A DNA stretch of 64,000 nucleotides from Candidatus Yonathbacteria bacterium RIFCSPLOWO2_01_FULL_47_33b (GTDB lineage: Bacteria; Patescibacteriota; Minisyncoccia; Phycocordibacterales; UBA1550), in assembly GCA_001823575.1 (NCBI GenBank), contig MHUW01000016.1, forward strand, positions 2,099 to 66,098, given 5' to 3'. The position numbers and the translations under genes are program-made. The notes beneath the pieces were generated by a model. The model ran no database searches. It was not told where the DNA came from and worked only from the letters and a program-made list of their open reading frames with translations. This document shows, one piece after another, positions 1 through 64,000 of the stretch (positions are counted from its first letter, which is position 1; the number at the start of each line of letters is the position of its first letter).

Positions 1-481
1 TGTCCAGCTCGTCTTTTACTACTGGGGCGACGACTGCTTCTTCGGCTACTACTGCAGGTGCCTCTTCCTCTGCAACCTCTGCTAACATTTCTGTATCGCG
101 TGATTTTGCGTTTGATGAAGGGAATTTCTTTGAGATGAAGGTGTTCTCGCGAGGTGTCTTTACGACAAGATAGCGAAGCACATTATCATCCTTTTTAAGC
201 TCTTCCTCGAGGGTGGCAATATCTGAAGGTGTGGCCTCAAACTTGATCCATCCAAAGTATGCGTCGTCGAAACGCTTGTTCTTGTGCTCGACCGTTTTCA
301 CGATCTGATAGGCGAGGTCAATGAAGACCGGAAGTTCCTCGGCAATAATGTCCTTGGAAATCCGTTCGATCATGCCACGCACGGCTCCCGACGCTGCGGG
401 GATTTGCTCCTCTGCAAGGGTCGGAACAAGATGGTAGCCTAGCTCGTAAACGCGAGGCTCCGTGTGTTCATTATGATCCAT
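1..481 (-). CDS. rpsF: 30S ribosomal protein S6, partial (C-terminus runs off window start)
   Basis: Minus-strand ORF with ATG at 479-481, not in the ORF track because it is truncated by the window edge. Translation MDHNEHTEPRVYELGYHLVP...GMIERISKDII...YLVVKT with an acidic C-terminal tail resembles the S6 fold and length. Confidence 0.55.
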   Translation of the reverse strand, partial: MDHNEHTEPRVYELGYHLVPTLAEEQIPAASGAVRGMIERISKDIIAEELPVFIDLAYQIVKTVEHKNKRFDDAYFGWIKFEATPSDIATLEEELKKDDNVLRYLVVKTPRENTFISKKFPSSNAKSRDTEMLAEVAEEEAPAVVAEEAVVAPVVKDELD

Positions 482-550
482 ATTTTTCAATTTTGGGGTT
501 TCCCCCGTTAACCTAGTAACCCGTGTATCCTACCAGACAAAGGGAAGGAA

Positions 551-587
551 GTCAAAATCCCCTAGGACCGTCCTAGGGGATTTTGAC
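551..587. terminator. Perfect hairpin with 17-bp stem (gtcaaaatcccctagga/tcctaggggattttgac) and 3-nt loop
   Basis: Inverted repeat read directly. It lies between the tatD stop and the rpsF start. Confidence 0.5.
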
Positions 588-603
588 GATAGGTCGTCAA
601 CGA

Positions 604-653
604 CCCCTAAAACAGCAAATTCTCGCTATCGCGAGAATTTGCTGTTTTAGGGG
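604..653. terminator. Long perfect-palindrome hairpin (~23-bp stem, cccctaaaacagcaaattctcgc ... gcgagaatttgctgttttagggg)
   Basis: Inverted repeat read directly. It is the second of two tandem hairpins downstream of tatD (minus strand). Confidence 0.55.
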
Positions 654-685
654 CACATAATTTACGAGGGATCGGTCTTCGTAAA

Positions 686-1510
686 TTATGAATGTAGTGT
701 AATATTGAAGACGCGGAGGGCGTTCTGGACTGTAGCGGCGCGGACGGTTTCGAAGTCTTCACCGCGAATCTCGGCAATCTTTTTTACGACTTCTTCAACA
801 TAGATAGGCTCATTACGGCTCCCTCGATACGGCATCGGAGCAACATACGGAGAGTCTGTTTCCGTCATAATGCGCTCAAGGGGTGTCAGCCGAATAACCT
901 CATCGTACTCGCGACTAAAGGTAATAACCCCTGTAAATGAAATAGTGAAGTCGAGAGCGAGGTACTCACGAGCAATATCAAATGTTTGTGAAAAGAAATG
1001 CACGTTTCCTCGGAGGCTTGCCCCTGCTTCTTTTTTCTTTTCTCGCAAGATTGCCAAAATATCACGATGGGCATCCGCGAGCGCCTTGTCGCTGTCGCGA
1101 CAATGAATCATGAGGGGGAGGTCATGTGCAAGCGCAAAGTTGATTTGTGCTTCAAAAAGTTTGCGCTGACGGGCTTTTTCAGCGTCAACATCAGGGACAT
1201 CAGAAAGACGTGAATAATCAAGACCACACTCGCCCATCGCAACAACACGCTTCCCTTTTACAAGCTCGTCAAAAAAAGGTTCAAGAAAACGCGCTTCCTT
1301 GTCGTCGATCGGATGTACACCAATACAAGCAAAAACCCCTTCATCAACAAATGACGCCATCATTGCAGAATCCTGAGAGCTTTTGAAATCGGTTCCGACC
1401 ATAATAGTCGCAACACCTTTTTCCTGAAGACGTTCAAGTACCGCGTTGCGATCCTCGTTAAACGCTGCGTCCCATACATGTGCATGAATATCAAAAAATC
1501 TTGGTGTCAT
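686..1510 (-). CDS. tatD: TatD-family metal-dependent hydrolase/DNase
   Basis: 274 aa with TatD hallmarks: N-terminal FDIHAHV, internal GECGLDY and HCRD motifs. Confidence 0.85.
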   Translation of the reverse strand: MTPRFFDIHAHVWDAAFNEDRNAVLERLQEKGVATIMVGTDFKSSQDSAMMASFVDEGVFACIGVHPIDDKEARFLEPFFDELVKGKRVVAMGECGLDYSRLSDVPDVDAEKARQRKLFEAQINFALAHDLPLMIHCRDSDKALADAHRDILAILREKKKEAGASLRGNVHFFSQTFDIAREYLALDFTISFTGVITFSREYDEVIRLTPLERIMTETDSPYVAPMPYRGSRNEPIYVEEVVKKIAEIRGEDFETVRAATVQNALRVFNITLHS

Positions 1511-1515
1511 TGGGG

Positions 1516-1546
1516 TAGTTAATAGTTAATAGCCAATAGTCATTAG
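1516..1546. repeat. Five tandem 7-nt units each starting with TAG (tagttaa tagttaa tagccaa tagtcat tagggta) in the metG-tatD spacer
   Basis: Exact 7-nt phasing of TAG at 1516, 1523, 1530, 1537 and 1544. Shares the 10-mer CTATTGGCTA (minus strand) with the ileS-recO spacer. Confidence 0.5.
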
Positions 1547-1561
1547 GGTAAATAAACACTC

Positions 1562-3127
1562 CTACTCCTTGCGCATAAAAAGCGGCTCGGTAGGAACATG
1601 CGAAGCAAACACTCGCTCCCCTTCCTTTTCTGAAGCGCCAAGGAGGGCCTTGATCTTTGCAGCAGTATCTGGCAAAAGTGGCGTAATCATGTCTGCAACT
1701 TCGGTGATGCCATACAATACACTCCAGATAACCTTTTCTGCTGCATCTTTGTCGGTTTTTACGAGCTTGAACGGTTCGTAGTCGGCAATATACTGATCAA
1801 GAGAGCTGATGAGCTCCCAGACCGCGTCTGAGGCCTTGTTAATCTCATAGGCGCGCATGTGAGCATGGTAGCGAGGGAGAATATCATTGGTAATGATATA
1901 GGGAACAGTAAGGCCTGCAAGGTCACCCACCACGGAAACCTCGGTAATACGAGTACGCAAAGGAAGAGCTGTCGCAACACTACCCGTTACCTGCCCTCCA
2001 AAATACTGCTCTGCCATTTTAAGAGTACGAGAAACAAGGTTTCCCAGTCCGTTGGCAAGGTTTGCATTGTAGGCTTCTTTGAATTTCTCGGGAGTAAGGT
2101 CCCAATCCTCGGTCGGAGTCACCTCGCGCGCAAGATAATATCGGAGAGCATCAGCGCCGTATCCGTCGATAAAATCGTGCGGTTTGAGTACGTTACCAAG
2201 CGTCTTCGACATCTTTTTACCACCCGATGTTACGAACCCGTGCACCAAAAGTTCTTTAGGGAGCGGGAGCTTTGCAGAAAGAAGCATCGCTGGCCACAGG
2301 AGCGCGTGGAATCGCACAATGTCCTTGCCGAGCACTTGCACGTCCGCAGGCCAAAAGGTATCGAAAAGTGTTTCGTCTTCGCGACCGTACCCGAGCGCAG
2401 AAATATAGTTTGAAAGCGCGTCACACCAGACATACATAAGCTGACCAGGGTCATTGGGGACAGGGATGCCCCACGGAATAGAACCTTCGGGACGTGAAAT
2501 ACTCACATCAGCAAGCGTCTTTTCGCTTCCCTCCCCACCAAACAACGCTATCATTTCATTTGCACGCGTCTGGGGGGTTACTTTTAGCTCGCTACTTTCA
2601 AGAAGTCGCTTGAGTTCGGGGGCATGCTTCGAAAGTTTGAAAAAATAATTTTCCTCTTTAATGTGGTCAGGGGCGGTATCGTGGTGTGGACACTTGCCAT
2701 CAACCAGCTCTTTCTCGGTAATAAACGCTTCACAACCAACACAGTAGAGCCCTTCATAGACACCCTTGTAAATATCCCCCGCCTCCTCAAGTGCTTTCCA
2801 AAGTTTTTGTGCTCCCGGCCAGTGCGACTCCTTGTCTGAAGTACGAATGAACGCGTCATTTGATATCGCAAGCTTTTTCATAAGCTCTTGGGCTTTTGCA
2901 ACATTGTTGTTCACAAATGCTTGAGGCCCTAAACCTTCTTTTTGTGCAGCACGAACAATCTTTTCTCCGTGCTCATCAGAACCGGCAAGAAAAAACGTCT
3001 TGTCCCCTATTCCCCGATGATACCGCGCAATAATGTCAGAAAGAACGAGCGTGTAAGTATGCCCGAGATGCAACTCTGCGTTTGCATAAAAGATTGGGAT
3101 AGTGAGGTAAAATTTTTTTTCTTCCAT
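1562..3127 (-). CDS. metG: Methionyl-tRNA synthetase (minimal form without C-terminal extension)
   Basis: 521 aa class I aaRS. Has the HLGH signature (ELHLGHTY), KMSKT (KMSKS-type) and a CVGCEAF...CPHH zinc knuckle typical of MetRS. Confidence 0.85.
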   Translation of the reverse strand: MEEKKFYLTIPIFYANAELHLGHTYTLVLSDIIARYHRGIGDKTFFLAGSDEHGEKIVRAAQKEGLGPQAFVNNNVAKAQELMKKLAISNDAFIRTSDKESHWPGAQKLWKALEEAGDIYKGVYEGLYCVGCEAFITEKELVDGKCPHHDTAPDHIKEENYFFKLSKHAPELKRLLESSELKVTPQTRANEMIALFGGEGSEKTLADVSISRPEGSIPWGIPVPNDPGQLMYVWCDALSNYISALGYGREDETLFDTFWPADVQVLGKDIVRFHALLWPAMLLSAKLPLPKELLVHGFVTSGGKKMSKTLGNVLKPHDFIDGYGADALRYYLAREVTPTEDWDLTPEKFKEAYNANLANGLGNLVSRTLKMAEQYFGGQVTGSVATALPLRTRITEVSVVGDLAGLTVPYIITNDILPRYHAHMRAYEINKASDAVWELISSLDQYIADYEPFKLVKTDKDAAEKVIWSVLYGITEVADMITPLLPDTAAKIKALLGASEKEGERVFASHVPTEPLFMRKE

Positions 3128-3156
3128 AAAATAAGATAAATAACGAATGAGCAGCC

Positions 3157-4221
3157 TTACGCGGCAAGGTGCTTCTTTTTCTCTATATCGTCCACAAGCT
3201 CCATAATAGCGGCAATGACCGGGACCGAAATGAGAATACCGAGGAACCCAGCGAGCTCAGCGCCAACGATAAGGGCAAGGATAACGAGAATTGGGGGGAC
3301 GCCGACAATCTTGCGCACCACAAGCGGGTAAATCAAGTGACTTTCAAACTGTTGAACAAGGAGGTAGAACCCGGTGATGATGAGAGCAAGGCTTGTTCCT
3401 CCTGATGAGAAGGCCAGGGCGACGGCTGGAATCGCGGCAATAATTGGCCCAAATACAGGGATGATTTCAAGAATACCCGCAAGTAAAGCAAGGAGGAGTG
3501 CGTACGGGATACCAAATATCGTGAGCCCCAAATATACCAAAATAAAGATAAGCACCCCGAGAAGGAGCTGGCCTTGCATCCACTTACCAATCTTTTCTTT
3601 TGATCGTTCCCAGAGGTTGATTGCGTAATCTTCTTTTCCAAAAGGAATAACAATCTTTAGGAAGTTCTCGATACCACGCTCTTGCATGGCAAAATAAAAT
3701 GAGAGAACAACAATAAGCACAAAGCTGAACAGTCCTCCAAATACCGACCCTGCCGTCGTCGCGAAACCTTGTGATGAACGCATAATATTACTCATGGTCA
3801 CCAAAAGCTCGCTGGCTGGTGCTCCTGCAGAAAACTGAGTGAGGAGGAGTTCCCCCTTCTTCATTATTCCATCGTTCCCCATAAAGATATCGGGGGTAAC
3901 TTCACGAGCCACTCCAGGAAGCCTGTTCGCAAAATCATACACCTCCCCCAAGAGTGGCGGTACAAATGCATAAAAAAGACCGACAAAAAGCCCGGTAAGG
4001 GTCACGTAAACGCCGAGCACGGCAGGAATACGATGAACGCGATACTTACCCAAGAATTTTACCGCTGGCTCGATAGAGGAAGCGAGTACGACCGCGGTCA
4101 GAATGACAAGTACGAGATCACGCAAAAGGTAAAGAGCCCAGAAACCCACGAGTATGGCGATTCCTTTTACGATAGTACCTGCAGTGATTGAAATGATCGT
4201 GTCTTTTTCGCGATTCGGCAT
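3157..4221 (-). CDS. AI-2E family (UPF0118/PerM-like) transporter
   Basis: 354 aa polytopic membrane protein with the architecture and conserved C-terminal region of AI-2E family transporters. Confidence 0.65.
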   Translation of the reverse strand: MPNREKDTIISITAGTIVKGIAILVGFWALYLLRDLVLVILTAVVLASSIEPAVKFLGKYRVHRIPAVLGVYVTLTGLFVGLFYAFVPPLLGEVYDFANRLPGVAREVTPDIFMGNDGIMKKGELLLTQFSAGAPASELLVTMSNIMRSSQGFATTAGSVFGGLFSFVLIVVLSFYFAMQERGIENFLKIVIPFGKEDYAINLWERSKEKIGKWMQGQLLLGVLIFILVYLGLTIFGIPYALLLALLAGILEIIPVFGPIIAAIPAVALAFSSGGTSLALIITGFYLLVQQFESHLIYPLVVRKIVGVPPILVILALIVGAELAGFLGILISVPVIAAIMELVDDIEKKKHLAA

Positions 4222-4263
4222 ATACTGATATACTACACGATTTTTTCTGGTTTTGCGAGGCTA

Positions 4264-5535
4264 TTAATTTAAGACTAAAACCTTCTTGAATTCCTCGCCA
4301 TCCTTGGCTGGCCCAATAAGGGCGAGGTTGAGATTCTTTTCGGTAAATATTTTGCGTGCCATCATGCGAATATCCTCCGCGGTTACCGCGCGAATGAGGC
4401 GCTCTTTTTCTTTCGGCGTACGAATATCGCGACGCATAACCTCTTGTATGCCATAATACTCAGCAAGGTCGTCCGACGACTCAAGGCCAAGATACATCAT
4501 GCCTACGAGGTGTTCTTTTACTTTAGCGATTTCTTCGTCCGACACAAGCTCATGTTTGAGTGTTTCAAATTCTACAAGAACCGCCTGAAGCACCTCCTCC
4601 ATACGTGCATTAGCAACTCCCGCTGAAACTGAAAAGTAGCCATGGTCAGTAAACGCCGTGTTTCGTGCGTTCACATAGTATCCTACCCCCATCTCATCAC
4701 GGAGCTTGCGGAAAAGGCGCGAGGACATACCACTGCCGAGGATACCACTGAGCACTGAAAGTATGGGGTTGCGCTCGTCGTAAATCGGGAATGTGCGCAC
4801 GCCGAGAATAAAGTGTGTCTGATCGGTCTCTTTGTGTACTGCCGCAATTGCCGGCGCTACCTGCTTATCTATCGTTTTTTTCTTGCCGCCTTTCTTCCCT
4901 TCAGTGACACCTTTAAATTTTTTAGCGATATCTTTGAATGCTTGTGCGGCATCGATGTTGCCGGTCACGATAACCGTTGTCGCCAGTGCGATGTAGTGCG
5001 CTTTGCGGTAGGCAAGAAAATCCTTGCGCGTCATTGCGCGGACCACCTCGCGCTCCCCCGCTATCGGCCACCCCGCTGGTTGGTCGCCATAGAGAAGCGT
5101 CATCCATACCTCGTGTACTTTGCGCATAGGGAGATCGTCGTACATATTGATCTCATCCACAATCACGCCTTTTTCTTTTTCGATCTCATCATCCTTAAAA
5201 AGCGGATTGAGGTAGAGGTCAGCAATGACATCGAGGAGCTTCGGAAAATCGGCTGCTTTGCCTTTTGCGTAGTAGCCGGTGTATTCCTGCCCGGTAAAGG
5301 CATTGTATTCACAACCGAGTCCGTCGAGCTCTTTGGAGAGGTCGCTCGTGTTCGGGCGGTTGGTCGTCCCCTTGAAACACATATGTTCGAGGAAGTGCGA
5401 GAGGCCGTTCTTTGCCTTCGTCTCATATTTTGAACCCGTCTCAACGAGTACCAACACGGTTACGGTCGGATTGTCCGCCATCGGCACCGTAATCATACGC
5501 ATGCCATTGGGTAATGTTTTTTTCTTGAATTTCAT
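4264..5535 (-). CDS. M16 family zinc peptidase (insulinase/pitrilysin-like)
   Basis: Inverted zinc-binding motif HFLEH (SHFLEHMCFKGT) near the N-terminus. About 420 aa. Start chosen at MKFKKKTLPNG. Confidence 0.8.
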   Translation of the reverse strand: MKFKKKTLPNGMRMITVPMADNPTVTVLVLVETGSKYETKAKNGLSHFLEHMCFKGTTNRPNTSDLSKELDGLGCEYNAFTGQEYTGYYAKGKAADFPKLLDVIADLYLNPLFKDDEIEKEKGVIVDEINMYDDLPMRKVHEVWMTLLYGDQPAGWPIAGEREVVRAMTRKDFLAYRKAHYIALATTVIVTGNIDAAQAFKDIAKKFKGVTEGKKGGKKKTIDKQVAPAIAAVHKETDQTHFILGVRTFPIYDERNPILSVLSGILGSGMSSRLFRKLRDEMGVGYYVNARNTAFTDHGYFSVSAGVANARMEEVLQAVLVEFETLKHELVSDEEIAKVKEHLVGMMYLGLESSDDLAEYYGIQEVMRRDIRTPKEKERLIRAVTAEDIRMMARKIFTEKNLNLALIGPAKDGEEFKKVLVLN

Positions 5536-5584
5536 ATGTTGGCAGTGTAGCACAAACCCCTCCCTATAAACAAAATCTTAATCG

Positions 5585-5618
5585 TCATGCAAAACAAGTC
5601 ATGACTTGTTTTGCATGA
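5585..5618. terminator. 34-nt perfect palindrome (tcatgcaaaacaagtca|tgacttgttttgcatga)
   Basis: Read directly. Intergenic, between the M16 peptidase start and the next gene stop. Confidence 0.4.
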
Positions 5619-5635
5619 CAGTAGGGCAAAAGAAA

Positions 5636-5660
5636 AACGGCTCAAAAAACTGAGCCGTTC
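5636..5660 (-). terminator. Hairpin aacggctca-aaaaa-ctgagccgtt overlapping the stop of the 5659..6021 gene
   Basis: Inverted repeat with A/T-rich flanks. Shares the sequence gaaaaacggctc with the hairpin at 6087-6111. Confidence 0.5.
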
Positions 5661-6021
5661 AAGGTGGGAGTGCGATCTTTTCAATCAGAACTCCCTGGGT
5701 AAGCATCACGTAAAGCCCATGAACCTCTTCAACATCCATCGACTTAAGGTCGACAAAAACATCGAGATATCCTCCGGGAATCACCGGAACATTCCCGCCA
5801 TTTAAAGAGGCGAGCCGACGTATGTGTCCACAATCGTCCCTTCCCCAATAACCATCGAGAAGTGCTGAGATCCTTATGCCGAGATCAAGACGTGCAAGGA
5901 CCATGGGGTACGTGTGCAAATTCTGAGCGCCGAAATGTATTGCGTGCTTGACCTCAATACGAAGAGGTGTTCCTGGAGGAATATCCAGGAACGGCAGTCC
6001 GTCAAGACAGATGATGTTCAT
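5659..6021 (-). CDS. Hypothetical protein (120 aa)
   Basis: Clean ORF between two terminator hairpins. No family recognised by eye. Confidence 0.4.
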   Translation of the reverse strand: MNIICLDGLPFLDIPPGTPLRIEVKHAIHFGAQNLHTYPMVLARLDLGIRISALLDGYWGRDDCGHIRRLASLNGGNVPVIPGGYLDVFVDLKSMDVEEVHGLYVMLTQGVLIEKIALPP

Positions 6022-6086
6022 TACGTTCTCCTAAAAAGTTGTCTTCCCCCACCTTAGCGTCTTTTGCAGGGTGTGTCAAAAAGAAA

Positions 6087-6111
6087 AACGGCTCGAGAGT
6101 ATCGAGCCGTT
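6087..6111 (-). terminator. Hairpin aacggctcga-gagta-tcgagccgtt followed by a T-run
   Basis: 10-bp perfect stem, 26 nt downstream of the 6137..6523 gene stop. Confidence 0.55.
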
Positions 6112-6136
6112 TTGAGAGACAGAATCCGCTAGGGTT

Positions 6137-6511
6137 TTATTTGGGAACAAAGAACCGGTCGTTGCCGCTCCCTTGGACGGAGAAGTGAACGAAGGAGCCT
6201 GCTGACCCAGAGCTCCCACACATGAGGACGCAACCATTCTGGTCACGCAGAATAGCAACGGAGCTCTGATTATTGAATTTCGCAACATCCACCACCTTGT
6301 AAATCTCACGCGGGAGTTCGTTTTCAGGAATGGCGCGACCAAGCCACGTTTGCCTTCCCTCCTCTTTGCCAAACTGGACAGCAGCCGAAAGCGTAGGGAA
6401 ACCGAAGATTACGGCGGGAATCAGCAGGAGCCATGTTTTTGAATAAATTGCAAGAACAGCCACTAGCAAACTCACTGCAAACAGGCACCCTGCCAGAAAA
6501 AGCTTATTCAT
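6137..6511 (-). CDS. Hypothetical small membrane-anchored/secreted protein
   Basis: N-terminal hydrophobic segment (MNKLFLAGCLFAVSLLVAVLAIY). Start uncertain (6511 or 6523). Confidence 0.4.
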   Translation of the reverse strand: MNKLFLAGCLFAVSLLVAVLAIYSKTWLLLIPAVIFGFPTLSAAVQFGKEEGRQTWLGRAIPENELPREIYKVVDVAKFNNQSSVAILRDQNGCVLMCGSSGSAGSFVHFSVQGSGNDRFFVPK

Positions 6512-6564
6512 ACATACCTCCAAGAGTTATTAAAAGACCAAAGAATCCAAACCTCTAAAACCTA

Positions 6565-7872
6565 CTAAAGTATAGCAGTTTTTAGGTAATTTGTCAATTC
6601 GCTGACGGGGAGGCGCTGTTGCGTGCCGGTGTCGCGGTCGCGGACCGTAACGGTGTCCAAAAGCTCGGGGTTCTCACCCAGCGTGTCGAAGTCGATGACG
6701 ATACAGAATGGCGTGCCAATCTCGTCCTGGCGGCGGTAGCGCTTGCCGACGTTGCCGTTGTCATCCCACATTATTTGCGGGACCTCTTGCTTGAGCATTG
6801 CGTACACGGCGCGTGCTTTTTCGACGAGCTCGGGCTTGTTCTTGAGGAGGGGCGAGACCGCAGCTTTAATTGGTGCAACGCGGGGATGAAGTTTTAGATA
6901 GGTACGCGTTTCGCCTCCCATTTCGTCCTCGGTATATGCCGAAAGAAGTACGGCGAGGAGGGTACGGTCAACACCAAACGACGGCTCGATGACGTGTGGC
7001 ACGGTACGCTCCCCTGTCGCTTCCTCGAAGTACGAGAGGTCAACTTTGCTTGCCTCGGCGTGGCGTGAGAGGTCAAAGTTCGTGCGGTATGCAAGACCAT
7101 ACAACTCTTTCTGTCCAAATGGATAATCAAATTCGAAATCAATAGTACGCTTGGAATAATGCGCGAGATCCTCGGGTGCAATCTCTACCTCATGCGTGCG
7201 AGCGCGGTCAATACCGACGAGCTCAAGCCATGCATTCATTGCCACGCGCCATTCTTCGAACGCACGCTGCCAATCATTTTCTTTTACAAAATATTCAATC
7301 TCCATCTGCTCGAGCTCGCGCAGGCGAAAGATAAAGTCACGCGGCGTGATTTCGTTACGAAAGGCTTTACCAATCTGCCCGAGACCAAACGGGAGCTTGG
7401 GATGGAACGAGTCCACCACATTTTTAAAATTAACAAACATCCCCTGCGCCGTCTCGGGGCGAAGGTATGAGGTCGCCGACGAGTCCTCCGTCGCGCCAAC
7501 TTTGGTCGAGAGCATCATATTGAACTGACGCTCGGGTCCTAAAGCACCACCACACTCAGGACACTTTGTTTTATCCTCAAGATGGTCGGAACGGAAACGA
7601 CGCTTGCATTTAGTGCATTCAACGAGAGGATCGGCAAAGCCGGCAACGTGTCCGGTTGTCTCCCATACACGAGCATTCATGAGGATTGCCGCATCCATAC
7701 CATACATATCATCGCGGCCATCCACAAACATCCTCCACCAGAGGTTTTTAATATTGTTTTTGAGCGCAATACCAAGAGGGCCGTAGTCGTAGGTGCCGGC
7801 GAGACCACCGTAAATCTCGGAGCCTTGATAAATAAAGCCGCGTCGCTTGGCGAGCGAGATGAGCTTTTCCAT
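6565..7872 (-). CDS. glyS: Glycyl-tRNA synthetase, class II homodimeric (archaeal/eukaryotic-type)
   Basis: MEKLISLAKRRGFIYQGSEIYGGLAGTYDYGPLG is a canonical GlyRS N-terminus. Class II motifs follow. Start trimmed to MEKLIS; upstream M codons at 7893 and 7995 are possible alternative starts. Confidence 0.85.
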   Translation of the reverse strand: MEKLISLAKRRGFIYQGSEIYGGLAGTYDYGPLGIALKNNIKNLWWRMFVDGRDDMYGMDAAILMNARVWETTGHVAGFADPLVECTKCKRRFRSDHLEDKTKCPECGGALGPERQFNMMLSTKVGATEDSSATSYLRPETAQGMFVNFKNVVDSFHPKLPFGLGQIGKAFRNEITPRDFIFRLRELEQMEIEYFVKENDWQRAFEEWRVAMNAWLELVGIDRARTHEVEIAPEDLAHYSKRTIDFEFDYPFGQKELYGLAYRTNFDLSRHAEASKVDLSYFEEATGERTVPHVIEPSFGVDRTLLAVLLSAYTEDEMGGETRTYLKLHPRVAPIKAAVSPLLKNKPELVEKARAVYAMLKQEVPQIMWDDNGNVGKRYRRQDEIGTPFCIVIDFDTLGENPELLDTVTVRDRDTGTQQRLPVSELTNYLKTAIL

Positions 7873-7892
7873 CGTTTCTGGAGGGTAATTCA

Positions 7893-7980
7893 TACAAGTC
7901 TTAAAGTCAAAAGTCTTAAAGTCAAAAGCTGGTGCAAATGCATTTACTTTATAGACTTTAGACTTTTTAACTTTTAGACT
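7893..7980. promoter_or_regulatory. Quasi-palindromic 88-bp intergenic element containing a perfect 15-bp tandem repeat (gtcttaaagtcaaaa x2 at 7898-7927) and an opposed tagact-rich arm
   Basis: Read directly. The central aaatgcattt palindrome is flanked by arms that are approximate reverse complements. Sits in the glyS upstream region. Confidence 0.35.
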
Positions 7981-7981
7981 G

Positions 7982-9889
7982 CTATTGTACCACAACCCCT
8001 TGATTTTGGCTAAACTGTGGATCCGAAGAGAGGTTCGTTGTTACGGGAACCTTGCGGTCGCTCAGATTTGTTTTAGTAAATTCATCAACAGCAGTCAATA
8101 CACTTTCTCCGGTAAGAAATGGCGCCTTGCGGAGTTGGCTCAAGCTTGGCAAAAACGAGATTTGGAACGCAGCCTCACGTGTCCCCCCTGCGGGGATGCG
8201 CCCCACATTCCAAGAGACTTCCGAGTTCGTGGCGTTCCAGACCATGTCCTCCCCTGCAGGGGAAATATTTCCCAACCACTTCACATAGACAGGCAAGGTT
8301 GTCTTCACGATTGCGTTGGAAACATTATTTGATCCATTTCGTACAACCCACTTAACAGTGTAGCTCGTCTCAACATCTACGAGAGGAGGGAGTGCTCCGG
8401 TGTTTTTGAAGGGTCCAGCATAATAGAGAGACTGAGCGGCAAGACGAATATCCGTATCAAACTTAACCTTGCGAGATGCGAAGGTGGACACCGTCTCGGG
8501 AGACGCAGTGTTTGAAGTGCGGGCTCGTGCACGTACCTCAAACACAATCTGTGGGTTCTTGGTTGTGCGCACGGCATCCACCCCAAGAGGGACGGGCGAA
8601 AAACTAAAACTTATCGTACCGCGTTCACCAGGCTCGATACTCCCAAGCTCTGGTTTTGTTGTCTTATTCCACACGATTGAGTTATCGAGGGAACGATAGA
8701 AGCCACTGCCATCAGAGTAGACCGAATACTTATTCAACGCATCGCCCTTGAGCGCAATCTCTATAACCGTATCTACAATAGGTGTTGGGCTGTTGCTTTT
8801 CCAAGTAATATCCACGCGGACCCCCCTACCCAGAGGCGCTGCGTACTCAGCAGAACGATCGCCGTTTATAGAAATATCAAGAGCCAAAAATGGTTTAGTG
8901 AGGGTGAGTGTCTCGGTGACAGAATTATATGCCACACCTACGCGACGCTCGTCCTTGAGGTCGGGGGTACCGACCAACACTCTGACCACTTTTTCTTCAT
9001 GTTCCTGCCCTTCAATAATACCTAAAACCTTTATGGTGCGTTTTTCTTGGGGGGCAAGGGTTCCGATATTCCATACGTTGTTCCCTTGCGCGGGAGCAAT
9101 GTCGGCACTTTGAAAAGTGAAGCCGAGTGGGTACGAAACTTCGAGAAGAAGGCCTTGGAGGGAGTCTTTACTATTTGACTCAACCACAATCGCAAGCTCA
9201 ACTTCCTGTCCTGAAGATATTTCTTTTGCAATATCAAGCTTTACATTCACGGGCGAAGCTGAGACACGCAGAGAGTAGGCTGATGATTTTTTAAGGGTCG
9301 CATTTGAGCCCGTCATGCGGTACTCCAAAACAATACTTACTTCTCGTTCTGCGTTTTCCTCACCATACAAAATCGTATTGATACTCTCAGTTACCGACTG
9401 TCCAGGCTGGATTACGCCAAGTTCTTTTGAGATACGTGGTAGCTCAGCCTTATCGGTTGCGGCATAAAACCCTGAAGGATATTCCAAAAATAATGTTGCT
9501 GCTTCAATGGCGACCTTGTTTTCATTGGTTATCGTAATCTTACTCTCAAAAGGCTCCCCGCCAGCAACGGCGAGAGGGGCAACTGTTTCTATCTTTATAT
9601 TCTCACCCGAAATAATATTCGAGCCACGCCACCACACAAGAGCCGCAACGACTGCTGCGAACACAAAGAACCCTAAGGAAATATAGACGATTTTTTTTAT
9701 CATAGTATGACGAGCCTTTGCACGCTCCTGCTCGTGTGCAGATGCACGCGCCTCGCTTTCAGCGTCCCACGCGGAAGGAACAACTATTTCTTTTCGCTCA
9801 AGAGTGTCTTCGACCTCATGCGGTTTAAACTCTCTCCCATAGAGCTCTTTTTCAAGCTCCGCAATTTTGCTTTTCATGTCATCTGCCAT
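7982..9889 (-). CDS. Membrane-anchored protein with N-terminal cytoplasmic coiled-coil, one TM helix and a large extracytoplasmic beta-rich repeat region
   Basis: TM segment IVYISLGFFVFAAVVAALVWW after a charged N-terminus. The remainder is T/S/V-rich with repeated beta-domain character. Start set at MADDMKSKIAELE (ATG at 9887-9889). Confidence 0.5.
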   Translation of the reverse strand: MADDMKSKIAELEKELYGREFKPHEVEDTLERKEIVVPSAWDAESEARASAHEQERAKARHTMIKKIVYISLGFFVFAAVVAALVWWRGSNIISGENIKIETVAPLAVAGGEPFESKITITNENKVAIEAATLFLEYPSGFYAATDKAELPRISKELGVIQPGQSVTESINTILYGEENAEREVSIVLEYRMTGSNATLKKSSAYSLRVSASPVNVKLDIAKEISSGQEVELAIVVESNSKDSLQGLLLEVSYPLGFTFQSADIAPAQGNNVWNIGTLAPQEKRTIKVLGIIEGQEHEEKVVRVLVGTPDLKDERRVGVAYNSVTETLTLTKPFLALDISINGDRSAEYAAPLGRGVRVDITWKSNSPTPIVDTVIEIALKGDALNKYSVYSDGSGFYRSLDNSIVWNKTTKPELGSIEPGERGTISFSFSPVPLGVDAVRTTKNPQIVFEVRARARTSNTASPETVSTFASRKVKFDTDIRLAAQSLYYAGPFKNTGALPPLVDVETSYTVKWVVRNGSNNVSNAIVKTTLPVYVKWLGNISPAGEDMVWNATNSEVSWNVGRIPAGGTREAAFQISFLPSLSQLRKAPFLTGESVLTAVDEFTKTNLSDRKVPVTTNLSSDPQFSQNQGVVVQ

Positions 9890-10030
9890 ACTGTTCAGTA
9901 TACCCCCACACTTACTTTTTTCATAGACTATTTTTATCAAAAAATACCTCAAAACAACAACTGCCTAACCTTAGGCGCAAAAGTAAGTGTGGGGGTATAG
10001 CAATATTTTCAACGACAGAGAATACAAAAA

Positions 10031-10618
10031 CTATAACTGAGATGAATGAAGGGCGGCGTTTATTGCGGGGATAGCGCTTGTCCGTATTTTTTCAAAATCG
10101 TTAAGGATTTCTCGTGACCACATTCCTGGCTCAAGGAAACGCTCGTAGGACCCTGGGTCAAGATACCCCAACCACACAAGACTGCGCAGGGTTGCCAGCG
10201 TCTCGAAAGAAAGCGTGAGCTCGTCGGGGATTGCATCCTGCTCTAAAAAACTGAGCGCACCGAGAAGATCCTGAAAAAGCTCATCCTCTCTTCCCTCTCC
10301 GTGAATCAACCGTGAGAGCAGTGCGCACATCCTGGCAAAAAGTTTCAATCGCACGGTGTCGCCCTTTATCCCTGGAAAAAACTTTTCTTCTCCTGCGCTC
10401 GTAATGCGCCAAACTTCTTTGCCGCGTACGAGATCAACATTGATAAGCGAAAAATCCTGCAGCACGTAGCGAAGCTTTGACTCCTCTTTGCGTACCGATT
10501 GCGCCGAAGCACCCACAAGGCCGAGCTCTTCGGTAAAAATCTTATAGAATCGGTTTGACTCACCGATAGGCACACTGCCGAGAATGATTCCGCGGGTGTG
10601 GTAAATATGATGCGCCAT
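10031..10618 (-). CDS. recO: DNA repair protein RecO
   Basis: 195 aa. N-terminal OB-fold pattern (HTRGIILGSVPIGESNRFYKIFTEELGLVGASAQSVRKEESKLR) typical of RecO. Confidence 0.7.
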   Translation of the reverse strand: MAHHIYHTRGIILGSVPIGESNRFYKIFTEELGLVGASAQSVRKEESKLRYVLQDFSLINVDLVRGKEVWRITSAGEEKFFPGIKGDTVRLKLFARMCALLSRLIHGEGREDELFQDLLGALSFLEQDAIPDELTLSFETLATLRSLVWLGYLDPGSYERFLEPGMWSREILNDFEKIRTSAIPAINAALHSSQL

Positions 10619-10622
10619 AAAT

Positions 10623-10660
10623 TAGGAGTTAGCCAATAGCTTCTAAATACTAGTGACTAA
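10623..10660. repeat. Six TA(G/A) triplets phased every 7 nt across the ileS stop/recO start spacer
   Basis: TAG/TAA at 10623, 10630, 10637, 10644, 10651 and 10658. Contains CTATTGGCTA on the minus strand, as in the 1516-1546 spacer. Confidence 0.45.
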
Positions 10661-13600
10661 TAGCGAAGGTAAAGGGTATCCCATCAATATCGGTTCTTTC
10701 ACCCACAACCTCGATAAACACAATATCTTTAAGGAGTGCAGTTTTTTTGAGGTCTGCGCTAAACTCTTCGACAAGCGCGCGCCCTTCGTCGTTCGTCGCG
10801 ACCTCGAGTGTCACCATGTCGGCGGGAGTAAGGCCGGTCTTTTTACGGAGCTCCTGTACGGTGCGCACCAGGTCGCGGAATTGTCCTTCACGTTTGAGCT
10901 CGGGGGTGATAACGATATCGAGAGAAACCTCTTGTTCAGCTGTTTCTGTAAAAATAACTTTTTTAACATTGAGTTCGTCGGTAATAATAGACGACAGTGC
11001 AGAATTAAGGACAACGCCCCGCACGGTGACCGAAGCCAGCGGCTGGCGAACCTTGATTCCCGCCTTGGCGCGCGCCTCAAGGGCAAGTGATACGACACGG
11101 CGCACTTCGGCCATATCGGTAAGTATGAGATTGTCAGACACAGAAAACTCTGGCCATGACTCGAGGTGCACACTTTCTTTGTCACCGCCTGCATGAGCGT
11201 AAAGATGTTCCGCAAGGAATGGCATCACGGGTGCGAGTAGTTTTGAAAATTCACGAAGCACGGTGCGTGTCGTTGCAATAGCATTTGCGCGATCATCAGC
11301 ATCGTCCGACTTGAAACGGTCGCGCGAACGGCGGATGTACCACGTTGAAAGATCATCAACAAAGAGGCCTATGGGCTTTGCGGCGCGGTCGAGCTCGTAG
11401 GTATCGAACGAACGCGTCATTTCATTTCCTAGTTCTGCAAGGCGTGCAAAAATCCATTGATCGAGAGGGCTATTACTCTTCCCTTCTTTGCTTTGCGCGG
11501 ATTCTTCGGGATACATTTCGTAAAATGAAAGTACGTTCATTAGTCGCACGATAATCTTTTTTACCACCTCATCAACGCCACGCTCAGAAAATGCCAGATC
11601 CTCGGCGTGCACAATGGGTGACGCAAGCATATAGTACCGCACCGCATCCGCACCATATTTATTCAAAACCTCAATAGGGTCGGGATAGTTCTTGAGTTTC
11701 TTGGACATCTTTTGTCCGTCCTCAGCAAGCACCATGCCGTTCACGATGACGTTTTTAAACGGTGATTTATCAAAGAGCCCCACCGACAAAACGAGCATAT
11801 TATAAAACCATCCACGCGTTTGGTCCACACCCTCGGCGATAAAATCTGCGGGAAAATTCTTTTCAAAAAGTTCTTTGTTTTCAAACGGATAATGAAACTG
11901 CGCGTACGGCATTGACCCCGACTCAAACCAACAGTCAAACACGTAGGGCGTACGCGACATCGTGCCACCGCACGGGCACGAAACAACCACCTTATCGATA
12001 TATGGCCTATGAAGGTCAAATTCAAAATCAGCATTGTGGGGAAACGGCGCAAAAGGAAGCTCGCGCACTTCGCCGGTTAGCAAAAAATCATCTCTGTTTT
12101 CTTTGAGCAATACCGCTTGGTTAACCGTTGCGCCCGCTGTTCCCGCTACCAACATCCACGCGGGGTACTCGTGGGTAACAATAAGTATGGTTTTCCCCGC
12201 ATAGCGCGCTTCGAGTTCCTCGAGAAATGGCATCACCCGGAGCTTTACATCAAGGAGGCACTCTCCTCCGTCGGGACGTTTAGTAAGCTTTTCTTTAATA
12301 GAAGAAAAATTGCCACGATATTCCTCGATAGGTCGTCCATCAAAAATACCCGTGTCGATTTCCTTGATGCGTTCGTCAACAACGATCTGTCGGGTATCGT
12401 AGCCAATAGCAGCAGCAACAATCTCGGCGGTCTCTTTGGTGCGCACAAAGGGCGACGTAACAATGAGGTCGATACGCTCTCCTGTAAGTTTCTTACCTGA
12501 CTCTTCTGCAGAGACGCGACCTTTTTCGGTAAGCGAAAATTCTGCGTTCGTCTCGAGTTTTGAACTTACCACGCCACGTGCATTACTTTGTGCTTCCCCG
12601 TGACGCATTACGAGATAGCGATTACCTGACTTTTTTGTTTTTTCCGCAAGCTCGGCGCGTGAGCCAAACACCTCGCGTTTTTCGCATGAGCTGCAGTGCC
12701 ATACAGGAAGTGGTGCTCCCCAATAGCGTGAGCGTGAGATAGCCCAGTCGCGTGCATTCTCAAGCCACTTACCAAAACGGCCATCACGCATATTCTCGGG
12801 CACCCATGATGTTTTCGCATTTTCTGAAAGAAGTTTTTCTTTGAGTTCGGGCGCGCGCACAAACCACGAACCAGCGGCGTAGTTCAAAAGCGGTGTATCA
12901 CAGCGCCAACAATGAGGGTATGAGTGAATGATTTTTTCTTTTGAAAAAAGTGCGCCCATCCCTGCGAGATGTTTAATGATGAGAATATCGGTTGCTTGAT
13001 GGTCCCCTTTTGGCTTGACGGCGATACCGGCAAAGTCCCGCACTTCGGACTTCATGAGTCCGTCCATACCCACGTGCTGCACAAAAGGAAGCTTCTCGCG
13101 CGTTCCGAGTGCCATATCATCCTCGCCAAAAGCAGGCGCAATATGCACGATACCCGTACCGCTCTCCATCGTTACAAACGACGCGCCATACACCTTCCAA
13201 CCGTTCTCGCGGTGAGCAAGGGCGCCCTGTGACGCGTAATAATCAAAAAGTGGTTTATAGGAGCGACCAGCAACATCAGCGCCGCGCATTGTTTTTATGA
13301 TGCGATGTTCTTTTCCTTCAAATACTTTTTCTACGCGCGCGTTTGCAAGAATATAGCGCTCATCGTTAAGAGCAACTTCTGCGTACTCCTCATCGGGGTT
13401 CACCGCGAGAGCAACGTTGCCGGGCAGAGTCCACGGCGTTGTCGTCCACGCAAGGAGGTAAGTATGTGGCTCATCGGCAAGTGCAAATTTTACGGTCACC
13501 GAGATATCCGTGATATCCTTGTAGCCCTCGGACACTTCATTATTTGAAAGTGTCGTCTCGCAACGCGGGCAAATGTGCATGGGTTTGAACCCTTGATACA

Positions 13601-14111
13601 CGAGCCCTTTATCATGGAGCGTCTTGAACGCCCACCAAATTGACTCGGTATAGTTCGCATCCATCGTGCTGTACGCGTGTTCCATATCGATCCATCGCCC
13701 AAGGCGCGGTATCATTTTTTTCCACTCAGCATCATAACGAAGCACTGACGCACGCGCTGCTTCGTTGAAATTTCCGATACCATAGTCCTCAATATCTTTC
13801 TTGTGCGCAAGACCAAGCTCGGCCTCGATCAAGTTCTCAATCGGCAATCCATGACAATCCCAGCCCCATACGCGGCGTACGTAACGCCCATTCATCGTCT
13901 GATAGCGTGGAATAGTGTCCTTGATCGTGCTGGCGAGTAAGTGCCCATAGTGCGGGAGTCCTGTTGCAAAAGGTGGCCCGTCATAAAAGACAAATTCCTC
14001 CCCGCCCTTTGTTTGTGCAAGAGACTTCTCAAAAACCCCCTGCGATTGCCATGCCGCCAGGGTTTCCTCTTCGCGCTTCGCGATATCAGACTTTTTCTCT
14101 AGTTCGTCCAT
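10650..14111 (-). CDS. ileS: Isoleucyl-tRNA synthetase (type 2/eukaryote-like) carrying an internal histidine-phosphatase (PGAM-like) domain
   Basis: 1153 aa. HYGHLL (HIGH) and KMSKKLKNYPDP (KMSKS) motifs. CP1 editing domain. Conserved FDCWFESGSMPYAQFHYPFEN...DQTRGWFY block. Inserted RHGEAQSNARG...SPFVRTKETAEI...LIVTHEY domain at about aa 497-685. Confidence 0.9.
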   Translation of the reverse strand: MDELEKKSDIAKREEETLAAWQSQGVFEKSLAQTKGGEEFVFYDGPPFATGLPHYGHLLASTIKDTIPRYQTMNGRYVRRVWGWDCHGLPIENLIEAELGLAHKKDIEDYGIGNFNEAARASVLRYDAEWKKMIPRLGRWIDMEHAYSTMDANYTESIWWAFKTLHDKGLVYQGFKPMHICPRCETTLSNNEVSEGYKDITDISVTVKFALADEPHTYLLAWTTTPWTLPGNVALAVNPDEEYAEVALNDERYILANARVEKVFEGKEHRIIKTMRGADVAGRSYKPLFDYYASQGALAHRENGWKVYGASFVTMESGTGIVHIAPAFGEDDMALGTREKLPFVQHVGMDGLMKSEVRDFAGIAVKPKGDHQATDILIIKHLAGMGALFSKEKIIHSYPHCWRCDTPLLNYAAGSWFVRAPELKEKLLSENAKTSWVPENMRDGRFGKWLENARDWAISRSRYWGAPLPVWHCSSCEKREVFGSRAELAEKTKKSGNRYLVMRHGEAQSNARGVVSSKLETNAEFSLTEKGRVSAEESGKKLTGERIDLIVTSPFVRTKETAEIVAAAIGYDTRQIVVDERIKEIDTGIFDGRPIEEYRGNFSSIKEKLTKRPDGGECLLDVKLRVMPFLEELEARYAGKTILIVTHEYPAWMLVAGTAGATVNQAVLLKENRDDFLLTGEVRELPFAPFPHNADFEFDLHRPYIDKVVVSCPCGGTMSRTPYVFDCWFESGSMPYAQFHYPFENKELFEKNFPADFIAEGVDQTRGWFYNMLVLSVGLFDKSPFKNVIVNGMVLAEDGQKMSKKLKNYPDPIEVLNKYGADAVRYYMLASPIVHAEDLAFSERGVDEVVKKIIVRLMNVLSFYEMYPEESAQSKEGKSNSPLDQWIFARLAELGNEMTRSFDTYELDRAAKPIGLFVDDLSTWYIRRSRDRFKSDDADDRANAIATTRTVLREFSKLLAPVMPFLAEHLYAHAGGDKESVHLESWPEFSVSDNLILTDMAEVRRVVSLALEARAKAGIKVRQPLASVTVRGVVLNSALSSIITDELNVKKVIFTETAEQEVSLDIVITPELKREGQFRDLVRTVQELRKKTGLTPADMVTLEVATNDEGRALVEEFSADLKKTALLKDIVFIEVVGERTDIDGIPFTFAISH

Positions 14112-14158
14112 ATTTATTCAGAATAACACAAACAACATTGCTCACCAAAAAATCCCCT

Positions 14159-14206
14159 CCTTTTATCACAGACTCGTAGCTATAGCTACGAGTCTGTGAT
14201 AAAAGG
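14159..14206 (-). terminator. 48-nt perfect palindrome (ccttttatcacagactcgtagcta|tagctacgagtctgtgataaaagg) flanked by CCCC/GGGG
   Basis: Read directly. 17 nt downstream of the argS stop, upstream of the ileS start. Confidence 0.6.
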
Positions 14207-14222
14207 GGTCAATGGATAACCT

Positions 14223-15893
14223 TTACATTCTCTCGGGTGCCGAGATGCCGAGAAGGCTCAATCCGTTCTTCATGGTCTGAGAGACCGCCTTCACGAGAGC
14301 AAGTTTGTAGGGTTCGTCTTCTTTGCCGTCGAGAACTATTGTATTCCCATAGAATGAGTTGAACTCTCGTGCGAGCTCTATCAAGTATGTCGCAATATGA
14401 TGAGGTTCGCGCTCCTCGTTTGCGCGCAGAACGATTTCAGGGAAATGAAGGAGGCGCTTGTGGAGCATGTTTGTTCCCGTGTGTACGCCCAGGGCGTCGA
14501 TTGTTTTACCCCCTGCTTTCTCGAGAAGCGATCGTGTACGCGCGTAGGTGTACTGCAAGTACGGACCAGAATCCCCTTCGAACGAAAGTGACTGCTCAAA
14601 ATCAAAAATAATATCCTTACCCGATGCTTGACGAAGGATAGAGTACTTAATGGCGCCAATGGCAATTTTTTCTGCAAGCTCATCTTGTTCATCCGAAGAG
14701 AACAATTCTGTTGAGATTTTGGTGCGCGCTTTTTCTTTGGTATCAGCGATGAGCGACTCGGCAGTAATAACGTCACCTGTGCGTGAAGACATTTTGCCAG
14801 TCGGCAAGCGAAGCATACCGTGAGAAATATGAATCGTTTTTAAAGCCAAGTCAGGGAAAACTTTTGCCATCGCATCGAGAAGCACTCTAAAGTACGCATT
14901 CACTTCATTGCCTGTGATTACGATAGAAGCATCGTACGGATACGTATCGTATTTTATTTTTGCCAAACCAAGCTCTTTTGCCTCGTATGTAGGTAACCCT
15001 TCGGAGTTAATGAAAACGCGAGTGTGCAACCCTTTTTCTTCATCGCCTTTATATACAATAGCGCCCCCCTCCCCTTGTTCAAAAATTGCAGGATTATCAA
15101 GAACAACTTTTTTTCCAAATTCTCCTGTTTTTGATTCAAAAAAATAGTAATCAAACTTTGTGCCGAGTTTTTTGTAAATCGTTTCAAAGTAGTCGAGGCT
15201 CACCTTAAGTCCATTATTATAAAGTTCGTCGACCTGAGCATCTGAATGCTCGTATATTTTTTTATTAATTTCAATAATTTCTGTTTTTGCTTCAACATTA
15301 TTCTCATACCCTGTCGCTCCTAGGGAATAAGCGATTCCAAGTCTTTGAATAAGCGTTGCGAGATGAGGGGTACCCTCTGAAAGTTTTTTAATCCCCCAAA
15401 TTGTTTTCGCCACATGCATCCCCACATCGCCCTGGTAGCACGCGCGCCTTGTCTCCGCGCCGCTCGCTTTAACGATGCGCGAAATGGACTCGCCGATGGC
15501 GTTCGACATCAAGTGCCCAATGTGAAATTCCTTGAATGGGTTCGGGTCGGTATATTCGACGATAACTTTTTTACCCTCAAGCTTTTTATTTTCACCCCAC
15601 TGTGCCCCTTGCTCTAGGGCGTCCTTGAGTGCCTGTGCAAGATATTCGTCAGAAAGTCTGAAGTTAATAAACCCTGGGCCGGCAATCTCAAGTTCTTTAA
15701 TTTCCTCAGTAGGAGTTTCGAGTATTTTCTCCACCAGTTTTCCTGCGAGTTCTCGTGGTGAAATACCAGCAACTTTTGCGTACGCAAGCGCGACGTTGGT
15801 GGCATAATCCCCATGCGACGAATCCGCGGGGCGCTCAAGCACCACAACGCCCGCCTCGATACCGAGCGCTCCCAACGCCTCCACAACGACCAT
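14223..15893 (-). CDS. argS: Arginyl-tRNA synthetase
   Basis: N-terminal Arg-tRNA-synthetase additional domain, HIGH motif (FHIGHLMSNAIGE), GKMSSRTG (KMSKS-like). The ORF track begins at a GTG at 15938; ATG at 15893 is preferred because an AAGGAG Shine-Dalgarno lies 9 nt upstream. Confidence 0.85.
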   Translation of the reverse strand: MVVVEALGALGIEAGVVVLERPADSSHGDYATNVALAYAKVAGISPRELAGKLVEKILETPTEEIKELEIAGPGFINFRLSDEYLAQALKDALEQGAQWGENKKLEGKKVIVEYTDPNPFKEFHIGHLMSNAIGESISRIVKASGAETRRACYQGDVGMHVAKTIWGIKKLSEGTPHLATLIQRLGIAYSLGATGYENNVEAKTEIIEINKKIYEHSDAQVDELYNNGLKVSLDYFETIYKKLGTKFDYYFFESKTGEFGKKVVLDNPAIFEQGEGGAIVYKGDEEKGLHTRVFINSEGLPTYEAKELGLAKIKYDTYPYDASIVITGNEVNAYFRVLLDAMAKVFPDLALKTIHISHGMLRLPTGKMSSRTGDVITAESLIADTKEKARTKISTELFSSDEQDELAEKIAIGAIKYSILRQASGKDIIFDFEQSLSFEGDSGPYLQYTYARTRSLLEKAGGKTIDALGVHTGTNMLHKRLLHFPEIVLRANEEREPHHIATYLIELAREFNSFYGNTIVLDGKEDEPYKLALVKAVSQTMKNGLSLLGISAPERM

Positions 15894-15932
15894 TTCTAGT
15901 TTCTCCTTCATAACGCTGAGCATAACAAAAAA

Positions 15933-15963
15933 CCCCACAAAATGACAATGTCATTTTGTGGGG
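15933..15963 (-). terminator. 31-nt perfect palindrome ccccacaaaatgaca-a-tgtcattttgtgggg
   Basis: Read directly. Between the tmk stop and the argS start. Near-identical copy at 17147-17177 with compensatory G/C to A/T changes. Confidence 0.6.
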
Positions 15964-15979
15964 TTACTGCATTGCTTCA

Positions 15980-16621
15980 TTACTTCCAGCCACAATGCTC
16001 GCTCACGATTTTGTACACTTCTTCGTGAATCGCCTCGGGAGACCGATCGCCGTCAATCATGATAACATGGTTTGGCAGATCCTCGCGAAGGGACTGGAAT
16101 CCCTTGCGCACCCGCTCATACCACTCGAGGGGCTTTTTATCAAACAGCGACTTGCTGCGACTCGTGTCGGCATCAACGCGCCGCTTTGCCTCTTTTGCCG
16201 GCAGGTCAATAAAAAGATAAAGCGTCGGAGGATGTTTACCAAAAATCATGCTTCGTATCCGCCAGAACTCGTCCTCAAGCTCTGGTGCTTCTTTTGCATA
16301 CACTTGGTATGCCATCGTCGACGAATCACATCGATCAGAAATAACAGGAACTCCTTTCTCAAGGTTTGGTAGCACAACCCTTTCAAACCAATCCGAGCGT
16401 GCTGCCCACATCATAAAAAATTGCGTTCGTGCACTTGCAATGGCACCCTCAGGCGAGCTGAAGAGGTCACGGATTTTTTCACCGAGCGGCGAACCACCTG
16501 GTTCGCGTGTGTCGACAAACTGACGATGTGCGTGAAGTGCACGATCGATCAAAAGTTTAACCTGCGTACCCTTCCCTGAGCCGTCCATGCCGTCAAAAAC
16601 AATAAATGGTGCTTTTTTCAT
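15980..16621 (-). CDS. tmk: Thymidylate kinase
   Basis: P-loop FIVFDGMDGSGKGTQ, 213 aa, dTMP kinase length and motifs. Confidence 0.85.
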   Translation of the reverse strand: MKKAPFIVFDGMDGSGKGTQVKLLIDRALHAHRQFVDTREPGGSPLGEKIRDLFSSPEGAIASARTQFFMMWAARSDWFERVVLPNLEKGVPVISDRCDSSTMAYQVYAKEAPELEDEFWRIRSMIFGKHPPTLYLFIDLPAKEAKRRVDADTSRSKSLFDKKPLEWYERVRKGFQSLREDLPNHVIMIDGDRSPEAIHEEVYKIVSEHCGWK

Positions 16622-16691
16622 ACATCCTCCCTTAGTTAACGAACATTTACTCCTGCCAACGTTCTACCAAGAAACAGCACTCATTGCAATA

Positions 16692-17117
16692 CTACTCCTT
16701 CCCCGTACTTCCGAAACCACCCTCGCCTCGTACTGTCTCAGAAAGTTCTGCAACTTCGATGATCTCTGCTCGCTCAACTTTTTGAATCAGCATCTGCGCA
16801 ATTTTGTGCCCTGCACTGATTGTGTACTCCTCGGTACCCAAATTCACCATCCCCACTTTTACCTCCCCGCGATACCCCGCATCCACCACCCCGCCAAGAG
16901 TTTTGAGCCCGTGCGTCGTCGAGAGTCCGCTCTTGTCCCAAATGAGCCCCACGAATCCGTCGGGGATGTCCATCGCAATCCCTGTGCCAATCAGCACGCG
17001 CACGCCGACAGGAATCGCCACCTCCTCAATCGCATACAGATCAAACCCCGCATCACCCGGGTGTGCATACGACGGCACTTTTGCATCAGTATGCAGTTTT
17101 TTTATTTTAAGTTCCAT
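16692..17117 (-). CDS. dut: dUTP diphosphatase (trimeric dUTPase)
   Basis: AHPGDAGFDLYA, GLIWDKSGL and RGEGGFGSTG motifs. Start at MELKIKK (ATG 17115-17117). Confidence 0.9.
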   Translation of the reverse strand: MELKIKKLHTDAKVPSYAHPGDAGFDLYAIEEVAIPVGVRVLIGTGIAMDIPDGFVGLIWDKSGLSTTHGLKTLGGVVDAGYRGEVKVGMVNLGTEEYTISAGHKIAQMLIQKVERAEIIEVAELSETVRGEGGFGSTGKE

Positions 17118-17146
17118 TCCACATATTATATCACGCAAAGAAAAAG

Positions 17147-17177
17147 CCCCGCAAAATGACAATGTCATTTTGCGGGG
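17147..17177 (-). terminator. 31-nt perfect palindrome ccccgcaaaatgaca-a-tgtcattttgcgggg
   Basis: Read directly. Between the dcd stop and the dut start. Paralog of 15933-15963. Confidence 0.6.
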
Positions 17178-17191
17178 CAAATGCTACCTTG

Positions 17192-18292
17192 CTATTTGAA
17201 ATGCTTGGCAAGCTTCGGACCGCTTTGGTTGCCATAGTTGCACTCGGCCTTTTCGTCGTAATGAAGAATGGGGGGCTTGGTCATCTGCTCAAACTTTATT
17301 TTCGCAATCGGATGATTTTTGAAAATAACCAAATCTTCAAACGGCCGCACTTCGAGGGTCAGTGGTCTTCCTTTTCCTTCGCCATCTTTTCCGTACCCCC
17401 ATCCTGGATCAATAAACCCAGCATAGTGTGAACGGAACTCGCCACTCCTTTCGTCCATCGGCACCATCTCGCACGCAAGACATGGTGGCACGCGCACCGC
17501 TTCGGCCGTTGAGAGAATGTAAAATCCTCCACGACGCAAATAGATGCGCTCGCCACACACGTTGATAGGCTCGAAAAAATCTTCCGCATCATACGCCTTT
17601 TTCCCTTGCGAAAAATCGAGGATTCGCTGTCGCCCGGTGTATTCATACCCGGCAACCGCGCTATCAAGATCAAGGGTTAGAATAATCGACCCGTCATCAT
17701 CGCGTATCTGCACATCACCATACGAAAGTTCTTCTCCTGAAAGAGTGTGCAAAAGTTTCCAGCGCGAAAATGCAATCTCGATTTCCTCCTCCGAAAGGCG
17801 CGTGTTGGCATTGAACAACCGCAGTTGACTGAGCGGCTCGCCTGTGGGAATAATCACGGGGTATGAGCGCGAAATAATCACGGCCCACAATTCCCCCAGG
17901 AACCCCGTAGGAGTCACCGCATCGTACCGAGGTACACCATCAGCAAGAACTCGCACATGCACGTCATGCCGACCAGTCGACGACTTTGGATTGCAATACC
18001 CGTAGACACCTTGAGGCAGCGTGAGTGATTCGTTCAAGCGAGCAAGATAGACAACTTCTCGTTCAAAAGGAGCACCGACCACATGCTGGCGAGCATCAAG
18101 TCGCTCAATGAGACTTCTGATGGTCTCGCCTATTCGTGGTTGAAACATCCCGTTGACTCGATACACTTCGTCTGAAATACAGAGGTCGAGAGAGGCAGGC
18201 CCAATGTTGCGAGAAGACGCGCCCTTGATAAACCCAGCATCCACCAAGTCCTGAAGCAAACTATCCGGCAATGCGCCAAGATTTTTTGACAT
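17192..18292 (-). CDS. dcd: 2'-deoxycytidine 5'-triphosphate deaminase, long (~360 aa) form
   Basis: 366 aa with the dUTPase-like beta-barrel pattern in tandem, consistent with the long DCD family. Called by context (dut/tmk/thyA neighbours) and overall similarity. Confidence 0.55.
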   Translation of the reverse strand: MSKNLGALPDSLLQDLVDAGFIKGASSRNIGPASLDLCISDEVYRVNGMFQPRIGETIRSLIERLDARQHVVGAPFEREVVYLARLNESLTLPQGVYGYCNPKSSTGRHDVHVRVLADGVPRYDAVTPTGFLGELWAVIISRSYPVIIPTGEPLSQLRLFNANTRLSEEEIEIAFSRWKLLHTLSGEELSYGDVQIRDDDGSIILTLDLDSAVAGYEYTGRQRILDFSQGKKAYDAEDFFEPINVCGERIYLRRGGFYILSTAEAVRVPPCLACEMVPMDERSGEFRSHYAGFIDPGWGYGKDGEGKGRPLTLEVRPFEDLVIFKNHPIAKIKFEQMTKPPILHYDEKAECNYGNQSGPKLAKHFK

Positions 18293-18365
18293 AGCATTTC
18301 TCCTAAGCTGTGAAAGAATTAACCTTTATATATTATAGCACAAATTTGTTTCAAAGTCCAGGCGC

Positions 18366-18394
18366 TTGACGGCCCCCTCTTTGTAAGGTAGTTT
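18366..18394 (+). promoter_or_regulatory. Putative sigma70-like promoter for thyA: TTGACG-N17-TAGTTT
   Basis: Read directly, ~45 nt upstream of the thyA ATG. An AGGAGC Shine-Dalgarno sits at 18424-18429. Confidence 0.35.
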
Positions 18395-18436
18395 GATGGC
18401 AGTAGTACTTTTTCAACAACCTATTAGGAGCAACAA

Positions 18437-19231
18437 ATGAGACAATATATTGACCTCATGCGTCACGTTCTTGAAACGGGCAACAAAAAAGGTGATCGTA
18501 CGGGCACCGGCACCTTCAGTGTATTTGGGCATCAAACAAGATACAATCTTGCTGACGGCTTCCCTCTTGTTACCACCAAGAAGTGTCATTTGAAATCCAT
18601 TATCCATGAGCTCTTATGGTTCCTGCAGGGCGACACCAACATCAAATACCTCAAGGAGAACGGTGTCAAAATTTGGGATGAATGGGCAGATGAAAATGGC
18701 GAACTGGGGCCAGTGTATGGCTCCCAGTGGCGCTCGTGGCCAACCCCTGATGGCAAGCATATTGACCAAATCAGTGAAGTGGTTGCTCGCATCAAGGAAA
18801 AGCCTGACGACCGGCGTCTTATCGTCTCTGCTTGGAACGTGGCTGATATTGCAAAAATGAGGCTTCCGCCTTGCCACTGTTTCTTTCAGTTTTATGTGGC
18901 AGACGGAAAGCTTTCATGCCAGTTGTATCAGCGGAGTGCTGATATATTTCTTGGTATGCCGTTCAATATTGCTTCCTACGCACTTCTCGTAATGATGGTT
19001 GCGCAAGTATGCGAGCTGGAGCTTGGTGATTTCGTGCACACCCTTGGTGACGCACATCTCTATTTAAATCACCTGGAACAGTCATTGCTTCAAGTCAGGC
19101 GTGACCCGCGGCCGCTTCCGACGATGCGCATCAATCCCGATGTGAAGGATATCTTCAGTTTCAAATATGAAGACTTTACACTCGAAGGGTACGATCCGCA
19201 CCCGGCAATCAAAGCATCTGTTTCTGTGTAG
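18437..19231 (+). CDS. thyA: Thymidylate synthase (ThyA, folate-dependent)
   Basis: Canonical ThyA sequence throughout (RTGTGT, active-site region [10 protein letters not shown], 264 aa). Confidence 0.95.
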
Positions 19232-19249
19232 GTTGCAGTAAAAACTCAA

Positions 19250-19282
19250 AGGCCGGCAATCTTACGATTGTCGGCCTTTTTT
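19250..19282. terminator. Bidirectional intrinsic terminator aggccggcaatc-ttac-gattgtcggcct followed by TTTTTT (preceded by AAAAA)
   Basis: Read directly. Serves thyA (+) and rplK (-), which converge here. Confidence 0.65.
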
Positions 19283-19321
19283 CTTTATGAGTTTTGAGCT
19301 TGTCCTGAGCTCATTGAAGGA

Positions 19322-19744
19322 TTATTTAACCTCGATACCTGCAGAGCGAGCTGAGCCGGCGATGATCTTCATTGCTGCCTCAACATCGTTTGCGTTCAAG
19401 TCTACCATCTTACGTTCTGCAATCTCCTGGAGCTGTGCCTTGGTGATTGAGCCTACCTTGCTGGTGTTGGCCTTCTTTGAACCCTTCTGAATGTTCGCTG
19501 CCTTGAAGATAAGTGAAGTTGCGGGAGGCGTCTTCATCTTGAAGTCGAAGGTACGGTCCTCGTACACGGTAATAACCGTAGGCACAAGGTCGCCCATCTT
19601 GTCGCTCGTTGCGGCGTTGAACTTGGTGACGAAATCACCGATGTTTACACCCGCCTGACCGAGCGCAGGCCCCAAAGGAGGCGCTGGTGTTGCCTTGCCG
19701 GCCGGGATGATAACTTTAACTCGTTTTGTAATTTTCTTTGCCAT
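19322..19744 (-). CDS. rplK: 50S ribosomal protein L11
   Basis: [35 protein letters not shown] is canonical L11. Confidence 0.95.
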
Positions 19745-19809
19745 AATAGTTTCGCTGTATTTGAATTCCCCGAGTCTACCTTAGATTGCGGGATTTTTCA
19801 AGTTTTGTA

Positions 19810-20355
19810 TTAAATCTTTCTTATCTGGAGGAAATCGAGTTCCACGGGGGTCTCGCGACCGAACATTGAAACAAGGACCTTTGCGCGACCACGCTCGTCG
19901 TCTACCTCGGCAACCTTACCCTCGAGGTCCTTGAATGGACCGTCGACAATAGACACCTGATCGCCCACAATGAGGTCGATATTGTGCTTTGGGGTGCCCG
20001 CAGACATACGGTTAAAGAGCGACTCTGCCTCTGACTTTTCAAGAGGAACGGGAGTTACTCCTGCTCCAACAAATCCAGTAACGCGCGGTGTGTTACGCAC
20101 GACGTACCATGAATCATCGGTAACAATCATGTCCACAAGAATGTAGCCCGGGTAAATTTTCTCTTCCACCTCTACGCGCTTGCCGCCCTTGACCTTGATC
20201 TTTTTCTCCATCGGAACAACCACATTAAAAATGCGGTCCTCCATACCGAGAGACTCAATGCGTTGCTTCAAGTTGCGGAGTACGGCGTTCTCGTATCCCA
20301 CATACGTGTGGATAGCGTACCAATTGCGCTCCCCTGTTGTTTCTTGTTTTGCCAT
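19810..20355 (-). CDS. nusG: Transcription termination/antitermination factor NusG
   Basis: NGN domain (WYAIHTYVGYENAV) plus C-terminal KOW (GDQVSIVDGPFKDLEGKV). Confidence 0.95.
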   Translation of the reverse strand: MAKQETTGERNWYAIHTYVGYENAVLRNLKQRIESLGMEDRIFNVVVPMEKKIKVKGGKRVEVEEKIYPGYILVDMIVTDDSWYVVRNTPRVTGFVGAGVTPVPLEKSEAESLFNRMSAGTPKHNIDLIVGDQVSIVDGPFKDLEGKVAEVDDERGRAKVLVSMFGRETPVELDFLQIRKI

Positions 20356-20372
20356 AGGATAGTTAAAGGTGA

Positions 20373-20558
20373 TTAACGAACGATGACCAATTTCTTGATA
20401 AGTGAGGTGAAGAGTGCGTCAAATGCCCCGAGGTAAATCGAGGTAAGGATAGAGATTACGATAACAAGCACCGTAAAAGCGACCGCCTGGCGGCGCGTAG
20501 GCCACACTACGTGGGTCAACTCTCCTTTTGTGTCGCGTAAATATTGAATGAATGCCAT
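20373..20558 (-). CDS. secE: Preprotein translocase subunit SecE
   Basis: Small single-TM protein immediately upstream of nusG. Contains the ELTHVVWPTRRQ motif typical of SecE. Start at MAFIQYL. Confidence 0.8.
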   Translation of the reverse strand: MAFIQYLRDTKGELTHVVWPTRRQAVAFTVLVIVISILTSIYLGAFDALFTSLIKKLVIVR

Positions 20559-20674
20559 ATTTCTTGGTTGTTGCGCTGTGGCGCTTAGCCCTCCCATTTA
20601 AAAAACCGCCCCGCAGGGCTTTATTTCATAATACTCTTCCAATCGAAAAAAGTCAACCATGCCGACCATAAAAA

Positions 20675-20702
20675 ACACCCCGCGAGCAAGCCCGCGGGGT
20701 GT
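20675..20702 (-). terminator. Hairpin acaccccgcg-agcaagcc-cgcggggtgt
   Basis: 10-bp GC-rich perfect stem, 15 nt downstream of the stop of the 20717..21496 gene. Confidence 0.5.
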
Positions 20703-20716
20703 AAATACTGCAAATT

Positions 20717-21496
20717 TCAAGCATTTCCGTGATAATCAACAACCGTGGAACGGTGGGATGAATGCTTCATACCAGCACCTGATTGCATCTGGCGATGATT
20801 TGCGATGATATCCGTGAGGAATTCCCACATCTTTTGACAATCACCAGCATGCGAACCCTTGAAGTCGGGAGTGCATTCCCTTTCGAGGGTGCTGTGGTAC
20901 AAAAACGTCCCCGGCCGGCTATAAGTACCGAGAGGATGTTCGTAGTCAACAGAAACGAGTTCCACCAAGGATGCCTGCCGTGCGCCCACGAAACGAGAAG
21001 TGCTTAGTTTTACCCGAAACACCGCCCGCTTGTCTTGCGCGTCAAAACAATACACACCCGACAACCCTGACATGAAATCCTCAACGGAGGCCGAGGTTTT
21101 CATGTCCTCCTTATGCTTCTGTTCAGGAGTGGGTTTCGCCTTGAGTACGGTTTTGATTCCCGCCGCAACAAAGACGCCGTGCAAAAAGTTCCAGATGCGC
21201 TGTTGCTCCAACCATTTGGTAGACCCCTCACGCAACCGGGAACGAAACTCACCCAGGTGCAACTGAGCCACAGTGATATACACATCCGATTCGTCAATCC
21301 CGTAGAGCTCGGTGCCTTGTGGTGCCGCAAGAAGATGCACAACCTTCACCTTGCGGTCGTCAGGCATTTTCTTTGTCCTGACCTCAAATCGCATCCCTGC
21401 GATCTCTACCGGCCCGCTCCAACTGTTCCAGATAACGATAGGGTCTGTTTGAACTGGCACTCTTCCTTCTCCGCCTTGATTCTGAATGGAAGTCAT
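20717..21496 (-). CDS. Hypothetical protein (259 aa)
   Basis: Long clean ORF. No recognisable family. Confidence 0.4.
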   Translation of the reverse strand: MTSIQNQGGEGRVPVQTDPIVIWNSWSGPVEIAGMRFEVRTKKMPDDRKVKVVHLLAAPQGTELYGIDESDVYITVAQLHLGEFRSRLREGSTKWLEQQRIWNFLHGVFVAAGIKTVLKAKPTPEQKHKEDMKTSASVEDFMSGLSGVYCFDAQDKRAVFRVKLSTSRFVGARQASLVELVSVDYEHPLGTYSRPGTFLYHSTLERECTPDFKGSHAGDCQKMWEFLTDIIANHRQMQSGAGMKHSSHRSTVVDYHGNA

Positions 21497-21711
21497 GGTT
21501 CTGTCCTCTCAAAAAAGTTGAAATATGCTGCCAAGGTACTACCAACTGCTAAATAAAGTATAGCAAATTATTATGCTTTTGTCAATAGCACTCAACCTTA
21601 GAGCGAGGTTCTTCGGTTTGAAATGCCTTGCGCAAGCGCGACGGCGCGAGCAGAGCAAATTTTTAGTAAAAAATTATGCGTGCAATTCAAACTGAACGGA
21701 CCGAGTGGCCT

Positions 21712-22512
21712 CTATCGTATCTCGTACGTCACGGTCACCTGCGAGGTAATCTTTTGCTCGCCTTGTGGAATCTCTGGGAGACTTGGCGCTGGTGATGCAT
21801 CGACTTTTTCGGCACTCATCATCGTGCGCGCATAAATGGGATAGTTCTGCCCTTCAGAGAACGACACGACACGCACGAGGGATACACCGAGATCACGAGC
21901 AAGCACTTCTGCTTTGGTGCGTGCTTTTTCTATCGCCTGCTTGCGTGCTTCTGCTTTGAGGGTGTCCTCCTTGTCGATGGCAAAGTTTGGCCCCTGCATA
22001 TCGGTTACCCCTGCGGTTCCCAACGCCTCGATGATCGCGCTCGTTGTGTCGAGGTCACGCACGGTAACCGTCACTGACTGTGAGACCTCGTACCCAATGA
22101 GCACCTGGCGGCCAGGCTGTGGTGGCGGACAATTCAGCCCCATGCATGAATACGTTGCTTCGTGCCATTCATACTTTGGATATGAACTATAGTTCTCTGT
22201 CTTGATATCTTTGTCGGCAACACCAAGTTTGCGCACCGCCGCAAGTGCGGCCTTTGTCTTCACATCTACTTTATTCTGCGCGTCAGCAACTTTTTTTGCT
22301 TCTTCACGCACACTGAATGATACCGTCGCGATGTCGGGCGATGCGGTCACTTCCCCTTCACCAGAGACTGAAATAGTGTTCGTTGCGGCTACGCCACCAC
22401 CGATAAAGCGATACCCTTTGATTTCTGAAACAACCATCGCTCCCACGAGCACCACCGTGATGAGGGTGAGCACCGTAAGCGCTTGGTACAATTTTGTTTT
22501 GCTGTCTTCCAT
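21712..22512 (-). CDS. SIMPL-domain (DUF541/YggE-like) periplasmic protein
   Basis: N-terminal TM anchor. ISVSGEGEVTASPDIATVSFSV start and ITSQVTVTYEI end are typical of the SIMPL domain. Confidence 0.75.
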   Translation of the reverse strand: MEDSKTKLYQALTVLTLITVVLVGAMVVSEIKGYRFIGGGVAATNTISVSGEGEVTASPDIATVSFSVREEAKKVADAQNKVDVKTKAALAAVRKLGVADKDIKTENYSSYPKYEWHEATYSCMGLNCPPPQPGRQVLIGYEVSQSVTVTVRDLDTTSAIIEALGTAGVTDMQGPNFAIDKEDTLKAEARKQAIEKARTKAEVLARDLGVSLVRVVSFSEGQNYPIYARTMMSAEKVDASPAPSLPEIPQGEQKITSQVTVTYEIR

Positions 22513-22526
22513 GGTATGTATAAAAA

Positions 22527-22907
22527 TTATTCTTTAAACACATCTCCGACCTGGCGCAAAATAGCGTCAATCGAATAGTCTGACTTAATAATATACCCGC
22601 GCACCCCGAGCTCAACTCCCTCACTCATCTTTTCAAGGTCGGAGAGCTGCGTCTCTACAATCACCGGAGTCTCCTGTCCCCAATCCTCGGCACGAAGCTT
22701 TTTCAAGAACTCGATGCCGGTAACTTTCGGCATCATGAGGTCAAGCATGATGAGATCCGGTTTCTCGCGTGAGGCAACCTCAAAACCCTCTTCCCCATCA
22801 AAGGCAGTCACGACCTCATATTTCCCTTGCCCTCCAGCGACCAGTCCGTCACGAAGAATCTTTGAGAAAATCTTGTCATCATCAATAATCAATATTTTTT
22901 TCATCAT
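22527..22907 (-). CDS. Single-domain response regulator (CheY-like receiver)
   Basis: ILIIDDD...phospho-acceptor D in LIMLDLMMP...T...K pattern. 126 aa, no output domain. Confidence 0.9.
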   Translation of the reverse strand: MMKKILIIDDDKIFSKILRDGLVAGGQGKYEVVTAFDGEEGFEVASREKPDLIMLDLMMPKVTGIEFLKKLRAEDWGQETPVIVETQLSDLEKMSEGVELGVRGYIIKSDYSIDAILRQVGDVFKE

Positions 22908-22914
22908 AAATATA

Positions 22915-24681
22915 TTATACCACCTCTAGCGGAAGCGTGAAATAAAAGGTGCTGCCTGAACCAAGCTTTGACCCCACCCCCACCGTACCCCCATGCGCCT
23001 CAACAATACCCTTCACAATGACGAGCCCCAGACCGGTTCCTTTATGTTCGGCCCCTTTACGTGCGGTTGAAGTAAACTGCGTGAACTTATTCCAAAGCTT
23101 ACCAACATTTTCGAGAGAGATACCTTCGCCCGTATCAGTGACGGCAACCACCACACTTTTTGCTAGGTTTGCGGTGCTTTTTTCTGCTGACTCAGCGAAC
23201 CACGGCATACCAAAGCGCAACGCCTCAGCGCCAATCTCGGTTCCCTGCGTATGCAAGAAGCACTCTGCGGTCACGGTGCCACCCTTGGGGGTATATTTGA
23301 GGGCGTTAGAGAGGAGGTTGTTCACGATTTGTGCGGTCCTCTTGGTATCCATCGAAACCACATCAGGAACCCCTTCACCGAGAGAGATTTTAAGCGCGAC
23401 AGAGGCATCACGCGCCGTCGTGTCAAAGAACTTTACTCGTTCAACTAAAAGTTCTTTGATGTTTCCCGGCTGGCGGTCGACCTCAAACTTCCCCGCCTCG
23501 AGCTTCGACACATCGAGGAGGTCGTTCACGAGGTCGAGCATTGACGACGAGCTGTCGTAGAGCATTCCCGCGTACTCGGTCGAAGCCTCTTTGTCTTCGA
23601 GAATCTTTGACGACTTCATGAGTTCGCCGATCTTTTTAATATTACCGAGTGGTGAACGAAGTTCGTGAACCATCATGGAGGTAAAATCACTGCGCATTTT
23701 TTCGGCCTCTTTTTCGTGCGTGATGTCATGAAAAATAATGACGCCGCCAAGGACTTGCCCCTTCATTGCCCCTTGGTTTGATTTCACGGGTGATAAAAGA
23801 ATTTGATAATACTTGTCGCCCAAAACAGCGCCATCAAGCGTGATCATCTTGTCGAGCTTGATAGACTCTTCAAGCTTTTCCTGAAGGTTGAAGATATTTT
23901 TGAACTTTTCAACAATATCAAACATGGTGGGCTCGCCTGTCGGTGTATATCCGACAATAGCTCGCGCTGAAGGGTTCATGGCAACAATATGATAATCACG
24001 GTCAGTCATGACCACTCCCTCGACCATACTTTCGAGCATGGCGATTATTTTCCCCTGCTCTGTTTTCACCACCTCACCCAAGCTTGTCACCGCCTGCGAG
24101 GCTTGGTTCACGATCTTGTAAAGAATCGCCATTTCTTCTTCTTTGTAGAGCCCTGCTTTTGTGTGCGCAATGGTCAACACCCCCACAAGCTGTCCGCCAA
24201 TGACCAGTGGAATATTAAAAAAGGACTGCACCAGCTCATCGACATCGTCGAGCATAATAGCCCCCGTGAGGGTTTCCTCTATCTGCATGTCAGCAAGAGG
24301 TCGCCCCAAAAGCGCCTCAAGCGACCCGAGCATTCGCCCACGAATATCCTTTATAAACTGCGGCGAAACCGACTGATCAAGGTCTGCTTTGAATATAATC
24401 TTTGATGGCTCGAGGAGCATGTAGGACGCCGCGCTATACTCAATGAACTGTCGCAAAGACCCCGCGATAACATCGAGTATCTTTTGAATATTCAGTGAGT
24501 ACCCGGTGCGGTCCGAGATTTCTTTTAGGATAGCGATCTCGTACAAACGGTGCTTGATCTCACGCTCTTTTGCTTCGATCTCGCGTCTAACCCTTCGAGC
24601 CCACCAATACGAAAGAGCGACCACAATAACATAAAGTCCTATCAATCCGACAGCCAGGGGGAGTAACTCGCGAGGAAACAT
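22915..24681 (-). CDS. Sensor histidine kinase (TM + GAF/PAS-like sensor + HisKA + HATPase_c)
   Basis: H-box HELRSPL. N, G1 and G2 boxes (NLLSNALKYT, DTGEGI, GTGLGL). N-terminal TM helix. Confidence 0.9.
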   Translation of the reverse strand: MFPRELLPLAVGLIGLYVIVVALSYWWARRVRREIEAKEREIKHRLYEIAILKEISDRTGYSLNIQKILDVIAGSLRQFIEYSAASYMLLEPSKIIFKADLDQSVSPQFIKDIRGRMLGSLEALLGRPLADMQIEETLTGAIMLDDVDELVQSFFNIPLVIGGQLVGVLTIAHTKAGLYKEEEMAILYKIVNQASQAVTSLGEVVKTEQGKIIAMLESMVEGVVMTDRDYHIVAMNPSARAIVGYTPTGEPTMFDIVEKFKNIFNLQEKLEESIKLDKMITLDGAVLGDKYYQILLSPVKSNQGAMKGQVLGGVIIFHDITHEKEAEKMRSDFTSMMVHELRSPLGNIKKIGELMKSSKILEDKEASTEYAGMLYDSSSSMLDLVNDLLDVSKLEAGKFEVDRQPGNIKELLVERVKFFDTTARDASVALKISLGEGVPDVVSMDTKRTAQIVNNLLSNALKYTPKGGTVTAECFLHTQGTEIGAEALRFGMPWFAESAEKSTANLAKSVVVAVTDTGEGISLENVGKLWNKFTQFTSTARKGAEHKGTGLGLVIVKGIVEAHGGTVGVGSKLGSGSTFYFTLPLEVV

Positions 24682-24690
24682 AGAATTATA

Positions 24691-24960
24691 TTAACTCAAC
24701 TGCTTGATCGACGGATATTTGGTAAAGATTGGTCCAAGGGCATTCTTTACAATCTGCCCCGAAAGCTCGACGTAGGAGTCTATAAGTTTCTCAAGCGCGT
24801 CTGCGGGGTCACCATTCACCCCCATCACGAGGCCTTCTGGGGAGACTTCGAGCCCGTTGACCTTGCGCGCTCGCGCCACAGCCATATCAGGCCCCAAGAT
24901 AACACTTTGTTTGGCGATGATTTCCGCCATCATTGCTTTGTATTGTTCGTTTTGGTCCAT
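24691..24960 (-). CDS. Hypothetical small protein co-transcribed with the HK/RR
   Basis: 89-aa ORF, 9 nt upstream of the histidine kinase gene on the same strand. Confidence 0.4.
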   Translation of the reverse strand: MDQNEQYKAMMAEIIAKQSVILGPDMAVARARKVNGLEVSPEGLVMGVNGDPADALEKLIDSYVELSGQIVKNALGPIFTKYPSIKQLS

Positions 24961-24971
24961 AGCAGTATTTA

Positions 24972-25361
24972 TTATTCTCCTTTAATAACCTTGAGGAGTT
25001 TGCTTGCCGCAATACCCATCACGATATACCCCACAATAAAGAGTGAGTCATGAACAAGCTTCAAATAGAGAGGTGAGATGTTAGAAAACCAAGGCATCTC
25101 GAGTACAATCCCCACAAAGACAAGGCTCATGCCGATACTAAAGTACGTGAGAACCTGACCCAAAACACCTCCGTGCATCTTGCGACCGCCAACCCACACC
25201 ATGGCGCTTGTAACAAATGCCACAATAAGCATCGACCAAAGAGAAATTGAAGAAAAGAGACCGGAATCATCGAGTGCCAAGAGTGTATCCGTCACTCCCG
25301 CAAACGCCACCGCAGGCAAAAGAACTAAACTTAATAATGCAAGATGCTTCATAGGACTCAT
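24972..25361 (-). CDS. Hypothetical 4-TM membrane protein, first gene of the TCS operon
   Basis: Hydrophobic helices. Start set at MSPMKHLALLSLVLL (ATG 25359-25361). Confidence 0.4.
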   Translation of the reverse strand: MSPMKHLALLSLVLLPAVAFAGVTDTLLALDDSGLFSSISLWSMLIVAFVTSAMVWVGGRKMHGGVLGQVLTYFSIGMSLVFVGIVLEMPWFSNISPLYLKLVHDSLFIVGYIVMGIAASKLLKVIKGE

Positions 25362-25482
25362 AATATGATTACTGATAAATATGGTTTTATTATACCATAC
25401 TAGCAAGAATGCAAGCGAGGGTTCTTTTAGTAACCCCTCACGCACCTCTGTTTGTCATATAAAGGAAGATGGATTGCATTTA

Positions 25483-28400
25483 CTAATTCGTCTTCTGGTC
25501 GGGTATCGTCGTTGCACCCGTGCTCGTTGCGGTGTCACTTGGCGCAACTACGAGTGGCGCAGACGAAACGACATTTACCGTACGCTCTGCGGTCGTCGTG
25601 GCGTTGTTTTGGTCAACGACTGAATACACAATCGTGTGTATGCCTTCTACGGAAGTATCGAGACTTATCTGACTAATGTCCAACTCTGGTCCCCCGTCGA
25701 GCGATGCTTTGATGCCAAAGTTTTTAGCAGACTCCGGTGCGGTAATGAGTGCACCAAGGTCGCCGTAGATATCGCCGATACTGAGTGTGGCAGGGTTGTT
25801 ACCGTTTATGAAAATTATGATGGGGGTTGTCGTTGCCGTAGTGATCTCTGTCGTTAAGATACCACTCACCGTGGTATTGCCAGAAAGAAGCAAGTCTAAC
25901 TGATCTTTAGTAATACAGGTCTCATTCCCCGACTGTCCAACACAAATCTTTTCTTCAGCGTGAAATTCTTTTCCGCGAAATACCCTCGCAACGACCTCCC
26001 CAATTCCATTCGCCGTGTCCGCAAGCCACCCCGTCATCCGATCAAAGAACCTCCCTGCAAAAGTCTTGCCTCCTGTCGTATCAGTCATTGCCGTCGTCGT
26101 AGACGCAAGTCCTTCAAGATTGAGGTCAAGCTCCTTGAGTCCTTGCAGGGTTAAAATAGGGAGCATTGAGTAGTTGACCCCGAGGTAACCGTTTGAGGTG
26201 GTAGCTACCATCCCAGGGAGTACCCGTGCAACGTCCTGTGCGATCAGACCATAGTTGAGAGTAGTGGTGGAGTTATGGAGTTCGTTTCCTGCTATATCGT
26301 TCCAGTAGAATGTTGAAGGAGTGAGCTTGGTGAGGTCTGCCAAGACACTCCCCATCGGCTGGATGTTGGTCTTGAGGGTTGCGTCAGACGAACACACCCC
26401 CGTAAGCGCCGTACCCGCAAAGTTTTCCACACAACCGTTAGTTCCCGAGGTCCCCACACGAATGTCACCTACAACCTGCAAAGATTTTGCAGGTGCTGCG
26501 GTGCCGATGCCGACGTTGCCAGTGTTCCTTATGGTAAAGAGCGTCGTTGTTGCGCTTGCAGTTGAACTTGCAATCGCAAAGAGGGTAGTATTATTTTCAC
26601 CATTGTACGCATGCACGGAGAGTTTGGCGTACGGCGAAGTAGTCCCCATACCAATGCGTCCGCTGGATTCAATGAGTGATGGAGTATTGTTATCAAAAAG
26701 CTGTCCACCGGCAGCAACTGTGCGCGAGATACTGGTCCCATCCATTCGAGTTACATTGTACAAACGCACCACGGAATCCGCGGTCATATTCAAATCGACG
26801 CCGTATGTCCCACTCGTGTGATTGATGTTACCATTTCTTATGACTACATTCGCAGTACTAACATCAATCCCCCTCCCTGTGCCAGAAGAATTTTCGTCAA
26901 TAAGCGATAGATTGTTTATCTCATAGTCACCAATTGACCCTCCTGCCCCAATCACAATAGCTCCTTTTGTTGGATTGGGGCCGATGCCGTGCCTCACCGA
27001 AATATTATTCAAGATCTTTTTGTGGGTATTCCCGCCGGTTGAATAACTATTCATGTATACAAACAAAGCTTCATTATAACCATCGTTATCAATAGACAAA
27101 TTATCTACCCGAACATAGTCTCCAAACAGACGGAGTGCGTGCTCTACTTCTCCTTTAACAACAATATCTGATGCAACAATCCCTGAAAGCGAACCATTAT
27201 CAAAAATGATCGAATTAGAAGACCGCCATTCAATATTTTTAAGCCGCAGGAACGAAAGACCGTCATCTTGGTTTGGCCACAGATAGGTGTCTGAATCCCC
27301 ATTAATAAGTCGCACATGAGAAACAACATTCATGATAGAAAAGTAACCAAACAATGGAATTGCCAATGCTCCATTCATGGCAGGAAGAGTATCTGTAGTG
27401 CCTACGATGTGGTTATTCTGTCCATCAATGGTAATATCAGCTCCTTCGGGCAATCCAACGTCCAGCCCAAGGGGCGTTTCTGCGTCCAGCAATACAATTC
27501 TGTAACGCACCGGCCTTCGAATAACCAAAGGGACATTTGACTGCGATGCCCCAAAAATACCCGTCGCCAAGGTGATGTTCTCGGGGGTAATTGCAGCGTC
27601 AGTTCGCAAGATAGGATAGTTATGTGTGGTATTCTCGCCGCCAACTCCATCGAGAGCAACCATCGCATCATTAGTCACATAGAGAAGATCTCCTGATCGC
27701 ACATCTGCGTTAGCACTACACACCACGCGATTGCTTCCACTCGTCAGGGTACATGTAATCCCCGTATTGGTCACCGTGGTATAGGTATCTCGGGCGGAAA
27801 TATAATCCAACGCATCCTGAATTGTCGCAAAACGACCACCAGTACCTACGGTTAGAGTGTTTGCTGCCGTGGCGCCAACACACGTACCGTTTGCATCCTG
27901 GAAGCATCCCGAGGAAATTTGAATGCCGCCCGAAAATGTCGATGTAGATACACTCGTGCCGGTAAAATAGGACGACACAGTTTCGCCTACTACGGAGAGT
28001 GCGGCGTATGGTGATGTGGTGCCGATGCCGACCTTGCCGGTCGCACGATACACATCACTACCCGAAAGGGTCCAACTTCCGACTGAGCCACCAATAACCG
28101 AGCCTGCCCAATAAAGGTTGCCGGAGTTACTGTAGAGTCTGTTGGTGGTGACACTTGGTGCGGAGACATCGGCAAGGTAGGTGACACCATTCACCGCAAA
28201 GGTGTCTGAGGGGGTGGTGGTGCCGACACCGAGGGTGGTAAAGGAGCCCGTGGAGCCTACGAGATCACCCGACATGGAGCCACCTGCTGTAGGGAGGTAC
28301 CCCGCGATGGTTGTGCCGGTAATAGAAGCACCGGTGATGGTGGGCGACGAGAGGGTGACCGAAGAGAGGTTGTTGATGCGGTTCATTGGTGCCATCGCGA

Positions 28401-28800
28401 GGTAAAGGGCATTGTTGTCGGCCACTGCTTGGGTTTTGCCTCTCGCAATCTCGTTTAAAAGTTCACTACGGAGAGCGGTAATCTGAGTTTCAAGGTCAGC
28501 GGCTGTAATACCGGAAAGAACGCGTGTGTTTGTCGTAGGAGCAGGAGTAACGACGACTTGAGCCGTAGGTCGAGTAGGTGTCATCGACTTGGGAGTCGAA
28601 CTCCCAAGTGATGCTGGCTGTGGTGCGCGTGCTTGCGGAGTTACGGGAAGGGTTGTCGCTGGTTGAACTGGAACAAAGTCCCGACCTTCGGGAGTACCCG
28701 CAAGATCGGGACTTTCAGATGTAGGTGTATTAAAAAGATTATTCCAGAAATCTTGTACCGCGGTGTACACCGAGGCAGCTTGTGTTCGCAATGGAGACAA
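25483..28800 (-). CDS. Giant surface protein with phage tail-fibre-like architecture: P/T-rich linker, GxGTTSPxAxLSV tail-fibre motifs (x2), beta-helix-like repeats, peptidase S74/intramolecular-chaperone domain, C-terminal Ig-like (DUF5011-like) domain
   Basis: Repeated VGIGTTSPYAALSV and IGMGTTSPYAKLSV motifs. IAQDVARVLPGMV...VNYSMLPILTLQGLKELDLNLEGL matches the endosialidase-chaperone (S74) domain. C-terminal DGGPELDISQISLDTSVEGIHTIVYSVVDQNNATTTAERTVNV is Ig-like. The true N-terminus is probably the signal peptide beginning at 28919 (see findings). Confidence 0.75.
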   Translation of the reverse strand: MSPLRTQAASVYTAVQDFWNNLFNTPTSESPDLAGTPEGRDFVPVQPATTLPVTPQARAPQPASLGSSTPKSMTPTRPTAQVVVTPAPTTNTRVLSGITAADLETQITALRSELLNEIARGKTQAVADNNALYLAMAPMNRINNLSSVTLSSPTITGASITGTTIAGYLPTAGGSMSGDLVGSTGSFTTLGVGTTTPSDTFAVNGVTYLADVSAPSVTTNRLYSNSGNLYWAGSVIGGSVGSWTLSGSDVYRATGKVGIGTTSPYAALSVVGETVSSYFTGTSVSTSTFSGGIQISSGCFQDANGTCVGATAANTLTVGTGGRFATIQDALDYISARDTYTTVTNTGITCTLTSGSNRVVCSANADVRSGDLLYVTNDAMVALDGVGGENTTHNYPILRTDAAITPENITLATGIFGASQSNVPLVIRRPVRYRIVLLDAETPLGLDVGLPEGADITIDGQNNHIVGTTDTLPAMNGALAIPLFGYFSIMNVVSHVRLINGDSDTYLWPNQDDGLSFLRLKNIEWRSSNSIIFDNGSLSGIVASDIVVKGEVEHALRLFGDYVRVDNLSIDNDGYNEALFVYMNSYSTGGNTHKKILNNISVRHGIGPNPTKGAIVIGAGGSIGDYEINNLSLIDENSSGTGRGIDVSTANVVIRNGNINHTSGTYGVDLNMTADSVVRLYNVTRMDGTSISRTVAAGGQLFDNNTPSLIESSGRIGMGTTSPYAKLSVHAYNGENNTTLFAIASSTASATTTLFTIRNTGNVGIGTAAPAKSLQVVGDIRVGTSGTNGCVENFAGTALTGVCSSDATLKTNIQPMGSVLADLTKLTPSTFYWNDIAGNELHNSTTTLNYGLIAQDVARVLPGMVATTSNGYLGVNYSMLPILTLQGLKELDLNLEGLASTTTAMTDTTGGKTFAGRFFDRMTGWLADTANGIGEVVARVFRGKEFHAEEKICVGQSGNETCITKDQLDLLLSGNTTVSGILTTEITTATTTPIIIFINGNNPATLSIGDIYGDLGALITAPESAKNFGIKASLDGGPELDISQISLDTSVEGIHTIVYSVVDQNNATTTAERTVNVVSSAPLVVAPSDTATSTGATTIPDQKTN

Positions 28801-28862
28801 AAGTCTGCTTTGCGCAGGTGTAGGAGTTTCTGCTGCAAAACTTACGGGAGACTTATAGAGTA

Positions 28863-28871
28863 CCCCCCCCC
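28863..28871. repeat. Homopolymeric C9 (G9 on the coding strand) tract within the 5' end of the tail-fibre-like gene
   Basis: Nine consecutive C read directly. One extra base (10) would fuse MNPRRVIFVLTLSLILGGG (ATG 28917-28919) in frame with the 1105-aa ORF. Confidence 0.7.
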
Positions 28872-28948
28872 GAGGATGAGTGACAACGTAAGGACAAAAA
28901 TAACTCTGCGAGGGTTCATATATATGAGTATACTAAATGCGTATGACG

Positions 28949-28977
28949 GGTGCAAGAAAAATTATTTTTTGCACCCA
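28949..28977 (-). terminator. Hairpin gggtgcaa-gaaaaattatttt-ttgcaccc downstream of pgi
   Basis: 8-bp stem with an A/T-rich loop and flanks, ~100 nt after the pgi stop. Confidence 0.4.
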
Positions 28978-29075
28978 TCTACGTAACCCTCCTTTCTTGT
29001 TTCTCGCTAACACGTATTCTAAGTCATGACTACAAATAGGTTACGAAAAGGATACATCTCATAGCCATAGTAATA

Positions 29076-30413
29076 TTACTTCCCCCCTAGGATGCGGCGC
29101 GTTGCTTCCTTGTAGGTCTCCACATTCGGCTGATCAAAAGCGTTGATGTTAAGGAGGTTTGCCAAATGCATCACCATACACATTTCGAACTGAAGGAGCG
29201 CACCGAGTGACTCGAGAGTGAGGTCAGGGAGCTCTATTTCGGCAAACTGCACGCCGCGAGTACGGTATGCCTCTTTTACGCCCTCGTAGATTGCGTCCAT
29301 AATATGGCATGGGGCGCGCCCAGCAAGACCGGGAACAAGGGGCGCAAATACACGATCAGAAGCGAGGAATTCATGCTCCCAATGTGGCGCATTTACTCGT
29401 ACGAGCGTCCGAGCAACAAGAGATGGAAATGCGAGATGCATTTGTTCCGCCGAATGGAGGTCTGTTGAACCGATAGACACCGTAGGTATCATGCGGTGCG
29501 TTGTTGAGGTGCCGTTCTTGGCGGTTTCCTTGCCGAGTGATTCCGCAAAAAGCTGTCGGTACCATTTTCCTAAACTTTCAAACTCTGGTTGAAACAAAAA
29601 CATGTCGAAGACAAGGGCACCGTTTTCGTTCCATGCGAGCACATCTTCAGCGGCACGATATGCGTTACTTTCCACACCACGCTCCACAGAGTCATGCACC
29701 GCCTCTTGTGCACCTTTGAGCATGCGGTCGACTTCGAGCCCCACACAGAGAAGCGGGAAAATACCGACAGGTGAGAAAACTGAATAGCGCCCTCCCACCA
29801 TTTTAGGTATCGGCAAGAGATGAAACCCCTGCTTCTCCCCTGTTTGCCACAGCACCGACCCTTCGTCCGTAATACAGACAATACGGGAAGAAAGCGAGCC
29901 AAGTTTTTGTTCGAGGGCCGTGATTAAAACCGATGCGTTGACGATGGTTTCAGTCGTTGTACCCGACTTGCTTGCTACCACAATAATAAGTTCTTCGGGT
30001 GAAATGATTTCATTTACCAAAATCTCGGTGATGTCAGAGAGGATTTCTGGGGAACACGTATCAGCAAAAAGCATTTTGGGAGCAAACGGGCTGTGAGCAT
30101 CAAGCGTGCCGAAGATCGCTTCGTATACCGCTTTGGTACCCAAATTAGAACCTCCGATACCAATAGTGACCACGTAGTTAAGTTTTGGGCCAGCAAGCTT
30201 TGCCGCCAAGACCCGCGACTTTTCATACAGCACACTATCAAACGGTAGCCGGAGCGACGCTTCGGGAAGCTTGTAAGAACTGTCGCTCATCGCCGCCCGC
30301 ATCGTGGCAGCATACTCCGTTGCTCGGGCGTGGCCTGCCTGAGCGTTGCTCGCAGTCAGGTCACTTACACCCTGTTCCCCACGGTCATTTTTTGCAGAAC
30401 TTTGGTATTTCAT
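29076..30413 (-). CDS. pgi: Glucose-6-phosphate isomerase
   Basis: IGIGGSNLG and SKSGTTTET signatures and GGRYSVFSPVG. Start uncertain (30413 MKYQ or 30473). Confidence 0.85.
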   Translation of the reverse strand: MKYQSSAKNDRGEQGVSDLTASNAQAGHARATEYAATMRAAMSDSSYKLPEASLRLPFDSVLYEKSRVLAAKLAGPKLNYVVTIGIGGSNLGTKAVYEAIFGTLDAHSPFAPKMLFADTCSPEILSDITEILVNEIISPEELIIVVASKSGTTTETIVNASVLITALEQKLGSLSSRIVCITDEGSVLWQTGEKQGFHLLPIPKMVGGRYSVFSPVGIFPLLCVGLEVDRMLKGAQEAVHDSVERGVESNAYRAAEDVLAWNENGALVFDMFLFQPEFESLGKWYRQLFAESLGKETAKNGTSTTHRMIPTVSIGSTDLHSAEQMHLAFPSLVARTLVRVNAPHWEHEFLASDRVFAPLVPGLAGRAPCHIMDAIYEGVKEAYRTRGVQFAEIELPDLTLESLGALLQFEMCMVMHLANLLNINAFDQPNVETYKEATRRILGGK

Positions 30414-30478
30414 TCTTCTATTGTACACGAGAACGAATACTTCCCAAACACCACAAACTTTGCTACCATACACGTATT

Positions 30479-31132
30479 ATGGATACACAAAAAAGAATCA
30501 TTGTTTGGGTTTCGGCAGTTTTGGTTATTGGCATTACCGCCGTCGCGGCATGGCAGATTGCGAAAGGCCCAAAGACACCAGTAGTGCGCGCAGGAACCCT
30601 CACGGAGGTGGTTTCGGAAAGCGACTGGACAAAGGGCGCAACGAGCGAATCCAAAAAGGCGGAACTCGTTGAGTATAGTGATTTCCAGTGCCCTGCATGT
30701 GGTATGTTCTACCCAATACTTGAAGAAATAGCGGCGAGCCACAAAGACACCCTCTCATTCACCTATCGCCACTTCCCTCTCCCTCAGCACAAAAACGCTC
30801 TTGCCGCAGCCTATGCGACAGAGGCAGCCGGACTACAAGGTAAGTTCTGGGAAATGCACGCAAAAATATTCGAGAGTCAGGACGAGTGGTCTGAGACCGA
30901 CACCGCGGAGGCAACCTTTGAAAAATTTGCGACCGAGCTTGAGCTCGACATGGCGCGCTTTACAACTGACCGTGATTCACAAACAACCAAGGATGCTGTC
31001 GAGTATGACAAAGAGACTGGACTAAAGTCTGGCGTTAACTCAACACCCTCGTTCTACTTGAACGGAAAGAAGATGGCACAGCCAAAAAGCGCAGAAGAAT
31101 TCAAGGCAACCATTGAAGCTGCTCTTAAATAA
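30479..31132 (+). CDS. DsbA-family thiol:disulfide oxidoreductase (thioredoxin fold, membrane-anchored)
   Basis: N-terminal TM anchor. Active site CPAC in the FQCPACGMFYP context. Start at MDTQKRIIVW (30479); the ORF track's longer 30185 start overlaps pgi and was rejected. Confidence 0.8.
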   Translation: MDTQKRIIVWVSAVLVIGITAVAAWQIAKGPKTPVVRAGTLTEVVSESDWTKGATSESKKAELVEYSDFQCPACGMFYPILEEIAASHKDTLSFTYRHFPLPQHKNALAAAYATEAAGLQGKFWEMHAKIFESQDEWSETDTAEATFEKFATELELDMARFTTDRDSQTTKDAVEYDKETGLKSGVNSTPSFYLNGKKMAQPKSAEEFKATIEAALK

Positions 31133-31133
31133 A

Positions 31134-31583
31134 ATGAACAAAGTTCTTCCTACATCCCTCATTGTCGTAGTCATCATACTCGCCCTCGTCGGGTTCGCTG
31201 ATTCGACGTTCCTCCTTGCCAAGCGCTTGTCTGGCGGGCCAATCCCCTGCGTCCTCGGCTTTACGGGATGCGACACCGTATCAAAGTCTCCCTACTCGGT
31301 ACTCTTTGGCATTCCTCTCTCCGCATACGGTATGGTGTTTTATCTCGGTATCGGCATTCTCGGGCTTTTGTATCTCGACACCAAGAAAGCGCTCTTCGCG
31401 CGCCTTCTCCTCCCCGCAACCGCACTCGGTTTTGCAATGTCCGCGTACTTCATCTACGTGCAAAAGTTTCTCATCAAAGCTTTTTGTGTGTACTGCATCC
31501 TCTCCGCAATCATTTCAACGATGTTGTTTTGTTTGGGGGTAATAATCCACAGGAAACTAAAGGCTTCAGCTGCTCAGCAATAG
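31134..31583 (+). CDS. Vitamin K epoxide reductase (VKOR) family protein
   Basis: 4-5 TM protein with loop cysteines PCVLGFTGC and TM CxxC (CVYC). Start 2 nt after the dsbA-like stop. Confidence 0.75.
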   Translation: MNKVLPTSLIVVVIILALVGFADSTFLLAKRLSGGPIPCVLGFTGCDTVSKSPYSVLFGIPLSAYGMVFYLGIGILGLLYLDTKKALFARLLLPATALGFAMSAYFIYVQKFLIKAFCVYCILSAIISTMLFCLGVIIHRKLKASAAQQ

Positions 31584-31646
31584 GGCGCACTATAAAAAAT
31601 ACCCCACTTGTAAAAAAGTGGGGTATTAAGGTTACAACGAAGGAGA

Positions 31647-32855
31647 CTAGTACAACTGGTTCCAATCAACCCACTTCCATGCTGTCCACTGACCAAGATC
31701 GGGGTCGTAGTAACTCGTATTTCGTATTAAACGATTTGCTTTGTATGTGATTTGATTCACATACGCAATACGACCATCAGCAAGCTGAAAGGCCATTTTG
31801 TGAAGATCCCATGCTGGATCCCAATTTGGGTCGTACTCGTATGGATTGCTTACATCCATTTTTACGTACACAAACCGAGCATCGTTTTCCACAGCATGGA
31901 GCATATCGATTCGGGCACGATCCTTTTGAAAGTTATTGCGCGGCACCAAAATGTGATACGTCACCCCTGCGAGTAACGGCTTGAAACCATACTGCTTGCC
32001 GTTCTCAAAAAAGTTGGCATCAACATCAAGGTAGTAGTACCAAGACCCGGCGCTATCAAAGATAACTCCTTCCGCGTCTATCCATCCGGCGGCGATAGCT
32101 TGCTTGAGCGTTTTCTTTTGACCCTGGTATTCGACATACGTCGTAGAGGACGGCGCATTCCCTGTCATGGTAAAAGTATACCAGAAACCATCGGCAGGGA
32201 GCGTGTAGTCCACGGAATCGCGACGGTCGTCCACAATTAGCGATGGTGCACGATACTGCAGCGCTTGACTTTTGATAAGAGGATTTTGGTATGGGTTAGT
32301 CGTAAGGGGAATATTGAGGTCCCACTGAGCCTCCCAGTGTAGGTGCGGAATCCAACCACCCGTACCGCCAATATACGCCACTGGCTGCCCTTGGGTAACA
32401 ATACTCCCTGAATTGGGAACTCCTGATGTCCAAGTAATCCCCGTCGCAAAGCCATTCAAGTGAAGGTACGCGCTGTCAAACGTTACCAGCCCACCCGCTT
32501 CTTTTGCGTATGGGAAAGAATAACGAATATAAAGTTGCTTACCTTTTGTAGAGTCATCAACGGCATCAAGGTACGTCACCTGTCCATCAGCAATAGCGAC
32601 TAGTGGGGCATCGAGATCAGTACTGCCACCACATACACCATTCCAGTCTTCACCAAGATGATATTTGGTGAAATCGGGATTCAGCTGCATGTGATATTGA
32701 TCCTGTTTGTACCCGTTCCCTTGGCCACACGCGGGTGTCCACACTTCATTTTCATTGTACGGTGGTTGAAATTTCCCAGCCGTACCAGCAAGTGCCGCGG
32801 AGCAACCCAGTGCGAGTACCATACACACCGTTAGTACCGAACTTTTAACGTCCAT
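31647..32855 (-). CDS. Secreted M23-family (LytM/lysostaphin-like) metallopeptidase domain protein with additional C-terminal domain
   Basis: Signal peptide. HxxxD (YHLGEDW) and HxH (PHLHWE) motifs characteristic of M23 peptidases. Confidence 0.55.
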   Translation of the reverse strand: MDVKSSVLTVCMVLALGCSAALAGTAGKFQPPYNENEVWTPACGQGNGYKQDQYHMQLNPDFTKYHLGEDWNGVCGGSTDLDAPLVAIADGQVTYLDAVDDSTKGKQLYIRYSFPYAKEAGGLVTFDSAYLHLNGFATGITWTSGVPNSGSIVTQGQPVAYIGGTGGWIPHLHWEAQWDLNIPLTTNPYQNPLIKSQALQYRAPSLIVDDRRDSVDYTLPADGFWYTFTMTGNAPSSTTYVEYQGQKKTLKQAIAAGWIDAEGVIFDSAGSWYYYLDVDANFFENGKQYGFKPLLAGVTYHILVPRNNFQKDRARIDMLHAVENDARFVYVKMDVSNPYEYDPNWDPAWDLHKMAFQLADGRIAYVNQITYKANRLIRNTSYYDPDLGQWTAWKWVDWNQLY

Positions 32856-32955
32856 TTGAAACCTCCTTCGTAATTTGAAAAGAACAAAATCGGTTGCCTG
32901 TCAACCGATTTTTGTATCATAGCACAGTAACGTTTTTTTTTGCAACCTTTGGTTA

Positions 32956-33546
32956 TCAAATAAGTTTAAAAGAAAGGAGGATTTGTTCTAATACTTCATA
33001 GTAATCACCTGGTACCGTAGACATACGGTAATCAAGCACATGAAACATATACGAATTATCCCCCGCAAAATTTCCGAGCACTGTAGTTGTTGCAATAAAA
33101 CCACCAGCAGCACGAACTACATATCCATTTGCATTATTGGTTATAATTTTTTTATAGTTTGATGATTCTTTTATTTTGGAAATATAATCATTTACCGGTG
33201 TTTCTTTTATAAAAATATAAATACCGTTATCATCCCCATGGAAAGGTCTCTGGTCGTAAATTGCGACAAACCCACGATCATCTTCTCCAGAAGTTACCCC
33301 ACCGGAGACTTTCCATCCCTCCGGATACTTCACCTCAAAACCAAATTCTTCACTTCGGTATGTCTCCCAATCAGAAGTATCTAGAGTGTTGTTAGGGAAG
33401 GTAAGTTGCGAAAGTGTCTCTTCTGGTGCAATTTTAATAACCTCGTTAGGGAGCCTGGGAACTCGCTGTTTTTGAAAAACAAAGAACACGCTGACAACAA
33501 GGGCCATGGCGACCAAGATGTACATTATTCTATTCTTTGTTGTCAT
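32956..33546 (-). CDS. Hypothetical membrane-anchored protein
   Basis: N-terminal TM (ILVAMALVVSVFFVF). No family recognised. Confidence 0.4.
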   Translation of the reverse strand: MTTKNRIMYILVAMALVVSVFFVFQKQRVPRLPNEVIKIAPEETLSQLTFPNNTLDTSDWETYRSEEFGFEVKYPEGWKVSGGVTSGEDDRGFVAIYDQRPFHGDDNGIYIFIKETPVNDYISKIKESSNYKKIITNNANGYVVRAAGGFIATTTVLGNFAGDNSYMFHVLDYRMSTVPGDYYEVLEQILLSFKLI

Positions 33547-33603
33547 CTTTTAAACACTAGCATGTGTTATGGTGTTCACGCAAATAAGATCTAGCGCCCT
33601 AAC

Positions 33604-34218
33604 CTAGAACCCCAGTTTTTCTTTCACGAAAATAACGGTAAGGTGACGGTTCGGCATTATTTCGCGCTCGATAACAAGTACGCGGCCAATCGTGCTTCCC
33701 GGATACCCTGCGTTCTGCATCCGTTTATTCTCAAGAGGAAATACATAATCCTCAATGCGCCTGAACGCTGCTTCGCGGTCGGGAACAATTTTTTGCGCAC
33801 CCACAACCCAGATGACATTGTCTGATGAAAACGCATAGCTCGGAATCTGACTTCCTGACGCCGAAGCGTCCAATAACTGTCCTGCCTCCGTCACCGCATG
33901 TACACTCCCGAGGAAGTAGTCTGCAAGCACGGACTCTTTGCGGAGACGCTCTTGTTTCGCCGAGTCTTTTTCCTTCAAAATCTCTTCGTGCACGTTGTTC
34001 CATTCATGCGTCCCTTCTTTGAGGTAGCCGACGAAGCCAATCTCTTGAAGTGTTGTTGAGGAACCATTCATCACCGACGCTCCGGCAGGAATGAGGCTCT
34101 TTATTTTCTCGAGCGCCTCTGCACGCGTATCCACCACGACCGCGTTGATGTTGCGCTCCTTGAGGGCGGCGATTACTTTTTCAATAGTTTCTTCTGATGC
34201 TAGATGTTCGTAGTTCAT
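33604..34218 (-). CDS. LUD-domain (LutC/YkgG-like) protein
   Basis: Pattern EKVIAALKERNINAVVVDTRAEALEKIKSLIPAGASVMNGSSTTLQEIG typical of LUD/DUF162. Start set at MNYEHLAS. Confidence 0.6.
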   Translation of the reverse strand: MNYEHLASEETIEKVIAALKERNINAVVVDTRAEALEKIKSLIPAGASVMNGSSTTLQEIGFVGYLKEGTHEWNNVHEEILKEKDSAKQERLRKESVLADYFLGSVHAVTEAGQLLDASASGSQIPSYAFSSDNVIWVVGAQKIVPDREAAFRRIEDYVFPLENKRMQNAGYPGSTIGRVLVIEREIMPNRHLTVIFVKEKLGF

Positions 34219-34225
34219 AATATTT

Positions 34226-35077
34226 TTACTTAGATTCAAATAAAGTCGGCTGCTCAACCTCGCGCATGTTGATGAAGATAACCAACGCAAAAACAAGAAG
34301 GGAGAGATATGCTGGCACAAAGAAGAATCCACTGATGTTGAAAATCGTTTTCAGAAACAGCCCCGGGATGACCGCATATATACTCATCTTGTACGCTCCG
34401 CTGTACGTAAGTGGCATCTTTCTTACTTTAGCAAGAAGGAACGGAATGAGCGCAAAAAGGAAAAGAGGTATAAGGTACACAACATACCCAAGGAATAACG
34501 AAACGAGGGTAGCCAAAATACCGAGCGGTACCAAGTATGGAAGCCCGGCCTGTATTTTTCCAACGAACGCAAGAAGTTTTGTCTGGTCAATGATCGTATC
34601 GGGAGTGTTGCGCAAACTCTGAATTGTTACATTACCTTTATTGTTTTGCGTTGCAACTTCTGTTTTGGTGAGCAAGATGAGTGTCTTGTGCTCTTCAAAC
34701 ATTTTCATATTGAAGTCATGCACCGTATCAATAACCAGCAAATTATCGAGATTATCTTCCTGGAGAATATCGCGAGTCACCCCGGACCCCACAACAACAA
34801 ACGGCTCGGCAATATTGGTTGATACTTCTCCTTTCTTTATCGTTACCACCATCTCTGTGGGGTAATACGATCTCACCAAAGAGGGCGCGCTGTCTCGTAT
34901 AAATCGCACTCCTCGTGGGGCCAAAATGATAGAAAAAGCAATGGTCGCCACAACCGCTAGAACAAATATGGCTTTTACATAATACCGAAGAGCGCTGCCC
35001 AACGATGCACTCGCGACCCCACGATAAAAATCGGGGTTATGTAAACTTTTTTTGAAGGTCTCGAAAATGGTTTTCAT
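34226..35077 (-). CDS. Hypothetical polytopic membrane protein (possibly DUF1189-like)
   Basis: N-terminal TM, central soluble region and C-terminal TM cluster. Family tentative. Confidence 0.35.
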   Translation of the reverse strand: MKTIFETFKKSLHNPDFYRGVASASLGSALRYYVKAIFVLAVVATIAFSIILAPRGVRFIRDSAPSLVRSYYPTEMVVTIKKGEVSTNIAEPFVVVGSGVTRDILQEDNLDNLLVIDTVHDFNMKMFEEHKTLILLTKTEVATQNNKGNVTIQSLRNTPDTIIDQTKLLAFVGKIQAGLPYLVPLGILATLVSLFLGYVVYLIPLFLFALIPFLLAKVRKMPLTYSGAYKMSIYAVIPGLFLKTIFNISGFFFVPAYLSLLVFALVIFINMREVEQPTLFESK

Positions 35078-35134
35078 GGGTATTTTAAATTATGGTTACT
35101 TCAAGTATATCAGGGTGTCCCCCCGATGCAACCA

Positions 35135-36328
35135 TTACGGACTATTCTGTGCTTCCCTTTTTCCGTTGGTGATAATTGTTGAAAGGAGGAGAACGCCGAC
35201 GACAACACACATACCCGCCACAACAAGTGCCGTAGGCGCACTAAAACGTTCCCAGAGATACCCGCCGCCGACACCGGCAACCATGAGGCCAAACCCCATC
35301 GTTGCATTCACGAGCCCGTATGCCCCTGCGCGATATTCTGGCGGTGAAAGCTCTGCCGCCAACGCGCGTGCTACCCCATCGGTAAGCGCCGGGAAAAGTC
35401 CGAGGACTAAAAATCCGAGGATGAGCGCAGGGGTACTTTTTGCAAATACGATTACCGTATACCCAACCAAGAGCACGAGGTAACCAATGCGTAACACTTT
35501 CCTCGGACCAATCTGGTCACTCAATCCTCCTGCGCGGAGAGAGAACCCTACGAACGAGAGGTTGTAGAGCATATAAAAAAGCGGGATTGATGCAATGGCG
35601 AGACCGATGTGTTGTGTGGAGAGCAAGAGAACCGCCACAGGCATACTCCCCATCGCAAGTAAAAAAAGTGCGATGAGATAACGCTTGAAATCCGCAGGGA
35701 ATACGGCAATCGATGCAAGAGTAATACCGTTTTTTTTGAGATCACCAACCGTGTCTTTTACAAACACGAGCGACGCAAGAGCGAGGAGCCCTATGATGAA
35801 TGCGACGATAAACACGGTATCAAATGCATTGGGGTTTGCACGCAAAATGAGGTACGCGACGAGCGGCCCACCGAGGGCGCCCAGTGTGTCCAACATACGA
35901 TGATACCCAAACGCTCGCCCGATCTCCTCTTTGGGTGTCGAGAGCGAGATGATGGCGTCGCGCGGTGCTTCGCGAAGACCCTTGCCAACACGGTCGGCAA
36001 AACGAAGCCCAAGCACCCCACCAACCGATGCCGTAAGGAGATACACGGGGCGTGTAACCACCGACAGCGCATACCCCACCACCATGAAAGGTTTTCTTTT
36101 TTGCGTCGCGTCAGAAAGTCGCCCCGCATAAATCTTAATGATGTTTGCGGCACCATCCGCAAACCCCTCCACGAGACCGAGCGACCCCGCCCCTGCTTTC
36201 AACACCGACGTAAAGAATGCGGGAAATATGGAAAGCACCATTTCAGACGAAAAGTCATTGAAAAAACTCGTGAGCCCAAGAAGGGTTACGTTACGCGACG
36301 GGCGATATTTCTTTACAGAATCAGGCAT
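35135..36328 (-). CDS. Major facilitator superfamily transporter
   Basis: 12-TM topology. MFS motif GRLSDATQKR between TM2 and TM3. Confidence 0.85.
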   Translation of the reverse strand: MPDSVKKYRPSRNVTLLGLTSFFNDFSSEMVLSIFPAFFTSVLKAGAGSLGLVEGFADGAANIIKIYAGRLSDATQKRKPFMVVGYALSVVTRPVYLLTASVGGVLGLRFADRVGKGLREAPRDAIISLSTPKEEIGRAFGYHRMLDTLGALGGPLVAYLILRANPNAFDTVFIVAFIIGLLALASLVFVKDTVGDLKKNGITLASIAVFPADFKRYLIALFLLAMGSMPVAVLLLSTQHIGLAIASIPLFYMLYNLSFVGFSLRAGGLSDQIGPRKVLRIGYLVLLVGYTVIVFAKSTPALILGFLVLGLFPALTDGVARALAAELSPPEYRAGAYGLVNATMGFGLMVAGVGGGYLWERFSAPTALVVAGMCVVVGVLLLSTIITNGKREAQNSP

Positions 36329-36336
36329 ACCGACGA

Positions 36337-36948
36337 TTATTGAGCCAGGTTCTTTTTAGGTTTACGTATCACAAAGAACAACACGATAGCAAGAAGCGCT
36401 CCCAACGTATCCATCGCCATATCCCTTTGCGCGTCCCAAATATCACCCTGACTGCCTAGGTATGCCGCACCCGCGAGAGGGTCGGCACTTGTGGCATACA
36501 ACCACTCAATGACTTCGTAACCCATTGCCACAAACGCAATAGCGAAGAGCGGATAGGTGAACAGGAGAAAACGATTCGTCACGAGACGTTTTACGAGGAG
36601 CCACTCCGCAACAGCAAACGCATAAAAGCCGACCGTGAAGTGTGCAATGCGGTCGTAGTGATTGCGCTCAAAACCAAAGAAGTTAGTGAACCAATCAAAA
36701 GGAACCTTGGCAAATGTGTAATGCCCACCGAGTGTGTGCATAAATATGAGCACCGCACCCAGTGCATAGGCAAGATTTGAAAAACGAACCCCGCGCACCC
36801 ACAAAACAACGAGTGTTCCTACAATAATCCACACGGTCGCATTCTCGGCAAACCATGTTGGGCGATCAATCGGGTTGAATGCGAGAATAGCAAAAAAAAT
36901 CACATAGAGACCCAGGAGTGTTGCGGGGAATGTTCCGTTTGACGACAT
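36337..36948 (-). CDS. DUF2238 (YjdF-like) membrane protein
   Basis: About 200 aa, 6 predicted TM helices. Similarity recalled, not searched. Confidence 0.45.
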   Translation of the reverse strand: MSSNGTFPATLLGLYVIFFAILAFNPIDRPTWFAENATVWIIVGTLVVLWVRGVRFSNLAYALGAVLIFMHTLGGHYTFAKVPFDWFTNFFGFERNHYDRIAHFTVGFYAFAVAEWLLVKRLVTNRFLLFTYPLFAIAFVAMGYEVIEWLYATSADPLAGAAYLGSQGDIWDAQRDMAMDTLGALLAIVLFFVIRKPKKNLAQ

Positions 36949-36965
36949 ATCCTTTATTGTATACC

Positions 36966-37763
36966 TTATTGCCCCTCTTTCAAAAAATCATCAATAGCTT
37001 GATATGTCTCTGGAAAGGCAAAGAGGTCATTGTGTCCCGCACCAGGAATAATAATCATTTTTTTATGAGGAGTCGTGAGCTGCGCGAACAATTTCTGCCC
37101 GAGTGCGAGCGGAATGATATCGTCTTTGTCGCCATGCAGTAAAACAACCTCCTTTTGGAAATCTTCCAGCAGGTGCGCGTTGTCGAATTCATCCCTCACC
37201 AAGAGAGAGATCGGATAAAACCAAAAAGCTTCCCGCGCAATATCGACCAGTGTCGTAAATGAGGAAATAAGAAGAAGTTTTTTCGGAGGTAATAGTGATG
37301 CATGATAAGACGCGAACCTATCGCCCACACTCTCCCCTACGACAACCACTTCTGAAAAATTTCGTGTGCGTAAAAAATCCACCGCATGTTCCACGTCTTT
37401 TTTAATGCGTTCGTGCGACGGCTTCCCGTTATCATTCGAGTATCCAGCGTATTCCGGTAAAAGATACGAGTACCCTGCTTGCTCAAAGAGCCCAGCAATA
37501 AATGCGCGGTCACACGCCGACCCAAAGTTGCCATGGTAGAGTACGGCGACCCGCGGACCATTGTCCTTAAAATACATTCTCGTTCCCCCGTGCGTTATTT
37601 TTTCTGCCTGCACTAAATTAGGGCACGTCGAAAAATCTTGTGGCGAGGGTTGATAAATGATGCTCTCTTGTCTGACCGTTAAAAAAATACCATACACGAC
37701 GTAGAACACGACAAAGAACCACACGGCTGCAAGAGAATTTTTATCGTACAATGATAGTGCCAT
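36966..37763 (-). CDS. Alpha/beta-fold hydrolase (serine hydrolase, GxSxG = GESVG)
   Basis: Nucleophile elbow VVGESVGD. C-terminal LLHGDKDDIIP...GAGHNDL. Confidence 0.8.
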   Translation of the reverse strand: MALSLYDKNSLAAVWFFVVFYVVYGIFLTVRQESIIYQPSPQDFSTCPNLVQAEKITHGGTRMYFKDNGPRVAVLYHGNFGSACDRAFIAGLFEQAGYSYLLPEYAGYSNDNGKPSHERIKKDVEHAVDFLRTRNFSEVVVVGESVGDRFASYHASLLPPKKLLLISSFTTLVDIAREAFWFYPISLLVRDEFDNAHLLEDFQKEVVLLHGDKDDIIPLALGQKLFAQLTTPHKKMIIIPGAGHNDLFAFPETYQAIDDFLKEGQ

Positions 37764-37767
37764 GTTG

Positions 37768-38847
37768 TTAGAGTAGTTTGATCACAAGGGTGGAGAGCGT
37801 GGGAACTCTTTCTACCGTAAACCTCGTGCGCCCCAGATACTGCCCTTGCTCGGTGACCACATTCACCCGCCACTCCCCTGCAAAAAGGTTACCCTTCACT
37901 GAGTACCCGCGATACCCCCCATCGCGCCCACCCGTAACCTGAAACTGTAGGCGGTCGGTGGTCACCCATTCATTTTTTATATCATCAAAATACTGCCACT
38001 CGTGGAAAATGGGCACGCTCAGATGTGTTGGTGCAAAAACCGAACTGTAGAAATAGAGGGGTTCATTCGCCAAACGATGAATGGTTGGGTGGTACCGCGA
38101 AACAAGGTCGTACCACGCGACTCCTTCGGTTTGCGCTTGATATCCACCACCCTCTGTCCGCTCGACTACGTGATACACACCAGCTTGTTTGAGAGAAAGC
38201 GGAATTGGCGGAATGATGTTGGTGAAATAGAGGATATTGATTACCACAAACGCGGACCCCAGACTGACCTTCAGTACGGGTCTCATATTTTTCATTACCT
38301 CAGGAATGATTCTCGACAACACAAAAACAAGCATCATCATCACGAGCACACTCACGGCCCCACTTACTAAAAACGCCCAGACATCCATCCTGTTCAAAAC
38401 AATAGGCGTATAAAGAATCGTAAAGAAAAAGATTGCGACAAAGAGAATGTTTATCTGAAACTCAAATCGCTGGTAGTAATTTTTGAAAAATTCATTCCCC
38501 AAGAGAACAGCCGCGAGTAAAACAATAAAGGCCCAACTACTCGTAAGCGAAGCGCTTCGTGTAAAAAATACAAAGTAACCACTAAAGAGCGCACCAAATG
38601 AAAACTGCGCAAGGAAAGGCGCCAGAGAAAAGAGCCGGGCGGCGAGAGGACCACGCACCTCCCGTCGCTCCGCAAAGGCAGTGAGGAGTACCGCAATGAC
38701 CGCAACCATAAGGTACGAAAGCAAAACAAGACTACTCCACAGAACGTCAATGCGGACGAGCGTAAGATTGTCGACCACAAACCCCACCAGAAACGCGAGC
38801 GACATCAACCGCTCACGTTTTGAAAAAAGAAATTGCCAGATAGCCAT
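37768..38847 (-). CDS. Polytopic membrane protein with C-terminal soluble beta-rich domain (DUF2914-like, tentative)
   Basis: Six to seven TM helices followed by a ~150-aa hydrophilic C-terminus. Confidence 0.35.
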   Translation of the reverse strand: MAIWQFLFSKRERLMSLAFLVGFVVDNLTLVRIDVLWSSLVLLSYLMVAVIAVLLTAFAERREVRGPLAARLFSLAPFLAQFSFGALFSGYFVFFTRSASLTSSWAFIVLLAAVLLGNEFFKNYYQRFEFQINILFVAIFFFTILYTPIVLNRMDVWAFLVSGAVSVLVMMMLVFVLSRIIPEVMKNMRPVLKVSLGSAFVVINILYFTNIIPPIPLSLKQAGVYHVVERTEGGGYQAQTEGVAWYDLVSRYHPTIHRLANEPLYFYSSVFAPTHLSVPIFHEWQYFDDIKNEWVTTDRLQFQVTGGRDGGYRGYSVKGNLFAGEWRVNVVTEQGQYLGRTRFTVERVPTLSTLVIKLL

Positions 38848-38859
38848 AGGCTAATAGTA

Positions 38860-39447
38860 TCAGAAAAAACCAACTCTGGCTTTCTTGAGTTCACTATGGA
38901 GAGCGCGGTGATTTGGTATTGCCTGCTCAACCAAACTCCAAAACTTTCGTGAATGATTGAATTCTTTTAGGTGACACAATTCGTGCACAATAATATAGTC
39001 TGAAATGTGCGCAGGAAGTAACGCGATTTTGTAATTAAAATTGATGTTACCTTTCTTTGAGCAACTTCCCCACCGCGTCTTTTGGTTTCTGATAGTCACC
39101 TTGCCCCAACTAAGTTGGTAGACTTCATTGAAATGCGCCATCCTCTCTATCGCAAGGACACGTGCTGACTCCTTGTGCAAGGCAAACTCCTGTTTAGTAT
39201 TCTTGAGTAAAATTCTGCCTGAAAACTTCTTGAAATACTCTATCTTATCAATAACCCATTGCGACTTTCTCACGATAAACTGCTCAATAGTGTCCAGCCC
39301 AACAAACTGTGGCGTGGTCACCACAAAATCTCCGTTCCCATAAATAGCGAGTCGCATCCTTCGTGCACGTTTGCTCACTTTGAGCGTGTACTCAACTCTT
39401 TTCTGATGCAGTTCAATCTCTTTTTTCATAAACAATTTGTATTCCAC
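38860..39447 (-). CDS. YgjP/DUF45-family metal-dependent hydrolase (M48/WLM-like HExxH)
   Basis: HELCHLKEFNH zinc motif near the C-terminus. About 190 aa, typical of the family. Confidence 0.7.
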   Translation of the reverse strand: MEYKLFMKKEIELHQKRVEYTLKVSKRARRMRLAIYGNGDFVVTTPQFVGLDTIEQFIVRKSQWVIDKIEYFKKFSGRILLKNTKQEFALHKESARVLAIERMAHFNEVYQLSWGKVTIRNQKTRWGSCSKKGNINFNYKIALLPAHISDYIIVHELCHLKEFNHSRKFWSLVEQAIPNHRALHSELKKARVGFF

Positions 39448-39479
39448 TATTTTACCCTACTCGGTAGATATACAGAAAG

Positions 39480-39866
39480 TTAGCTCTGAAAAACAACTTC
39501 AAATGGATACATACCCATACCGCACATCCCCTGAAGGGTGCCTGCTTTACCGACACCTATATCAATATCCGTCACACCCGTCTGGGGAAGTGTTTTACTT
39601 ATCCCTAGGCTTGGAACACGGACTGACGATGAACAGTCAAAGGTGCCATTCGTATCAAACCTCAATATGGTGGGGATGCCTGCCTTAGCAACACTTTTCC
39701 TTGGTTGATAACCACCCCTAGCTTTTATCTCGACAATCTGTTTACCATCAACGATGGTGACATTGTTTGCGTTGACCACTTCCACTCCACCACTGCTCCT
39801 CGTGAGCACAAAAACTCCTCCGATAAGCACGAGTGCGACAACCATTGATAGTACGGTAGATTTCAT
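39480..39866 (-). CDS. Membrane-anchored cupredoxin-like domain protein (copper binding)
   Basis: N-terminal TM. C-terminal GTLQGMCGMGMYPFEVVF resembles the Cupredoxin_1 copper site. Adjacent to copA. Confidence 0.6.
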   Translation of the reverse strand: MKSTVLSMVVALVLIGGVFVLTRSSGGVEVVNANNVTIVDGKQIVEIKARGGYQPRKSVAKAGIPTILRFDTNGTFDCSSSVRVPSLGISKTLPQTGVTDIDIGVGKAGTLQGMCGMGMYPFEVVFQS

Positions 39867-39879
39867 AACTATAAGTATA

Positions 39880-40905
39880 TTAAAAATTAAATAACGGCGG
39901 AATCAAACCCACAACAACCAAACTGTTTAGTATATTGAATACCGCGAACATCATAACGATAAGCCCTGCAGTCTTGAAAAATACCCCGGCCTTTGAACTG
40001 TTTTGAATACTGAATGAACTAAAACTAATGAGCGCGAGCACCGGAAATGTCCCCAAGGCAAACGAGAGCATCGTAAGTCCACCTTCCATGAAACTCCCTG
40101 TCGTGAGGGTATAGAGCTGCATCGACTGCGTGAACCCACAAGGCAGGAAAAAAGTGGCAACACCTACGAGAAGCGGTGTGAGGGTGTGGTTGAGTTTTGA
40201 CACCCCGTGGGCACGCTTTGCAACAGACTCCGGCATTGATAGCTGCAACTTCTTTGCCCACGGAAAAACATCAAGGAGGTTGAGTCCGAGGATAAGCATC
40301 ACCATGCCGATAATTAAACCAAGGGTAAAGGTCGCCGAAGCACTGAGTGTAAACGCTGACCCAAGAGCACCAATGACTCCACCAAGCACAAAAAATGAAA
40401 CAATGCGCCCGCCATGAAACATGAGCTGTGGTTTTATTTTGTCACCCTCTTTTGCAAAGGTCGCAGACATTGAAAGAACGAGTCCGCCCACAACCGCCAT
40501 GCATGTTGAGAGTGAAGCGATAATACCAATCACAAACGCCGTACCGTACGTAACATCGCCCGCGCTAACGAGATTCACGAGCCCTATTTTTTGCAGCACT
40601 ACAAACAGTACCGCAAAAGCTATGGCCACTGGTACGGCAATCCTGAAATCAGACCACTTGTTTTCTTTTACCTTCTTTTCAACAGACACCGTATACCCGT
40701 GAGACCTCAACGGTATCGTAAGTTCCTCGGCAATCAGCTCAGCTACCTTCTCTCCAAAGTTTCCCTCTACTTCCACTGAGTGATTTTTGAGGCTTGACTT
40801 CACATGAGTGATATACGGCAAATCTCCAAGCTCGCTTTCGATCATAAGGACGCATGAATTGCAGTGCATGCCCTGTACATGAAATGTATATTTTTGTGTA
40901 GTCAT
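39880..40905 (-). CDS. HMA-domain (GMHCNSC) protein fused to a DsbD_2/TauE-like permease
   Basis: N-terminal heavy-metal-associated motif MHCNSC. Polytopic membrane domain with conserved cysteines (STCMAVVGG, LPCGFTQ) follows. Confidence 0.5.
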   Translation of the reverse strand: MTTQKYTFHVQGMHCNSCVLMIESELGDLPYITHVKSSLKNHSVEVEGNFGEKVAELIAEELTIPLRSHGYTVSVEKKVKENKWSDFRIAVPVAIAFAVLFVVLQKIGLVNLVSAGDVTYGTAFVIGIIASLSTCMAVVGGLVLSMSATFAKEGDKIKPQLMFHGGRIVSFFVLGGVIGALGSAFTLSASATFTLGLIIGMVMLILGLNLLDVFPWAKKLQLSMPESVAKRAHGVSKLNHTLTPLLVGVATFFLPCGFTQSMQLYTLTTGSFMEGGLTMLSFALGTFPVLALISFSSFSIQNSSKAGVFFKTAGLIVMMFAVFNILNSLVVVGLIPPLFNF

Positions 40906-40910
40906 AATGA

Positions 40911-43205
40911 TTATAGTTTCTTAGCCTTAATTCTGAGCGAGTTGGACACCACAGATACACTTGAGAACGCCATCGCAAACCCTGCAAAGACGGGGTTCAA
41001 GAGCCACCCAAAAATCGGATAGAACACTCCTGCCGCAAGAGGGATTCCCACGATGTTGTAAATGAATGCCCAAAAGAGGTTCTGCTTGATGCCGCGCATA
41101 GTCATTTTTGAAAGCTTGATTGCTTTCACGAGCTTGGAAACATCTCCCCCGAGGAGCGTGATGCCGGCTGACTCGATAGCCACATCCGTACCTGTACCCA
41201 TCGCAATACCCACATCAGCTACCGCAAGTGCTGGGGCATCGTTCACGCCATCACCTGCCATGGCCACTATTTTCCCTTGCGACTGTAATTCTTTTATTTT
41301 TGCTAATTTATCTTGTGGTAATACATGGGCGACCACTTCATCAATGCCGACGAGTGCCGCCATATACTTTGCCGCTTTCTCATCATCTCCCGTGAGCATA
41401 ATCACTTTGATCCCCAGCTTGTGGAGGTCGCTCACTGCTTGCTTTGATTCAGATTTTATTTCGTCGGCGACCATCACAAACCCGAGTACCTTTTCTTTCG
41501 TGGCAAGGATGACCGGAGTTTTTCCTTGTGCAGTAAACTCTTCAATTTTCGAAACATCAAATGCAACACCGAGGTCTTTCATGAGTTTAATGTTGCCCGC
41601 ATAGTATTCAATGTCTTTGACTGACCCCTTGAGTCCTTTACCCTGAATACCTTCGAAGGCAGCGACATTTTCTATCACCATATTCTTTTCTTGCGCGTAA
41701 TTTACGATCGCATGCGCAATCGGGTGCTCTGATTTTTTCTCAAGCGATGCAAGTATCGATATGAGTTCGCCATCTTTTATTTCCGAGAGATTTTGAATAT
41801 CGACAAGGGTTGGTTTGCCAATAGTAATCGTCCCCGTTTTATCGACAATAACCGTATCCACCTTGTGCAACTTTTCGAGAGTTGCGGCGTCCTTTATCAA
41901 AATTCCCTCTTTGGCTCCCTTGCCTACTCCTACAATGATTGCCGTTGGTGTCGCAAGCCCAAGCGCACACGGACAGGCGATAACGAGAACACCTACGAAT
42001 GAAACAAGCCCAAACGACAATGCTTGCGAAAATCCAAGGGGTCCATACCCAAACACGAGCCACGCACCCAAGGAAAGGAACGCGATTACAAGCGTAATAG
42101 GGACAAAGACACTTGAGATTTTGTCTGCCAATGCCTGAATGGGCGCCTTACTACTTTGAGCATCCTCTACCATTTTTATAATTTGTGCAAGCAACGTTTC
42201 TGCCCCAACTTTGGTTGCCTTAAAAGTAAAAGCTCCGCTAGTATTTATGGTTCCCGCAACCACACTGTCCCCTACTTTTTTCTGGACGGGCATTGGCTCT
42301 CCCGTAACCATCGACTCATCGACAAACGAGGACCCTTCCGTTATTAGCCCATCAACAGGAATCTTTGCGCCCGGCTTTACCACAATGAGGTCACCGTGCT
42401 TTACTTCGCTAATTGAAATCTCTACTTCTTTTCCATCACGAATAACCAGAGCAGTTTTTGCCTGGAGATTAAGAAGCTTTTCGATAGCATCTCCCGTCTT
42501 TATCTTTGAACGAGCTTCGAGATATTTACCAAGCGCAATAAACGTAATGACGATAATCGTGACATCGTAATATGTTTGGTCAACATTGATAAATGGTCTC
42601 AGCGCATCCTCAAACGAGCTAATAGTAAGACTGTAAAGAAAAGCCGCGGATGTACCGATACCAATAAGGGTGTCCATATTCGCTTTACCGTAACGAAGGA
42701 AGCGGTAGAAACCGAGGAGATACGGTTTACCAACTACAAAAAGTGCGTAGGTTGCAAAAATAGGAAGGAGGTGATGAAAAAACTCGTAAAGCGTGTGACT
42801 CATTTCAGGAACTACTTTATATTGTCCGAGAATGTCCCAACTCATAACAAAAACACTAAAAATAGCGAGAGGAATTATTGAAATGACTTTTGAACGCATA
42901 CTCTCAACTTCAGCAAGTTTCTCTTTTTTTGATTGGTTGAGTCCAAGATGCCCTGCGTGTTCGTCGGCCGACATTCCCATCTCTACAGCGGTGGGGATAA
43001 TAAGGGAGTAGCCAAGCTTTTCTATTTTTTGTGAGAGGTCTTGAGGGTTCGTTTTTGCTTCATCAAAAACAACCTTCACCGTTTCCGTGCCGGGATTTAC
43101 TTCGGCTGATTGCACGCCCTCTGTTTTTTTGAACGTTTTCTCAATGATACCGGCGCACGAGGCGCAATGCATTCCTCTTACATTATATGTTTTTGTCGTG
43201 TTCAT
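40911..43205 (-). CDS. copA: Copper-translocating P1B-type ATPase
   Basis: [17 protein letters not shown] ([12 protein letters not shown]). DKTGTIT phosphorylation site. GDGVNDAP hinge. Confidence 0.95.
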
Positions 43206-43210
43206 ATTTT

Positions 43211-43474
43211 TTACTTACGTTTAAGTCGATACACTTTTAGTATTTCCTCTATGGCCTTTCCTTCCTTCCCCTTCTTGATCTGCTCTATCGCACAGGAGCC
43301 TAGGTGGCTCTCCATGAGCGCATCCTCGACACCCGAGAGAGCCTGCTTTGCCGCAGATATTTGTGTAATGATATCAATGCAATAAACTCCTTTTTCTAAC
43401 ATGTCTTGCAGCCCGCGCACTTGCCCCTCAACAATCTTAAGCCTCTTGATTAACTTTTTTGTCGATTCTTTCAT
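43211..43474 (-). CDS. csoR: CsoR-family copper-sensing transcriptional repressor
   Basis: 87 aa DUF156 fold with Cys (GVYCIDI), His (MESHLG) and Cys (GSCAIE) ligands in the canonical C-H-C arrangement. Confidence 0.9.
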
Positions 43475-43485
43475 ATTTAAATGAT

Positions 43486-43502
43486 ATACCCCCTAGGGGT
43501 AT
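43486..43502. promoter_or_regulatory. Candidate CsoR operator: ATACCCC-cta-GGGGTAT dyad
   Basis: 7-bp perfect arms around a 3-nt centre, 12-28 nt upstream of the csoR ATG. Matches the GC-rich TACCC...GGGTA type of known CsoR operators. Confidence 0.55.
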
Positions 43503-43535
43503 CGTGTCAAGCTATCTCACGTTCGTCTGTTTTTA

Positions 43536-43568
43536 ACAAAAAGCCCCGCATAAATTATACGGGCTTTT
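43536..43568 (-). terminator. Imperfect hairpin aaaaagccccgcata-aatt-atacgggcttttt after phosphoketolase
   Basis: Read directly. Immediately downstream of the xfp stop. Confidence 0.45.
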
Positions 43569-43570
43569 TG

Positions 43571-45937
43571 TTACTGCCACTTCCAGTTGAGAATCTCGGG
43601 GAGGTCCTCGCCGTGCTTGTTGATGTATTCTTTGTGCTCGATGAGTTTATCCTGCATCATTTGCTTGAGGTACGCACCCTTTGATTCAAACTTGGGCAAA
43701 CGGCCGACGACATCCATCACGAGATGGTAGCGATCCATGTCATTAAGAACCGTCATGTCGAAGTTTGTCGTAATGGTTCCCTCTTCCTTGTAGCCACGTA
43801 CGTGGATATTTTTATGATTGTTTCGTCTGTACGTAAGGCGGTGAATAAGCCATGGGTAACCATGAAAGGCGAACATAACTTGTTTGTCTTTCGTAAAGAG
43901 CGAATCAAAGTCAGTGTCACTCAGTCCGTGTGGGTGCTCAGATTGTGGCTGCAGTTTCATAAGGTCGACAATATTCACCATACGAATTTTTATTTCAGGG
44001 ATATGTTCGCGCAAAATCATAATAGCAGCAAGAATCTCTCGCGTTGGCACATCACCGCAACTCACCATGACAACATCGGGTTCAGCACCTTGGTCATTAC
44101 TTGCCCACGACCAAATACCAACGCCCTCAGAGCAGTGCCTTACCGCAGCATCCATAGAGAGCCATTGCGGTGCTTGATATTTACCGGCAATCACCACATT
44201 CACATAGTGACGGCTACGCAAACAGTGGTCGTAGACAGAGAGAAGGCAGTTCGCATCGGGAGGAAGGTACACGCGCACCACCTCAGCTTTTTTATTGACC
44301 ACCGTATCAATAAACCCTGGGTCCTGATGCGTGAAACCATTGTGTGCCTGCTGCCACACGTGTGATGCGAGCAGATAATTGAGTGATGCGAGTTTTCTGC
44401 GCCATGGTAGTTTCAAGGTTACCTTGAGCCACTTTGCATGCTGATTGAACATTGAGTCAACAATATGTATGAATGCCTCATAACTGTTAAAGACCCCGTG
44501 ACGCCCCGTAAGGAGGTAGCCTTCTAGCCACCCCTCACATTGATGTTCACTCAACATTTCCATTACCCTCCCGTCTGTTGAGAGAAATTCATCACCCTCT
44601 TGTGTTCGCGCATTCCACTGACGATTAGTAACATCAAATATCGAGTTCAGCCGATTAGAGAGTGTTTCATCTGGCCCAAAAATCCTGAAATTGCGAGCTT
44701 CTTTATTGAGCTCGATGATGTCGCGGAAAAATCCTCCAAGAATTTCAGTGTCTGCGGCTAAAACTGAACCAGGAGAAGGGACGTCTACGGCATATTTTTC
44801 AAAATCAGGAAGAATGAGGTCTTTAAGGAGTAGCCCTCCGTTAGTATGAGGATTGGCACCCATTCTGCTCTGCCCCTTCGGCGCGAGCTCGGCAAGTTCA
44901 GCTATGAGTTTTCCCTCTTCATCAAAAAGCTCCTCGGGGCGATAACTCTTCATCCACTGTTCAAGCTGCGCAAGATGCTCTGGATGTTTGCGGTCTATAG
45001 AAAGTGGTACCTGGTGCGAACGGAAGGATCCCTCGTTGGGTAGTCCGTCAACTTCCTTTGGCCCCGTCCAGCCCTTTGGTGTCTGGAGAACAATCATTGG
45101 CCAACGTGGGCGTGACGCATCTCTGTGGACGCGCGCATGTTGTTGTATCCGTTTAATTTCACTGATAGTCTTGTCGAGCACAGCAGCCATTTGCTGATGC
45201 ACAATTTCCGAGTCGCTACCTTCGACAAAATACGGCTCCCATCCATACCCACGAAAAAGCTGTTCAAGTTCCTCGCGTTCGATACGTGCAAAAATGGTGG
45301 GGTTTGCAATCTTATATCCGTTCAAGTGGAGGATCGGGAGCACGGCGCCATCGGTGATGGGATTAAGAAATTTATTTGAATGCCATGAGGTAGCGAGTGG
45401 CCCCGTCTCTGCTTCACCGTCACCTACCACGCACGCAACCACGAGATCGGGGTTATCAAAAACAGCGCCAAAAGAATGACTAAGTGAGTACCCAAGCTCC
45501 CCCCCCTCATGCATAGAACCAGGGCACTCGGGAGAGACGTGACTCGGAATACCACCAGGGAAAGAAAACTGTGTAAAGAGTTTTTTCATCCCCTCTTCGT
45601 CCTGACTAATGTTTGGGTAGGTCTCGGTATAGGTTCCCTCAAGATACGTGTTTGCCACCAGTGCAGGCCCGCCGTGCCCTGGACCCGAAACATACAGCAT
45701 ATTGAGGTCAAAATTCTTGATGACGCGATTGAGGTGTACGTAAATAAAATTCTGTCCCGGTGTTGTCCCCCAATGCCCGAGCAAGGTTGGCTTCACGTGT
45801 GAAAAATCAAGTGGTTTTTTAAGGAGCGGGTTATCAAAGAGGTAAATTTGTCCCACCGACAAATAATTCGCGGCATGCCAATAAGCATCCATCTTGCGGA
45901 GGAGTTCAGGAGAAAGTGGTTTTTCTATGGTGTGCAT
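43571..45937 (-). CDS. xfp: Xylulose-5-phosphate/fructose-6-phosphate phosphoketolase
   Basis: 788 aa. N-terminus [15 protein letters not shown]...[10 protein letters not shown] and GPGHGG are canonical XFP signatures. Confidence 0.95.
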
Positions 45938-45946
45938 ATTTAAAAA

Positions 45947-47116
45947 TTACTTACCTAATTCACTCGCAATCCGCGCGATCATAAGCTCCTCGTTCGTACG
46001 CATCACCCGCACGCATATGGGTGCAGATGAAGAAGAAATAATTTCTTTGTTTCCCTCGTTGTGTGCCCCGTCAATCGTGATGCCTAAAAATTCCAACCCT
46101 GCGCATATGCGGGTACGGATGCGCGGGGCATTCTCGCCCATCCCTCCGGTAAAGATTACTGTATCAACACCGCCCATCGCCGCTGCGTACGCACCGATGT
46201 GCTTTTTTACCTCATAACAAAAGAGATCAACGGCTTCTTTGGCACGCACATCATTCGCCTGCGCCTCAAGGAGGTCGTACATATTAGAACTGGTCTCCGA
46301 GATTCCCAAGAGTCCCGACTCATGATTGATGAGGTGACTGAGGGATTCAAGCGAGAGTCCCTCACTTTTCATTATATACCAAAGTGTGCCAGGGTCGAGG
46401 TCCCCTGTGCGCGAACTCATCGGAATTCCCCCTGTCGGCGTGAAGCCCATGCTCGTATCAACACTCTTCCCTTCTTTTACCGCCGTAACACTCGCGCCGT
46501 TTCCCAAATGCGCAATGATTACCCGCCCTTCGGCTTTTGATGGATCCACTCTACGTAACTCTTCTATGAGGTAACTACACGAAAGCCCGTGGAACCCATA
46601 ACGACGTACTCCTTTTGCGTCAAATCGTCGAGGAATCGGGAGCAACTGCGCAACGCGTGGCATATCGTGATGGAACACCGTATCAAAACAGGCGACCTGT
46701 ACGAGTGTAGCGTGACGCTCTGCAAATGTTTCGAGAATCGCTATCTCAAGCGGTAAATGCTCGGGGTCGATAGGACTCGTGTCTTTAAGCTCGGCAATAA
46801 GCTCGCTCGTCACCACCGCATGACGGTCACGACCCATCCCATGTACAATGCGGTGCCCCACCACAACAATGTTATTAAAATCAACCTCCTCCCCAAGAAA
46901 CGAATTCAACATTTCTACCGCTGCCCTATAATCTACGAGAGGGGTTTCGCGCACTACCTCCTTGCTTTCTCCTTTAGAGTAAACGAGAAATGACCCCGGC
47001 AGTCCAATGCGGTCAATCTTTCCAATCATTGTCCGCGCAAATGAACCGTCGGCCACATAGAGCGCAAACTTGATACTCGATGACCCCCCGTTGATGGTGA
47101 GAATATATTTTTCCAT
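45947..47116 (-). CDS. ackA: Acetate kinase
   Basis: ILTINGGSSSIKFALY N-terminal ATP-binding motif, acetate/propionate kinase fold. Start at MEKYIL. Confidence 0.95.
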   Translation of the reverse strand: MEKYILTINGGSSSIKFALYVADGSFARTMIGKIDRIGLPGSFLVYSKGESKEVVRETPLVDYRAAVEMLNSFLGEEVDFNNIVVVGHRIVHGMGRDRHAVVTSELIAELKDTSPIDPEHLPLEIAILETFAERHATLVQVACFDTVFHHDMPRVAQLLPIPRRFDAKGVRRYGFHGLSCSYLIEELRRVDPSKAEGRVIIAHLGNGASVTAVKEGKSVDTSMGFTPTGGIPMSSRTGDLDPGTLWYIMKSEGLSLESLSHLINHESGLLGISETSSNMYDLLEAQANDVRAKEAVDLFCYEVKKHIGAYAAAMGGVDTVIFTGGMGENAPRIRTRICAGLEFLGITIDGAHNEGNKEIISSSSAPICVRVMRTNEELMIARIASELGK

Positions 47117-47233
47117 TACCGTATATGTTTGATTACTTTTCATCTATCAGTATATCAGATTTTATGGGGAACAGAATTTCTAACCAAAACGAAAAGCTGG
47201 CAAAAAAGAAGCTAAGTCGTCATCACTCACTTG

Positions 47234-47620
47234 TTAGCTGCATGCAATTTTGTAATGCTCTTTGAGCATAGTTTTCCATTCTGCTGTTTCGTTTTTACCA
47301 CGCAAGTCTGTTTTTGTGTAAACGAGTAAAACGGAAACAGATTGTTTTTCTTTGTTCAGGGCAACGACACACCTATTCCCTGAGGTCTTTGAAGACTCCT
47401 TTGTTCCCGCAACCCTGAATTTTGTTTTGATTATCTGTACGCCATCCGCGTCACTGATAACTTCCGCACGGTCAGTAAGGAGGAGATTGTCGATATGCTC
47501 AAGCTCAGCCACAATAGCAAGTCGCGTCGTATCCCATTTCCCTTGATACTTCTTTTGAAAACTTTTGATGAAGTGCCGTTCGGCAAAGTCCTCGATTGTT
47601 ACTGAAAAATTTCCTTGCAT
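47234..47620 (-). CDS. Putative toxin partnered with the Panacea-domain antitoxin (family unknown, possibly RelE/ParE-like fold)
   Basis: Immediately downstream of, and overlapping, the HTH-Panacea gene. C-terminal NRCVVALNKEKQSVSVLLVYTKTDL resembles the RelE-type C-terminus. Start uncertain (47620 or 47698). Confidence 0.35.
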   Translation of the reverse strand: MQGNFSVTIEDFAERHFIKSFQKKYQGKWDTTRLAIVAELEHIDNLLLTDRAEVISDADGVQIIKTKFRVAGTKESSKTSGNRCVVALNKEKQSVSVLLVYTKTDLRGKNETAEWKTMLKEHYKIACS

Positions 47621-47631
47621 GGTCTTGGGTC

Positions 47632-48333
47632 CTAATACACCACCTCGGGGTCTTCTTGAGTAATAAGCTCGTAAGGGATAAGCTCGTTGTCTCGACACAA
47701 AAAGTATGGAAGTTGGTTGTGGGTAAAGTTCACAATATCATTCGTATTTTTGTCTTTCCATTTTGTCGCAATCTTTTTCATAAGCGCCCGCTCTTCTACC
47801 GAAAGCGTCTGTATCTTTTCGTTCTTGTTACTGTCAGACTCACTCACTAAAAGCATATCCTTGCCGTCTGCATTTTTGCGCTCTATCACAATCTTGCCAG
47901 ACTCCTCAAGCTCATCAAGGGCGCGGAAAAAAGTGTCCGGAACAGGACCATAAGCGATCTTGCGATATTGCATACCGCTCATACTTTCAAGGTTTTCGTA
48001 GAACCAAGCAAAATCTGCAAGATACAACAGTTTGGCAAGTTTTGTTTTCGTAACTTTGCCGTCATCTTTCTGCGTTAGGCTCATGCGTAAAAAAGAGAGA
48101 ATCATGTGCTTATACTTCCCAATATTGGGGATAGCGCCAGAAAGCAGAGCGTCTACGCCGATACTAAAGAAGCTTGCGAGTTTCTTTGCCTCCTCAACAT
48201 CAAGAGGCTGCTTCCCCGCCTCTATGGCAGTATAGGTAGAACGAGAAACCCCAATAGCCGTAGACACCTGTTCCTGAGAAAGCCCCCTTTCCACACGAAG
48301 ATTCTTGATAAATTGCGCATATTTATTAGTCAT
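47632..48333 (-). CDS. XRE-family HTH fused to Panacea (DUF4065/SocA-like) antitoxin domain
   Basis: N-terminal LSQEQVSTAIGVSRSTYTAIEAGKQ HTH. C-terminal KLAKLLYLADFAWFYENLESMSGMQYRKIAYGPVPDTF matches the Panacea core. Confidence 0.6.
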   Translation of the reverse strand: MTNKYAQFIKNLRVERGLSQEQVSTAIGVSRSTYTAIEAGKQPLDVEEAKKLASFFSIGVDALLSGAIPNIGKYKHMILSFLRMSLTQKDDGKVTKTKLAKLLYLADFAWFYENLESMSGMQYRKIAYGPVPDTFFRALDELEESGKIVIERKNADGKDMLLVSESDSNKNEKIQTLSVEERALMKKIATKWKDKNTNDIVNFTHNQLPYFLCRDNELIPYELITQEDPEVVY

Positions 48334-48457
48334 CCACACATTATACACAATTTTATGCATAAAAAGCAAGCATTTTTGGTTAAGGTTTCATACAATGTGT
48401 GCTATGGTTAAAATACTGGCGTAGTCGAGCCAGTGTAACCAAACTAAACAAACCGCG

Positions 48458-48664
48458 ATGGCAAAATATTACGTAAACAAAAACGCGCAACTGAATGGTG
48501 ATCATGAAGTGCACATTATTAATTGCTCACGATTACCAAACCCAGAAAACAGGTTGTATTTGGGAGACCTTGTCTATTGCTGGCAAGCAGTAAACGAAGC
48601 AAAGAGACACTATCGGCAGTCTAATGGCTGCTATTACTGCTCAAACCCTTGTCACACACAGTAG
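48458..48664 (+). CDS. Small Cys-rich hypothetical protein (68 aa)
   Basis: ORF with C-x19-C ... NGCYYCSNPCH cysteine pattern. Function unknown. Confidence 0.35.
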   Translation: MAKYYVNKNAQLNGDHEVHIINCSRLPNPENRLYLGDLVYCWQAVNEAKRHYRQSNGCYYCSNPCHTQ

Positions 48665-48714
48665 CCCAGGGTGAGGTCAATTGAGTAAAATGTGACGGAC
48701 TATTGAGAGCCAAT

Positions 48715-48808
48715 GGAGAAGGAGGAATGATTGAGTTATGACCACTCCCCTACGGCGCTAGAAAGGCACATCTCACTCATAACAAAACCCACTTTCGTGG
48801 GTTTTGTT
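48715..48808. repeat. Copy A of a ~95-bp repeated element (GGAGAAGG..ATGAT...ACGGCG.TAGAAAGGCAC...CTCATAACAAAACCC-hairpin-GGGTTTTGTT)
   Basis: About 75% identical to 50410-50510. Ends in a terminator-like hairpin aaacccac-tttc-gtgggttt. Confidence 0.6.
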
Positions 48809-48903
48809 ATGATTCGACTTCGGACATAAAAAGCGAGATCAAAAAACTTACCTGCTTATAATACTATTTGATTAGATAATTTTTACCTAATCAATATGAT
48901 TCA

Positions 48904-50268
48904 TCAATCAAACAGAGTTGGTTGTTTTATTTTTGTATCGCTGATGTCTTTCTTTACCCCGATTTCTGATTCAAACCACCACTTCAACGGCTGGTATTCG
49001 TCCGTAAGCCCAAAATAAACCATCTTCCCTTTTCTTTCTTTCTCCTCAAGAATGCCGAGATCTTTTAGGGGTTTAAAATAGTACCCAGAAATATTAGAAG
49101 ATTGTTTCCCTAAAATAGTAGATGCCTCTTTCGTACTTATATATTTGTTATTTTTCACAAGAAATGTGAGGATACTTTGCTTCCCTGGCGACAAGTCTGA
49201 CGACACTCTTTCCCAGCGCTCTCGGCCAAGAAGTGTCATTGCTTCATTCATCGACAACGGCTGCACCACGCGATCACTACATTGTCCGAGGATGTCCTTA
49301 ATACCTGTCATGATTGAGCGAATGTCGCCATGATACAGATCGTGCAGTCGAAAAACGACCTCGTCGTCAATCGGCTTAATATACTGTTGAACATTTTTTG
49401 ATTTTAAAAGTTCCATTCTTTTTTCAAAAGCACGCACTACCTCGGTTTTACTCAAAGGTTTCACAACAAGAGGTGTGCGAGTAAAAATACTTTTTACTCG
49501 TTGCTCGGGGGCAATTATTTGACTATAAAAATCTGATGGGCCAAGAAACAAAGAGTACACATCTTTCGTTTGAAGAATGTCTCGGATTTCATTAAAAAAT
49601 GAAATTACCTTTTTCTTGTTATTTTTATCCTTCAAAACAACATCAAAATTGTTTACATGAATAACAAGCCCATAATACTGACGTCCTCCGATTGTTTTTG
49701 TCTTAATAAAACCCAGGAGGTTTAAAAAATGCTGTTCAATTGATGTGGTTGTTAATTTTATAGGTGAGGAGGTGTTTCGTTCTTTACTAAAATTAACCCC
49801 GCCCCCAAAACCAGCGACATCCGCAGAAATACCACCAGAAATTGACATCATTTGGGTAAAATCAATAATAGCATTGAGCTTTGCGAGTGTTGGGTCGGTT
49901 AAAAGCTTCGGCTCTACTAGGGCTATTTCTCGAAGCATCGACCCTATCACCTCCAACAGAAAATTCTGTTTATCCAAGAGTGTGTCCGATGCCTCAATCT
50001 CTCTTCGGCATGAAAAAAGTGGCTTCTCTTTGTCTTGTTTCCAAATAAACTTCTGAAAGTTTGCCAGACTTGTTTTCCCAACACCAGTATCCCCGCACAC
50101 CGTAAGACAAATATTGTTTTCTGACTTAAAAAGACTGCTGAGAAGTTTTCTTTCGTGATCGCGACCAATAAAAGCATCCTCAAGAGAAAGCTCTCCGCCG
50201 TCAACAAGAGGAAGTGTGTCGTATGGGTTTGTTTTCAGCCCGAATTGTTGCCAGCTAATGATTTGCAT
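48904..50268 (-). CDS. AAA+ ATPase, ORC/Cdc6- or STAND-like (Walker A GDTGVGKTS)
   Basis: NPYDTLPLVDGGELSLEDAFIGRDHERKLL then P-loop, the FxGRExE + P-loop arrangement of ORC/Cdc6-like AAA_16 ATPases. C-terminal region is wHTH-like. Confidence 0.55.
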   Translation of the reverse strand: MQIISWQQFGLKTNPYDTLPLVDGGELSLEDAFIGRDHERKLLSSLFKSENNICLTVCGDTGVGKTSLANFQKFIWKQDKEKPLFSCRREIEASDTLLDKQNFLLEVIGSMLREIALVEPKLLTDPTLAKLNAIIDFTQMMSISGGISADVAGFGGGVNFSKERNTSSPIKLTTTSIEQHFLNLLGFIKTKTIGGRQYYGLVIHVNNFDVVLKDKNNKKKVISFFNEIRDILQTKDVYSLFLGPSDFYSQIIAPEQRVKSIFTRTPLVVKPLSKTEVVRAFEKRMELLKSKNVQQYIKPIDDEVVFRLHDLYHGDIRSIMTGIKDILGQCSDRVVQPLSMNEAMTLLGRERWERVSSDLSPGKQSILTFLVKNNKYISTKEASTILGKQSSNISGYYFKPLKDLGILEEKERKGKMVYFGLTDEYQPLKWWFESEIGVKKDISDTKIKQPTLFD

Positions 50269-50409
50269 AATTCTATACTATAGGCTTTTCAAATTCATCT
50301 ATATCTATCTATAATGGCTTATTATAAGGCGAAAAGCAAGTTATCCACAGCTTAAATTTATGTGTAAAAATATATAACTAATAACCATACTGGATTATAG
50401 GGAGCCCGC

Positions 50410-50510
50410 GGAGAAGGGGGGATGATAGGTTGCGACTACTCACCAACGGCGATAGAAAGGCACCCCTCGCTCATAACAAAACCCCACGTAAATATTTACG
50501 CGGGGTTTTG
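50410..50510. repeat. Copy B of the ~95-bp repeated element
   Basis: Aligns to 48715-48808. Hairpin ccccacgtaaata/tttacgcgggg at its 3' end, directly after the stop of the 50516..51016 gene. Confidence 0.6.
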
Positions 50511-50515
50511 TTTAA

Positions 50516-51016
50516 TTACTTCTGCGTCGATTCTTTTTTGTTTATCAAGCGATTATTATTTCTTATTATTTTTTTCAAAATCATTACATTATAGTTAGAC
50601 AATTTTGCAACCAACTGGTTATATGTTCTTTGTTTTTTCTGAGCCTCCTTGTTCAAGTCTTCAATTGAATGATCTAGTAACCGATGAACAAGTTGTATTC
50701 TGAATGAATTAAACTCATTCAACTGAGAAATTATCTCCTTGTCGTCACAATACCGCGAGAAAATACCGATAAGTTGACCGAGTGTTTTTTCTCTTAACTC
50801 CTTTGGTTTTGTTTTTACAAACCTTAACTTACTTTTCTTTAATAATCTCACAAACCATTCTTCTTGATATCCTATAGCATTTTGTAATATATGCTCGATT
50901 ACCGCCAAATATAAATAAGACGCCTCTAGAAAAAAATTATTATTTGTTAGCTCATCAATTCGTGGATCGATATATTCATCCCAGTTTTTATTTCGGTCAT
51001 TCATTAGATTCATCAA
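50516..51016 (-). CDS. Hypothetical protein with HEPN-like R-x4-H motif (FRIQLVH)
   Basis: 166 aa, K/E-rich. Motif R-I-Q-L-V-H is paralogous to R-N-Q-L-L-H in the 52095..52700 protein. Confidence 0.35.
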   Translation of the reverse strand: MMNLMNDRNKNWDEYIDPRIDELTNNNFFLEASYLYLAVIEHILQNAIGYQEEWFVRLLKKSKLRFVKTKPKELREKTLGQLIGIFSRYCDDKEIISQLNEFNSFRIQLVHRLLDHSIEDLNKEAQKKQRTYNQLVAKLSNYNVMILKKIIRNNNRLINKKESTQK

Positions 51017-51025
51017 AGTGGTTAC

Positions 51026-51799
51026 TTACCTACTCGTATACTTCTTATATAACTCAAATAAAAAAATGAATGCAGGAATTATTAGAGTTATGAGTTTAAA
51101 AAATACAAACGATAAGGCTAAGAAAGTTGCAAGAAAAAATACCAAACGGGCTCTTATATAGATCGACGAACTTGATGTATCAATAGCATATCCCCCAACA
51201 AGGTTACGCACTACGGATATCTTTCTTCCCCCGTCAAGATTTAGCTCCTCCATCCGAGCTAGCCCCAAATAACTATATTCAATTGTTGAACTTGCGTATT
51301 CTTTCAATTTTTTTGTCTCCAACTGGAAACACTTTTGAGGTGAATTAAATTCACGATAAATTTCATCAACAGAAAGACCGTTTTGATAGTACAAACGTAC
51401 CGCCATAGAACCAAGTTTATTACTTTTACCAAAATCACTTTTATTTAGGTCGTCTGTGTAGAAAGTAAACGGTACCCCTGGACTATTGCTATCAGCATGA
51501 AAAAACCGAAAACTATTTTTGTTTACTAAACACATTTCATGTTTATTAAAAGGAAGGTAAAGGCTTCCATTTAAAATTTCTTTTATATCTTCCCCGATTG
51601 GTAAATCTATTTTGTTGATTTCCTGATCTATTCCGATACTAAATCCGTCAAGAGGGAATCTCTGATAAACCGGCCAATAAAGGAAGGTGGTTAATACTAG
51701 CGCTAAGGTAGCAGAAATTAAAATTATTAAAGACTTACTATTCCCCGAACCAATTGCAGTTCGCTGGAGTGCCTGCTCATCTTGGTTATTTGAAATCAT
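51026..51799 (-). CDS. Hypothetical membrane protein (N- and C-terminal TM segments)
   Basis: 257 aa. TM near the N-terminus (LIILISATLALVLTTFLYW) and C-terminus (LVFFLATFLALSFVFFKLITLIIPAFIFLF). 10 nt upstream of the HEPN-like gene. Confidence 0.4.
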   Translation of the reverse strand: MISNNQDEQALQRTAIGSGNSKSLIILISATLALVLTTFLYWPVYQRFPLDGFSIGIDQEINKIDLPIGEDIKEILNGSLYLPFNKHEMCLVNKNSFRFFHADSNSPGVPFTFYTDDLNKSDFGKSNKLGSMAVRLYYQNGLSVDEIYREFNSPQKCFQLETKKLKEYASSTIEYSYLGLARMEELNLDGGRKISVVRNLVGGYAIDTSSSSIYIRARLVFFLATFLALSFVFFKLITLIIPAFIFLFELYKKYTSR

Positions 51800-52094
51800 T
51801 ATATGTTTCGATGCGTGTCGGTCTTAAGACCAACCGCTGACTCAGGGGTCAGTATCCAAATTTTATTATCTCCCTATTAGAGGACGCAGAATATATGGAA
51901 AGTTTGTATACTAAATATGTGAACATTAGAACGGTTTTAGGGCGAGAGTAATTCAGACTCAAATACCGTTCGATGGGTATAATATGACATTGGAGCCTCT
52001 TTAGGCCAACAGTTCCCTGTTACAAGTTCAATTCCTTGTAGGGAGTCAAGGGGTTTAATGCTTTCCTTATGGGTACTCTGAACACGGGGGCGCA

Positions 52095-52700
52095 TTATCT
52101 TAACCTTGGCAAGAAGGTGTCATTCAAATAAGTTTCTTTGAAGTTTTCTTTTCCACTTGCAGTAAGGGGTGAATCTAGTTTGTCTAAATAAAATCTCATC
52201 CCTTCAAAAATAAACTGAAAATTCAATATGTGTCTTTTTAGGTTTTCTAAATTTATATTTTGTTTTAACCTAGAATGCCTATTTGTCCTACCATCAAATA
52301 CAGTACTAATTGCGTGACCGTGAAGTAATTGATTGCGCATCGCAGAAAAATCTTTTAAGTTTCCTATTATACTATGGTATCTAGTTGCCTCTCTTAATTC
52401 CTCCTCGCTTGTGAAGTTAAATTTTGAATTATAGATGAACATAATTGTTTTATCTATAAAATTAACAGAATCTACATTCTTTATTATTTCAAATGTATCC
52501 ACATCTTTTTTAATTGACAATAGAGATAAATTTCTAAAAAAAGCATTGAGGCTAACCTCAAGCACTAAATGTAGGCTGATGAATATATCAATCATATCAT
52601 TTGCTGACAAATCAGAGTCCCTGATTAGGATCGAGCATCTTTCTTTGTTTGAGCTAATTAAATAACCTGATTCTGTTCTCATAGAAATTTCTTCATTCAT
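52095..52700 (-). CDS. Hypothetical protein with HEPN-like R-N-x3-H motif (AMRNQLLHGH)
   Basis: 201 aa. The R-N-Q-L-L-H motif fits the Rx4-6H HEPN signature, with the RNxxxH subtype. Confidence 0.35.
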   Translation of the reverse strand: MNEEISMRTESGYLISSNKERCSILIRDSDLSANDMIDIFISLHLVLEVSLNAFFRNLSLLSIKKDVDTFEIIKNVDSVNFIDKTIMFIYNSKFNFTSEEELREATRYHSIIGNLKDFSAMRNQLLHGHAISTVFDGRTNRHSRLKQNINLENLKRHILNFQFIFEGMRFYLDKLDSPLTASGKENFKETYLNDTFLPRLR

Positions 52701-52711
52701 TATTTTTTAAT

Positions 52712-55153
52712 TTAGTTATATATGTAAGTTATGGGAGTTGGTTTATACCACCATACTTCTATCCCCAACGGTTCAAGTTTTTCTTTTAAGACCCTAATAT
52801 TATCGTCAATCAATGACCTGTTTTTACCGTCCAAAGATGCGAATATTAAAACATTAGGTTTTATTTTTTTAGCAAGCTTCAGCGCTTCTTTAAAGTGTTT
52901 TTGTTGGAACAGGTCAGAGTTTTGTTTTATTTCTCCCATAATAAATTTCCCGTCTTGTATGCAGGCAATGTCTAAGTCACCGAGATGCTTTTCTTTTCCT
53001 TTTTTGAGTCGCTGGTGCAAATCTAGGCTAGTGCTGTAGATAAAAGATGAGCGCGCGCTATCGTACAACTCTCCAAGAGTAAGGAGTACGGGTATTAATC
53101 CATGTTGACTTACTCCGTCTTGCACAAGATTATTGAGTCTATAGAACCAAGGCTGTTCAGGTGGAAGATCAAAGACGTTGCCACATCCACGACACTCTGA
53201 TTTTTGCCGAATTTCGTTAATTTGATACCAATTTGAATATCCGCAAAATGGGCAATGTGGCTTAACTCCCACTAATAGAATATTTCGCTCAACCAATTTC
53301 TCAATGTCTTCTTCAATGTCTTCTTTTATTTCTTTGATTCTATTTTTACTCAACTTAATAACCCTGCCTTCTTTTTGAAGTGCTTCTTGCAGTTGTTTTA
53401 TTCGTTCACTCAAAAACACTGAGAATGTAATCTCCCTCCCTAGCTTACCGTGCTCCTTGGAGAGGCGTAGGATGTATTCAGTAAGCCATTTAATTTCGTT
53501 GTTCCTCTCCGCTTTATTTTTAGGGATTGCCTTTAGACTCTTATGCAATTTGTTTGAAATATTTCTTTTTTTTGCCTCCTCATTTGATTTATCGCTAAGA
53601 GCTAACATCTCAAAAACATTCCCCCAGAAAGGTTCTCTAAATTGAGAGAAAGCTGGCCACAGTCCGCCAAATAACCCAACGAGCCCATCGAGGTACCTAC
53701 CCTTATCAGAACGGCTGGTGTTAAAGTATGTCTTATTGTCAATCAAGGAAGCTCGAGGGTCACCTGTGTAGATAGGTCGATTGTGCCCATAAATAAACAA
53801 TCGGATTATATCCCTGTCTTCGGGTATTTTTATTGTTAAGTTTGATTCGTCAGGCCTAAAAGAAGATTTTGTTTCCATCAGAACGCTAGGTATCCCATTT
53901 TTTTGAATACGAGCAATTTTATTAGGGAAAAAACTATGGGCAATGTGGTTTCGATTAGGAAGTCTCCACCAATGTCTAATGTTTGTATAACTGTATCTTT
54001 CGGGCCTATATTGAATATGAACATCTAACATCCAATTACCACCCTGGACACCCTCTGGTAATTGGAGATCATTAATTACTATATTTTCTTCGTTGCTATA
54101 TGCCTGATAGAGCTCCATCCCTTGTCGAACACTGAAGTAGTTCTTATCCAAACCATAGTCTGGGAATACTTGTGTTGGTTTAAGGACCTCTACTCTTTTT
54201 CCAGCCCATACTTTCTCCCCTAAAGAGTCAGCTATTTTTTTCAGCCTCTTTTCTGTAAGTGAGAAACTCACAAATTTAATATATTTTCCATTGTTACTGT
54301 TCCCAACTTGTGCTGCTCTACGTTGAAAATAAAGCTGCAACCCTTCTTTCAGTTTTTCGTCTTCGGCTAATTCTGCAGGAAGCCAGATATGGCAAATATC
54401 AGGGCGTAGCCAATGCGGGACAGAGAGACTCCGATTCCAATAATGAACTAGATCATAGGGTGAATTGCCAACAATAACAGTAAATTGCTCGTTGTCGTGG
54501 TTATACTCAACATCTCTTGCGTTATTTGGGAAAGTAGAAAGTTGTACTGGATAAACTGGATGTTTTTGCATCTTTGATAAGTCGCCTAATGCTACATTAA
54601 TACTTTCTGATGTATCGAGGTTAAAAATTTGTTTGGGGTCAACCTTTTCTCCGATATGTTCAATCATCCATTCGTCATAAGTGCCAAAATTAAAGTGTAC
54701 AAATTGTTTTTGTTTATCATCAGTAATGTTTTTTATATTGAATAACACGAAAGTCGAGGGCTGATAGGCATGTGTAGACGAAAGCCTAGAGATCAAGTCT
54801 TTGGTTGGCTTGTTTATTGAGATATCTTGCCCATATCCGCTTATGTGTTCGTTTGAGTCTTGTGTCTCAACTACATACGGAGACAACCAGTCTTCAATTT
54901 TTTGAAGCAAAACTTTTTCTGGTTTGAGTAAAATTTTGATGACATCAGGGTCGAAATCTTTTAAGAATTCCCATCCTTCGTTGGTCAGATTTTTTCCATC
55001 CGTAAAAACAACTGGATTAAAACGCCCGTTATATTTATTTAAATTAAAATCAAAAATTTTAGAAAAGCTTTCACACGTAAATTCCTTAGGATTAACCAAG
55101 AAAGCGGTTTTAACCGGTCTTTTATTGAAATAAATGGGGTATGGGGTGCTCAT
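52712..55153 (-). CDS. Large hypothetical protein (813 aa) with C-terminal zinc ribbon (CPFC...CRGC) and PD-(D/E)xK-like nuclease motif (LDIACI...GEIK)
   Basis: Motifs read directly. No other recognisable family. A degenerate FTVIVGNSPY motif was noted. First gene of a two-gene module with the 52095..52700 HEPN-like gene. Confidence 0.45.
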   Translation of the reverse strand: MSTPYPIYFNKRPVKTAFLVNPKEFTCESFSKIFDFNLNKYNGRFNPVVFTDGKNLTNEGWEFLKDFDPDVIKILLKPEKVLLQKIEDWLSPYVVETQDSNEHISGYGQDISINKPTKDLISRLSSTHAYQPSTFVLFNIKNITDDKQKQFVHFNFGTYDEWMIEHIGEKVDPKQIFNLDTSESINVALGDLSKMQKHPVYPVQLSTFPNNARDVEYNHDNEQFTVIVGNSPYDLVHYWNRSLSVPHWLRPDICHIWLPAELAEDEKLKEGLQLYFQRRAAQVGNSNNGKYIKFVSFSLTEKRLKKIADSLGEKVWAGKRVEVLKPTQVFPDYGLDKNYFSVRQGMELYQAYSNEENIVINDLQLPEGVQGGNWMLDVHIQYRPERYSYTNIRHWWRLPNRNHIAHSFFPNKIARIQKNGIPSVLMETKSSFRPDESNLTIKIPEDRDIIRLFIYGHNRPIYTGDPRASLIDNKTYFNTSRSDKGRYLDGLVGLFGGLWPAFSQFREPFWGNVFEMLALSDKSNEEAKKRNISNKLHKSLKAIPKNKAERNNEIKWLTEYILRLSKEHGKLGREITFSVFLSERIKQLQEALQKEGRVIKLSKNRIKEIKEDIEEDIEKLVERNILLVGVKPHCPFCGYSNWYQINEIRQKSECRGCGNVFDLPPEQPWFYRLNNLVQDGVSQHGLIPVLLTLGELYDSARSSFIYSTSLDLHQRLKKGKEKHLGDLDIACIQDGKFIMGEIKQNSDLFQQKHFKEALKLAKKIKPNVLIFASLDGKNRSLIDDNIRVLKEKLEPLGIEVWWYKPTPITYIYN

Positions 55154-55178
55154 ATCAAAACTCTATCATTTTTAGTTC

Positions 55179-56292
55179 TTTTAAAGAGAGTTAATTAACA
55201 AATAGTGTTGGTGTCATTTCCAAAAGAGCAAGGTGAAACCTTGCTCTTTTCCGCATTTGGAACACAATTATGGAATGACCATCCATAATCACACAAAAAA
55301 AACGCTGTTTGAGATGCAAGAAGAGGATGATTCGCTGGGGATCAACCAAGCAAGGAAAGCAAAGATTTAGGTGTGCAGAATGCCTGCACACAGGGATCAA
55401 AAAACGTCCTGATACGGAGGAAAAGAATCGAGAGATTTTGTTTGAACGATGGCTACTAAAAACGGAGACCCTCGAACGACTGGCTCATGCGCGCCACACC
55501 AAGCCGTCAGCATTAGTGAAGTCATTTAGTAATTTTTGGAGCAAGGAGATTGAACCGCTGCCCTACCAAGGGAATGGTCGCATCCTGATTGTTGACGGCA
55601 TCATCATTGAGCGGGGCGCTTGTGTCCTCATTGCGATTGACGGAGAGGGTATCCCCATCACATGGCTGTCGTGCCGAAGAGAAAATTTTGACAGTTGGAT
55701 TCGACTGTTTGAGTTGGCAAAAAGGGAGGGGGTTCGCAGTCCCTCAGTCATCATCTCAGACGCGCAAAAAGGCTTGCTGGGGGCGATGAAGTGGGAATTC
55801 CCTTTAACTCCCCACCAACGATGCCTCACGCACGTTGTTCGTCTTGCTCAGGCATGGCTTACCAGAAATCCAAAAACAATTGCTGGGCAAGATCTGCGCT
55901 TGTTGGTTGGCACATTGTATGGAATTAAAACGAGAGACGATGCTTTGTTCTTCACGAAACAATTTGATGCATGGAAAACAAAGCATCATCATTTTCTCAA
56001 AGAGATGAGCCTCTTTCCTGAAACAAAAAGACGATGGTACACCCATCGTCGACTGCGGGGAGTGAGGTCGCTTCTCATAGGTGCTCTCCCTAACATTTTT
56101 ACCTTTCTGGAAATCCCTGATACGCCAAGAACAACCAATCAACTTGAGGGAGGGGTGAACAGTCCGATCAAGGCTCTTTTGAGGCATCATCGTGGCATGT
56201 CGACAGCCCACCGACAAGCACTTGTTTTTCGTTTTTTGCGAGCGCGACAGAAGAAGAAATACCAACACTAAATGTTAATTAACCCTTTAAAG
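55179..56292 (+). mobile_element. IS1595-family insertion sequence (~1.1 kb) with ~19-21-bp imperfect terminal inverted repeats
   Basis: IRL ttttaaagagagttaattaac (55179-55199). IRR gttaattaaccctttaaag (56274-56292). Single transposase ORF inside. Confidence 0.6.
55309..56271 (+). CDS. IS1595-family (ISXO2-like) DDE transposase with N-terminal zinc ribbon
   Basis: N-terminal CxxC...CxxC (RFRCAECLHTG). DDE-type core (LIVDGIIIERG, VIISDAQKG). Length 320 aa. Confidence 0.55.
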   Translation: MRCKKRMIRWGSTKQGKQRFRCAECLHTGIKKRPDTEEKNREILFERWLLKTETLERLAHARHTKPSALVKSFSNFWSKEIEPLPYQGNGRILIVDGIIIERGACVLIAIDGEGIPITWLSCRRENFDSWIRLFELAKREGVRSPSVIISDAQKGLLGAMKWEFPLTPHQRCLTHVVRLAQAWLTRNPKTIAGQDLRLLVGTLYGIKTRDDALFFTKQFDAWKTKHHHFLKEMSLFPETKRRWYTHRRLRGVRSLLIGALPNIFTFLEIPDTPRTTNQLEGGVNSPIKALLRHHRGMSTAHRQALVFRFLRARQKKKYQH

Positions 56293-56594
56293 AACAGGGC
56301 CAATTTATTCTACAACCCCTCCATAAGCGTTCCTTAAACCATCCTTGAACCTTCCTATAACCGACCAGGAACCAACCCGCTACCGTCTGTAAGCCATCTG
56401 GGAACCGACACTTTGTTTATCCTTATACTGTCCTATAAGCGACCCATAACCGACTTAGAGGGATTTGACCGTATTTAAAACCGCGTACAATCGGTTGTGC
56501 TGGGCGGAATACGTTGAGAGGTAAAATGGTACTACTTCGACTATCAACTATGGTTTACGAAAGGACTAGAGGGTGATAAGAAGGGGCTTAGTGT

Positions 56595-57230
56595 TTATGG
56601 ATTAAGGTTTCCAACATTATCATCTAAGGGTGGAGGGAGATCTAATGGGTCAAGGAGCTTAAATGAGTTATCTTCCCACAAGAAATAGTATGGGCGGACT
56701 TCGACAAGGTCTCGTCCTGGTGGATTTGTACAGCCTGTTTCTTTAGCTATTTTTTTAATTAACCAAAGAGGGTCGACAATAAGGAGGTTGCTATCTTTTT
56801 TATATTCAAAACCCATATTGGCAACATAGGGGAATGGGTACGCTTTGCCCGTGTTAGTATCTACGACTGCGAGCTCGTTACCAATCCCTGTGAAGCCCCA
56901 TTCTGCAATGACATAGTGCCCTGCAAAGTTTACATCATTTTTTAATGCCTCGTTGATCGTTGTCTTAAATCTGCGAGCAATGAAACTACTGTTGAGGTCT
57001 AATGGTGCTGTTGCCCCCGTAAAGATGTCTTCTGGTGGGTACTGTTCAAAAGTTGTAAAAGGTTTTTCATTGCCCCAGTTGGTAGCTATTTCGTCGGAAC
57101 ATTGGATATCAAAGGATTCGCTAGTAGTTTTCTCTTTATAGCGCAAACCCAAAAACATAATCCCAACAATAGACAGAGCCAGGCACACAATAGCTGTTTC
57201 GTTGATTGTAGGATGTTTCTTAAATTTCAT
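56595..57230 (-). CDS. Hypothetical secreted/membrane-anchored protein
   Basis: Signal anchor MKFKKHPTINETAIVCLALSIVGIMFLG is paralogous to the N-terminus of the next gene. Confidence 0.4.
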   Translation of the reverse strand: MKFKKHPTINETAIVCLALSIVGIMFLGLRYKEKTTSESFDIQCSDEIATNWGNEKPFTTFEQYPPEDIFTGATAPLDLNSSFIARRFKTTINEALKNDVNFAGHYVIAEWGFTGIGNELAVVDTNTGKAYPFPYVANMGFEYKKDSNLLIVDPLWLIKKIAKETGCTNPPGRDLVEVRPYYFLWEDNSFKLLDPLDLPPPLDDNVGNLNP

Positions 57231-57246
57231 ATTTTTATAGATAGAG

Positions 57247-57900
57247 TTACTGCTTATCTTCCACCTCAATATAGCCAATTTGTTGCTCAAAGATGGGAAC
57301 AAATAGACCATTTTTATAGACAAATCGTGTTCTGGTATTTCCCGTTGCACAGCACCTCCCTCCTGGAAAATCCTCATTTTTGTACCAGTTAGCATAAAAA
57401 CCATTGAGGGTTGCTGTGGAGTCTATCCAACCCCCATCTGTCACAAGTGTAAAGATAACTTTGCCACCCTTTACTACTTCTTGCCGATCAGGGCAGTGAT
57501 TTGCCCCATCAGAGCAAATACTAACTATTCGTTCCTTGTTCCCGTCGTTATCTACATCAAAGTAAGCAGCGTCAGAACTAACCTCCCCATCTTTTAGCAG
57601 TTGTTCAGTAGTGGAAGCCTGGTGTTTTTCGTTAGAATAAGAATCATTAGAAATTGTTATGACTGTCGTCGGATATGAGCGAGACTCTACCTCGCCTGAA
57701 AATTGTGCCCAAGTGTCGGTTCCACCGAGCCACCCACCTTCAGGGAAGTATTTTAAGGGGAAGTTCAGTGTCTGTTTGTCTGTCTCTTTTTCTAATTTTT
57801 GAGTTGAAGTCTTTTGTGTGTACAAAAAAGTTAAGACAATAAGAAGTAACACTGAGCAAGCGATGGCCGTCTCATTAAGTTTTAGATATTTTTTGAGCAT
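57247..57900 (-). CDS. Hypothetical secreted/membrane-anchored protein (paralogous N-terminus)
   Basis: Signal anchor MLKKYLKLNETAIACSVLLLIVLTFLY. Confidence 0.4.
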   Translation of the reverse strand: MLKKYLKLNETAIACSVLLLIVLTFLYTQKTSTQKLEKETDKQTLNFPLKYFPEGGWLGGTDTWAQFSGEVESRSYPTTVITISNDSYSNEKHQASTTEQLLKDGEVSSDAAYFDVDNDGNKERIVSICSDGANHCPDRQEVVKGGKVIFTLVTDGGWIDSTATLNGFYANWYKNEDFPGGRCCATGNTRTRFVYKNGLFVPIFEQQIGYIEVEDKQ

Positions 57901-57913
57901 ATTTAGGAGTTAT

Positions 57914-58831
57914 TTATCTTTTAGCGCAAACTCTTCCGTAAAGACCATCGTAGCAGTGAATTTGATAGGAGCTTCCGTCTGGCGTATGAGCCGTTCCGAA
58001 ATCTGTGTTTAGTTCATCCATGCGAAATTCTATTTTTTGAGGGAACGAACTTGGTGCATTTGTAGGGACAGACAGGTCTTGCAGTAAGGGTCTTTGCATG
58101 TAATCACTCAAACTGCTAGCCCCACTGTAGTTTATACTTTGACTCGTCGGAGTATCGATATGCAAAGATCTGTTTGGGCGATATGAATCATCGACAGCAG
58201 AAGATGCTTGGATCCGTGCGATTTCCATCTGTATCTCAAGTGTGCAGTACTCATCAAGGCATTCGTTACCCTTGAAGGTAAGGTTTTTCTTTACTGTAAC
58301 TTGATTCTTTTCGGTTGCTAATAATTCTTGGTGTGCGAAATACAGACGATCGGCCGTATCTCCTTTGTGTTGGTCGAAGTTTTCCCACCACTTATCATCT
58401 AGTTGTTTGTATGCCGACCCTTCTCCTGTGCCATACTTAGGGTCGTATTTTTTGTATGTTTTGAAAAACTTGATTACCTTATCCTTAGCTTCTGGGTTTA
58501 AAATTTTGTATCCCTCGTCGGCAAGCACCAATCTTTCCCAGAGTAACACATCTTCTTTTTTAGCCTTTATTTTGGCTTCTTGTTCTTCAAGTTCCCTCAT
58601 CTCTTTGTCTGTAAGAAAATCTGGTGCAGTGAAACTATTTTCAGGTTTCATAGTTTCTTCGTCGGGCTTAAACCCATCAAGGCTTTGGGATGAAATCGGT
58701 TCCATAGTTTTCGGAGGTACTACGACTGTTTGCTTAAAAAAGTTCCAACTAAAAGGGTTCCACCAAGATGCGTAGCTTACTGTTGGATAGGCGAATGTTA
58801 TGAGTATCGCTGTAAATAAAATCTTTTTCAT
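57914..58831 (-). CDS. Hypothetical secreted protein
   Basis: Cleavable signal peptide MKKILFTAILITFAYPTVSYA. W/K/E-rich. Confidence 0.45.
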   Translation of the reverse strand: MKKILFTAILITFAYPTVSYASWWNPFSWNFFKQTVVVPPKTMEPISSQSLDGFKPDEETMKPENSFTAPDFLTDKEMRELEEQEAKIKAKKEDVLLWERLVLADEGYKILNPEAKDKVIKFFKTYKKYDPKYGTGEGSAYKQLDDKWWENFDQHKGDTADRLYFAHQELLATEKNQVTVKKNLTFKGNECLDEYCTLEIQMEIARIQASSAVDDSYRPNRSLHIDTPTSQSINYSGASSLSDYMQRPLLQDLSVPTNAPSSFPQKIEFRMDELNTDFGTAHTPDGSSYQIHCYDGLYGRVCAKR

Positions 58832-59020
58832 ATCTCTGTGTTAATTTCGGCTTAAGACAAAGGTGGTAACCCCCAGTGCCATAAATAACCCACCACCAAT
58901 CACTGCGCCAAGAGATGATCCGCTATCTATGCTTGCAAATATACCCAGAAAAACCGCCCAAACTCCAATGAGTATTGATAAACTCCCTAGAATTTTTGTG
59001 AATGTGTTCATATTTTTATT

Positions 59021-59761
59021 TTAAGTTCTACTTTGGTTATGGACAACCGAGTTATCCGCATTACCTCCTTCGTGTCGTCGTTTCCATCGATCTTTGTTCT
59101 CTTGTGTGTGCGTTATGCAGTTTTCGTCTGTGCAATTAACAGCAAGGCATTTTGCGCAAAGAGGTTCGTCGCAGAGGCATATTTTTGTAGAGCCTGAATT
59201 TTTAGTATTTTTTAAACTATCAACGAGGTTTTGCAAATCTCTATAGAAACTATAACCCCAGAGCACTTTATCTGTTTCTCTTAAGGTGCCTAGATTAAAT
59301 TGTTTTTGTATCGCAAGACACCACCCTCGGTACTCGAAGTATTTTTCTGGTGTCCAGTTGTCTGGGTTTATCTTTATTTCTTCTTCATTATAAATATCTT
59401 TGATTGAATCTACGGCTCGATAGTCAGCAATAGTAAAGTCTTTAGGGAAGCAAACAGACAAAACAGCAGAAGCAATGGGTATCCCTATCCCATCGATATC
59501 AGTAAGTAGTGCTAGTCTTTCTTTGTCGTCCTTTGTTTTAAAAATATCATTTGTTAGTTCTTCGATAGATTTCTTCGATTTCAAAATACCCTTTAAAACT
59601 TTCGTTTTTGACCTGTTGGATTTCCAAATTATGATTGAAAAAAATTCTTGTTCAGTTAGGCTTTTGTTGGATTTAAAATTCTCACTAATCTCATTAAAAA
59701 GATACTCTTCTAAAGAATAGTATTGTTCGTAGGTGTTTAAATTTTCTATAGTTTTTTGCAT
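59021..59761 (-). CDS. Hypothetical protein with helix-hairpin-helix motif (LTDIDGIGIPIASAVL) and C-terminal Cys cluster
   Basis: HhH GIG motif read directly. CLCDEPLCAKCLAVNCTDENC cluster at the C-terminus. Start set at MQKTIENL. Confidence 0.35.
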   Translation of the reverse strand: MQKTIENLNTYEQYYSLEEYLFNEISENFKSNKSLTEQEFFSIIIWKSNRSKTKVLKGILKSKKSIEELTNDIFKTKDDKERLALLTDIDGIGIPIASAVLSVCFPKDFTIADYRAVDSIKDIYNEEEIKINPDNWTPEKYFEYRGWCLAIQKQFNLGTLRETDKVLWGYSFYRDLQNLVDSLKNTKNSGSTKICLCDEPLCAKCLAVNCTDENCITHTQENKDRWKRRHEGGNADNSVVHNQSRT

Positions 59762-59948
59762 ACAAAAAGCCCACCACATGAGTAACGACCGAAATCGTTC
59801 ATACAAGTTTCCCTGTATGGCCCGGAAAGACAACCCCATATGATGGGTTTTTTACGTCTTTCCGGGACTTTTTCGCCATGCCACTGATTACTCAAGGGTT
59901 TAGGCTACTTCTTTATTCAGTTGTACTTAAATCCTAACAGTTTTACGG

Positions 59949-60752
59949 TTGAATGGGAAGAAATCTGGTTTTTACGTTGTTTTTGGTATGATTACTACAA
60001 TGAGTGACAATCTGCACAGAAACATAGACTGGGATAAATTAAATAAAGTTCTCGCAAAAGAAGGAACAATTAAAGAAGAACTTTCTGGGGAACTTTTTAA
60101 TCTAGCAGATGGTATCAGTCCTGCTTACCGTAAAAATTTGACCACCAGAGAAATTCAGCTTGGCTTCTTCATTGCAGGAAGCACAACAAAAGAAACAATC
60201 GAGGATGAAGCTGTTGGGAATATTAAATTAACATATTTAGAGAGTCTTCAAAAAAGCAACATCATTGAATTTGTAAAACCAAAAACGACACGCGGGGACG
60301 AGTCTGGGAATAACGACATCTTCTTTCACTCTGCTGAAATAGTTTTTTACCCCAACAAACTCATGGGCTTCCTAAAAAAAGACCTCTCTTCTTTTGGTCA
60401 AAAAGTAGACCAATTAGCCTACTCTGAGCATGGCATTGGGTTCTTATCACTGAATGGGCAGAAGGTCCAAATTGGTTCTGACAAAAATATCAATTTCAAA
60501 CTACTAGAAACATTGTGTCCATTTGGTGAAGAAAAAGCGATGGAGACTGTATTCAGAGCCACGACCACCAGTAGATCAAAACATATAAATTCAAACTTAT
60601 CTCCCCTAGAAAAGCAAGGGGTTCTTCGTATGAGGATTAAAGAATTGCAGGACATACTCAAAAAAGAGGGTGTAAGGGTAACCTTAGGGTTTAACCACAA
60701 AGCAGGAACAGTCTACTTAAAAGAAAAGGAAGAGGGAGTGGAGGGGAAATAG
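59949..60752 (+). CDS. Hypothetical protein (267 aa)
   Basis: Clean ORF in the AT-rich element. No family recognised. Confidence 0.35.
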   Translation: MNGKKSGFYVVFGMITTMSDNLHRNIDWDKLNKVLAKEGTIKEELSGELFNLADGISPAYRKNLTTREIQLGFFIAGSTTKETIEDEAVGNIKLTYLESLQKSNIIEFVKPKTTRGDESGNNDIFFHSAEIVFYPNKLMGFLKKDLSSFGQKVDQLAYSEHGIGFLSLNGQKVQIGSDKNINFKLLETLCPFGEEKAMETVFRATTTSRSKHINSNLSPLEKQGVLRMRIKELQDILKKEGVRVTLGFNHKAGTVYLKEKEEGVEGK

Positions 60753-61026
60753 CGGGGATCTCCCCCGATATTAAGAAGGTAAAAAAACGAGCCTTATAAA
60801 GTTAGGTTCGTTTTTTTATTTTTCCTATCACCTAAAAAGTTATTGACATCAAAAAAGAGGTTTTGGTCAGATATCACTATGTCATCGACAAGTGAGGCCA
60901 AAAACAAAAAACAACCCTTGGACGAGGCAGTTGATTTGTTTGCTTCTATTATGGTCTCACTCATCGATGAGGTGGGTTTAGCAAAAAAAGAATCGCAAAG
61001 AGTCATCAGTAATTTATCCAACAATA

Positions 61027-61524
61027 ATGGAACCAATCAAAAAAATAATAGAGTCCTACCAACTCAACTCTAGTCCACGCTCACAAGGGGGTGCGAACAG
61101 GCAAGAGCCAGAATACGAGCAAGCTTTTACGAGACCTGCGGACTTCTCTGATAAACAGACAACATATTGCACTGTTTACAACGGACTTACTCCAAGATTT
61201 GATTTAACACCAATTGAAATTCTTGTCCTAGCGATGACAATAGGGCTTTCAAGGAAAAATAAACCCTGCATAGCCAGTCAATTGACGTTTGCGAGTACAT
61301 TCAATGTGTCCGACCCGACAGCACAAGAGGCATTAAAACGCTTAGAGAAGAAGGGCGTAATAGAGAGGACAGGTAGATTAAGTAGATACCGTACACACGA
61401 ATTAGTGTTAACCAAACAGGCAAGTGATTACTTGAGAAATTTGCAGGCGCAAATCAAACTCAAAAAAATACACAACGAAGAAGAGCGTAATCGGTCTAAA
61501 GATTCTTTAGATAATAATTATTAA
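61027..61524 (+). CDS. Winged-helix DNA-binding protein (possible regulator/directionality factor of the adjacent recombinase)
   Basis: IEILVLAMTIGLSRKNKPCIASQLTFASTFNVSDPTAQEALKRLEKKGVIERTG is wHTH-like. Directly upstream of the serine recombinase. Confidence 0.4.
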   Translation: MEPIKKIIESYQLNSSPRSQGGANRQEPEYEQAFTRPADFSDKQTTYCTVYNGLTPRFDLTPIEILVLAMTIGLSRKNKPCIASQLTFASTFNVSDPTAQEALKRLEKKGVIERTGRLSRYRTHELVLTKQASDYLRNLQAQIKLKKIHNEEERNRSKDSLDNNY

Positions 61525-61680
61525 TAATAAAGAATTAAATTTAACCTTCTTTATTTAAATAATTATTGTACCAAGTTTCTTTAGATGTGAGTTTGAGTTT
61601 CTTTATAGGTGCTCCTGCGAATGCGGATAACTCAGGTTGTCCTCTACAAGGTCGGAATATATTATTAAAAGCAAAGCATT

Positions 61681-63264
61681 ATGAAAAAAGAAAAAATTGC
61701 CGTGGGGTATTGTAGGGTTAGTACTGATGACCAAGCAGACAATGGACTTTCCCTTGATTACCAAGAGAAGCAATGTAAAAAATCAGCAAAAGAGGATGGG
61801 TATGAAAAAGTGACCATAATTAGAGATGAAGGTAAAAGTGGAACAAGTATAACCAAGAGGCCGGGGATGCGAGAAATAATACAAATGACTGAGAACAGCG
61901 AAATATCCGCTGTGTATGTAACCCACTCTGACCGTCTAGCACGCAGTGTGGTAGATCATTCTCTCATCAGAAATATATTCCGCAAGAATGGAGTAACTCT
62001 AAAATATCTCAACGGGCAATCCTCTGGCGATGACGCCTCTTCAATCGTTGCTGATAACATGTTCGCGGCTTTCAATCAGTACCATAGCGACAACACCAGA
62101 GAAAAAACAAAACAGGCTACAGACTCAAAAGCAAGAGCGGGGTACTTCCCCACTCACGCCCCTACGGGCTACATCAACGTCGCAAACCCTGACAAGAATT
62201 GTGAGAAAGTTGCAAAAAGAATTATTGTACCAAACCCTAAAACATCACCCCTCGTAACTGAGGCTTTTAATTCGTACGCAACAGGAAGATACAATGCATA
62301 CGAACTCAATGACCTACTGTATGAAAAAGGTTTAACCACAAACGCTAACAAAAAACTTACGCACAGCATGTTTTATGTGATGCTAAAAAACAGACTATAT
62401 CTTGGAGAAATCCACTGGCAGAGTATCCACATTAAAGAAGGCAAGCACGAGCCTCTCATTGATGAGGCGACTTTCAATCAAGTACAAAAAGTTATGTTAG
62501 AAAAATCTGGTAGTCGCTGTCGTCGAAGAAAATACTTCTGGCTTCTTAATGGATATGTTTTCTGCCCTGTTCATAACCGCAGGTTTACAGCAGAATGGCA
62601 CTTACCCAAAGGAAAGGCATACTATCACTGCCCGAACAAGAGTGGGTGTGGAAAATATATTGAGAAATCGGAACTTGAAAATCAAGTTGCGGAAAAATTC
62701 AAGGATCTACAATTCGACCCCACCTTTGTGGAATCCATTATTGAAAAAGTTAGGGCTACTTTTCAAGGAAGGAGAAAGGATTATGACTCCAAACAAAGGA
62801 CACTGATCAATCAAAAGAATGCGTGGGGAGCGAAACGCAAAGTCGCAGAAGACCGTCTGCTCGACCTTACCATTTCTAAAGAAGCCTATACTCGCATAGT
62901 TGATGAAATAGACTCTGCTATCAGTAGTTTGGACGACAAACTAGGGCAACTCAAAAAGGATAAGGATATCGACATTGAGCGAGCCGACGAGGTGCTTGGC
63001 TTCACCCAAGACCTCTACGGCACTTATATGAGCGCACCAGAGGCTCTACAGAAGCTTTTTATAGACTTCTTCTTTGACGGATTTGATGTCGTTGATGGGG
63101 TTATAATAAAAACGCGATACCGTCCATTATTTGAGGAATTAATGCGACTAAAAGTCATTACTTACAAAACACCGAAACTACAAAAACCCGTTGATAACGA
63201 AGGAAAGTCCTCGGTTATAATAAACCCACAATTGGGTGGCTACTGGGAATTGAACCCAGATTGA
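61681..63264 (+). CDS. Large serine recombinase (resolvase catalytic domain + recombinase domain + zinc ribbon + coiled coil)
   Basis: N-terminal VGYCRVSTDDQ with SDRLAR. Zinc ribbon CPVHNRR...CPNKSGCGKY. 527 aa. The last 30 nt overlap the tRNA-His 3' end. Confidence 0.85.
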   Translation: MKKEKIAVGYCRVSTDDQADNGLSLDYQEKQCKKSAKEDGYEKVTIIRDEGKSGTSITKRPGMREIIQMTENSEISAVYVTHSDRLARSVVDHSLIRNIFRKNGVTLKYLNGQSSGDDASSIVADNMFAAFNQYHSDNTREKTKQATDSKARAGYFPTHAPTGYINVANPDKNCEKVAKRIIVPNPKTSPLVTEAFNSYATGRYNAYELNDLLYEKGLTTNANKKLTHSMFYVMLKNRLYLGEIHWQSIHIKEGKHEPLIDEATFNQVQKVMLEKSGSRCRRRKYFWLLNGYVFCPVHNRRFTAEWHLPKGKAYYHCPNKSGCGKYIEKSELENQVAEKFKDLQFDPTFVESIIEKVRATFQGRRKDYDSKQRTLINQKNAWGAKRKVAEDRLLDLTISKEAYTRIVDEIDSAISSLDDKLGQLKKDKDIDIERADEVLGFTQDLYGTYMSAPEALQKLFIDFFFDGFDVVDGVIIKTRYRPLFEELMRLKVITYKTPKLQKPVDNEGKSSVIINPQLGGYWELNPD

Positions 63265-63307
63265 GAGTTCCACAAACTCTAGTGTTAACCATTACACCAT
63301 AGCCACC
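63235..63307 (-). tRNA. tRNA-His (anticodon GUG) with encoded G-1
   Basis: Hand-folded: G-1; acceptor GTGGCTA/TAGCCAC; D-stem GTGT/ACAC; anticodon stem AGAGT/ACTCT with loop TTGTGGA; T-stem CTGGG/CCCAG with loop TTCAATT; discriminator C. Confidence 0.8.
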
Positions 63308-63341
63308 ATGCATTTTTTGCCCTTACGGCCACACATGCCGT

Positions 63342-63911
63342 CTACTTGTACGTAGGCGGCTCCTCCGTTATACCAGATTTATGGTTCACTTGTCGAGCGA
63401 GCGCATAGAGGAGGCTGGAAAGGCGGTTTAGGTACGCAAGGGTCTCTTTGCCGACAGGAGTCACCCCCTCATCTGCCACCCCCACCACGCGGCGCTCGGC
63501 ACGGCGCGCAAGCGTGCGGGAAAAGTCGAGCGTAGCCGCAAGCTCAGTACCACCAGAAACAAAGAAACTCGTAATAGGTGGCAGCTCAGCCTCTATCGCG
63601 TCGATCATTACCTCCAGCCCCTTCACCTTGGCAGCTTCGATGTGCTTGTCTGCTCCCGCAACCTCCGCTTGGATGATAAAAAGATTTTGCTGAACCTCAT
63701 CAACGACACCCGCAAGAGAGAACGCTGTGTCGGGACCACCAGGCACGACAACCTCGGCCGAACGTGGGTTTACTTTAACCACCCCAAGAAATGAGTTTAC
63801 TTCATCAAGTGCACCCAGAGCCTCGGCAACCGCCGAGCTTTTTGAGATGCGCTGATCGCAACAACCAAACGTCTTGGTCGTGCCGTTGTCGCCTTTACCT
63901 GTGTAGAGCAT
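63342..63911 (-). CDS. PduO-type ATP:cob(I)alamin adenosyltransferase
   Basis: N-terminus MLYTGKGDNGTTKTF and overall 189-aa length are canonical for the PduO/MMAB family. Confidence 0.8.
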   Translation of the reverse strand: MLYTGKGDNGTTKTFGCCDQRISKSSAVAEALGALDEVNSFLGVVKVNPRSAEVVVPGGPDTAFSLAGVVDEVQQNLFIIQAEVAGADKHIEAAKVKGLEVMIDAIEAELPPITSFFVSGGTELAATLDFSRTLARRAERRVVGVADEGVTPVGKETLAYLNRLSSLLYALARQVNHKSGITEEPPTYK

Positions 63912-63939
63912 TTTTTAATCATACCAAACTTTGCACAAA

Positions 63940-63968
63940 TTGACAATAATGGTAATTTTTGATATAAT
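63940..63968 (+). promoter_or_regulatory. Consensus sigma70-type promoter TTGACA-N17-TATAAT driving a + strand gene that begins just beyond the window end
   Basis: Perfect -35 and -10 hexamers with a 17-nt spacer, read directly. AAGGAGG Shine-Dalgarno at 63994-64000. Confidence 0.55.
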
Positions 63969-64000
63969 TAGAACAGTTAATTCTTTGATTTTTAAGGAGG

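What the first reader, a model, noticed from the sequence alone, without database searches (positions are those of the whole stretch)
12050..12630. Histidine-phosphatase (PGAM-like) domain inserted inside isoleucyl-tRNA synthetase
The IleRS ORF is about 190 aa longer than type-2 IleRS between the WxCxxC zinc knuckle (PVWHCSSCEKRE) and the conserved DLHRPYID...FDCWFESGSMPYAQ block. The inserted segment carries the three hallmark motifs of the histidine phosphatase/phosphoglycerate-mutase superfamily in the correct order: RHGEAQSNARG (catalytic His), SPFVRTKETAEI, and LIVTHEY (second His). It is in frame on both sides, so it is a genuine internal fusion and not an adjacent gene. A phosphatase embedded in an aaRS is unusual. 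It could act on a nucleotide by-product, on aminoacyl-adenylate, or have a regulatory role.
Basis: partly seen in the sequence, partly recalled or inferred. Interest (0 to 1): 0.7.

Follow-up and report, generated by a model that had tools for sequence, protein, structure and literature searches.

The report
Active phosphatase domain embedded in IleRS
A complete isoleucyl-tRNA synthetase from a Parcubacteria-type (candidate phyla radiation) bacterium carries a catalytically intact histidine-phosphatase domain spliced into one of its surface loops; the same design occurs in hundreds of related species and appears undescribed, so what the phosphatase does for the synthetase is an open, testable question.

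Summary
Window 10650..14111 (- strand) is one uninterrupted 1153-aa type-2 IleRS. A ~200-aa His_Phos_1 domain (Pfam E=2.4e-32) replaces a ~10-residue loop of the CP3 subdomain.

It is not an assembly artefact. At least 154 clusters (50% identity) and at least 485 GTDB species genomes carry a relative. All 80 best genome loci show IleRS-N / phosphatase / IleRS-C in one frame, with argS-ileS-recO synteny. The nearest is Candidatus Yonathbacteria.

The catalytic residues are essentially invariant in 160 domains, and the IleRS motifs are intact, so this is a bifunctional enzyme. The domain is PhoE/PspA/CobC-like, not a phosphoglycerate mutase.

In a sister lineage the same phosphatase family is a separate ~195-aa gene directly upstream of an insert-less ileS (47 of 70 informative loci), usually with overlapping stop and start codons. 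Other lineages carry 2-4 diverged, catalytically intact phosphatase domains at different IleRS loops.

This argues that the phosphatase is a dedicated IleRS partner. Its substrate is unknown. I found no paper describing it. I rate it a new variant of a known kind.

The parts
10650..14111 (-). Complete ileS ORF, 1153 aa: type-2 IleRS with an embedded phosphatase
   Evidence: Single ORF. TIGR00392 885.8 bits. Pfam tRNA-synt_1 + His_Phos_1 + Anticodon_1 + DUF5915. AF2 model pLDDT 91.2, pTM 0.84. Foldseek TM 0.83 to IleRS2 8c8u.
12702..14111 (-). IleRS N-terminal part (aa 1-470): first half of the Rossmann fold with HYGH (aa 54-57), CP core zinc site (CPRC aa 181-184, CWRC aa 401-404), CP1 editing domain (WTTTPWT aa 222-228) and CP2
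   Evidence: Alignment to 8c8u residues 4-469. Motif positions. Conservation across 44 full-length homologs.
12717..12755 (-). CP2-CP3 linker ARDWAISRSRYWG (aa 453-465). The equivalent yeast segment lines the tRNA 3'-CCA / reveromycin pocket.
   Evidence: for position. PMC7955072 for the role of the homologous segment 453ARDWNVSRNRYWG465.
12684..12701 (-). First half of the CP3 zinc knuckle, WHCSSC (C473, C476)
   Evidence: All four Cys are kept in 32/44 fused homologs and one or fewer in 8/44. The CP3 zinc motif of T. thermophilus IleRS is described in PMC7191050.
12621..12665 (-). CP3 strand GSRAEL plus the basic N-side linker AEKTKKSGN (aa 483-497)
   Evidence: GS..EL is also present in insert-less IleRS. 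N497 is conserved in 121/150 domains and is also present in the stand-alone proteins.
12054..12620 (-). Histidine phosphatase (His_Phos_1, branch 1) domain, aa 498-686
   Evidence: Pfam E=2.4e-32. Family profile against PDB: PhoE 1e-31, PspA 1e-30, CobC 5e-25. Model pLDDT 84-96.
12582..12605 (-). RHGEAQSN: catalytic Arg503, nucleophile His504 and Asn510
   Evidence: R503 and H504 160/160, N510 143/160.
12426..12455 (-). SPFVRTKETA: Ser553 and the phosphate-binding Arg557
   Evidence: S553 and R557 160/160.
12348..12365 (-). KEIDTG: Glu584, the position of the general acid (aligns to PhoE 'REIHLG'). The motif is PhoE-type, not dPGM 'ERHYG'.
   Evidence: E584 is 144 E + 14 D of 160. Alignments to 1ebb and 4ij5.
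12258..12272 (-). DGGEC: conserved Glu617 (the 'GES' motif of the family), followed by Arg625
   Evidence: E617 158/160, R625 154/160.
12165..12185 (-). LIVTHEY: second catalytic His647
   Evidence: H647 159/160.
12018..12056 (-). C-side linker PFAPFPHNADFEF (aa 686-698) returning to CP3
   Evidence: P691 122/141. Linker length is nearly constant: the whole insertion is 195-221 aa in 44 homologs.
11964..12017 (-). DLHRPYID block and the second half of the CP3 zinc knuckle, SCPCGG (C712, C714)
10650..11963 (-). IleRS C-terminal part: second half of the Rossmann fold (FDCWFESGSMPYAQ; KMSKK aa 801-805, nt 11697-11711), anticodon-binding domain and type-2 C-terminal domain (DUF5915)
14223..15938 (-). 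argS, upstream neighbour. Part of the conserved argS-ileS-recO synteny that ties this locus to loci where the phosphatase is a separate gene.
   Evidence: L008 reads argS - stand-alone phosphatase - ileS.
10031..10618 (-). recO-like gene, downstream neighbour (synteny marker)

Best explanation
Shown: this is a bifunctional enzyme. A complete type-2 IleRS, with intact synthetic, editing and anticodon-binding elements, carries an enzymatically competent PhoE/PspA/CobC-class histidine phosphatase. The phosphatase is inserted through two short, length-conserved linkers into the loop of the CP3 subdomain. CP3 begins about 10 residues after the CP2-CP3 linker, which lines the tRNA CCA-end pocket. 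The design is ancient and is maintained by selection in a large Parcubacteria clade.

Inferred (origin): the domain descends from a phosphatase gene that was the immediate, translationally coupled upstream partner of ileS. That arrangement is still present in a sister lineage at the orthologous locus. The gene was then internalised into CP3.

Inferred (mechanism, the committed reading): the phosphatase is a dedicated partner of IleRS that acts locally, at or near the synthetase, on a terminal phosphoryl group. It uses the standard two-step phospho-histidine mechanism: His504 is the nucleophile, Arg503, Arg557 and His647 bind the phosphate, and Glu584 is the acid. On this reading it is not an unrelated metabolic enzyme.

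Candidate substrates, in my order of preference and all untested: a blocked tRNA(Ile) 3' end (2'/3'-phosphate or pyrophosphate on A76); a phosphorylated residue of IleRS itself, such as the KMSKS serine; or the by-products PPi and AMP.

I put about 0.95 on the architecture and on the phosphatase being active, and about 0.5 on the functional coupling to isoleucylation.
For: Architecture.

Activity is under selection. R503, H504, S553 and R557 are 160/160; H647 is 159/160; E617 is 158/160; E584 is 144 E + 14 D. The IleRS motifs are intact in 44 full-length homologs: WTTTPWT 43/44, with KMSKS-type and HXGH/GXHH motifs present.

Spread: 154 clusters at E<=1e-30. At least 485 GTDB species genomes carry a relative, and the 80 best all have the fused form with argS-ileS-recO synteny.

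Rigid mounting: pTM 0.84, domain pLDDT 84-96, and an insertion length of 195-221 aa.

Partner evidence:
- The stand-alone family (436 clusters) lies directly upstream of an insert-less ileS in 47 of 70 informative metagenome loci.
- In 40 of 48 adjacent pairs the stop and start codons overlap by 4 or 8 nt.
- L008 reads argS - phosphatase - ileS.
- Downstream synteny is shared with the window.

Recurrent recruitment: His_Phos domains sit at 3-4 different IleRS loops, with up to 4 per protein. The copies are 21-35% identical to each other and all keep the catalytic residues. One such protein was seen in 6 assemblies, including a 1.06-Mb contig.

Within this window the phosphatase is specific to IleRS. 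MetRS, ArgRS and a class II aaRS have no extra domain, and no other His_Phos is present in the 64 kb.

The site is next to the CCA-pocket linker.
Against: No substrate or activity was tested, and nothing here shows that the phosphatase touches tRNA, IleRS or its products.

The operon adjacency may simply be the source of the fusion (proximity) rather than a sign of shared function. Gene order such as argS-ileS-recO is also conserved here without an obvious functional link.

22 of 70 stand-alone loci lack ileS next door, and P0009 sits beside a ROK kinase and a HAD hydrolase.

The domain has no consistent positive charge: about 0 +/- 6.7 across the family and -4 in the window.

Other enzyme domains (GNAT, a P-loop kinase-like domain, an IS200-like domain) are also found inserted in these IleRSs. 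That fits a merely permissive scaffold.

I could not obtain model coordinates, so the distance and orientation of His504 relative to the synthetic site are unknown.

The NJ tree of the domains is unresolved, so the direction of the fusion is inferred from parsimony only.
Confidence: 0.5

Rival explanations
1. Hitch-hiker. The phosphatase is an independent housekeeping enzyme, for example a broad-specificity sugar-phosphate, nucleotide or phosphoserine phosphatase. It happened to lie next to ileS and was captured into a permissive loop. It is conserved because the cell needs its activity, and IleRS only provides expression and a scaffold.
For: CP3 is a structurally variable, peripheral subdomain. 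Other unrelated enzyme domains (GNAT, P-loop kinase-like, IS200-like) are also inserted in relatives' IleRS. About a third of stand-alone family members are not next to ileS. P0009 neighbours sugar-metabolism genes. The nearest characterised relatives are small-molecule phosphatases. There is no RNA-binding charge signature.
Against: The stop/start overlap with ileS in 40/48 adjacent pairs is typical of stoichiometric partners. Adjacent genes usually fuse end to end, yet no N-terminal fusion was seen; all insertions are internal. Diverged, active phosphatase domains were recruited repeatedly to several different IleRS loops. Other aaRS genes in the window carry no such domain.
Confidence: 0.35
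2. The domain supplies the cell's phosphoglycerate mutase, filling the PGM gap reported for some Parcubacteria clades.
For: Jaffe et al. 2020 (PMC7304191) report PGM missing in several shallow Parcubacteria clades, possibly because it is too divergent to detect. The fold is the PGM superfamily, and small dPGMs such as 1fzt match the profile at 1e-20.
Against: The motif after the general acid is E-[ILV]-[ND]-x-G (PhoE type), not dPGM 'ERHYG'. dPGM structures align only over the N-terminal half of the profile, and the best matches are phosphatases. NCBIfam dPGM models score far below their cut-offs, e.g. 76 against 225.
Confidence: 0.05
3. The domain is a non-catalytic structural or tRNA-binding module, i.e. 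a pseudo-enzyme.
For: Inserted domains in aaRSs often serve RNA binding, and some His_Phos members such as Tfc7 are non-catalytic (own knowledge).
Against: The complete catalytic set is essentially invariant in 160 domains that are only 30-50% identical overall, including the extra copies in multi-domain proteins. There is no positive charge bias.
Confidence: 0.05
4. Artefact: a chimeric assembly, a missed frameshift, or two adjacent genes read as one.
For: None found. Some database relatives are frameshifted or truncated fragments.
Against: The ORF is continuous and composition is uniform. The same in-frame junctions occur in 80/80 independent species genomes and in many metagenomes. Sequence is conserved across both junctions.
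Confidence: 0.01

Closest known systems
Bacterial type-2 (eukaryote-like, mupirocin-resistant) IleRS, e.g. Priestia megaterium IleRS2 (PDB 8c8u) and Thermus thermophilus IleRS (1ile)
   Same: Full-length homology on both sides of the insert (E=1.8e-231). Foldseek TM 0.83. HXGH and KMSKS motifs, CP1 editing motif, anticodon-binding domain and type-2 C-terminal domain. A CP3 zinc knuckle as in T. thermophilus.
   Different: About 200 extra residues forming an enzymatic domain inside CP3, where the solved enzymes have 10-40 residues. No solved IleRS has a domain at this site.
Small histidine phosphatases of branch 1: PhoE (1ebb/1h2e), phosphoserine phosphatase PspA/iPSP1 (4ij5), alpha-ribazole phosphatase CobC (6nru)
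   Same: Full-length profile matches at 1e-31 to 5e-25. Identical catalytic residues (RHG, R, E, H) and a PhoE-type 'E-I-x-x-G' motif.
   Different: Those enzymes are free-standing, whereas this domain is embedded in (or operon-coupled to) IleRS. All NCBIfam equivalog models score below cut-off (PspA 67 against 350; cobC 65 against 163), so substrate specificity cannot be transferred.
NCBIfam NF040702 'isoleucine--tRNA ligase, N-acetyltransferase domain-containing' (ileS_w_GNAT)
   Same: A curated precedent for an IleRS that carries an extra enzymatic domain. A relative found here (P0055) carries both His_Phos and GNAT domains.
   Different: The window protein scores 324 bits against a cut-off of 1999. 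It has no GNAT domain. The GNAT in P0055 sits in another loop (HYPFEN|ADFI). No curated model exists for the phosphatase-bearing form.
Bifunctional RNase H / acid phosphatase (NF005567; M. tuberculosis Rv2228c type)
   Same: This is the best NCBIfam hit of the inserted domain (86.6 bits). It is a CobC-like His_Phos domain covalently joined to a nucleic-acid enzyme, and the reason for that fusion is likewise unclear (own knowledge).
   Different: That is an end-to-end fusion to RNase HI, not an internal insertion in an aaRS. The score is far below the cut-off of 326.
Phosphatase activities attached to tRNA 3'-end enzymes (HD domain of the E. coli CCA-adding enzyme) and reversal of toxin phosphorylation of the translation apparatus (toxSAS CCA pyrophosphorylation; HipA/HipT phosphorylation of the KMSKS serine of GltX/TrpS)
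   Same: Conceptual analogy only: a phosphatase placed where a blocked tRNA 3' end or a phosphorylated synthetase must be restored (own knowledge, not tested here).
   Different: Different folds (HD rather than His_Phos). No evidence here that tRNA or IleRS is the substrate.

Membership tests
Isoleucyl-tRNA synthetase (TIGR00392 ileS; type 2) | Whole-protein score above the curated equivalog cut-off | tested here: met
   885.8 bits against a cut-off of 621.4, in two stretches split by the insert.
Isoleucyl-tRNA synthetase (TIGR00392 ileS; type 2) | Class I signature motifs HXGH and KMSKS | tested here: met
   HYGH at aa 54-57 and KMSKK at aa 801-805.
Isoleucyl-tRNA synthetase (TIGR00392 ileS; type 2) | CP1 editing domain with the Thr-rich motif | tested here: met
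   WTTTPWT at aa 222-228, 43/44 in homologs. Matches to isolated editing-domain structures 1wk8 and 1ue0.
Isoleucyl-tRNA synthetase (TIGR00392 ileS; type 2) | Type-2 C-terminal organisation (no C-terminal zinc-binding domain of IleRS1) | tested here: met
   Pfam DUF5915 at aa 1061-1151. Best structural matches are IleRS2 and yeast IleRS; IleRS1 matches are much weaker.
Isoleucyl-tRNA synthetase (TIGR00392 ileS; type 2) | Isoleucylation and editing activity | not testable with these tools
   Needs biochemistry.
Histidine phosphatase superfamily, branch 1 (Pfam PF00300 His_Phos_1) | Domain score above the gathering threshold | tested here: met
   112.6 bits against 21.7, E=2.4e-32, profile positions 2-165 of 194.
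Histidine phosphatase superfamily, branch 1 (Pfam PF00300 His_Phos_1) | Catalytic core: RHG (Arg + nucleophilic His), second Arg, second His, acidic proton donor | tested here: met
   R503, H504, R557, H647 and E584 are present and essentially invariant in 160 family domains.
Histidine phosphatase superfamily, branch 1 (Pfam PF00300 His_Phos_1) | Phosphatase activity via a phospho-histidine intermediate | not testable with these tools
   Needs an enzyme assay with an H504A control.
Cofactor-dependent phosphoglycerate mutase (dPGM) | dPGM-specific substrate-binding signature ('ERHYG', basic RR pair) and a full-length match to dPGM models | tested here: not met
   The motif is E-I-D-T-G (family E-[ILV]-[ND]-x-G). 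dPGM chains align only to profile positions ~10-115. NCBIfam dPGM models score 34-76 bits against cut-offs of 225-316.
Phosphoserine phosphatase PspA (NF045917) / alpha-ribazole phosphatase CobC (TIGR03162) | Score above the equivalog cut-off | tested here: not met
   PspA 67.1 against 350; cobC 65.2 against 162.9. For stand-alone P0012: cobC 76.1 against 162.9.
IleRS with N-acetyltransferase domain (NF040702 ileS_w_GNAT) | Score above cut-off and presence of a GNAT domain | tested here: not met
   324.1 bits against 1999, and no GNAT Pfam hit in the window protein.

The most novel reading that the evidence does not exclude
The embedded phosphatase is a built-in repair or antidote module for isoleucylation. 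It would remove a phosphate or pyrophosphate that blocks the 3'-terminal A76 of tRNA(Ile), as installed by toxSAS-type toxins or left by nucleases. Alternatively it would remove a phosphate placed on the synthetase's own KMSKS loop by a HipA-like kinase. On this reading the synthetase restores its own substrate or itself before charging. The multi-phosphatase variants (2-4 diverged active domains per IleRS, sometimes with a P-loop kinase-like or GNAT domain) would be expanded versions of this self-defence toolkit.
Probability: 0.12. Interest if true: 0.9.

Novelty: new variant of a known kind. Interest (0 to 1): 0.62.

Why it matters
Aminoacyl-tRNA synthetases are among the most conserved enzymes known. 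Extra catalytic domains inside their cores are rare, and the known ones are almost all editing or RNA-binding modules.

Here an active phosphomonoesterase has been kept inside IleRS across hundreds of species of a major uncultivated bacterial radiation. A clear evolutionary trail runs from operon partner, to an insertion in CP3, to multi-phosphatase versions.

If the phosphatase serves isoleucylation (tRNA-end or synthetase dephosphorylation, or product removal), it would reveal a new layer of quality control or regulation of tRNA charging. It would also give a functional handle on a large unannotated phosphatase family in candidate-phyla-radiation bacteria.

If it is only a passenger, it is still a clean natural example of how minimal genomes weld accessory enzymes into essential genes. 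It also marks CP3 and two other IleRS loops as insertion-tolerant sites useful for engineering. Either outcome can be tested directly with one recombinant protein and one point mutant.

Tried and rejected
- Chimeric assembly or separate gene: rejected (continuous ORF, uniform GC, identical junctions in 80/80 species).
- Phosphoglycerate mutase identity: rejected on motifs and profile coverage.
- Membership in the PspA, CobC, GpmB, SixA or RNase H/acid phosphatase equivalogs: all below cut-off.
- RNA-binding charge signature of the domain: none.
- NJ tree to decide whether the stand-alone or the fused form is ancestral: star-like and unresolved. The stand-alone clade nests among fused sequences without support. 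A remnant of the linkers in the insert-less IleRS: none found.
- The first word-indexed protein search returned only fragments, several with frameshifted tails. The exhaustive search resolved this.
It was redone with 4 close sequences.
The PDB fold search only recovered IleRS bodies, and model coordinates are not exposed. The position of the phosphatase active site relative to the synthetic and editing sites therefore could not be measured.
- Seven literature searches and six paper look-ups found no description of an IleRS-phosphatase fusion, including a 2026 preprint on IleRS domain evolution.
- The P-loop domain of variant P0141 could not be assigned beyond AAA_18/AAA_33/Zeta-toxin-like kinases.
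- No source names are available for the multi-phosphatase variants.
Full report
**1. Observation**

Window 10650..14111 on the minus strand is one uninterrupted ORF of 1153 aa.
- Pfam finds the class I synthetase catalytic domain (PF00133) in two stretches. Between them lies His_Phos_1 (PF00300) at aa 500-665, with E=2.4e-32 and 112.6 bits against a gathering score of 21.7. Anticodon_1 and DUF5915 follow.
- NCBIfam's ileS equivalog TIGR00392 scores 885.8 bits (cut-off 621.4), again in two stretches.
- Against the closest solved enzyme, Priestia megaterium IleRS2 (8c8u), query residue 483 aligns to chain residue 469 and query 691 to chain 479. About 200 residues therefore stand where the reference has about 10.
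The reported interval 12050-12630 corresponds to aa 494-688, essentially the domain itself.
- GC content is continuous across both junctions.

**2. Not an artefact, and not rare**

An exhaustive HMMER search used the insert plus 30-40 flanking IleRS residues on each side. It found 154 representatives of 50%-identity clusters at E<=1e-30. Most of them cover both flanks and the insert. Many are full length (1110-1275 aa) with the insert at about residue 450-530.

A scan of one genome per GTDB species used the phosphatase part only. It found at least 485 genomes with a relative. In all 80 best loci the order IleRS-N / phosphatase / IleRS-C lies in one reading frame, apart from a few obvious frameshifts or contig ends. 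These loci are usually flanked by argS and recO, as in the window.

The nearest relative is Candidatus Yonathbacteria RIFOXYC2_FULL_47_9, at 90% amino-acid identity in the domain and 80.8% nucleotide identity over ileS. It belongs to the Parcubacteria group of Patescibacteria. The other hits are labelled Nomura-, Campbell-, Lloyd-, Taylor-, Wolfe- and Adlerbacteria, Paceibacterota, or generically.

**3. Both enzymes look functional**

In an alignment of 160 phosphatase domains that are only 30-50% identical overall, the catalytic set is essentially invariant:

| Residue | Conservation |
|---|---|
| R503, H504 | 160/160 |
| S553, R557 | 160/160 |
| H647 | 159/160 |
| E617 | 158/160 |
| R625 | 154/160 |
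| N510 | 143/160 |
| E584 | 144 E + 14 D |

In 44 full-length fused proteins the IleRS elements are intact. The editing motif WTTTPWT is present in 43/44, KMSKS-type loops are present, and the first signature motif is HXGH or the known GXHH variant. The length of the insertion is tightly bounded at 195-221 aa.

An AlphaFold2 model built on that alignment is confident: mean pLDDT 91.2 and pTM 0.84. The inserted domain scores 84-96, with dips only in the linkers. Its IleRS body superposes on IleRS2 structures (TM 0.83 to 8c8u), and no solved IleRS carries a domain at this site.

**4. What kind of phosphatase**

A profile of the family matches the whole length of the small phosphatases:
- PhoE (1ebb/1h2e), 1e-31
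- PspA (4ij5), 1e-30
- CobC (6nru), 5e-25

Cofactor-dependent phosphoglycerate mutases align only over the N-terminal half. The motif after the general acid is E-[ILV]-[ND]-x-G, as in PhoE, not the dPGM 'ERHYG'. Every NCBIfam equivalog (PspA, CobC, GpmB, dPGM, SixA, RNase H/acid phosphatase) scores far below its cut-off.

This is therefore an uncharacterised subfamily of branch-1 histidine phosphatases. Its substrate cannot be inferred by homology.

**5. Where it sits**

The insertion lies between the two Cys pairs of a zinc knuckle, WHCSSC ... SCPCGG. This is the CP3 subdomain. PMC7191050 describes CP3 as differing in fold between IleRSs and as zinc-binding in T. thermophilus.

CP3 begins about 10 residues after the CP2-CP3 linker (ARDWAISRSRYWG here). 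In yeast IleRS the homologous linker lines the pocket for the tRNA 3'-CCA end and for reveromycin A (PMC7955072).

I could not obtain coordinates of the model. The orientation of the phosphatase active site relative to the synthetic and editing sites therefore remains unmeasured.

**6. Evolutionary trail**

The closest stand-alone relatives form a large family of ~195-aa proteins: 436 clusters, named Pacebacteria or Paceibacterota where a source gives a name. They share even the linker-proximal features of the inserted domain, 'KNxYFxxRHG' at the start and 'GEVREL' at the end.
- P0012 and P0186 lie directly upstream of a 953-aa IleRS. That IleRS has an intact zinc knuckle and only a 10-residue loop at the insertion site.
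- In a metagenome scan of this family, 47 of 70 informative loci have ileS immediately downstream.
- In 40 of 48 adjacent pairs the ileS start overlaps the phosphatase stop by 4 nt (ATGA) or 8 nt. This is the classical arrangement for translational coupling.
- The genes further downstream (a CLIPPER/DUF11-like protein, a class II synthetase, peptidase M16) match the window's gene order. One contig reads argS - phosphatase - ileS. These are orthologous loci.
- IleRS elsewhere has no insert. The parsimonious history is therefore an operon partner that was later internalised into CP3. A distance tree could not confirm the direction.
- About a third of stand-alone genes are not next to ileS. One more distant relative sits beside a ROK kinase and a HAD hydrolase.

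**7. Recurrent recruitment**

I mapped variant proteins onto the insert-less IleRS. This shows His_Phos domains at several distinct loops:
- the CP3 loop;
- the HYPFEN|ADFI loop (P0140, P0131);
- the junction before the anticodon-binding domain (P0140, P0159, P0169, P0131);
- a CP2-proximal site (P0138).

Some proteins also carry tandem copies, giving up to four domains per protein. Copies within one protein are only 21-35% identical, yet all complete copies keep the catalytic residues. One such protein occurs in six assemblies, including a 1.06-Mb contig.

Relatives also carry other domains: a P-loop kinase-like domain or a GNAT domain in the HYPFEN|ADFI loop, and an IS200-like domain within the editing region. 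NCBIfam already has a model for a GNAT-bearing IleRS but none for the phosphatase form.

**8. Interpretation**

Shown: this is a bifunctional IleRS-phosphatase, ancient and under purifying selection for both activities.

Inferred: the phosphatase is a dedicated partner of IleRS. The support is the translationally coupled gene pair, the internalisation, the repeated independent insertions, and the specificity for IleRS within this window. MetRS, ArgRS and a class II synthetase have no such domain, and there is no other His_Phos in the 64 kb.

I commit to local action at the synthetase on a terminal phosphoryl group, through the standard phospho-histidine mechanism, with confidence about 0.5. 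Candidate substrates come from my own knowledge and are untested:
- a phosphate or pyrophosphate blocking A76 of tRNA(Ile);
- a phosphorylated KMSKS serine;
- PPi or AMP.

Aminoacyl-adenylate is an unlikely substrate for this fold.

The main rival, at about 0.35, is a passenger enzyme captured from the neighbouring gene into a permissive loop. It is supported by the variability of CP3, the other inserted domains, the stand-alone genes away from ileS, and the lack of an RNA-binding charge signature (net charge about 0 +/- 6.7). A mutase role, a pseudo-enzyme and an artefact are each unlikely.

**9. Novelty**

Seven full-text searches and six paper look-ups found no description of this architecture. 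These included papers on synthetases of candidate-phyla-radiation bacteria and a 2026 preprint on IleRS domain evolution. Public annotations call these proteins 'class I tRNA ligase family protein', 'isoleucyl-tRNA synthetase' or 'histidine phosphatase family protein, partial'.

Both component families are well known. The combination, its position inside the catalytic body, its breadth, and the operon-to-insertion trail appear to be new. I rate it a new variant of a known kind, with interest 0.62.

Noticed in passing
window 59784-59906 (-): A full-length match to the Rfam LOOT RNA motif (RF03000, 83.1 bits against a gathering score of 46.4). This is an orphan structured RNA of unknown function.
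   Followed up: no
window 61681-63264 (+) and 63234-63306 (-): A 527-aa large serine recombinase (Resolvase + Recombinase domains) whose ORF end overlaps a tRNA-His(GTG) gene on the opposite strand. This looks like the edge of an integrated element at a tRNA gene.
   Followed up: no
window 25483-28800 (-): A 1105-aa protein with a Peptidase_S74 (endosialidase-chaperone, tail-fibre type) domain and a bacterial surface Ig-like domain. It may be a phage-derived or surface-fibre protein.
   Followed up: no
window 52712-55153 (-): An 813-aa ORF with no Pfam match at E<=1e-5.
   Followed up: no
window 1562-16621: Four synthetase genes lie within 16 kb: MetRS (1562-3127), a class II tRNA-synt_2b/HGTP enzyme (6565-7995), IleRS and ArgRS. 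With them are peptidase M16, a DUF11/CLIPPER-like protein, recO and an ORF I read as thymidylate kinase (15980-16621, from its translation only). Much of this order is shared with the lineage where the phosphatase is a separate gene.
   Followed up: partly
window 43571-45937 (-): A full-length phosphoketolase (XFP_N/XFP/XFP_C, E=8e-185) in this small-genome bacterium.
   Followed up: no
related proteins P0140, P0159, P0131, P0138, P0162, P0169: IleRSs with two to four diverged but catalytically intact His_Phos domains at up to four different insertion sites. P0140 was seen in six assemblies, including a 1.06-Mb contig.
   Followed up: partly
related proteins P0141 and P0055: P0141 carries, besides the phosphatase, a P-loop kinase-like domain (AAA_18/AAA_33/Zeta-toxin-like) in the HYPFEN|ADFI loop. 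P0055 carries an in-frame IS200-like Y1 transposase domain inside the editing region, plus the phosphatase, plus a GNAT acetyltransferase.
   Followed up: partly
alignment A4 (44 full-length fused IleRS), position of window aa 54-57: 18 of 44 have G[ILV]HH instead of HXGH. This is the swapped signature motif reported to confer mupirocin hyper-resistance in IleRS2 (bioRxiv 10.1101/2023.01.31.526100). The window protein has the canonical HYGH.
   Followed up: partly
alignment A4, positions of window C473, C476, C712, C714: The CP3 zinc knuckle that brackets the insertion is complete in 32/44 fused proteins but reduced to one Cys or none in 8/44. The knuckle is therefore dispensable once the domain is in place.
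   Followed up: partly
L001 524-5392; L089 96-1823: In the stand-alone lineage, restriction-modification genes (N6_N4_Mtase, DpnI/DpnII, AIPR, MethyltransfD12) lie just upstream of the phosphatase-ileS pair. The upstream side of the pair is therefore variable.
   Followed up: no

What the first reader, a model, noticed from the sequence alone, without database searches (positions are those of the whole stretch)
25483..28800. Chromosomal, non-prophage giant protein built from phage tail-fibre modules
The protein combines two GxGTTSPYAxLSV tail-fibre motifs, an endosialidase-type intramolecular chaperone/peptidase S74 domain (IAQDVARVLPGMV...VNYSMLPILTLQGLKELDL) located internally rather than at the extreme C-terminus, and a C-terminal Ig-like DUF5011-type domain. 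There are no other phage genes nearby; the neighbours are a two-component system and pgi. In an organism with episymbiont-like gene content, this could be a host-attachment adhesin. The S74 domain normally autocleaves, so the C-terminal Ig-like domain might be released or retained.
Basis: partly seen in the sequence, partly recalled or inferred. Interest (0 to 1): 0.55.

Follow-up and report, generated by a model that had tools for sequence, protein, structure and literature searches.

The report
Switchable phage-fibre-like surface protein, CPR bacterium
A tiny groundwater bacterium (Candidatus Yonathbacteria) carries a chromosomal, secreted surface-fibre gene built from phage tail-fibre and tailspike parts, and a run of 9-11 G's in its export signal appears to switch it on and off between otherwise identical populations.

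Summary
ORF 25483-28800(-) encodes two GxGTTSPYAxLSV motifs, a Peptidase_S74 domain (aa 805-865) with an invariant Ser805/Lys810 pair, and a C-terminal Ig-like domain (PF16403). The neighbours are housekeeping genes, not phage genes.

The gene model is incomplete. The real start is the ATG at 28919, which opens a Sec signal peptide. A G9 run (28863-28871) puts that peptide out of frame with the body.

Contigs that are otherwise almost identical, from other assemblies, carry G10 (in frame, 1145 aa). A paralogue carries G10 (in frame), G11 or G8TGG (both out of frame). In one 7.1-kb comparison the run length is the only difference.

The central 415 aa form a right-handed beta-helix. Only 24 relatives turned up among 1.84 billion proteins. 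The two whose genomic context could be read lie in phage structural gene clusters. The paralogue keeps both ends but has an unrelated centre.

Best reading: a trimeric, tailspike-like glycan-binding surface fibre, matured by S74 self-cleavage and switched by strand slippage in the G run. It is OFF in this window. The main rival is homopolymer assembly error. The architecture is common in Patescibacteria and annotated but uncharacterised. I found no report of this kind of switching in the group.

The parts
25483..28919 (-). Whole gene as it would read with a G10 run: 1145 aa. In this window (G9) it is split into a 25-codon leader ORF and the 1105-codon body ORF 25483-28800.
   Evidence: Adding one G gives a protein identical to database protein P0146.
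28724..28955 (-). Conserved 5' module shared with the paralogue: upstream region, ATG, signal peptide and the first ~25 mature residues. It is 95% identical in DNA to the paralogue; the other alignable gene segments are 79-84% identical.
   Evidence: L005 2773-3005 against window 28955-28724.
28831..28919 (-). Signal-peptide coding region (MNPRRVIFVLTLSLILGGGVLYKSPVSFA|AE in the in-frame allele). ATG at 28917-28919. Predicted signal peptidase I site after SFA.
   Evidence: The cleavage site is read by eye from the n/h/c regions and the AXA rule, not from a predictor.
28863..28871 (-). Poly-G run (G9 here, C9 on the + strand) encoding Gly17-19 of the signal peptide. G10 is in frame. G9 and G11 are out of frame.
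28842..28844 (-). TAA stop that ends the leader ORF after 25 codons in the G9 (OFF) frame.
28525..28728 (-). Pro/Thr-rich, probably disordered spacer (ORF aa ~25-92).
   Evidence: composition.
28321..28524 (-). Conserved neck (RVLSGITAADLETQITALRSELLNEIARGK...NRINNLSSVTLSSPTITG). It is shared by many family members and is a probable coiled-coil trimerisation segment.
   Evidence: the same motif in P0004, P0005, P0166, P0167. The coiled-coil reading is inference.
27991..28029 (-). First GxGTTSPYAxLSV stalk motif (aa 258-270).
26656..27900 (-). Central right-handed parallel beta-helix (aa 301-715), tailspike/pectate-lyase fold. This is the variable receptor-binding cassette.
   Evidence: AF2 model pLDDT 83, pTM 0.85. 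Foldseek against PDB and BFVD. 24 relatives in 1.84e9 proteins. Phage context of the relatives.
26614..26652 (-). Second GxGTTSPYAxLSV stalk motif (aa 717-729), inside the PHROG tail-fibre match.
26206..26388 (-). Peptidase_S74 / intramolecular chaperone domain (aa 805-865). Ser805 is at 26386-26388 and Lys810 at 26371-26373. The predicted cleavage is between Ser804 and Ser805.
   Evidence: (S and K invariant in 17 sequences).
25915..25944 (-). Two invariant cysteines (C953, C962) in a predicted beta-hairpin of the conserved linker after S74 (...WLADxxNGI...LCV...G..C.T..QL..LL).
25570..25809 (-). C-terminal Ig-like domain (PF16403, aa 998-1077).
   Evidence: Model pLDDT ~90 over this domain. 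Foldseek finds Big_3/PKD/Rib/SGBP-type Ig folds.

Best explanation
The gene encodes a Sec-exported protein that most likely assembles into a trimeric fibre on the surface of a CPR bacterium (Candidatus Yonathbacteria RIFCSPLOWO2_01_FULL_47_33b). It is built like a phage receptor-binding protein.

From N to C terminus it has: a cleavable signal peptide; a short conserved N-terminal segment and a Pro/Thr spacer; a neck; GxGTTSP stalk repeats; a central tailspike-type beta-helix that binds, and possibly cuts or modifies, a surface polysaccharide of the partner cell; a second stalk segment; and an S74 intramolecular chaperone.

By analogy with endosialidase and MyRF, the S74 domain should drive trimer folding and then cut the chain before Ser805 (Ser845 in full-length numbering). 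That would free a ~300-aa C-terminal piece made of the S74 domain, a Cys hairpin and the Ig-like domain.

Expression is set by the length of a poly-G run in the signal-peptide codons. G10 is ON. G9 (this window) and G11 are OFF and stop within a few codons. A paralogue in the same genome has the same 5' switch and the same two ends but a different centre (SGNH/GDSL-like), so the cell could vary stochastically which binding specificity it displays.

Shown here: the domain content, the conserved Ser/Lys pair, the beta-helix fold, the phage context of the beta-helix relatives, the chromosomal context, the frameshift, and the run-length differences between assemblies. Inferred: trimerisation, self-cleavage, glycan binding, host attachment, and real reversible switching.
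For: - **Domains:**
- **Ser805/Lys810:** invariant in 17 aligned relatives. The S-x4-K motif is kept in 56 of the 144 proteins then on hand.
- **S74 fold:** the C-terminal model's best PDB match is the MyRF ICA domain 7dc3, and endoNF 3gw6 is also listed. The S74 region matches 331 phage records at 30-37% identity, many under annotated tail-fibre genes.
- **Beta-helix:** model pLDDT 83. Best structural matches are phage capsule depolymerases and tailspikes (7w1c, 7vul, 4ru4, 4ru5) and GH87/GH110 enzymes. Relatives P0123 and P0124 lie among capsid, portal and nozzle genes.
- **Signal peptide and frameshift:**. The window plus one G equals P0146 exactly.
- **Run alleles:** window and L013 have G9; L010, L011 and L012 have G10. 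In the paralogue, L005 and L015 have G10, L014 has G11 and L001 has G8TGG.
- **The run is the hot spot:** L011 against the window shows 0 mismatches and 1 gap in 7108 nt. L014 against L015 shows 1 mismatch and 1 gap in 9444 nt.
- **Independent states:** in assembly ERZ27254767 gene 1 is ON and gene 2 OFF; in ERZ27254752 both are ON.
- **Control:** the only other long G/C run in the window, an in-frame G8 in phosphoketolase, gives one exact 788-aa protein on 5 contigs.
- **Cassette layout of the paralogues:** the ends are 79-80% identical and the centres unrelated.
- **Non-phage synteny:**
Against: - All run-length data come from assembled consensus sequences, not reads. Long G runs are prone to errors, and some assemblies may share raw data.
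- One allele (L001) differs by a T inside the run rather than by a G. L014 also carries a C-to-G change 2 nt upstream of the run. Both look as much like sequencing artefacts as like slippage.
- One ENA assembly has a split pgi (314 + 138 aa), so frameshifts outside the run do occur in these data.
- No cell-surface anchor was found: no LPXTG, lipobox or C-terminal transmembrane segment. How, or whether, the fibre stays on the cell is unknown.
- The beta-helix matches have low TM-scores (0.3-0.4), so only the fold class is established. No catalytic residues were assigned.
- The monomer model of the S74 region has low confidence (pLDDT 50-74).
- More distant relatives lack the G-rich signal peptide, so the switch is confined to this lineage.
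Confidence: 0.6

Rival explanations
1. The gene is always in frame (G10). The G9, G11 and G8TGG versions are homopolymer sequencing or assembly errors, so there is no switch, only an ordinary constitutive surface protein.
For: The differences are confined to a 9-11-nt G run, a classic error site. L001 has a T inside the run and L014 a C-to-G change 2 nt upstream of it, which look like base-calling noise. A split pgi in one assembly shows that other frameshift artefacts exist. Only consensus sequences were available.
Against: Three lengths recur across ENA, JGI and NCBI assemblies, with several contigs per allele. The G8 run in phosphoketolase never varies over 5 contigs. Within single assemblies the two paralogues show different states. 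A consensus needs a majority of reads to carry the error. From my own knowledge, not checked here: Illumina indel error at G9-10 is normally well below 50%.
Confidence: 0.22
2. The G9 allele is expressed anyway. RNA polymerase slippage or ribosomal frameshifting on the G run restores the frame in a fraction of transcripts, so the run tunes the expression level rather than acting as a heritable ON/OFF switch.
For: The run is long enough for slippage. From my own knowledge, transcriptional slippage rescues frameshifted genes at homopolymers in reduced endosymbiont genomes. The body ORF stays intact for 1105 codons.
Against: DNA-level length differences exist between populations, which slippage at the RNA level does not require. 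No frameshift-stimulating structure was sought or seen. Known efficient slippage mostly involves A/T runs.
Confidence: 0.08
3. The protein is a secreted, soluble polysaccharide-degrading enzyme used for feeding or for breaking down biofilm or capsule, not an adhesin that holds the cell to a host.
For: The fold is that of depolymerases and glycoside hydrolases. There is a cleavable signal peptide and no recognisable anchor. The paralogue carries an SGNH/GDSL-like module.
Against: The long stalk, neck and spacer architecture and the S74 chaperone are typical of fibres that display a binding tip at a distance. Many relatives have N-terminal transmembrane anchors, some with a cytoplasmic HTH domain. 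No catalytic residues were identified.
Confidence: 0.15
4. The locus is a decaying pseudogene or a prophage remnant: a tail-fibre gene left behind by a lost phage.
For: All recognisable modules have phage relatives. This window carries a frameshift. A mobile island lies at 48-64 kb.
Against: The 3.3-kb body ORF has no other lesion, and intact alleles differ from this window by at most two substitutions over 9.4 kb (none in 7.1 kb) apart from the run. There is no phage gene within about 20 kb. Housekeeping synteny is stable. The family has well over a hundred members in Patescibacteria chromosomes, with signal peptides or transmembrane anchors that phage fibres lack.
Confidence: 0.04

Closest known systems
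Phage endosialidase / tail-fibre C-terminal intramolecular chaperone (Peptidase S74; endoNF of phage K1F, PDB 3gw6)
   Same: Pfam PF13884 match. Ser-x4-Lys pair with the same spacing. The domain follows a repetitive stalk. PHROG tail-fibre profiles align over the stalk plus S74.
   Different: It is encoded in a bacterial chromosome and carries a Sec signal peptide. S74 is not terminal: a conserved Cys hairpin and an Ig-like domain (240 aa in all) follow it. Cleavage was not shown here.
MyRF / MrfA ICA domain (eukaryotic membrane-bound transcription factor, PDB 7dc3)
   Same: Best structural match of the C-terminal model (TM 0.59 on the target). It is a precedent for an internal S74-type domain with further domains C-terminal to the cut site. 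In MyRF, cleavage separates an N-terminal trimer from the C-terminal part (my own knowledge of the family).
   Different: MyRF is eukaryotic and sits on the cytoplasmic face of the ER. Its C-terminal part holds a transmembrane anchor. Here the C-terminal part is an extracellular Ig-like domain with no anchor.
Phage tailspike capsule/O-antigen depolymerases (Klebsiella phage K1 lyase 7w1c, P560 7vul, Pseudomonas phage LKA1 gp49 4ru4)
   Same: Right-handed parallel beta-helix of similar length. The stand-alone sequence relatives of the central domain whose context could be read lie in phage structural modules.
   Different: No sequence family membership (no Pfam or PHROG hit). TM-scores are only 0.3-0.4. 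The domain is embedded in the middle of a longer cellular fibre. Activity is unknown.
Homopolymer contingency loci of host-associated bacteria (e.g. poly-G in the signal-peptide region of Neisseria pilC; poly-G/C runs of Campylobacter jejuni, PMC4965091)
   Same: A G run of 9-11 in the 5' coding region of a surface-protein gene. Length changes toggle the frame. ON and OFF alleles are found in almost identical genomes. Two paralogues vary independently.
   Different: The lineage: I found no paper linking Patescibacteria/CPR with this mechanism. Switching was not observed directly, and rates are unknown.
Patescibacteria 'tail fiber domain-containing' / 'immunoglobulin-like domain-containing' large proteins (names in NCBI annotation)
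   Same: Same family: neck motif, GxGTTSPYAKLSV repeats, S74, WLAD...LCV...C linker, PF16403.
   Different: This member is short, has a cleavable signal peptide instead of an HTH-plus-transmembrane or long N-terminal region, carries a rare beta-helix cassette, and has the poly-G run.

Membership tests
Peptidase S74 / intramolecular chaperone auto-processing domain | Match to the family profile above the curated threshold | tested here: met
   PF13884, 42.8 bits against a cut-off of 22, aa 805-865; the same in P0146 and P0151.
Peptidase S74 / intramolecular chaperone auto-processing domain | Catalytic Ser and Lys five residues apart at the start of the domain | tested here: met
   S805-D-A-T-L-K810. 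Both are invariant in the 17-sequence alignment A2. The motif is present in 56 of the 144 proteins then on hand.
Peptidase S74 / intramolecular chaperone auto-processing domain | Characteristic fold (strands plus a long C-terminal helix forming a trimer) | tested here: inconclusive
   The monomer model has low confidence here (pLDDT 50-74) but has the expected elements, and its best PDB match is the MyRF ICA domain; endoNF 3gw6 is also listed. No trimer model could be made.
Peptidase S74 / intramolecular chaperone auto-processing domain | Self-cleavage and release of the C-terminal part after trimer assembly | not testable with these tools
   Needs protein expression or proteomics.
Phage tailspike beta-helix depolymerase | Right-handed parallel beta-helix | tested here: met
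   AF2 pLDDT 83, pTM 0.85. Foldseek finds tailspikes and depolymerases, E 1e-4 to 1e-6.
Phage tailspike beta-helix depolymerase | Sequence relatives encoded among phage structural genes | tested here: met
   P0123 lies next to Mu-like protease and capsid genes. P0124 lies in a cluster with connector, capsid and nozzle genes. Only 2 of the 24 relatives could be placed in context.
Phage tailspike beta-helix depolymerase | Identifiable catalytic acidic residues and enzymatic activity | not tested
   Invariant D71, R129 and D261 of the domain alignment are candidates only.
Simple-sequence-repeat phase-variable (contingency) locus | Homopolymer run of 7 or more in the promoter or 5' coding region | tested here: met
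   G9 at 28863-28871, in codons 17-19. It is one of only two G/C runs of 7 or more in 64 kb.
Simple-sequence-repeat phase-variable (contingency) locus | Run-length differences between otherwise (nearly) identical genomes that toggle the frame | tested here: met
   G9, G10 and G11 across the window and eight other loci, in contigs 99.95-100% identical. OFF frames stop within 3-7 codons.
Simple-sequence-repeat phase-variable (contingency) locus | Mixed lengths within a population and reversible switching at high rate | not testable with these tools
   Needs read-level data or culture. Only assembly consensus sequences were available.
Prophage / phage remnant | Adjacent phage structural, lysis or integration genes | tested here: not met
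   All called neighbours from 17 to 38 kb are cellular genes or genes with no Pfam match; none hits a phage family. The nearest mobile element starts near 48 kb and has no structural genes.
Trimeric autotransporter adhesin (name given by JGI to relative P0041) | C-terminal YadA-type beta-barrel membrane anchor | tested here: not met
   No such Pfam hit even at E <= 1. The C-terminus is an Ig-like domain plus a short tail.
Bacterial surface Ig-like domain (PF16403, former DUF5011) | Profile match and Ig-like beta-sandwich | tested here: met
   27.3 bits against a cut-off of 27, so borderline; 34.4 bits in the paralogue. Model pLDDT ~90 with Ig-fold matches.

The most novel reading that the evidence does not exclude
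This would be the first contingency locus described in the Candidate Phyla Radiation. An ultra-small episymbiont would use strand slippage in a poly-G run to switch two phage-derived receptor-binding fibres on and off independently. The two fibres share their ends but carry different central binding cassettes. The cell would thus vary its host-attachment specificity stochastically, much as phages change host range by swapping tailspikes.
Probability: 0.45. Interest if true: 0.75.

Novelty: new variant of a known kind. Interest (0 to 1): 0.6.

Why it matters
How CPR/Patescibacteria recognise and hold on to their hosts is largely unknown, and almost none can be grown in culture.

This locus offers a concrete candidate for the attachment molecule: a fibre with a phage-type binding module. 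It also offers a simple genetic marker, the G-run length, that existing metagenomic reads can score sample by sample.

If the switch is real, three things follow:
- Surface variation in these bacteria uses classic contingency loci as well as the diversity-generating retroelements already reported for the group (my own knowledge).
- Cellular lineages have taken over phage receptor-binding cassettes as exchangeable parts.
- Automated annotation is mis-calling these genes. The NCBI entry for this one starts at an internal Met and lacks the signal peptide.

Tried and rejected
- Sequence search of the whole protein against PDB chains found nothing useful.
- NCBIfam gave no hit.
- The word-indexed search with the central domain returned nothing, not even the 94% relative. 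Only the exhaustive HMMER search found relatives.
- Pfam and PHROGs on the central domain and its relatives gave no family.
- Searching viral contigs for central-domain relatives failed. The alignment was too divergent and P0121 had no match. P0121's own contig was too short to be informative.
- The genome-contig scan gave only three Yonathbacteria/Patescibacteria loci, all cut at contig ends and without the 5' region.
- P0003's contig also starts inside the gene.
- Look-ups of P0001, P0145 and P0148 found no contig.
- The last homology search, with the N-terminal 279 aa, returned only short fragments whose signal peptides are not G-rich. The switch could therefore not be traced beyond this lineage.
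- The sigma-70 and terminator scans found no more sites than in shuffled sequence.
- Rejected: prophage, trimeric autotransporter and pseudogene readings (see the rival explanations and membership tests).
- Considered and left open: a possible leaderless transcript (a TATACT box 7 nt before the ATG, with no Shine-Dalgarno sequence). This was seen by eye only.


Full report

Yes. The ORF 25483-28800 on the minus strand (1105 codons) is there.
- Pfam finds Peptidase_S74 at aa 805-865 (E 6.5e-11) and the Ig-like family PF16403 (formerly DUF5011) at aa 998-1077, the latter only just above its threshold.
- The two quoted GxGTTSPYAxLSV motifs lie at aa 258-270 and 717-729, with two weaker copies at aa 191 and 764.
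- PHROG tail-fibre profiles match, but only over aa ~708-896, that is the second stalk motif plus S74.
- The S74 region also matches 331 phage records at 30-37% identity, many under annotated tail-fibre genes.
- S74 is internal: 240 residues follow it.

**2. Context**

Every called neighbour from 17 to 38 kb is a cellular gene or has no Pfam match; none hits a phage family. They include dCTP deaminase, thyA, L11, NusG, SIMPL, a response regulator, a GAF-PAS histidine kinase, two small genes of unknown function, pgi, DsbA plus VKOR, an M23 peptidase and an MFS transporter.

The flanking gene order is kept in every contig read for this gene. A relative in another Yonathbacteria genome lies beside rpoB, rpoC and dnaG.

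The organism is Candidatus Yonathbacteria bacterium RIFCSPLOWO2_01_FULL_47_33b, and the gene is A2937_00155. A low-GC mobile island lies at 48-64 kb but has no phage structural genes. The prophage reading is therefore rejected.

**3. The gene model is wrong at the 5' end**

The closest database protein (P0001) starts 40 residues earlier, with MNPRRVIFVLTLSLILGGGVLYKSPVSFAAE, a typical Sec signal peptide.

In the window that ATG is at 28917-28919. A run of nine G's (28863-28871) puts it out of frame with the body, and the leader ORF stops after 25 codons. Adding one G gives a 1145-aa protein identical to database protein P0146.

**4. The run length differs between almost identical populations**

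| Gene | Locus | Run | State |
|---|---|---|---|
| This gene | window, L013 | G9 | OFF |
| This gene | L010, L011, L012 | G10 | ON |
| Paralogue (A2937_03480) | L005, L015 | G10 | ON |
| Paralogue | L014 | G11 | OFF |
| Paralogue | L001 | G8TGG | OFF |

The paralogue shares the same promoter region and signal peptide at 95% DNA identity.
- L011 differs from the window by nothing except the run over 7108 nt. L014 and L015 differ by one substitution plus the run over 9444 nt.
- In one assembly gene 1 is ON and gene 2 OFF; in another both are ON.
- The protein database holds matching long (ON) and short (OFF, called from internal starts) versions of both genes, several of them on more than one contig.
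- The only other G/C run of 7 or more in the window is an in-frame G8 in phosphoketolase. It gives one exact protein on five contigs.

This is the pattern expected of a slipped-strand contingency locus. The caveats are real:
- Only consensus sequences were available.
- Two alleles carry odd base changes in or next to the run.
- One assembly has a split pgi.
- Some assemblies may share reads.

I put real length variation at about 70-75%.

**5. Anatomy of the protein**

After the signal peptide come a short conserved segment (QDFWNNLF), a Pro/Thr spacer, and a neck motif shared across the family. Stalk repeats follow.

*Central domain (aa 301-715).*
- It has no Pfam or PHROG family.
- The exhaustive search found only 24 relatives among 1.84 billion representatives, mostly stand-alone proteins of 400-560 aa.
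- Two of those relatives could be placed in context. Both lie in phage structural modules: one Mu-like with capsid and protease genes, the other a T7-like cluster with connector, capsid and nozzle genes.
- The AlphaFold model built from their alignment is confident (pLDDT 83, pTM 0.85) and is a right-handed beta-helix.
- Its nearest structures are phage capsule depolymerases and tailspikes and GH87/GH110 enzymes, at fold-level similarity only.

*C-terminal region.*
- Ser805 and Lys810 are invariant across 17 relatives.
- So are two cysteines in a conserved linker after S74.
- The monomer model is poor for the S74 part, as expected for an obligate trimer, but its best PDB match is the MyRF ICA domain, and endoNF is also listed.
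- The Ig-like domain is modelled with confidence.

**6. The paralogue and the wider family**

The two paralogues are 79-80% identical over the first ~310 and the last ~380 residues and unrelated in between. The paralogue's centre is 40% identical to a region of P0077, a protein that carries a GDSL-type esterase hit (PF13472). Such modules also occur in phage tailspikes (my own knowledge).

More widely, 140 relatives were found, almost all named ones from Patescibacteria. Many of them combine S74 with PF16403.
- Where the S-x4-K motif is present, 200-585 residues usually follow the serine.
- Many relatives have N-terminal transmembrane anchors or HTH-plus-transmembrane regions.

So an internal S74 followed by an Ig-like domain is the rule in this family, not an oddity of this gene.

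**7. Mechanism proposed**

The protein is exported and trimerises under the guidance of S74. It then cuts itself before Ser805 and presents the beta-helix as a glycan-binding, possibly glycan-cutting, tip or side module toward the partner cell. Expression is gated by the G run, and the gene is OFF in this window.

Unknown: how the fibre stays on the cell, since no anchor motif was found, and what the released fragment (S74, Cys hairpin, Ig-like domain) does.

**8. Novelty**

The family is annotated ('tail fiber domain-containing protein') but not characterised. Homopolymer phase variation is classic in Neisseria and Campylobacter. Searches of the held literature found no paper linking it with Patescibacteria or CPR, and none linking S74 with CPR.

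I rate it a new variant of a known kind, with interest 0.6.

Noticed in passing
window 48000-64000: Low-GC (36-43%) island. It holds a STAND-NTPase-like gene, a Mutator-family transposase fragment (55309-56271), a DnaD-like replication-initiator ORF (61027-61524) and a large serine recombinase (61681-63264) whose end overlaps tRNA-His (63234-63306). It is probably an integrated mobile element. No phage structural genes were seen.
   Followed up: partly
window 45499-45506: This is the only other long G/C run in the window (G8 on the minus strand). It lies in frame in phosphoketolase, where it encodes the HEGGELGY stretch, and is invariant in five contigs. It served as a control.
   Followed up: yes
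window 25483-28919 (NCBI OHA83508.1, A2937_00155): The public annotation starts this gene at an internal Met (1033 aa). Other gene callers start at a GTG (1095 aa). All of them lose the signal peptide because of the frameshift. The paralogue OHA84282.1 is truncated in the same way (1147 aa against 1197 aa).
   Followed up: yes
L001/L005/L014/L015 (paralogue locus): The paralogue sits directly downstream of a HicA toxin gene with a small partner ORF and an SLT_2 lytic transglycosylase, and upstream of bipA.
   Followed up: no
L005 7295-7321 against L001 10433-10459: Five substitutions cluster in a 27-nt imperfect palindrome in the intergenic region upstream of bipA, between contigs that are otherwise 99.9% identical. 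The cause is unknown.
   Followed up: no
window 30185-31583 and 25915-25944: A DsbA-like thioredoxin gene and a VKOR gene (a disulfide-forming pair) lie two genes from the fibre gene. The fibre's conserved linker has two invariant cysteines. A functional link is possible, but the proximity may be coincidence.
   Followed up: no
window 24691-25445: Two small conserved ORFs lie between the fibre gene and the histidine kinase. One is a 126-aa membrane protein with a signal peptide and several hydrophobic segments; the other is an 89-aa soluble protein. Neither has a Pfam family. The same order is kept in all related contigs.
   Followed up: partly
pgi (window 29076-30473) in a 65,595-bp ENA contig: In one assembly pgi is split into 314-aa and 138-aa pieces. 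Frameshifts or errors outside homopolymer runs therefore do occur in these data sets.
   Followed up: no
window 28920-28955: A TATACT box lies 7 nt upstream of the ATG, and there is no Shine-Dalgarno-like sequence. The transcript may be leaderless. This was seen by eye; the promoter scan did not report it.
   Followed up: no

What the first reader, a model, noticed from the sequence alone, without database searches (positions are those of the whole stretch)
28801..28919. Poly-C9 tract separates a perfect signal peptide from a 1105-aa tail-fibre-like surface protein
On the minus strand, an ATG at 28917-28919 encodes MNPRRVIFVLTLSLILGGG. The GGG codons come from the G9 run. This frame stops 8 codons later. 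With G10 it would read straight into the large ORF, giving MNPRRVIFVLTLSLILGGGVLYKSPVSFAAETPTPAQSRLLSPLRTQAAS..., a textbook Sec signal peptide with an SFA|AE cleavage site. The annotated ORF otherwise starts at an internal Met with no export signal, although its domains (tail-fibre repeats, S74 chaperone, Ig-like) are extracellular. This is either a homopolymer sequencing error or a slipped-strand phase-variation switch controlling expression of a candidate adhesin.
Basis: seen in the sequence. Interest (0 to 1): 0.7.

Follow-up and report, generated by a model that had tools for sequence, protein, structure and literature searches.

The report
Poly-G on/off switch, CPR surface protein
A run of nine G's in the export-signal region of a large tail-fibre-like surface protein gene of an ultrasmall groundwater bacterium (Candidatus Yonathbacteria) puts the gene out of frame here, while near-identical genomes from other samples carry ten G's and an intact gene, and a second copy of the gene family varies the same way, so this looks like a classic slipped-strand on/off switch in a bacterial group where none has been described.

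Summary
On the minus strand an ATG (28919..28917) opens a signal-peptide-like ORF that enters a G9 run (28871..28863) and stops 6 codons later. One more G fuses it to a 1126-codon ORF.

The 1145-aa fusion is not hypothetical. It is encoded with G10, 100% identical, on at least three fetched contigs from other assemblies. One differs from the window over 7.1 kb by that single base only, and the others by that base plus 2 SNPs.

A paralogue elsewhere in the same genome shares the promoter-like element, leader and tract. It occurs as G10 (ON), G11 (OFF) and G8TGG (OFF) in contigs at least 99.9% identical. One sample has locus A ON with B OFF, and another has both ON. Different pipelines agree on tract length within a dataset.

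The best explanation is slipped-strand phase variation of two paralogous, secreted, tail-fibre-like proteins (S74 chaperone plus Ig-like domains) in a CPR bacterium. The genes appear to be expressed from leaderless mRNAs.

The main rival is homopolymer read or assembly error, which I cannot exclude without reads. The mechanism is well known (as in Neisseria and Campylobacter). What is new is the phylum and the paired-paralogue arrangement.

The parts
28927..28955 (-). Promoter-like element: TTGCAC (28955..28950), a 17-nt spacer, then TATACT (28932..28927). It lies 7 nt upstream of the ATG, which implies a leaderless mRNA.
   Evidence: Read from the sequence. Homology between the two paralogous loci begins exactly at the TTGCAC, 36 nt upstream of the ATG. 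A TAnnnT box 5-9 nt before start codons is enriched in this genome, 19 observed vs 3.8 expected. The consensus scanner did not call it because the -35 matches only 3 of 6 positions.
28842..28919 (-). Leader ORF as it reads in this window (OFF state): 25 codons, MNPRRVIFVLTLSLILGGGYSISLP, then TAA at 28844..28842.
28834..28919 (-). Signal-peptide coding region as read in the ON (G10) allele: n-region MNPRR, h-region VIFVLTLSLILGGGVLY, c-region KSPVSFA, with cleavage predicted after SFA before AE.
   Evidence: Sequence and Kyte-Doolittle window maximum of 2.46. The identical N-terminus is found in the intact proteins P0122, P0127, P0001 and P0125. No SignalP-type predictor was available.
28863..28871 (-). 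Homopolymeric G9 tract (C9 on the plus strand), the proposed slipped-strand switch. G10 is in frame; G9 and G11 are out of frame.
   Evidence: G9 in the window and L001/L010; G10 in L004, L005 and L006. The paralogue has G10 (L007, L008), G11 (L009, L012) and G8TGG (L003).
25483..28863 (-). Body of the tail-fibre-like surface protein gene: 1126 codons in the +1 frame relative to the leader, intact and 100% identical to the ON allele.
   Evidence: PHROG tail-fibre hits.
26206..26388 (-). Peptidase_S74 / intramolecular chaperone auto-processing (ICA) domain.
   Evidence: Pfam PF13884, E = 6.6e-11, above the curated cut-off. Foldseek best hits are MyRF ICA 7dc3 and endosialidase chaperone 3gw6. 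An S-D-A-T-L-K motif is read by eye.
25570..25809 (-). C-terminal bacterial surface Ig-like domain (DUF5011 type).
   Evidence: Pfam PF16403, E = 3.7e-06. pLDDT is 84-96 in the model. Ig/PKD/Rib fold matches.
28916..28978 (-). 20-codon upstream ORF (MGAKNNFSCTRHTHLVYSYI) with a strong SD (AAGGAGGG, 8-nt spacing). Its TGA overlaps the leader ATG (ATGA). It is present at this locus only and its role is uncertain.
   Evidence: It is absent at the paralogous locus, where the HicA stop codon lies 43 nt upstream of the ATG.

Best explanation
The G tract is a real, hypermutable simple-sequence repeat inside the signal-peptide coding region of a gene for a large secreted or surface tail-fibre-like protein of a Candidatus Yonathbacteria (Parcubacteria, CPR) bacterium.

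Proposed mechanism, step by step:
- Transcription probably starts at a TATACT box 7 nt upstream, giving a leaderless mRNA whose 5'-terminal AUG is the only efficient start (inferred).
- With G10 the ribosome reads through the Gly-Gly-Gly of the hydrophobic core into the 1145-aa protein, which is exported (reading frame shown; export inferred).
- With G9 or G11 translation ends after 25 or 22 codons. No SD-led internal start exists, and any internally started product would lack the export signal, so the gene is OFF (frames shown; lack of expression inferred).
- Slipped-strand mispairing during replication changes the tract by +/-1. The population therefore carries ON and OFF cells (polymorphism between samples shown; rate and reversibility inferred).

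A paralogue with the same promoter, leader and tract cassette but a different central domain varies independently. This gives combinatorial surface states, plausibly tuning attachment to host cells or evasion of phages that use the fibre as a receptor (inferred).
For: (1) The frame arithmetic is verified.

(2) The exact predicted fusion protein exists. P0122 (1145 aa) is 100% identical and is reported on 5 contigs.

(3) The ON and OFF contigs are the same strain. L005 vs the window shows 0 mismatches and 1 gap, the tract, over 7108 bp. L004 and L006 show 2 SNPs plus that gap.

(4) The paralogous locus B sits in a different context (HicA upstream, BipA downstream) but has the same leader, 95% identical over 233 nt. 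It carries G10, G11 and G8TGG in contigs 99.93-99.98% identical. Apart from one cluster of 5 SNPs about 4.4 kb downstream in L003, the only differences lie at or next to the tract.

(5) The two loci vary independently: ERZ27254767 has A ON and B OFF, and ERZ27254752 has A ON and B ON.

(6) Tract length is reproducible within a dataset across pipelines. JGI 3300025323 matches ENA ERZ27254767 at both loci, and JGI Ga0209541 matches ENA ERZ27254752. Within one pipeline (ENA k141 contigs) the length differs between samples.

(7) As a control, a G8 tract inside the XFP phosphoketolase gene yields the identical intact protein on at least 6 long contigs. No other homopolymer of 6 or more bases in the compared 9.4-kb regions differs.

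(8) The leaderless architecture is typical of this genome, and no SD precedes the internal starts.

(9) The gene product is of the surface or host-interaction type: S74/ICA and Ig-like domains and PHROG tail-fibre hits. Most distant homologues have N-terminal signal or TM segments.
Against: - No reads could be inspected. Within-sample heterogeneity, switching rate and reversibility are all unobserved.
- Poly-G runs of 9-11 are the most error-prone context in short-read data, and the G8 control is shorter than the tracts in question.
- Two of the locus-B differences (a C>G substitution 3 nt before the tract, and a T inserted within it) are not classical slippage products and could be error signatures.
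- Agreement between pipelines on the same reads does not exclude systematic read error.
- The tract itself is not statistically unusual, and GGG is a common codon.
- Only one species-level population with two loci was found. No related species carrying the leader was recovered.
- The adaptive role is pure inference.
Confidence: 0.62

Rival explanations
1. Homopolymer sequencing or assembly error. The true sequence is always in frame (G10) at both loci, and the G9, G11 and G8TGG consensus calls are artefacts of short-read chemistry or consensus building at long G runs.
For: All sequences are metagenome assemblies, and reads were not available. The differences are confined to the tract and its immediate neighbourhood. 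They include a flanking substitution and a T insertion that look more like error than slippage. Assemblies of the same sample share the same reads, so their agreement does not exclude systematic error.
Against: - Consensus calls from deep coverage seldom carry indel errors.
- G9 at locus A recurs on contigs of different lengths and sources: 66.5, 68.8, 69.3 and 79.5 kb from NCBI, ENA and JGI.
- The same pipeline gives different lengths in different samples, and the two loci disagree within one sample.
- The G8 tract in XFP is stable.
- Even if some calls are wrong, a G tract of 9 or more in a 5' coding region is intrinsically slippage-prone in every bacterium studied (established knowledge of contingency loci).
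Confidence: 0.22
2. The length differences are real but do not form a switch. They are ordinary strain-level frameshift mutations (incipient pseudogenisation of dispensable surface-protein genes) at a mutational hotspot, fixed in sub-populations, with no selected or reversible role.
For: The G11 allele at locus B is linked to a private SNP, and the G8TGG allele has an interrupted tract, as expected for distinct haplotypes. No evidence of reversibility is available.
Against: - The 1126-codon body downstream of the frameshift is completely intact and identical to the ON allele. There has been no decay.
- Both +1 and -1 states occur around the same in-frame length at two loci.
- The same cassette is retained in both paralogues.
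- In practice a hotspot that toggles a surface gene ON and OFF is phase variation, so this rival differs mainly in whether selection maintains it.
Confidence: 0.12
3. The out-of-frame arrangement is decoded as it stands. Transcriptional slippage of RNA polymerase on the G9 run, or programmed +1/-1 ribosomal frameshifting, yields full-length protein from the G9 allele.
For: Long homopolymers can provoke RNA polymerase slippage (established for A/T runs of 9 or more). The tract lies just 48 nt into a probably leaderless mRNA.
Against: - In-frame G10 alleles exist in the same strain, so the out-of-frame state is not conserved.
- Out-of-frame states occur in both directions, G9 and G11.
- There is no recognisable frameshift stimulator.
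- Slippage might give leaky expression but cannot be the designed decoding mode.
Confidence: 0.04

Closest known systems
Neisseria pilC poly-G phase variation (own knowledge: Jonsson et al. 1991), and Neisseria/Haemophilus contingency loci in general. Phasome surveys PMC5953494 and PMC5084427 were found in searches but not read in full.
   Same: A homopolymeric G tract lies within the signal-peptide coding region of a surface or adhesion-associated protein gene. Changes of +/-1 G shift the frame between full-length and truncated product. Two paralogous copies vary independently.
   Different: The organism is a free-living-habitat (groundwater) CPR/Patescibacteria bacterium, not a mucosal pathogen. 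The mRNA is probably leaderless. The protein is a phage-tail-fibre-like ICA-domain protein. Switching rate and reversibility are not measured here.
Campylobacter jejuni poly-G/C contingency genes (review PMC8355987) and the general survey of homopolymeric tracts in prokaryotes (PMC2831843). These are cited from their titles and abstracts as listed.
   Same: G/C tracts of about 8-11 nt in the 5' part of surface-structure genes, with tract lengths differing between otherwise identical genomes.
   Different: Campylobacter has dozens of such loci, with experimentally measured rates. Here only two loci are known, and only 64 kb plus flanks of the genome could be scanned.
Hypervariable 9-mer repeat gene in a Gracilibacterium (Sieber et al. 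2019, PMC6851277)
   Same: A CPR bacterium with a slipped-strand-type repeat causing within-population variation in one gene inferred to be important for interaction with its surroundings. This is the only CPR precedent found in the searchable literature.
   Different: That repeat is an in-frame 9-mer array (a PTD repeat) that changes protein length and sequence. It is not a homopolymer that turns the gene ON and OFF by frameshift.
Phage tail fibres/endosialidases with a C-terminal intramolecular chaperone (Peptidase_S74; PDB 3gw6), and the 'tail fiber domain-containing proteins' of Patescibacteria
   Same: S74/ICA domain (Pfam; fold), GxGTTxPxxxLxV-type repeats, and PHROG tail-fibre hits.
   Different: The gene is chromosomal, sits between PGI and a histidine kinase, and has no prophage context. 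It carries a Sec-type leader, and the ICA domain is followed by an Ig-like domain instead of ending the protein.

Membership tests
SSR (homopolymeric-tract) translational phase-variable / contingency locus | Homopolymer of slippage-prone length (about 7-8 or more G/C) inside the 5' coding region | tested here: met
   G9 at codons 17-19 of the leader ORF, 48 nt after the ATG.
SSR (homopolymeric-tract) translational phase-variable / contingency locus | A +/-1 change in tract length toggles between a full-length and a prematurely terminated product | tested here: met
   G10 gives 1145 aa (locus A) or 1197 aa (locus B); G9 gives 25 aa; G11 or G8TGG gives 22 aa.
SSR (homopolymeric-tract) translational phase-variable / contingency locus | Tract-length polymorphism among otherwise (near-)identical genomes | tested here: met
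   Locus A has G9 and G10, with 0-2 SNPs per 6.6-9.4 kb. Locus B has G10, G11 and G8TGG, with 1-7 SNPs per 9.4 kb. This is consensus-level evidence only.
SSR (homopolymeric-tract) translational phase-variable / contingency locus | Length heterogeneity within one population or sample at read level | not testable with these tools
   No access to reads.
SSR (homopolymeric-tract) translational phase-variable / contingency locus | High-frequency, reversible switching in a clonal lineage | not testable with these tools
   The organism is uncultured, and no time-resolved lineage data are available.
SSR (homopolymeric-tract) translational phase-variable / contingency locus | The gene encodes a surface-exposed or interaction-related product | tested here: met
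   N-terminal signal-peptide-like leader, S74/ICA and Ig-like surface domains, and tail-fibre PHROG hits. Localisation itself is inferred.
Sec (type I) signal peptide | Positively charged n-region, hydrophobic h-region of about 10-17 residues, and small residues at -3 and -1 before the cleavage site | tested here: inconclusive
   MNPRR / VIFVLTLSLILGGGVLY (Kyte-Doolittle maximum 2.46) / KSPVSFA|AE, with S at -3 and A at -1. No trained predictor was available, and an uncleaved signal-anchor cannot be excluded.
Peptidase_S74 / intramolecular chaperone auto-processing (ICA) domain proteins | Significant match to PF13884 above the gathering score | tested here: met
   42.8 bits against a cut-off of 22, E = 6.6e-11. 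Foldseek hits to 7dc3 and 3gw6.
Peptidase_S74 / intramolecular chaperone auto-processing (ICA) domain proteins | Ser-Lys catalytic dyad and autocleavage after trimerisation | not tested
   The motif S-D-A-T-L-K was read by eye against the alignment consensus SDxRLKxNI. Cleavage cannot be tested in silico here.
Programmed ribosomal frameshift / transcriptional slippage gene | The out-of-frame arrangement is conserved among relatives | tested here: not met
   In-frame G10 alleles occur in the same strain at both loci.
Prophage tail-fibre gene | Lies within a phage structural gene cluster | tested here: not met
   The neighbours are PGI, DsbA/VKOR, a histidine kinase and a response regulator at locus A. 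At locus B they are FBP aldolase, L25, SLT, HicA and BipA.

The most novel reading that the evidence does not exclude
Patescibacteria (CPR) episymbionts possess true contingency loci. This Yonathbacteria population would use a portable cassette (leaderless promoter, signal peptide and poly-G tract) placed in front of at least two paralogous tail-fibre-like proteins with exchangeable central and C-terminal modules. That would switch host-attachment or phage-receptor structures ON and OFF combinatorially in an aquifer community. It would be the first stochastic phase-variation system described in the CPR, and in a non-animal-associated setting.
Probability: 0.4. Interest if true: 0.7.

Novelty: new member of a known kind. 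Interest (0 to 1): 0.55.

Why it matters
CPR/Patescibacteria are thought to live attached to host cells, but how they recognise hosts is largely unknown, as is how they cope with changing hosts and phages. Large tail-fibre-like surface proteins are among their most conspicuous and least understood genes.

Two such genes appear to be governed by a slippage-prone tract that differs between near-identical populations. This marks them as proteins whose presence is alternately advantageous and costly, as expected for host-attachment or phage-receptor molecules, and it gives a concrete, testable handle on them. Possible tests are tract-length counts in existing read sets, correlation with community composition, and metaproteomics.

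There is also a practical annotation point. The deposited MAG annotates both genes as N-terminally truncated proteins without an export signal (OHA83508.1, OHA84282.1). That hides their extracellular nature.

The full-text searches I could run found no description of homopolymer ON/OFF switching in the CPR.

Tried and rejected
- A homologue search with only the 87-aa N-terminal module returned nothing, not even the known P0001, so it could not reveal further paralogues.
- An exact flank-pattern scan of the GTDB species representatives found no copy.
- A protein-guided scan found only distant relatives without this leader: L013 (Yonathbacteria RIFOXYC2_FULL_47_9, 54% identity, containing N gaps) and a Roizmanbacteria. 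Conservation of the tract in related species is therefore unknown.
- The JGI metagenome scan added one contig (L007).
- Look-ups of P0001 and P0124 found no record.
- The consensus promoter scanner did not report the proposed promoter. That proposal rests instead on genome-wide enrichment of -10 boxes just upstream of start codons and on the boundary of paralogue homology.
- A PDB sequence search and NCBIfam gave no hits.
- The AlphaFold model was poor (mean pLDDT 50). I make no statement about the central domain beyond weak beta-strand content.
- Prophage origin is rejected on gene context.
- Programmed frameshifting is rejected as the main mode because in-frame alleles exist.
- Pseudogene decay is rejected because the downstream ORF is intact.
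- Codon-usage and chance-occurrence arguments for the tract were tested and are not significant on their own.

Full report
**1. The observation.**
- The ATG is at 28919..28917.
- The leader ORF reads MNPRRVIFVLTLSLILGGG and enters a run of nine G (28871..28863; C9 on the plus strand).
- It continues YSISLP and stops at TAA 28844..28842. That is 6 sense codons after the glycines, not 8.
- The large ORF frame is open from 28932 down to the stop at 25483. It has no ATG, GTG or TTG before TTG 28800.

A G9 run is not itself remarkable. Dinucleotide-preserving shuffles give 0.23 per window, and 16 of 100 shuffles contain at least one. GGG is the commonest Gly codon at 29.6%. The tract is interesting for where it sits and how it behaves, not because it exists.

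**2. Organism and context.** The neighbours are housekeeping genes: phosphoglucose isomerase upstream, and two small ORFs plus a GAF-PAS histidine kinase downstream. Homologues are nearly all from Patescibacteria/Parcubacteria.
- The window is identical to ENA scaffold ANAN16-1_SAMN03842437 scaffold_908 (L001, 13,398/13,398 bp).
- The truncated protein is deposited as OHA83508.1 from a Candidatus Yonathbacteria MAG.
- There is no prophage context.

**3. The protein.**
- Pfam finds a Peptidase_S74 intramolecular-chaperone domain and a C-terminal bacterial surface Ig-like domain.
- PHROGs finds tail-fibre families.
- An AlphaFold model built from a 36-sequence alignment was poor overall (mean pLDDT 50), as expected for a monomer model of a probably trimeric fibre. 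It was confident in the S74/ICA and Ig-like parts.
- Foldseek's best PDB matches are the MyRF ICA domain (7dc3), the phage endosialidase chaperone (3gw6) and Ig/PKD/Rib surface domains.
- Most distant homologues begin with a signal-peptide or TM-like segment.

No statement can be made about the central 400 residues.

**4. The decisive comparison (locus A).** The full-length search returned P0001, which begins MNPRRVIFVLTLSLILGGGVLYKSPVSFAAE. Its 90% cluster contains P0122, 1145 aa, which is 100% identical to my in-silico G10 fusion.

The DNA encoding P0122 was fetched from three places in the same PGI/histidine-kinase context:
- L004: ENA ERZ27254767
- L005: ENA ERZ27254752
- L006: JGI 3300025323

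All three carry G10. Against the window:
- L005 has 0 mismatches and a single 1-bp gap, the tract, in 7,108 bp.
- L004 and L006 have that gap plus two SNPs, both about 2.6 kb away.

The OFF form (1095-aa call, P0123/P0124) is listed on contigs of 68.8, 69.3 and 79.5 kb from ENA and JGI, and 66.5 kb in NCBI. Both lengths therefore recur in several assemblies of essentially one strain.

**5. A second locus (locus B).** P0002 begins MVLYKSPVSFAAE, a start called right at the tract. Its contig (L003) lies in a different context: FBP aldolase, L25, SLT, a 72-aa ORF and HicA upstream, and BipA downstream.
- It carries the same leader, 95% identical over 233 nt, with homology beginning 36 nt upstream of the ATG.
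- The two proteins share the N-terminal roughly 300 aa and the C-terminal roughly 390 aa (80% identity) but have unrelated centres.
- In the NCBI MAG both genes are present (A2937_00155 and A2937_03480) and both are annotated in truncated form.

Locus B occurs in three tract states:

| Tract | State | Product | Loci |
|---|---|---|---|
| G10 | ON | 1197 aa (P0127) | L007, L008 |
| G11 | OFF | 22 aa from the ATG | L009, L012 |
| G8-T-GG | OFF | 22 aa from the ATG | L003 |

L008 vs L009 differ over 9,444 bp by one inserted G and one C>G substitution 3 nt upstream of the tract. L008 vs L003 differ by one T inserted in the tract and a cluster of 5 SNPs 4.4 kb away.

**6. Pattern across samples.**

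| Dataset | Locus A | Locus B |
|---|---|---|
| ERZ27254767 | ON (G10) | OFF (G11) |
| ERZ27254752 | ON (G10) | ON (G10) |
| Window / ANAN16-1 | OFF (G9) | not seen |
| NCBI MAG | OFF by annotation | OFF by annotation |

- The JGI assembly 3300025323 reproduces ERZ27254767 base for base at both loci. JGI Ga0209541 reproduces ERZ27254752 at locus B.
- Tract length is therefore reproducible within a dataset across pipelines. It differs between datasets within one pipeline.
- As a control, the only other long G/C tract in the window is a G8 at 45499-45506 inside the XFP phosphoketolase gene. That gene gives the identical intact 788-aa protein on at least 6 long contigs.
- None of the other 10-24 homopolymers of 6 or more bases in the compared regions differs.

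**7. How the switch would work.** Only 8 of 52 genes in the window have an SD-like motif. Instead, a TAnnnT box lies 5-9 nt before start codons 19 times against 3.8 expected. Matches of at least 5/6 to TATAAT occur in 10 of 51 genes against 1.5 expected. Leaderless mRNAs are evidently common in this genome.
- The leader ATG has TATACT 7 nt upstream and TTGCAC 17 nt further up.
- The two paralogues become similar exactly at that TTGCAC. The duplicated unit is therefore promoter plus leader plus tract plus N-terminal module.
- None of the internal candidate starts (28800, 28791, 28770, 28584) has an SD. Any product made from them would lack the export signal.

In the G9 and G11 states, then, the 5'-terminal AUG directs a 25- or 22-residue peptide and the fibre is not made or not exported (inference).

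The tract encodes the Gly-Gly-Gly in the hydrophobic core of the signal peptide. That position tolerates +/-3 nt changes, which is why signal-peptide regions are favoured sites for such repeats in known systems (own knowledge: Neisseria pilC and opa).

**8. Rivals.** The serious rival is homopolymer error. I could not see reads, and G9-G11 runs are the worst case for short reads. The flanking substitution and the T insertion at locus B look more like noise, or like non-slippage mutation, than like slippage. The following points argue against error:
- the recurrence of both lengths in several assemblies;
- disagreement between the two loci within one sample;
- differences between samples within one pipeline;
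- the stable G8 control.

I put error at about 0.2. Real but non-adaptive strain-level frameshifts get about 0.1. The intact downstream ORF, identical to the ON allele, and the occurrence of both -1 and +1 states around the same in-frame length argue against simple decay. Programmed frameshifting or transcriptional slippage as the designed decoding mode is rejected, because in-frame alleles exist in the same strain.

**9. Comparison with what is known.** Mechanistically this is the textbook homopolymeric-tract contingency locus, as in Neisseria, Haemophilus, Campylobacter and Helicobacter (for example PMC8355987, PMC2831843 and PMC5953494, listed).
- Full-text searches combining phase variation with Patescibacteria or 'candidate phyla radiation' found no description of such a switch in the CPR.
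- The nearest precedent is an in-frame hypervariable 9-mer repeat gene in a Gracilibacterium (PMC6851277).
- I therefore class the finding as a new member of a known kind.

**10. Verdict.** Read-level heterogeneity and reversibility remain to be shown. Interest is moderate (0.55). The mechanism is ordinary, but it is found in a phylum where host-interaction biology is an open question, and it is attached to exactly the class of protein suspected to mediate it.

Noticed in passing
window 28916-28978 (-): A 20-codon upstream ORF (MGAKNNFSCTRHTHLVYSYI*) with a strong Shine-Dalgarno (AAGGAGGG, 8-nt spacing), which is rare in this genome. Its TGA overlaps the leader ATG as ATGA, suggesting possible translational coupling. 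It contains the putative -35 and -10 elements and is absent at the paralogous locus.
   Followed up: partly
window 45499-45506 (C8 on +; G8 in the minus-strand gene 43571-45937): The second-longest G/C tract in the window lies in frame inside an XFP phosphoketolase gene. The identical intact protein is found on at least 6 long contigs, so this tract appears stable. I used it as a control.
   Followed up: yes
proteins P0001, P0125, P0129 (assembled from SRR3989344): These are mosaics of the two paralogues. P0001 has the locus-A N-terminus and centre but a locus-B-type C-terminal region of about 170 aa, plus private substitutions. P0125 and P0129 switch between A-type and B-type segments. This is either real recombination or module swapping between the paralogues, or chimeric assembly across shared sequence.
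   Followed up: partly
L008 7487-7513 vs L003 (locus B, intergenic between a 159-aa gene and BipA): Five SNPs are clustered within 27 nt, whereas the remaining 9.5 kb has no substitutions. This is a localised variable patch of unknown meaning.
   Followed up: no
window-wide (start-codon upstream regions): Only 8 of 52 genes have an SD-like motif. TAnnnT boxes 5-9 nt upstream of start codons are about 5-fold enriched, indicating widespread leaderless mRNAs in this Yonathbacteria genome.
   Followed up: yes
window 10650-14111 (-): A 1153-aa class I aminoacyl-tRNA synthetase (tRNA-synt_1 plus Anticodon_1) has a histidine phosphatase (His_Phos_1) domain inserted at residues 500-665, splitting the catalytic domain. 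This is an unusual domain insertion.
   Followed up: no
L009/L012 position 2894 (locus B leader): The G11 OFF allele is linked to an ATC>ATG (Ile>Met) change 3 nt upstream of the tract, seen in both the JGI and the ENA assembly of that sample. It is either a haplotype marker or a poly-G-adjacent read error.
   Followed up: partly
locus B protein P0127, residues ~330-800: The central region differs completely from locus A. It contains a GDSL-like 'AAWGDSLTGG' motif (seen by eye) and hits phage tail-fibre and tail-spike PHROGs (phrog_11419 at 1e-35, phrog_4636 at 1e-17). This suggests an enzymatic (SGNH esterase-like) receptor-modifying module.
   Followed up: partly
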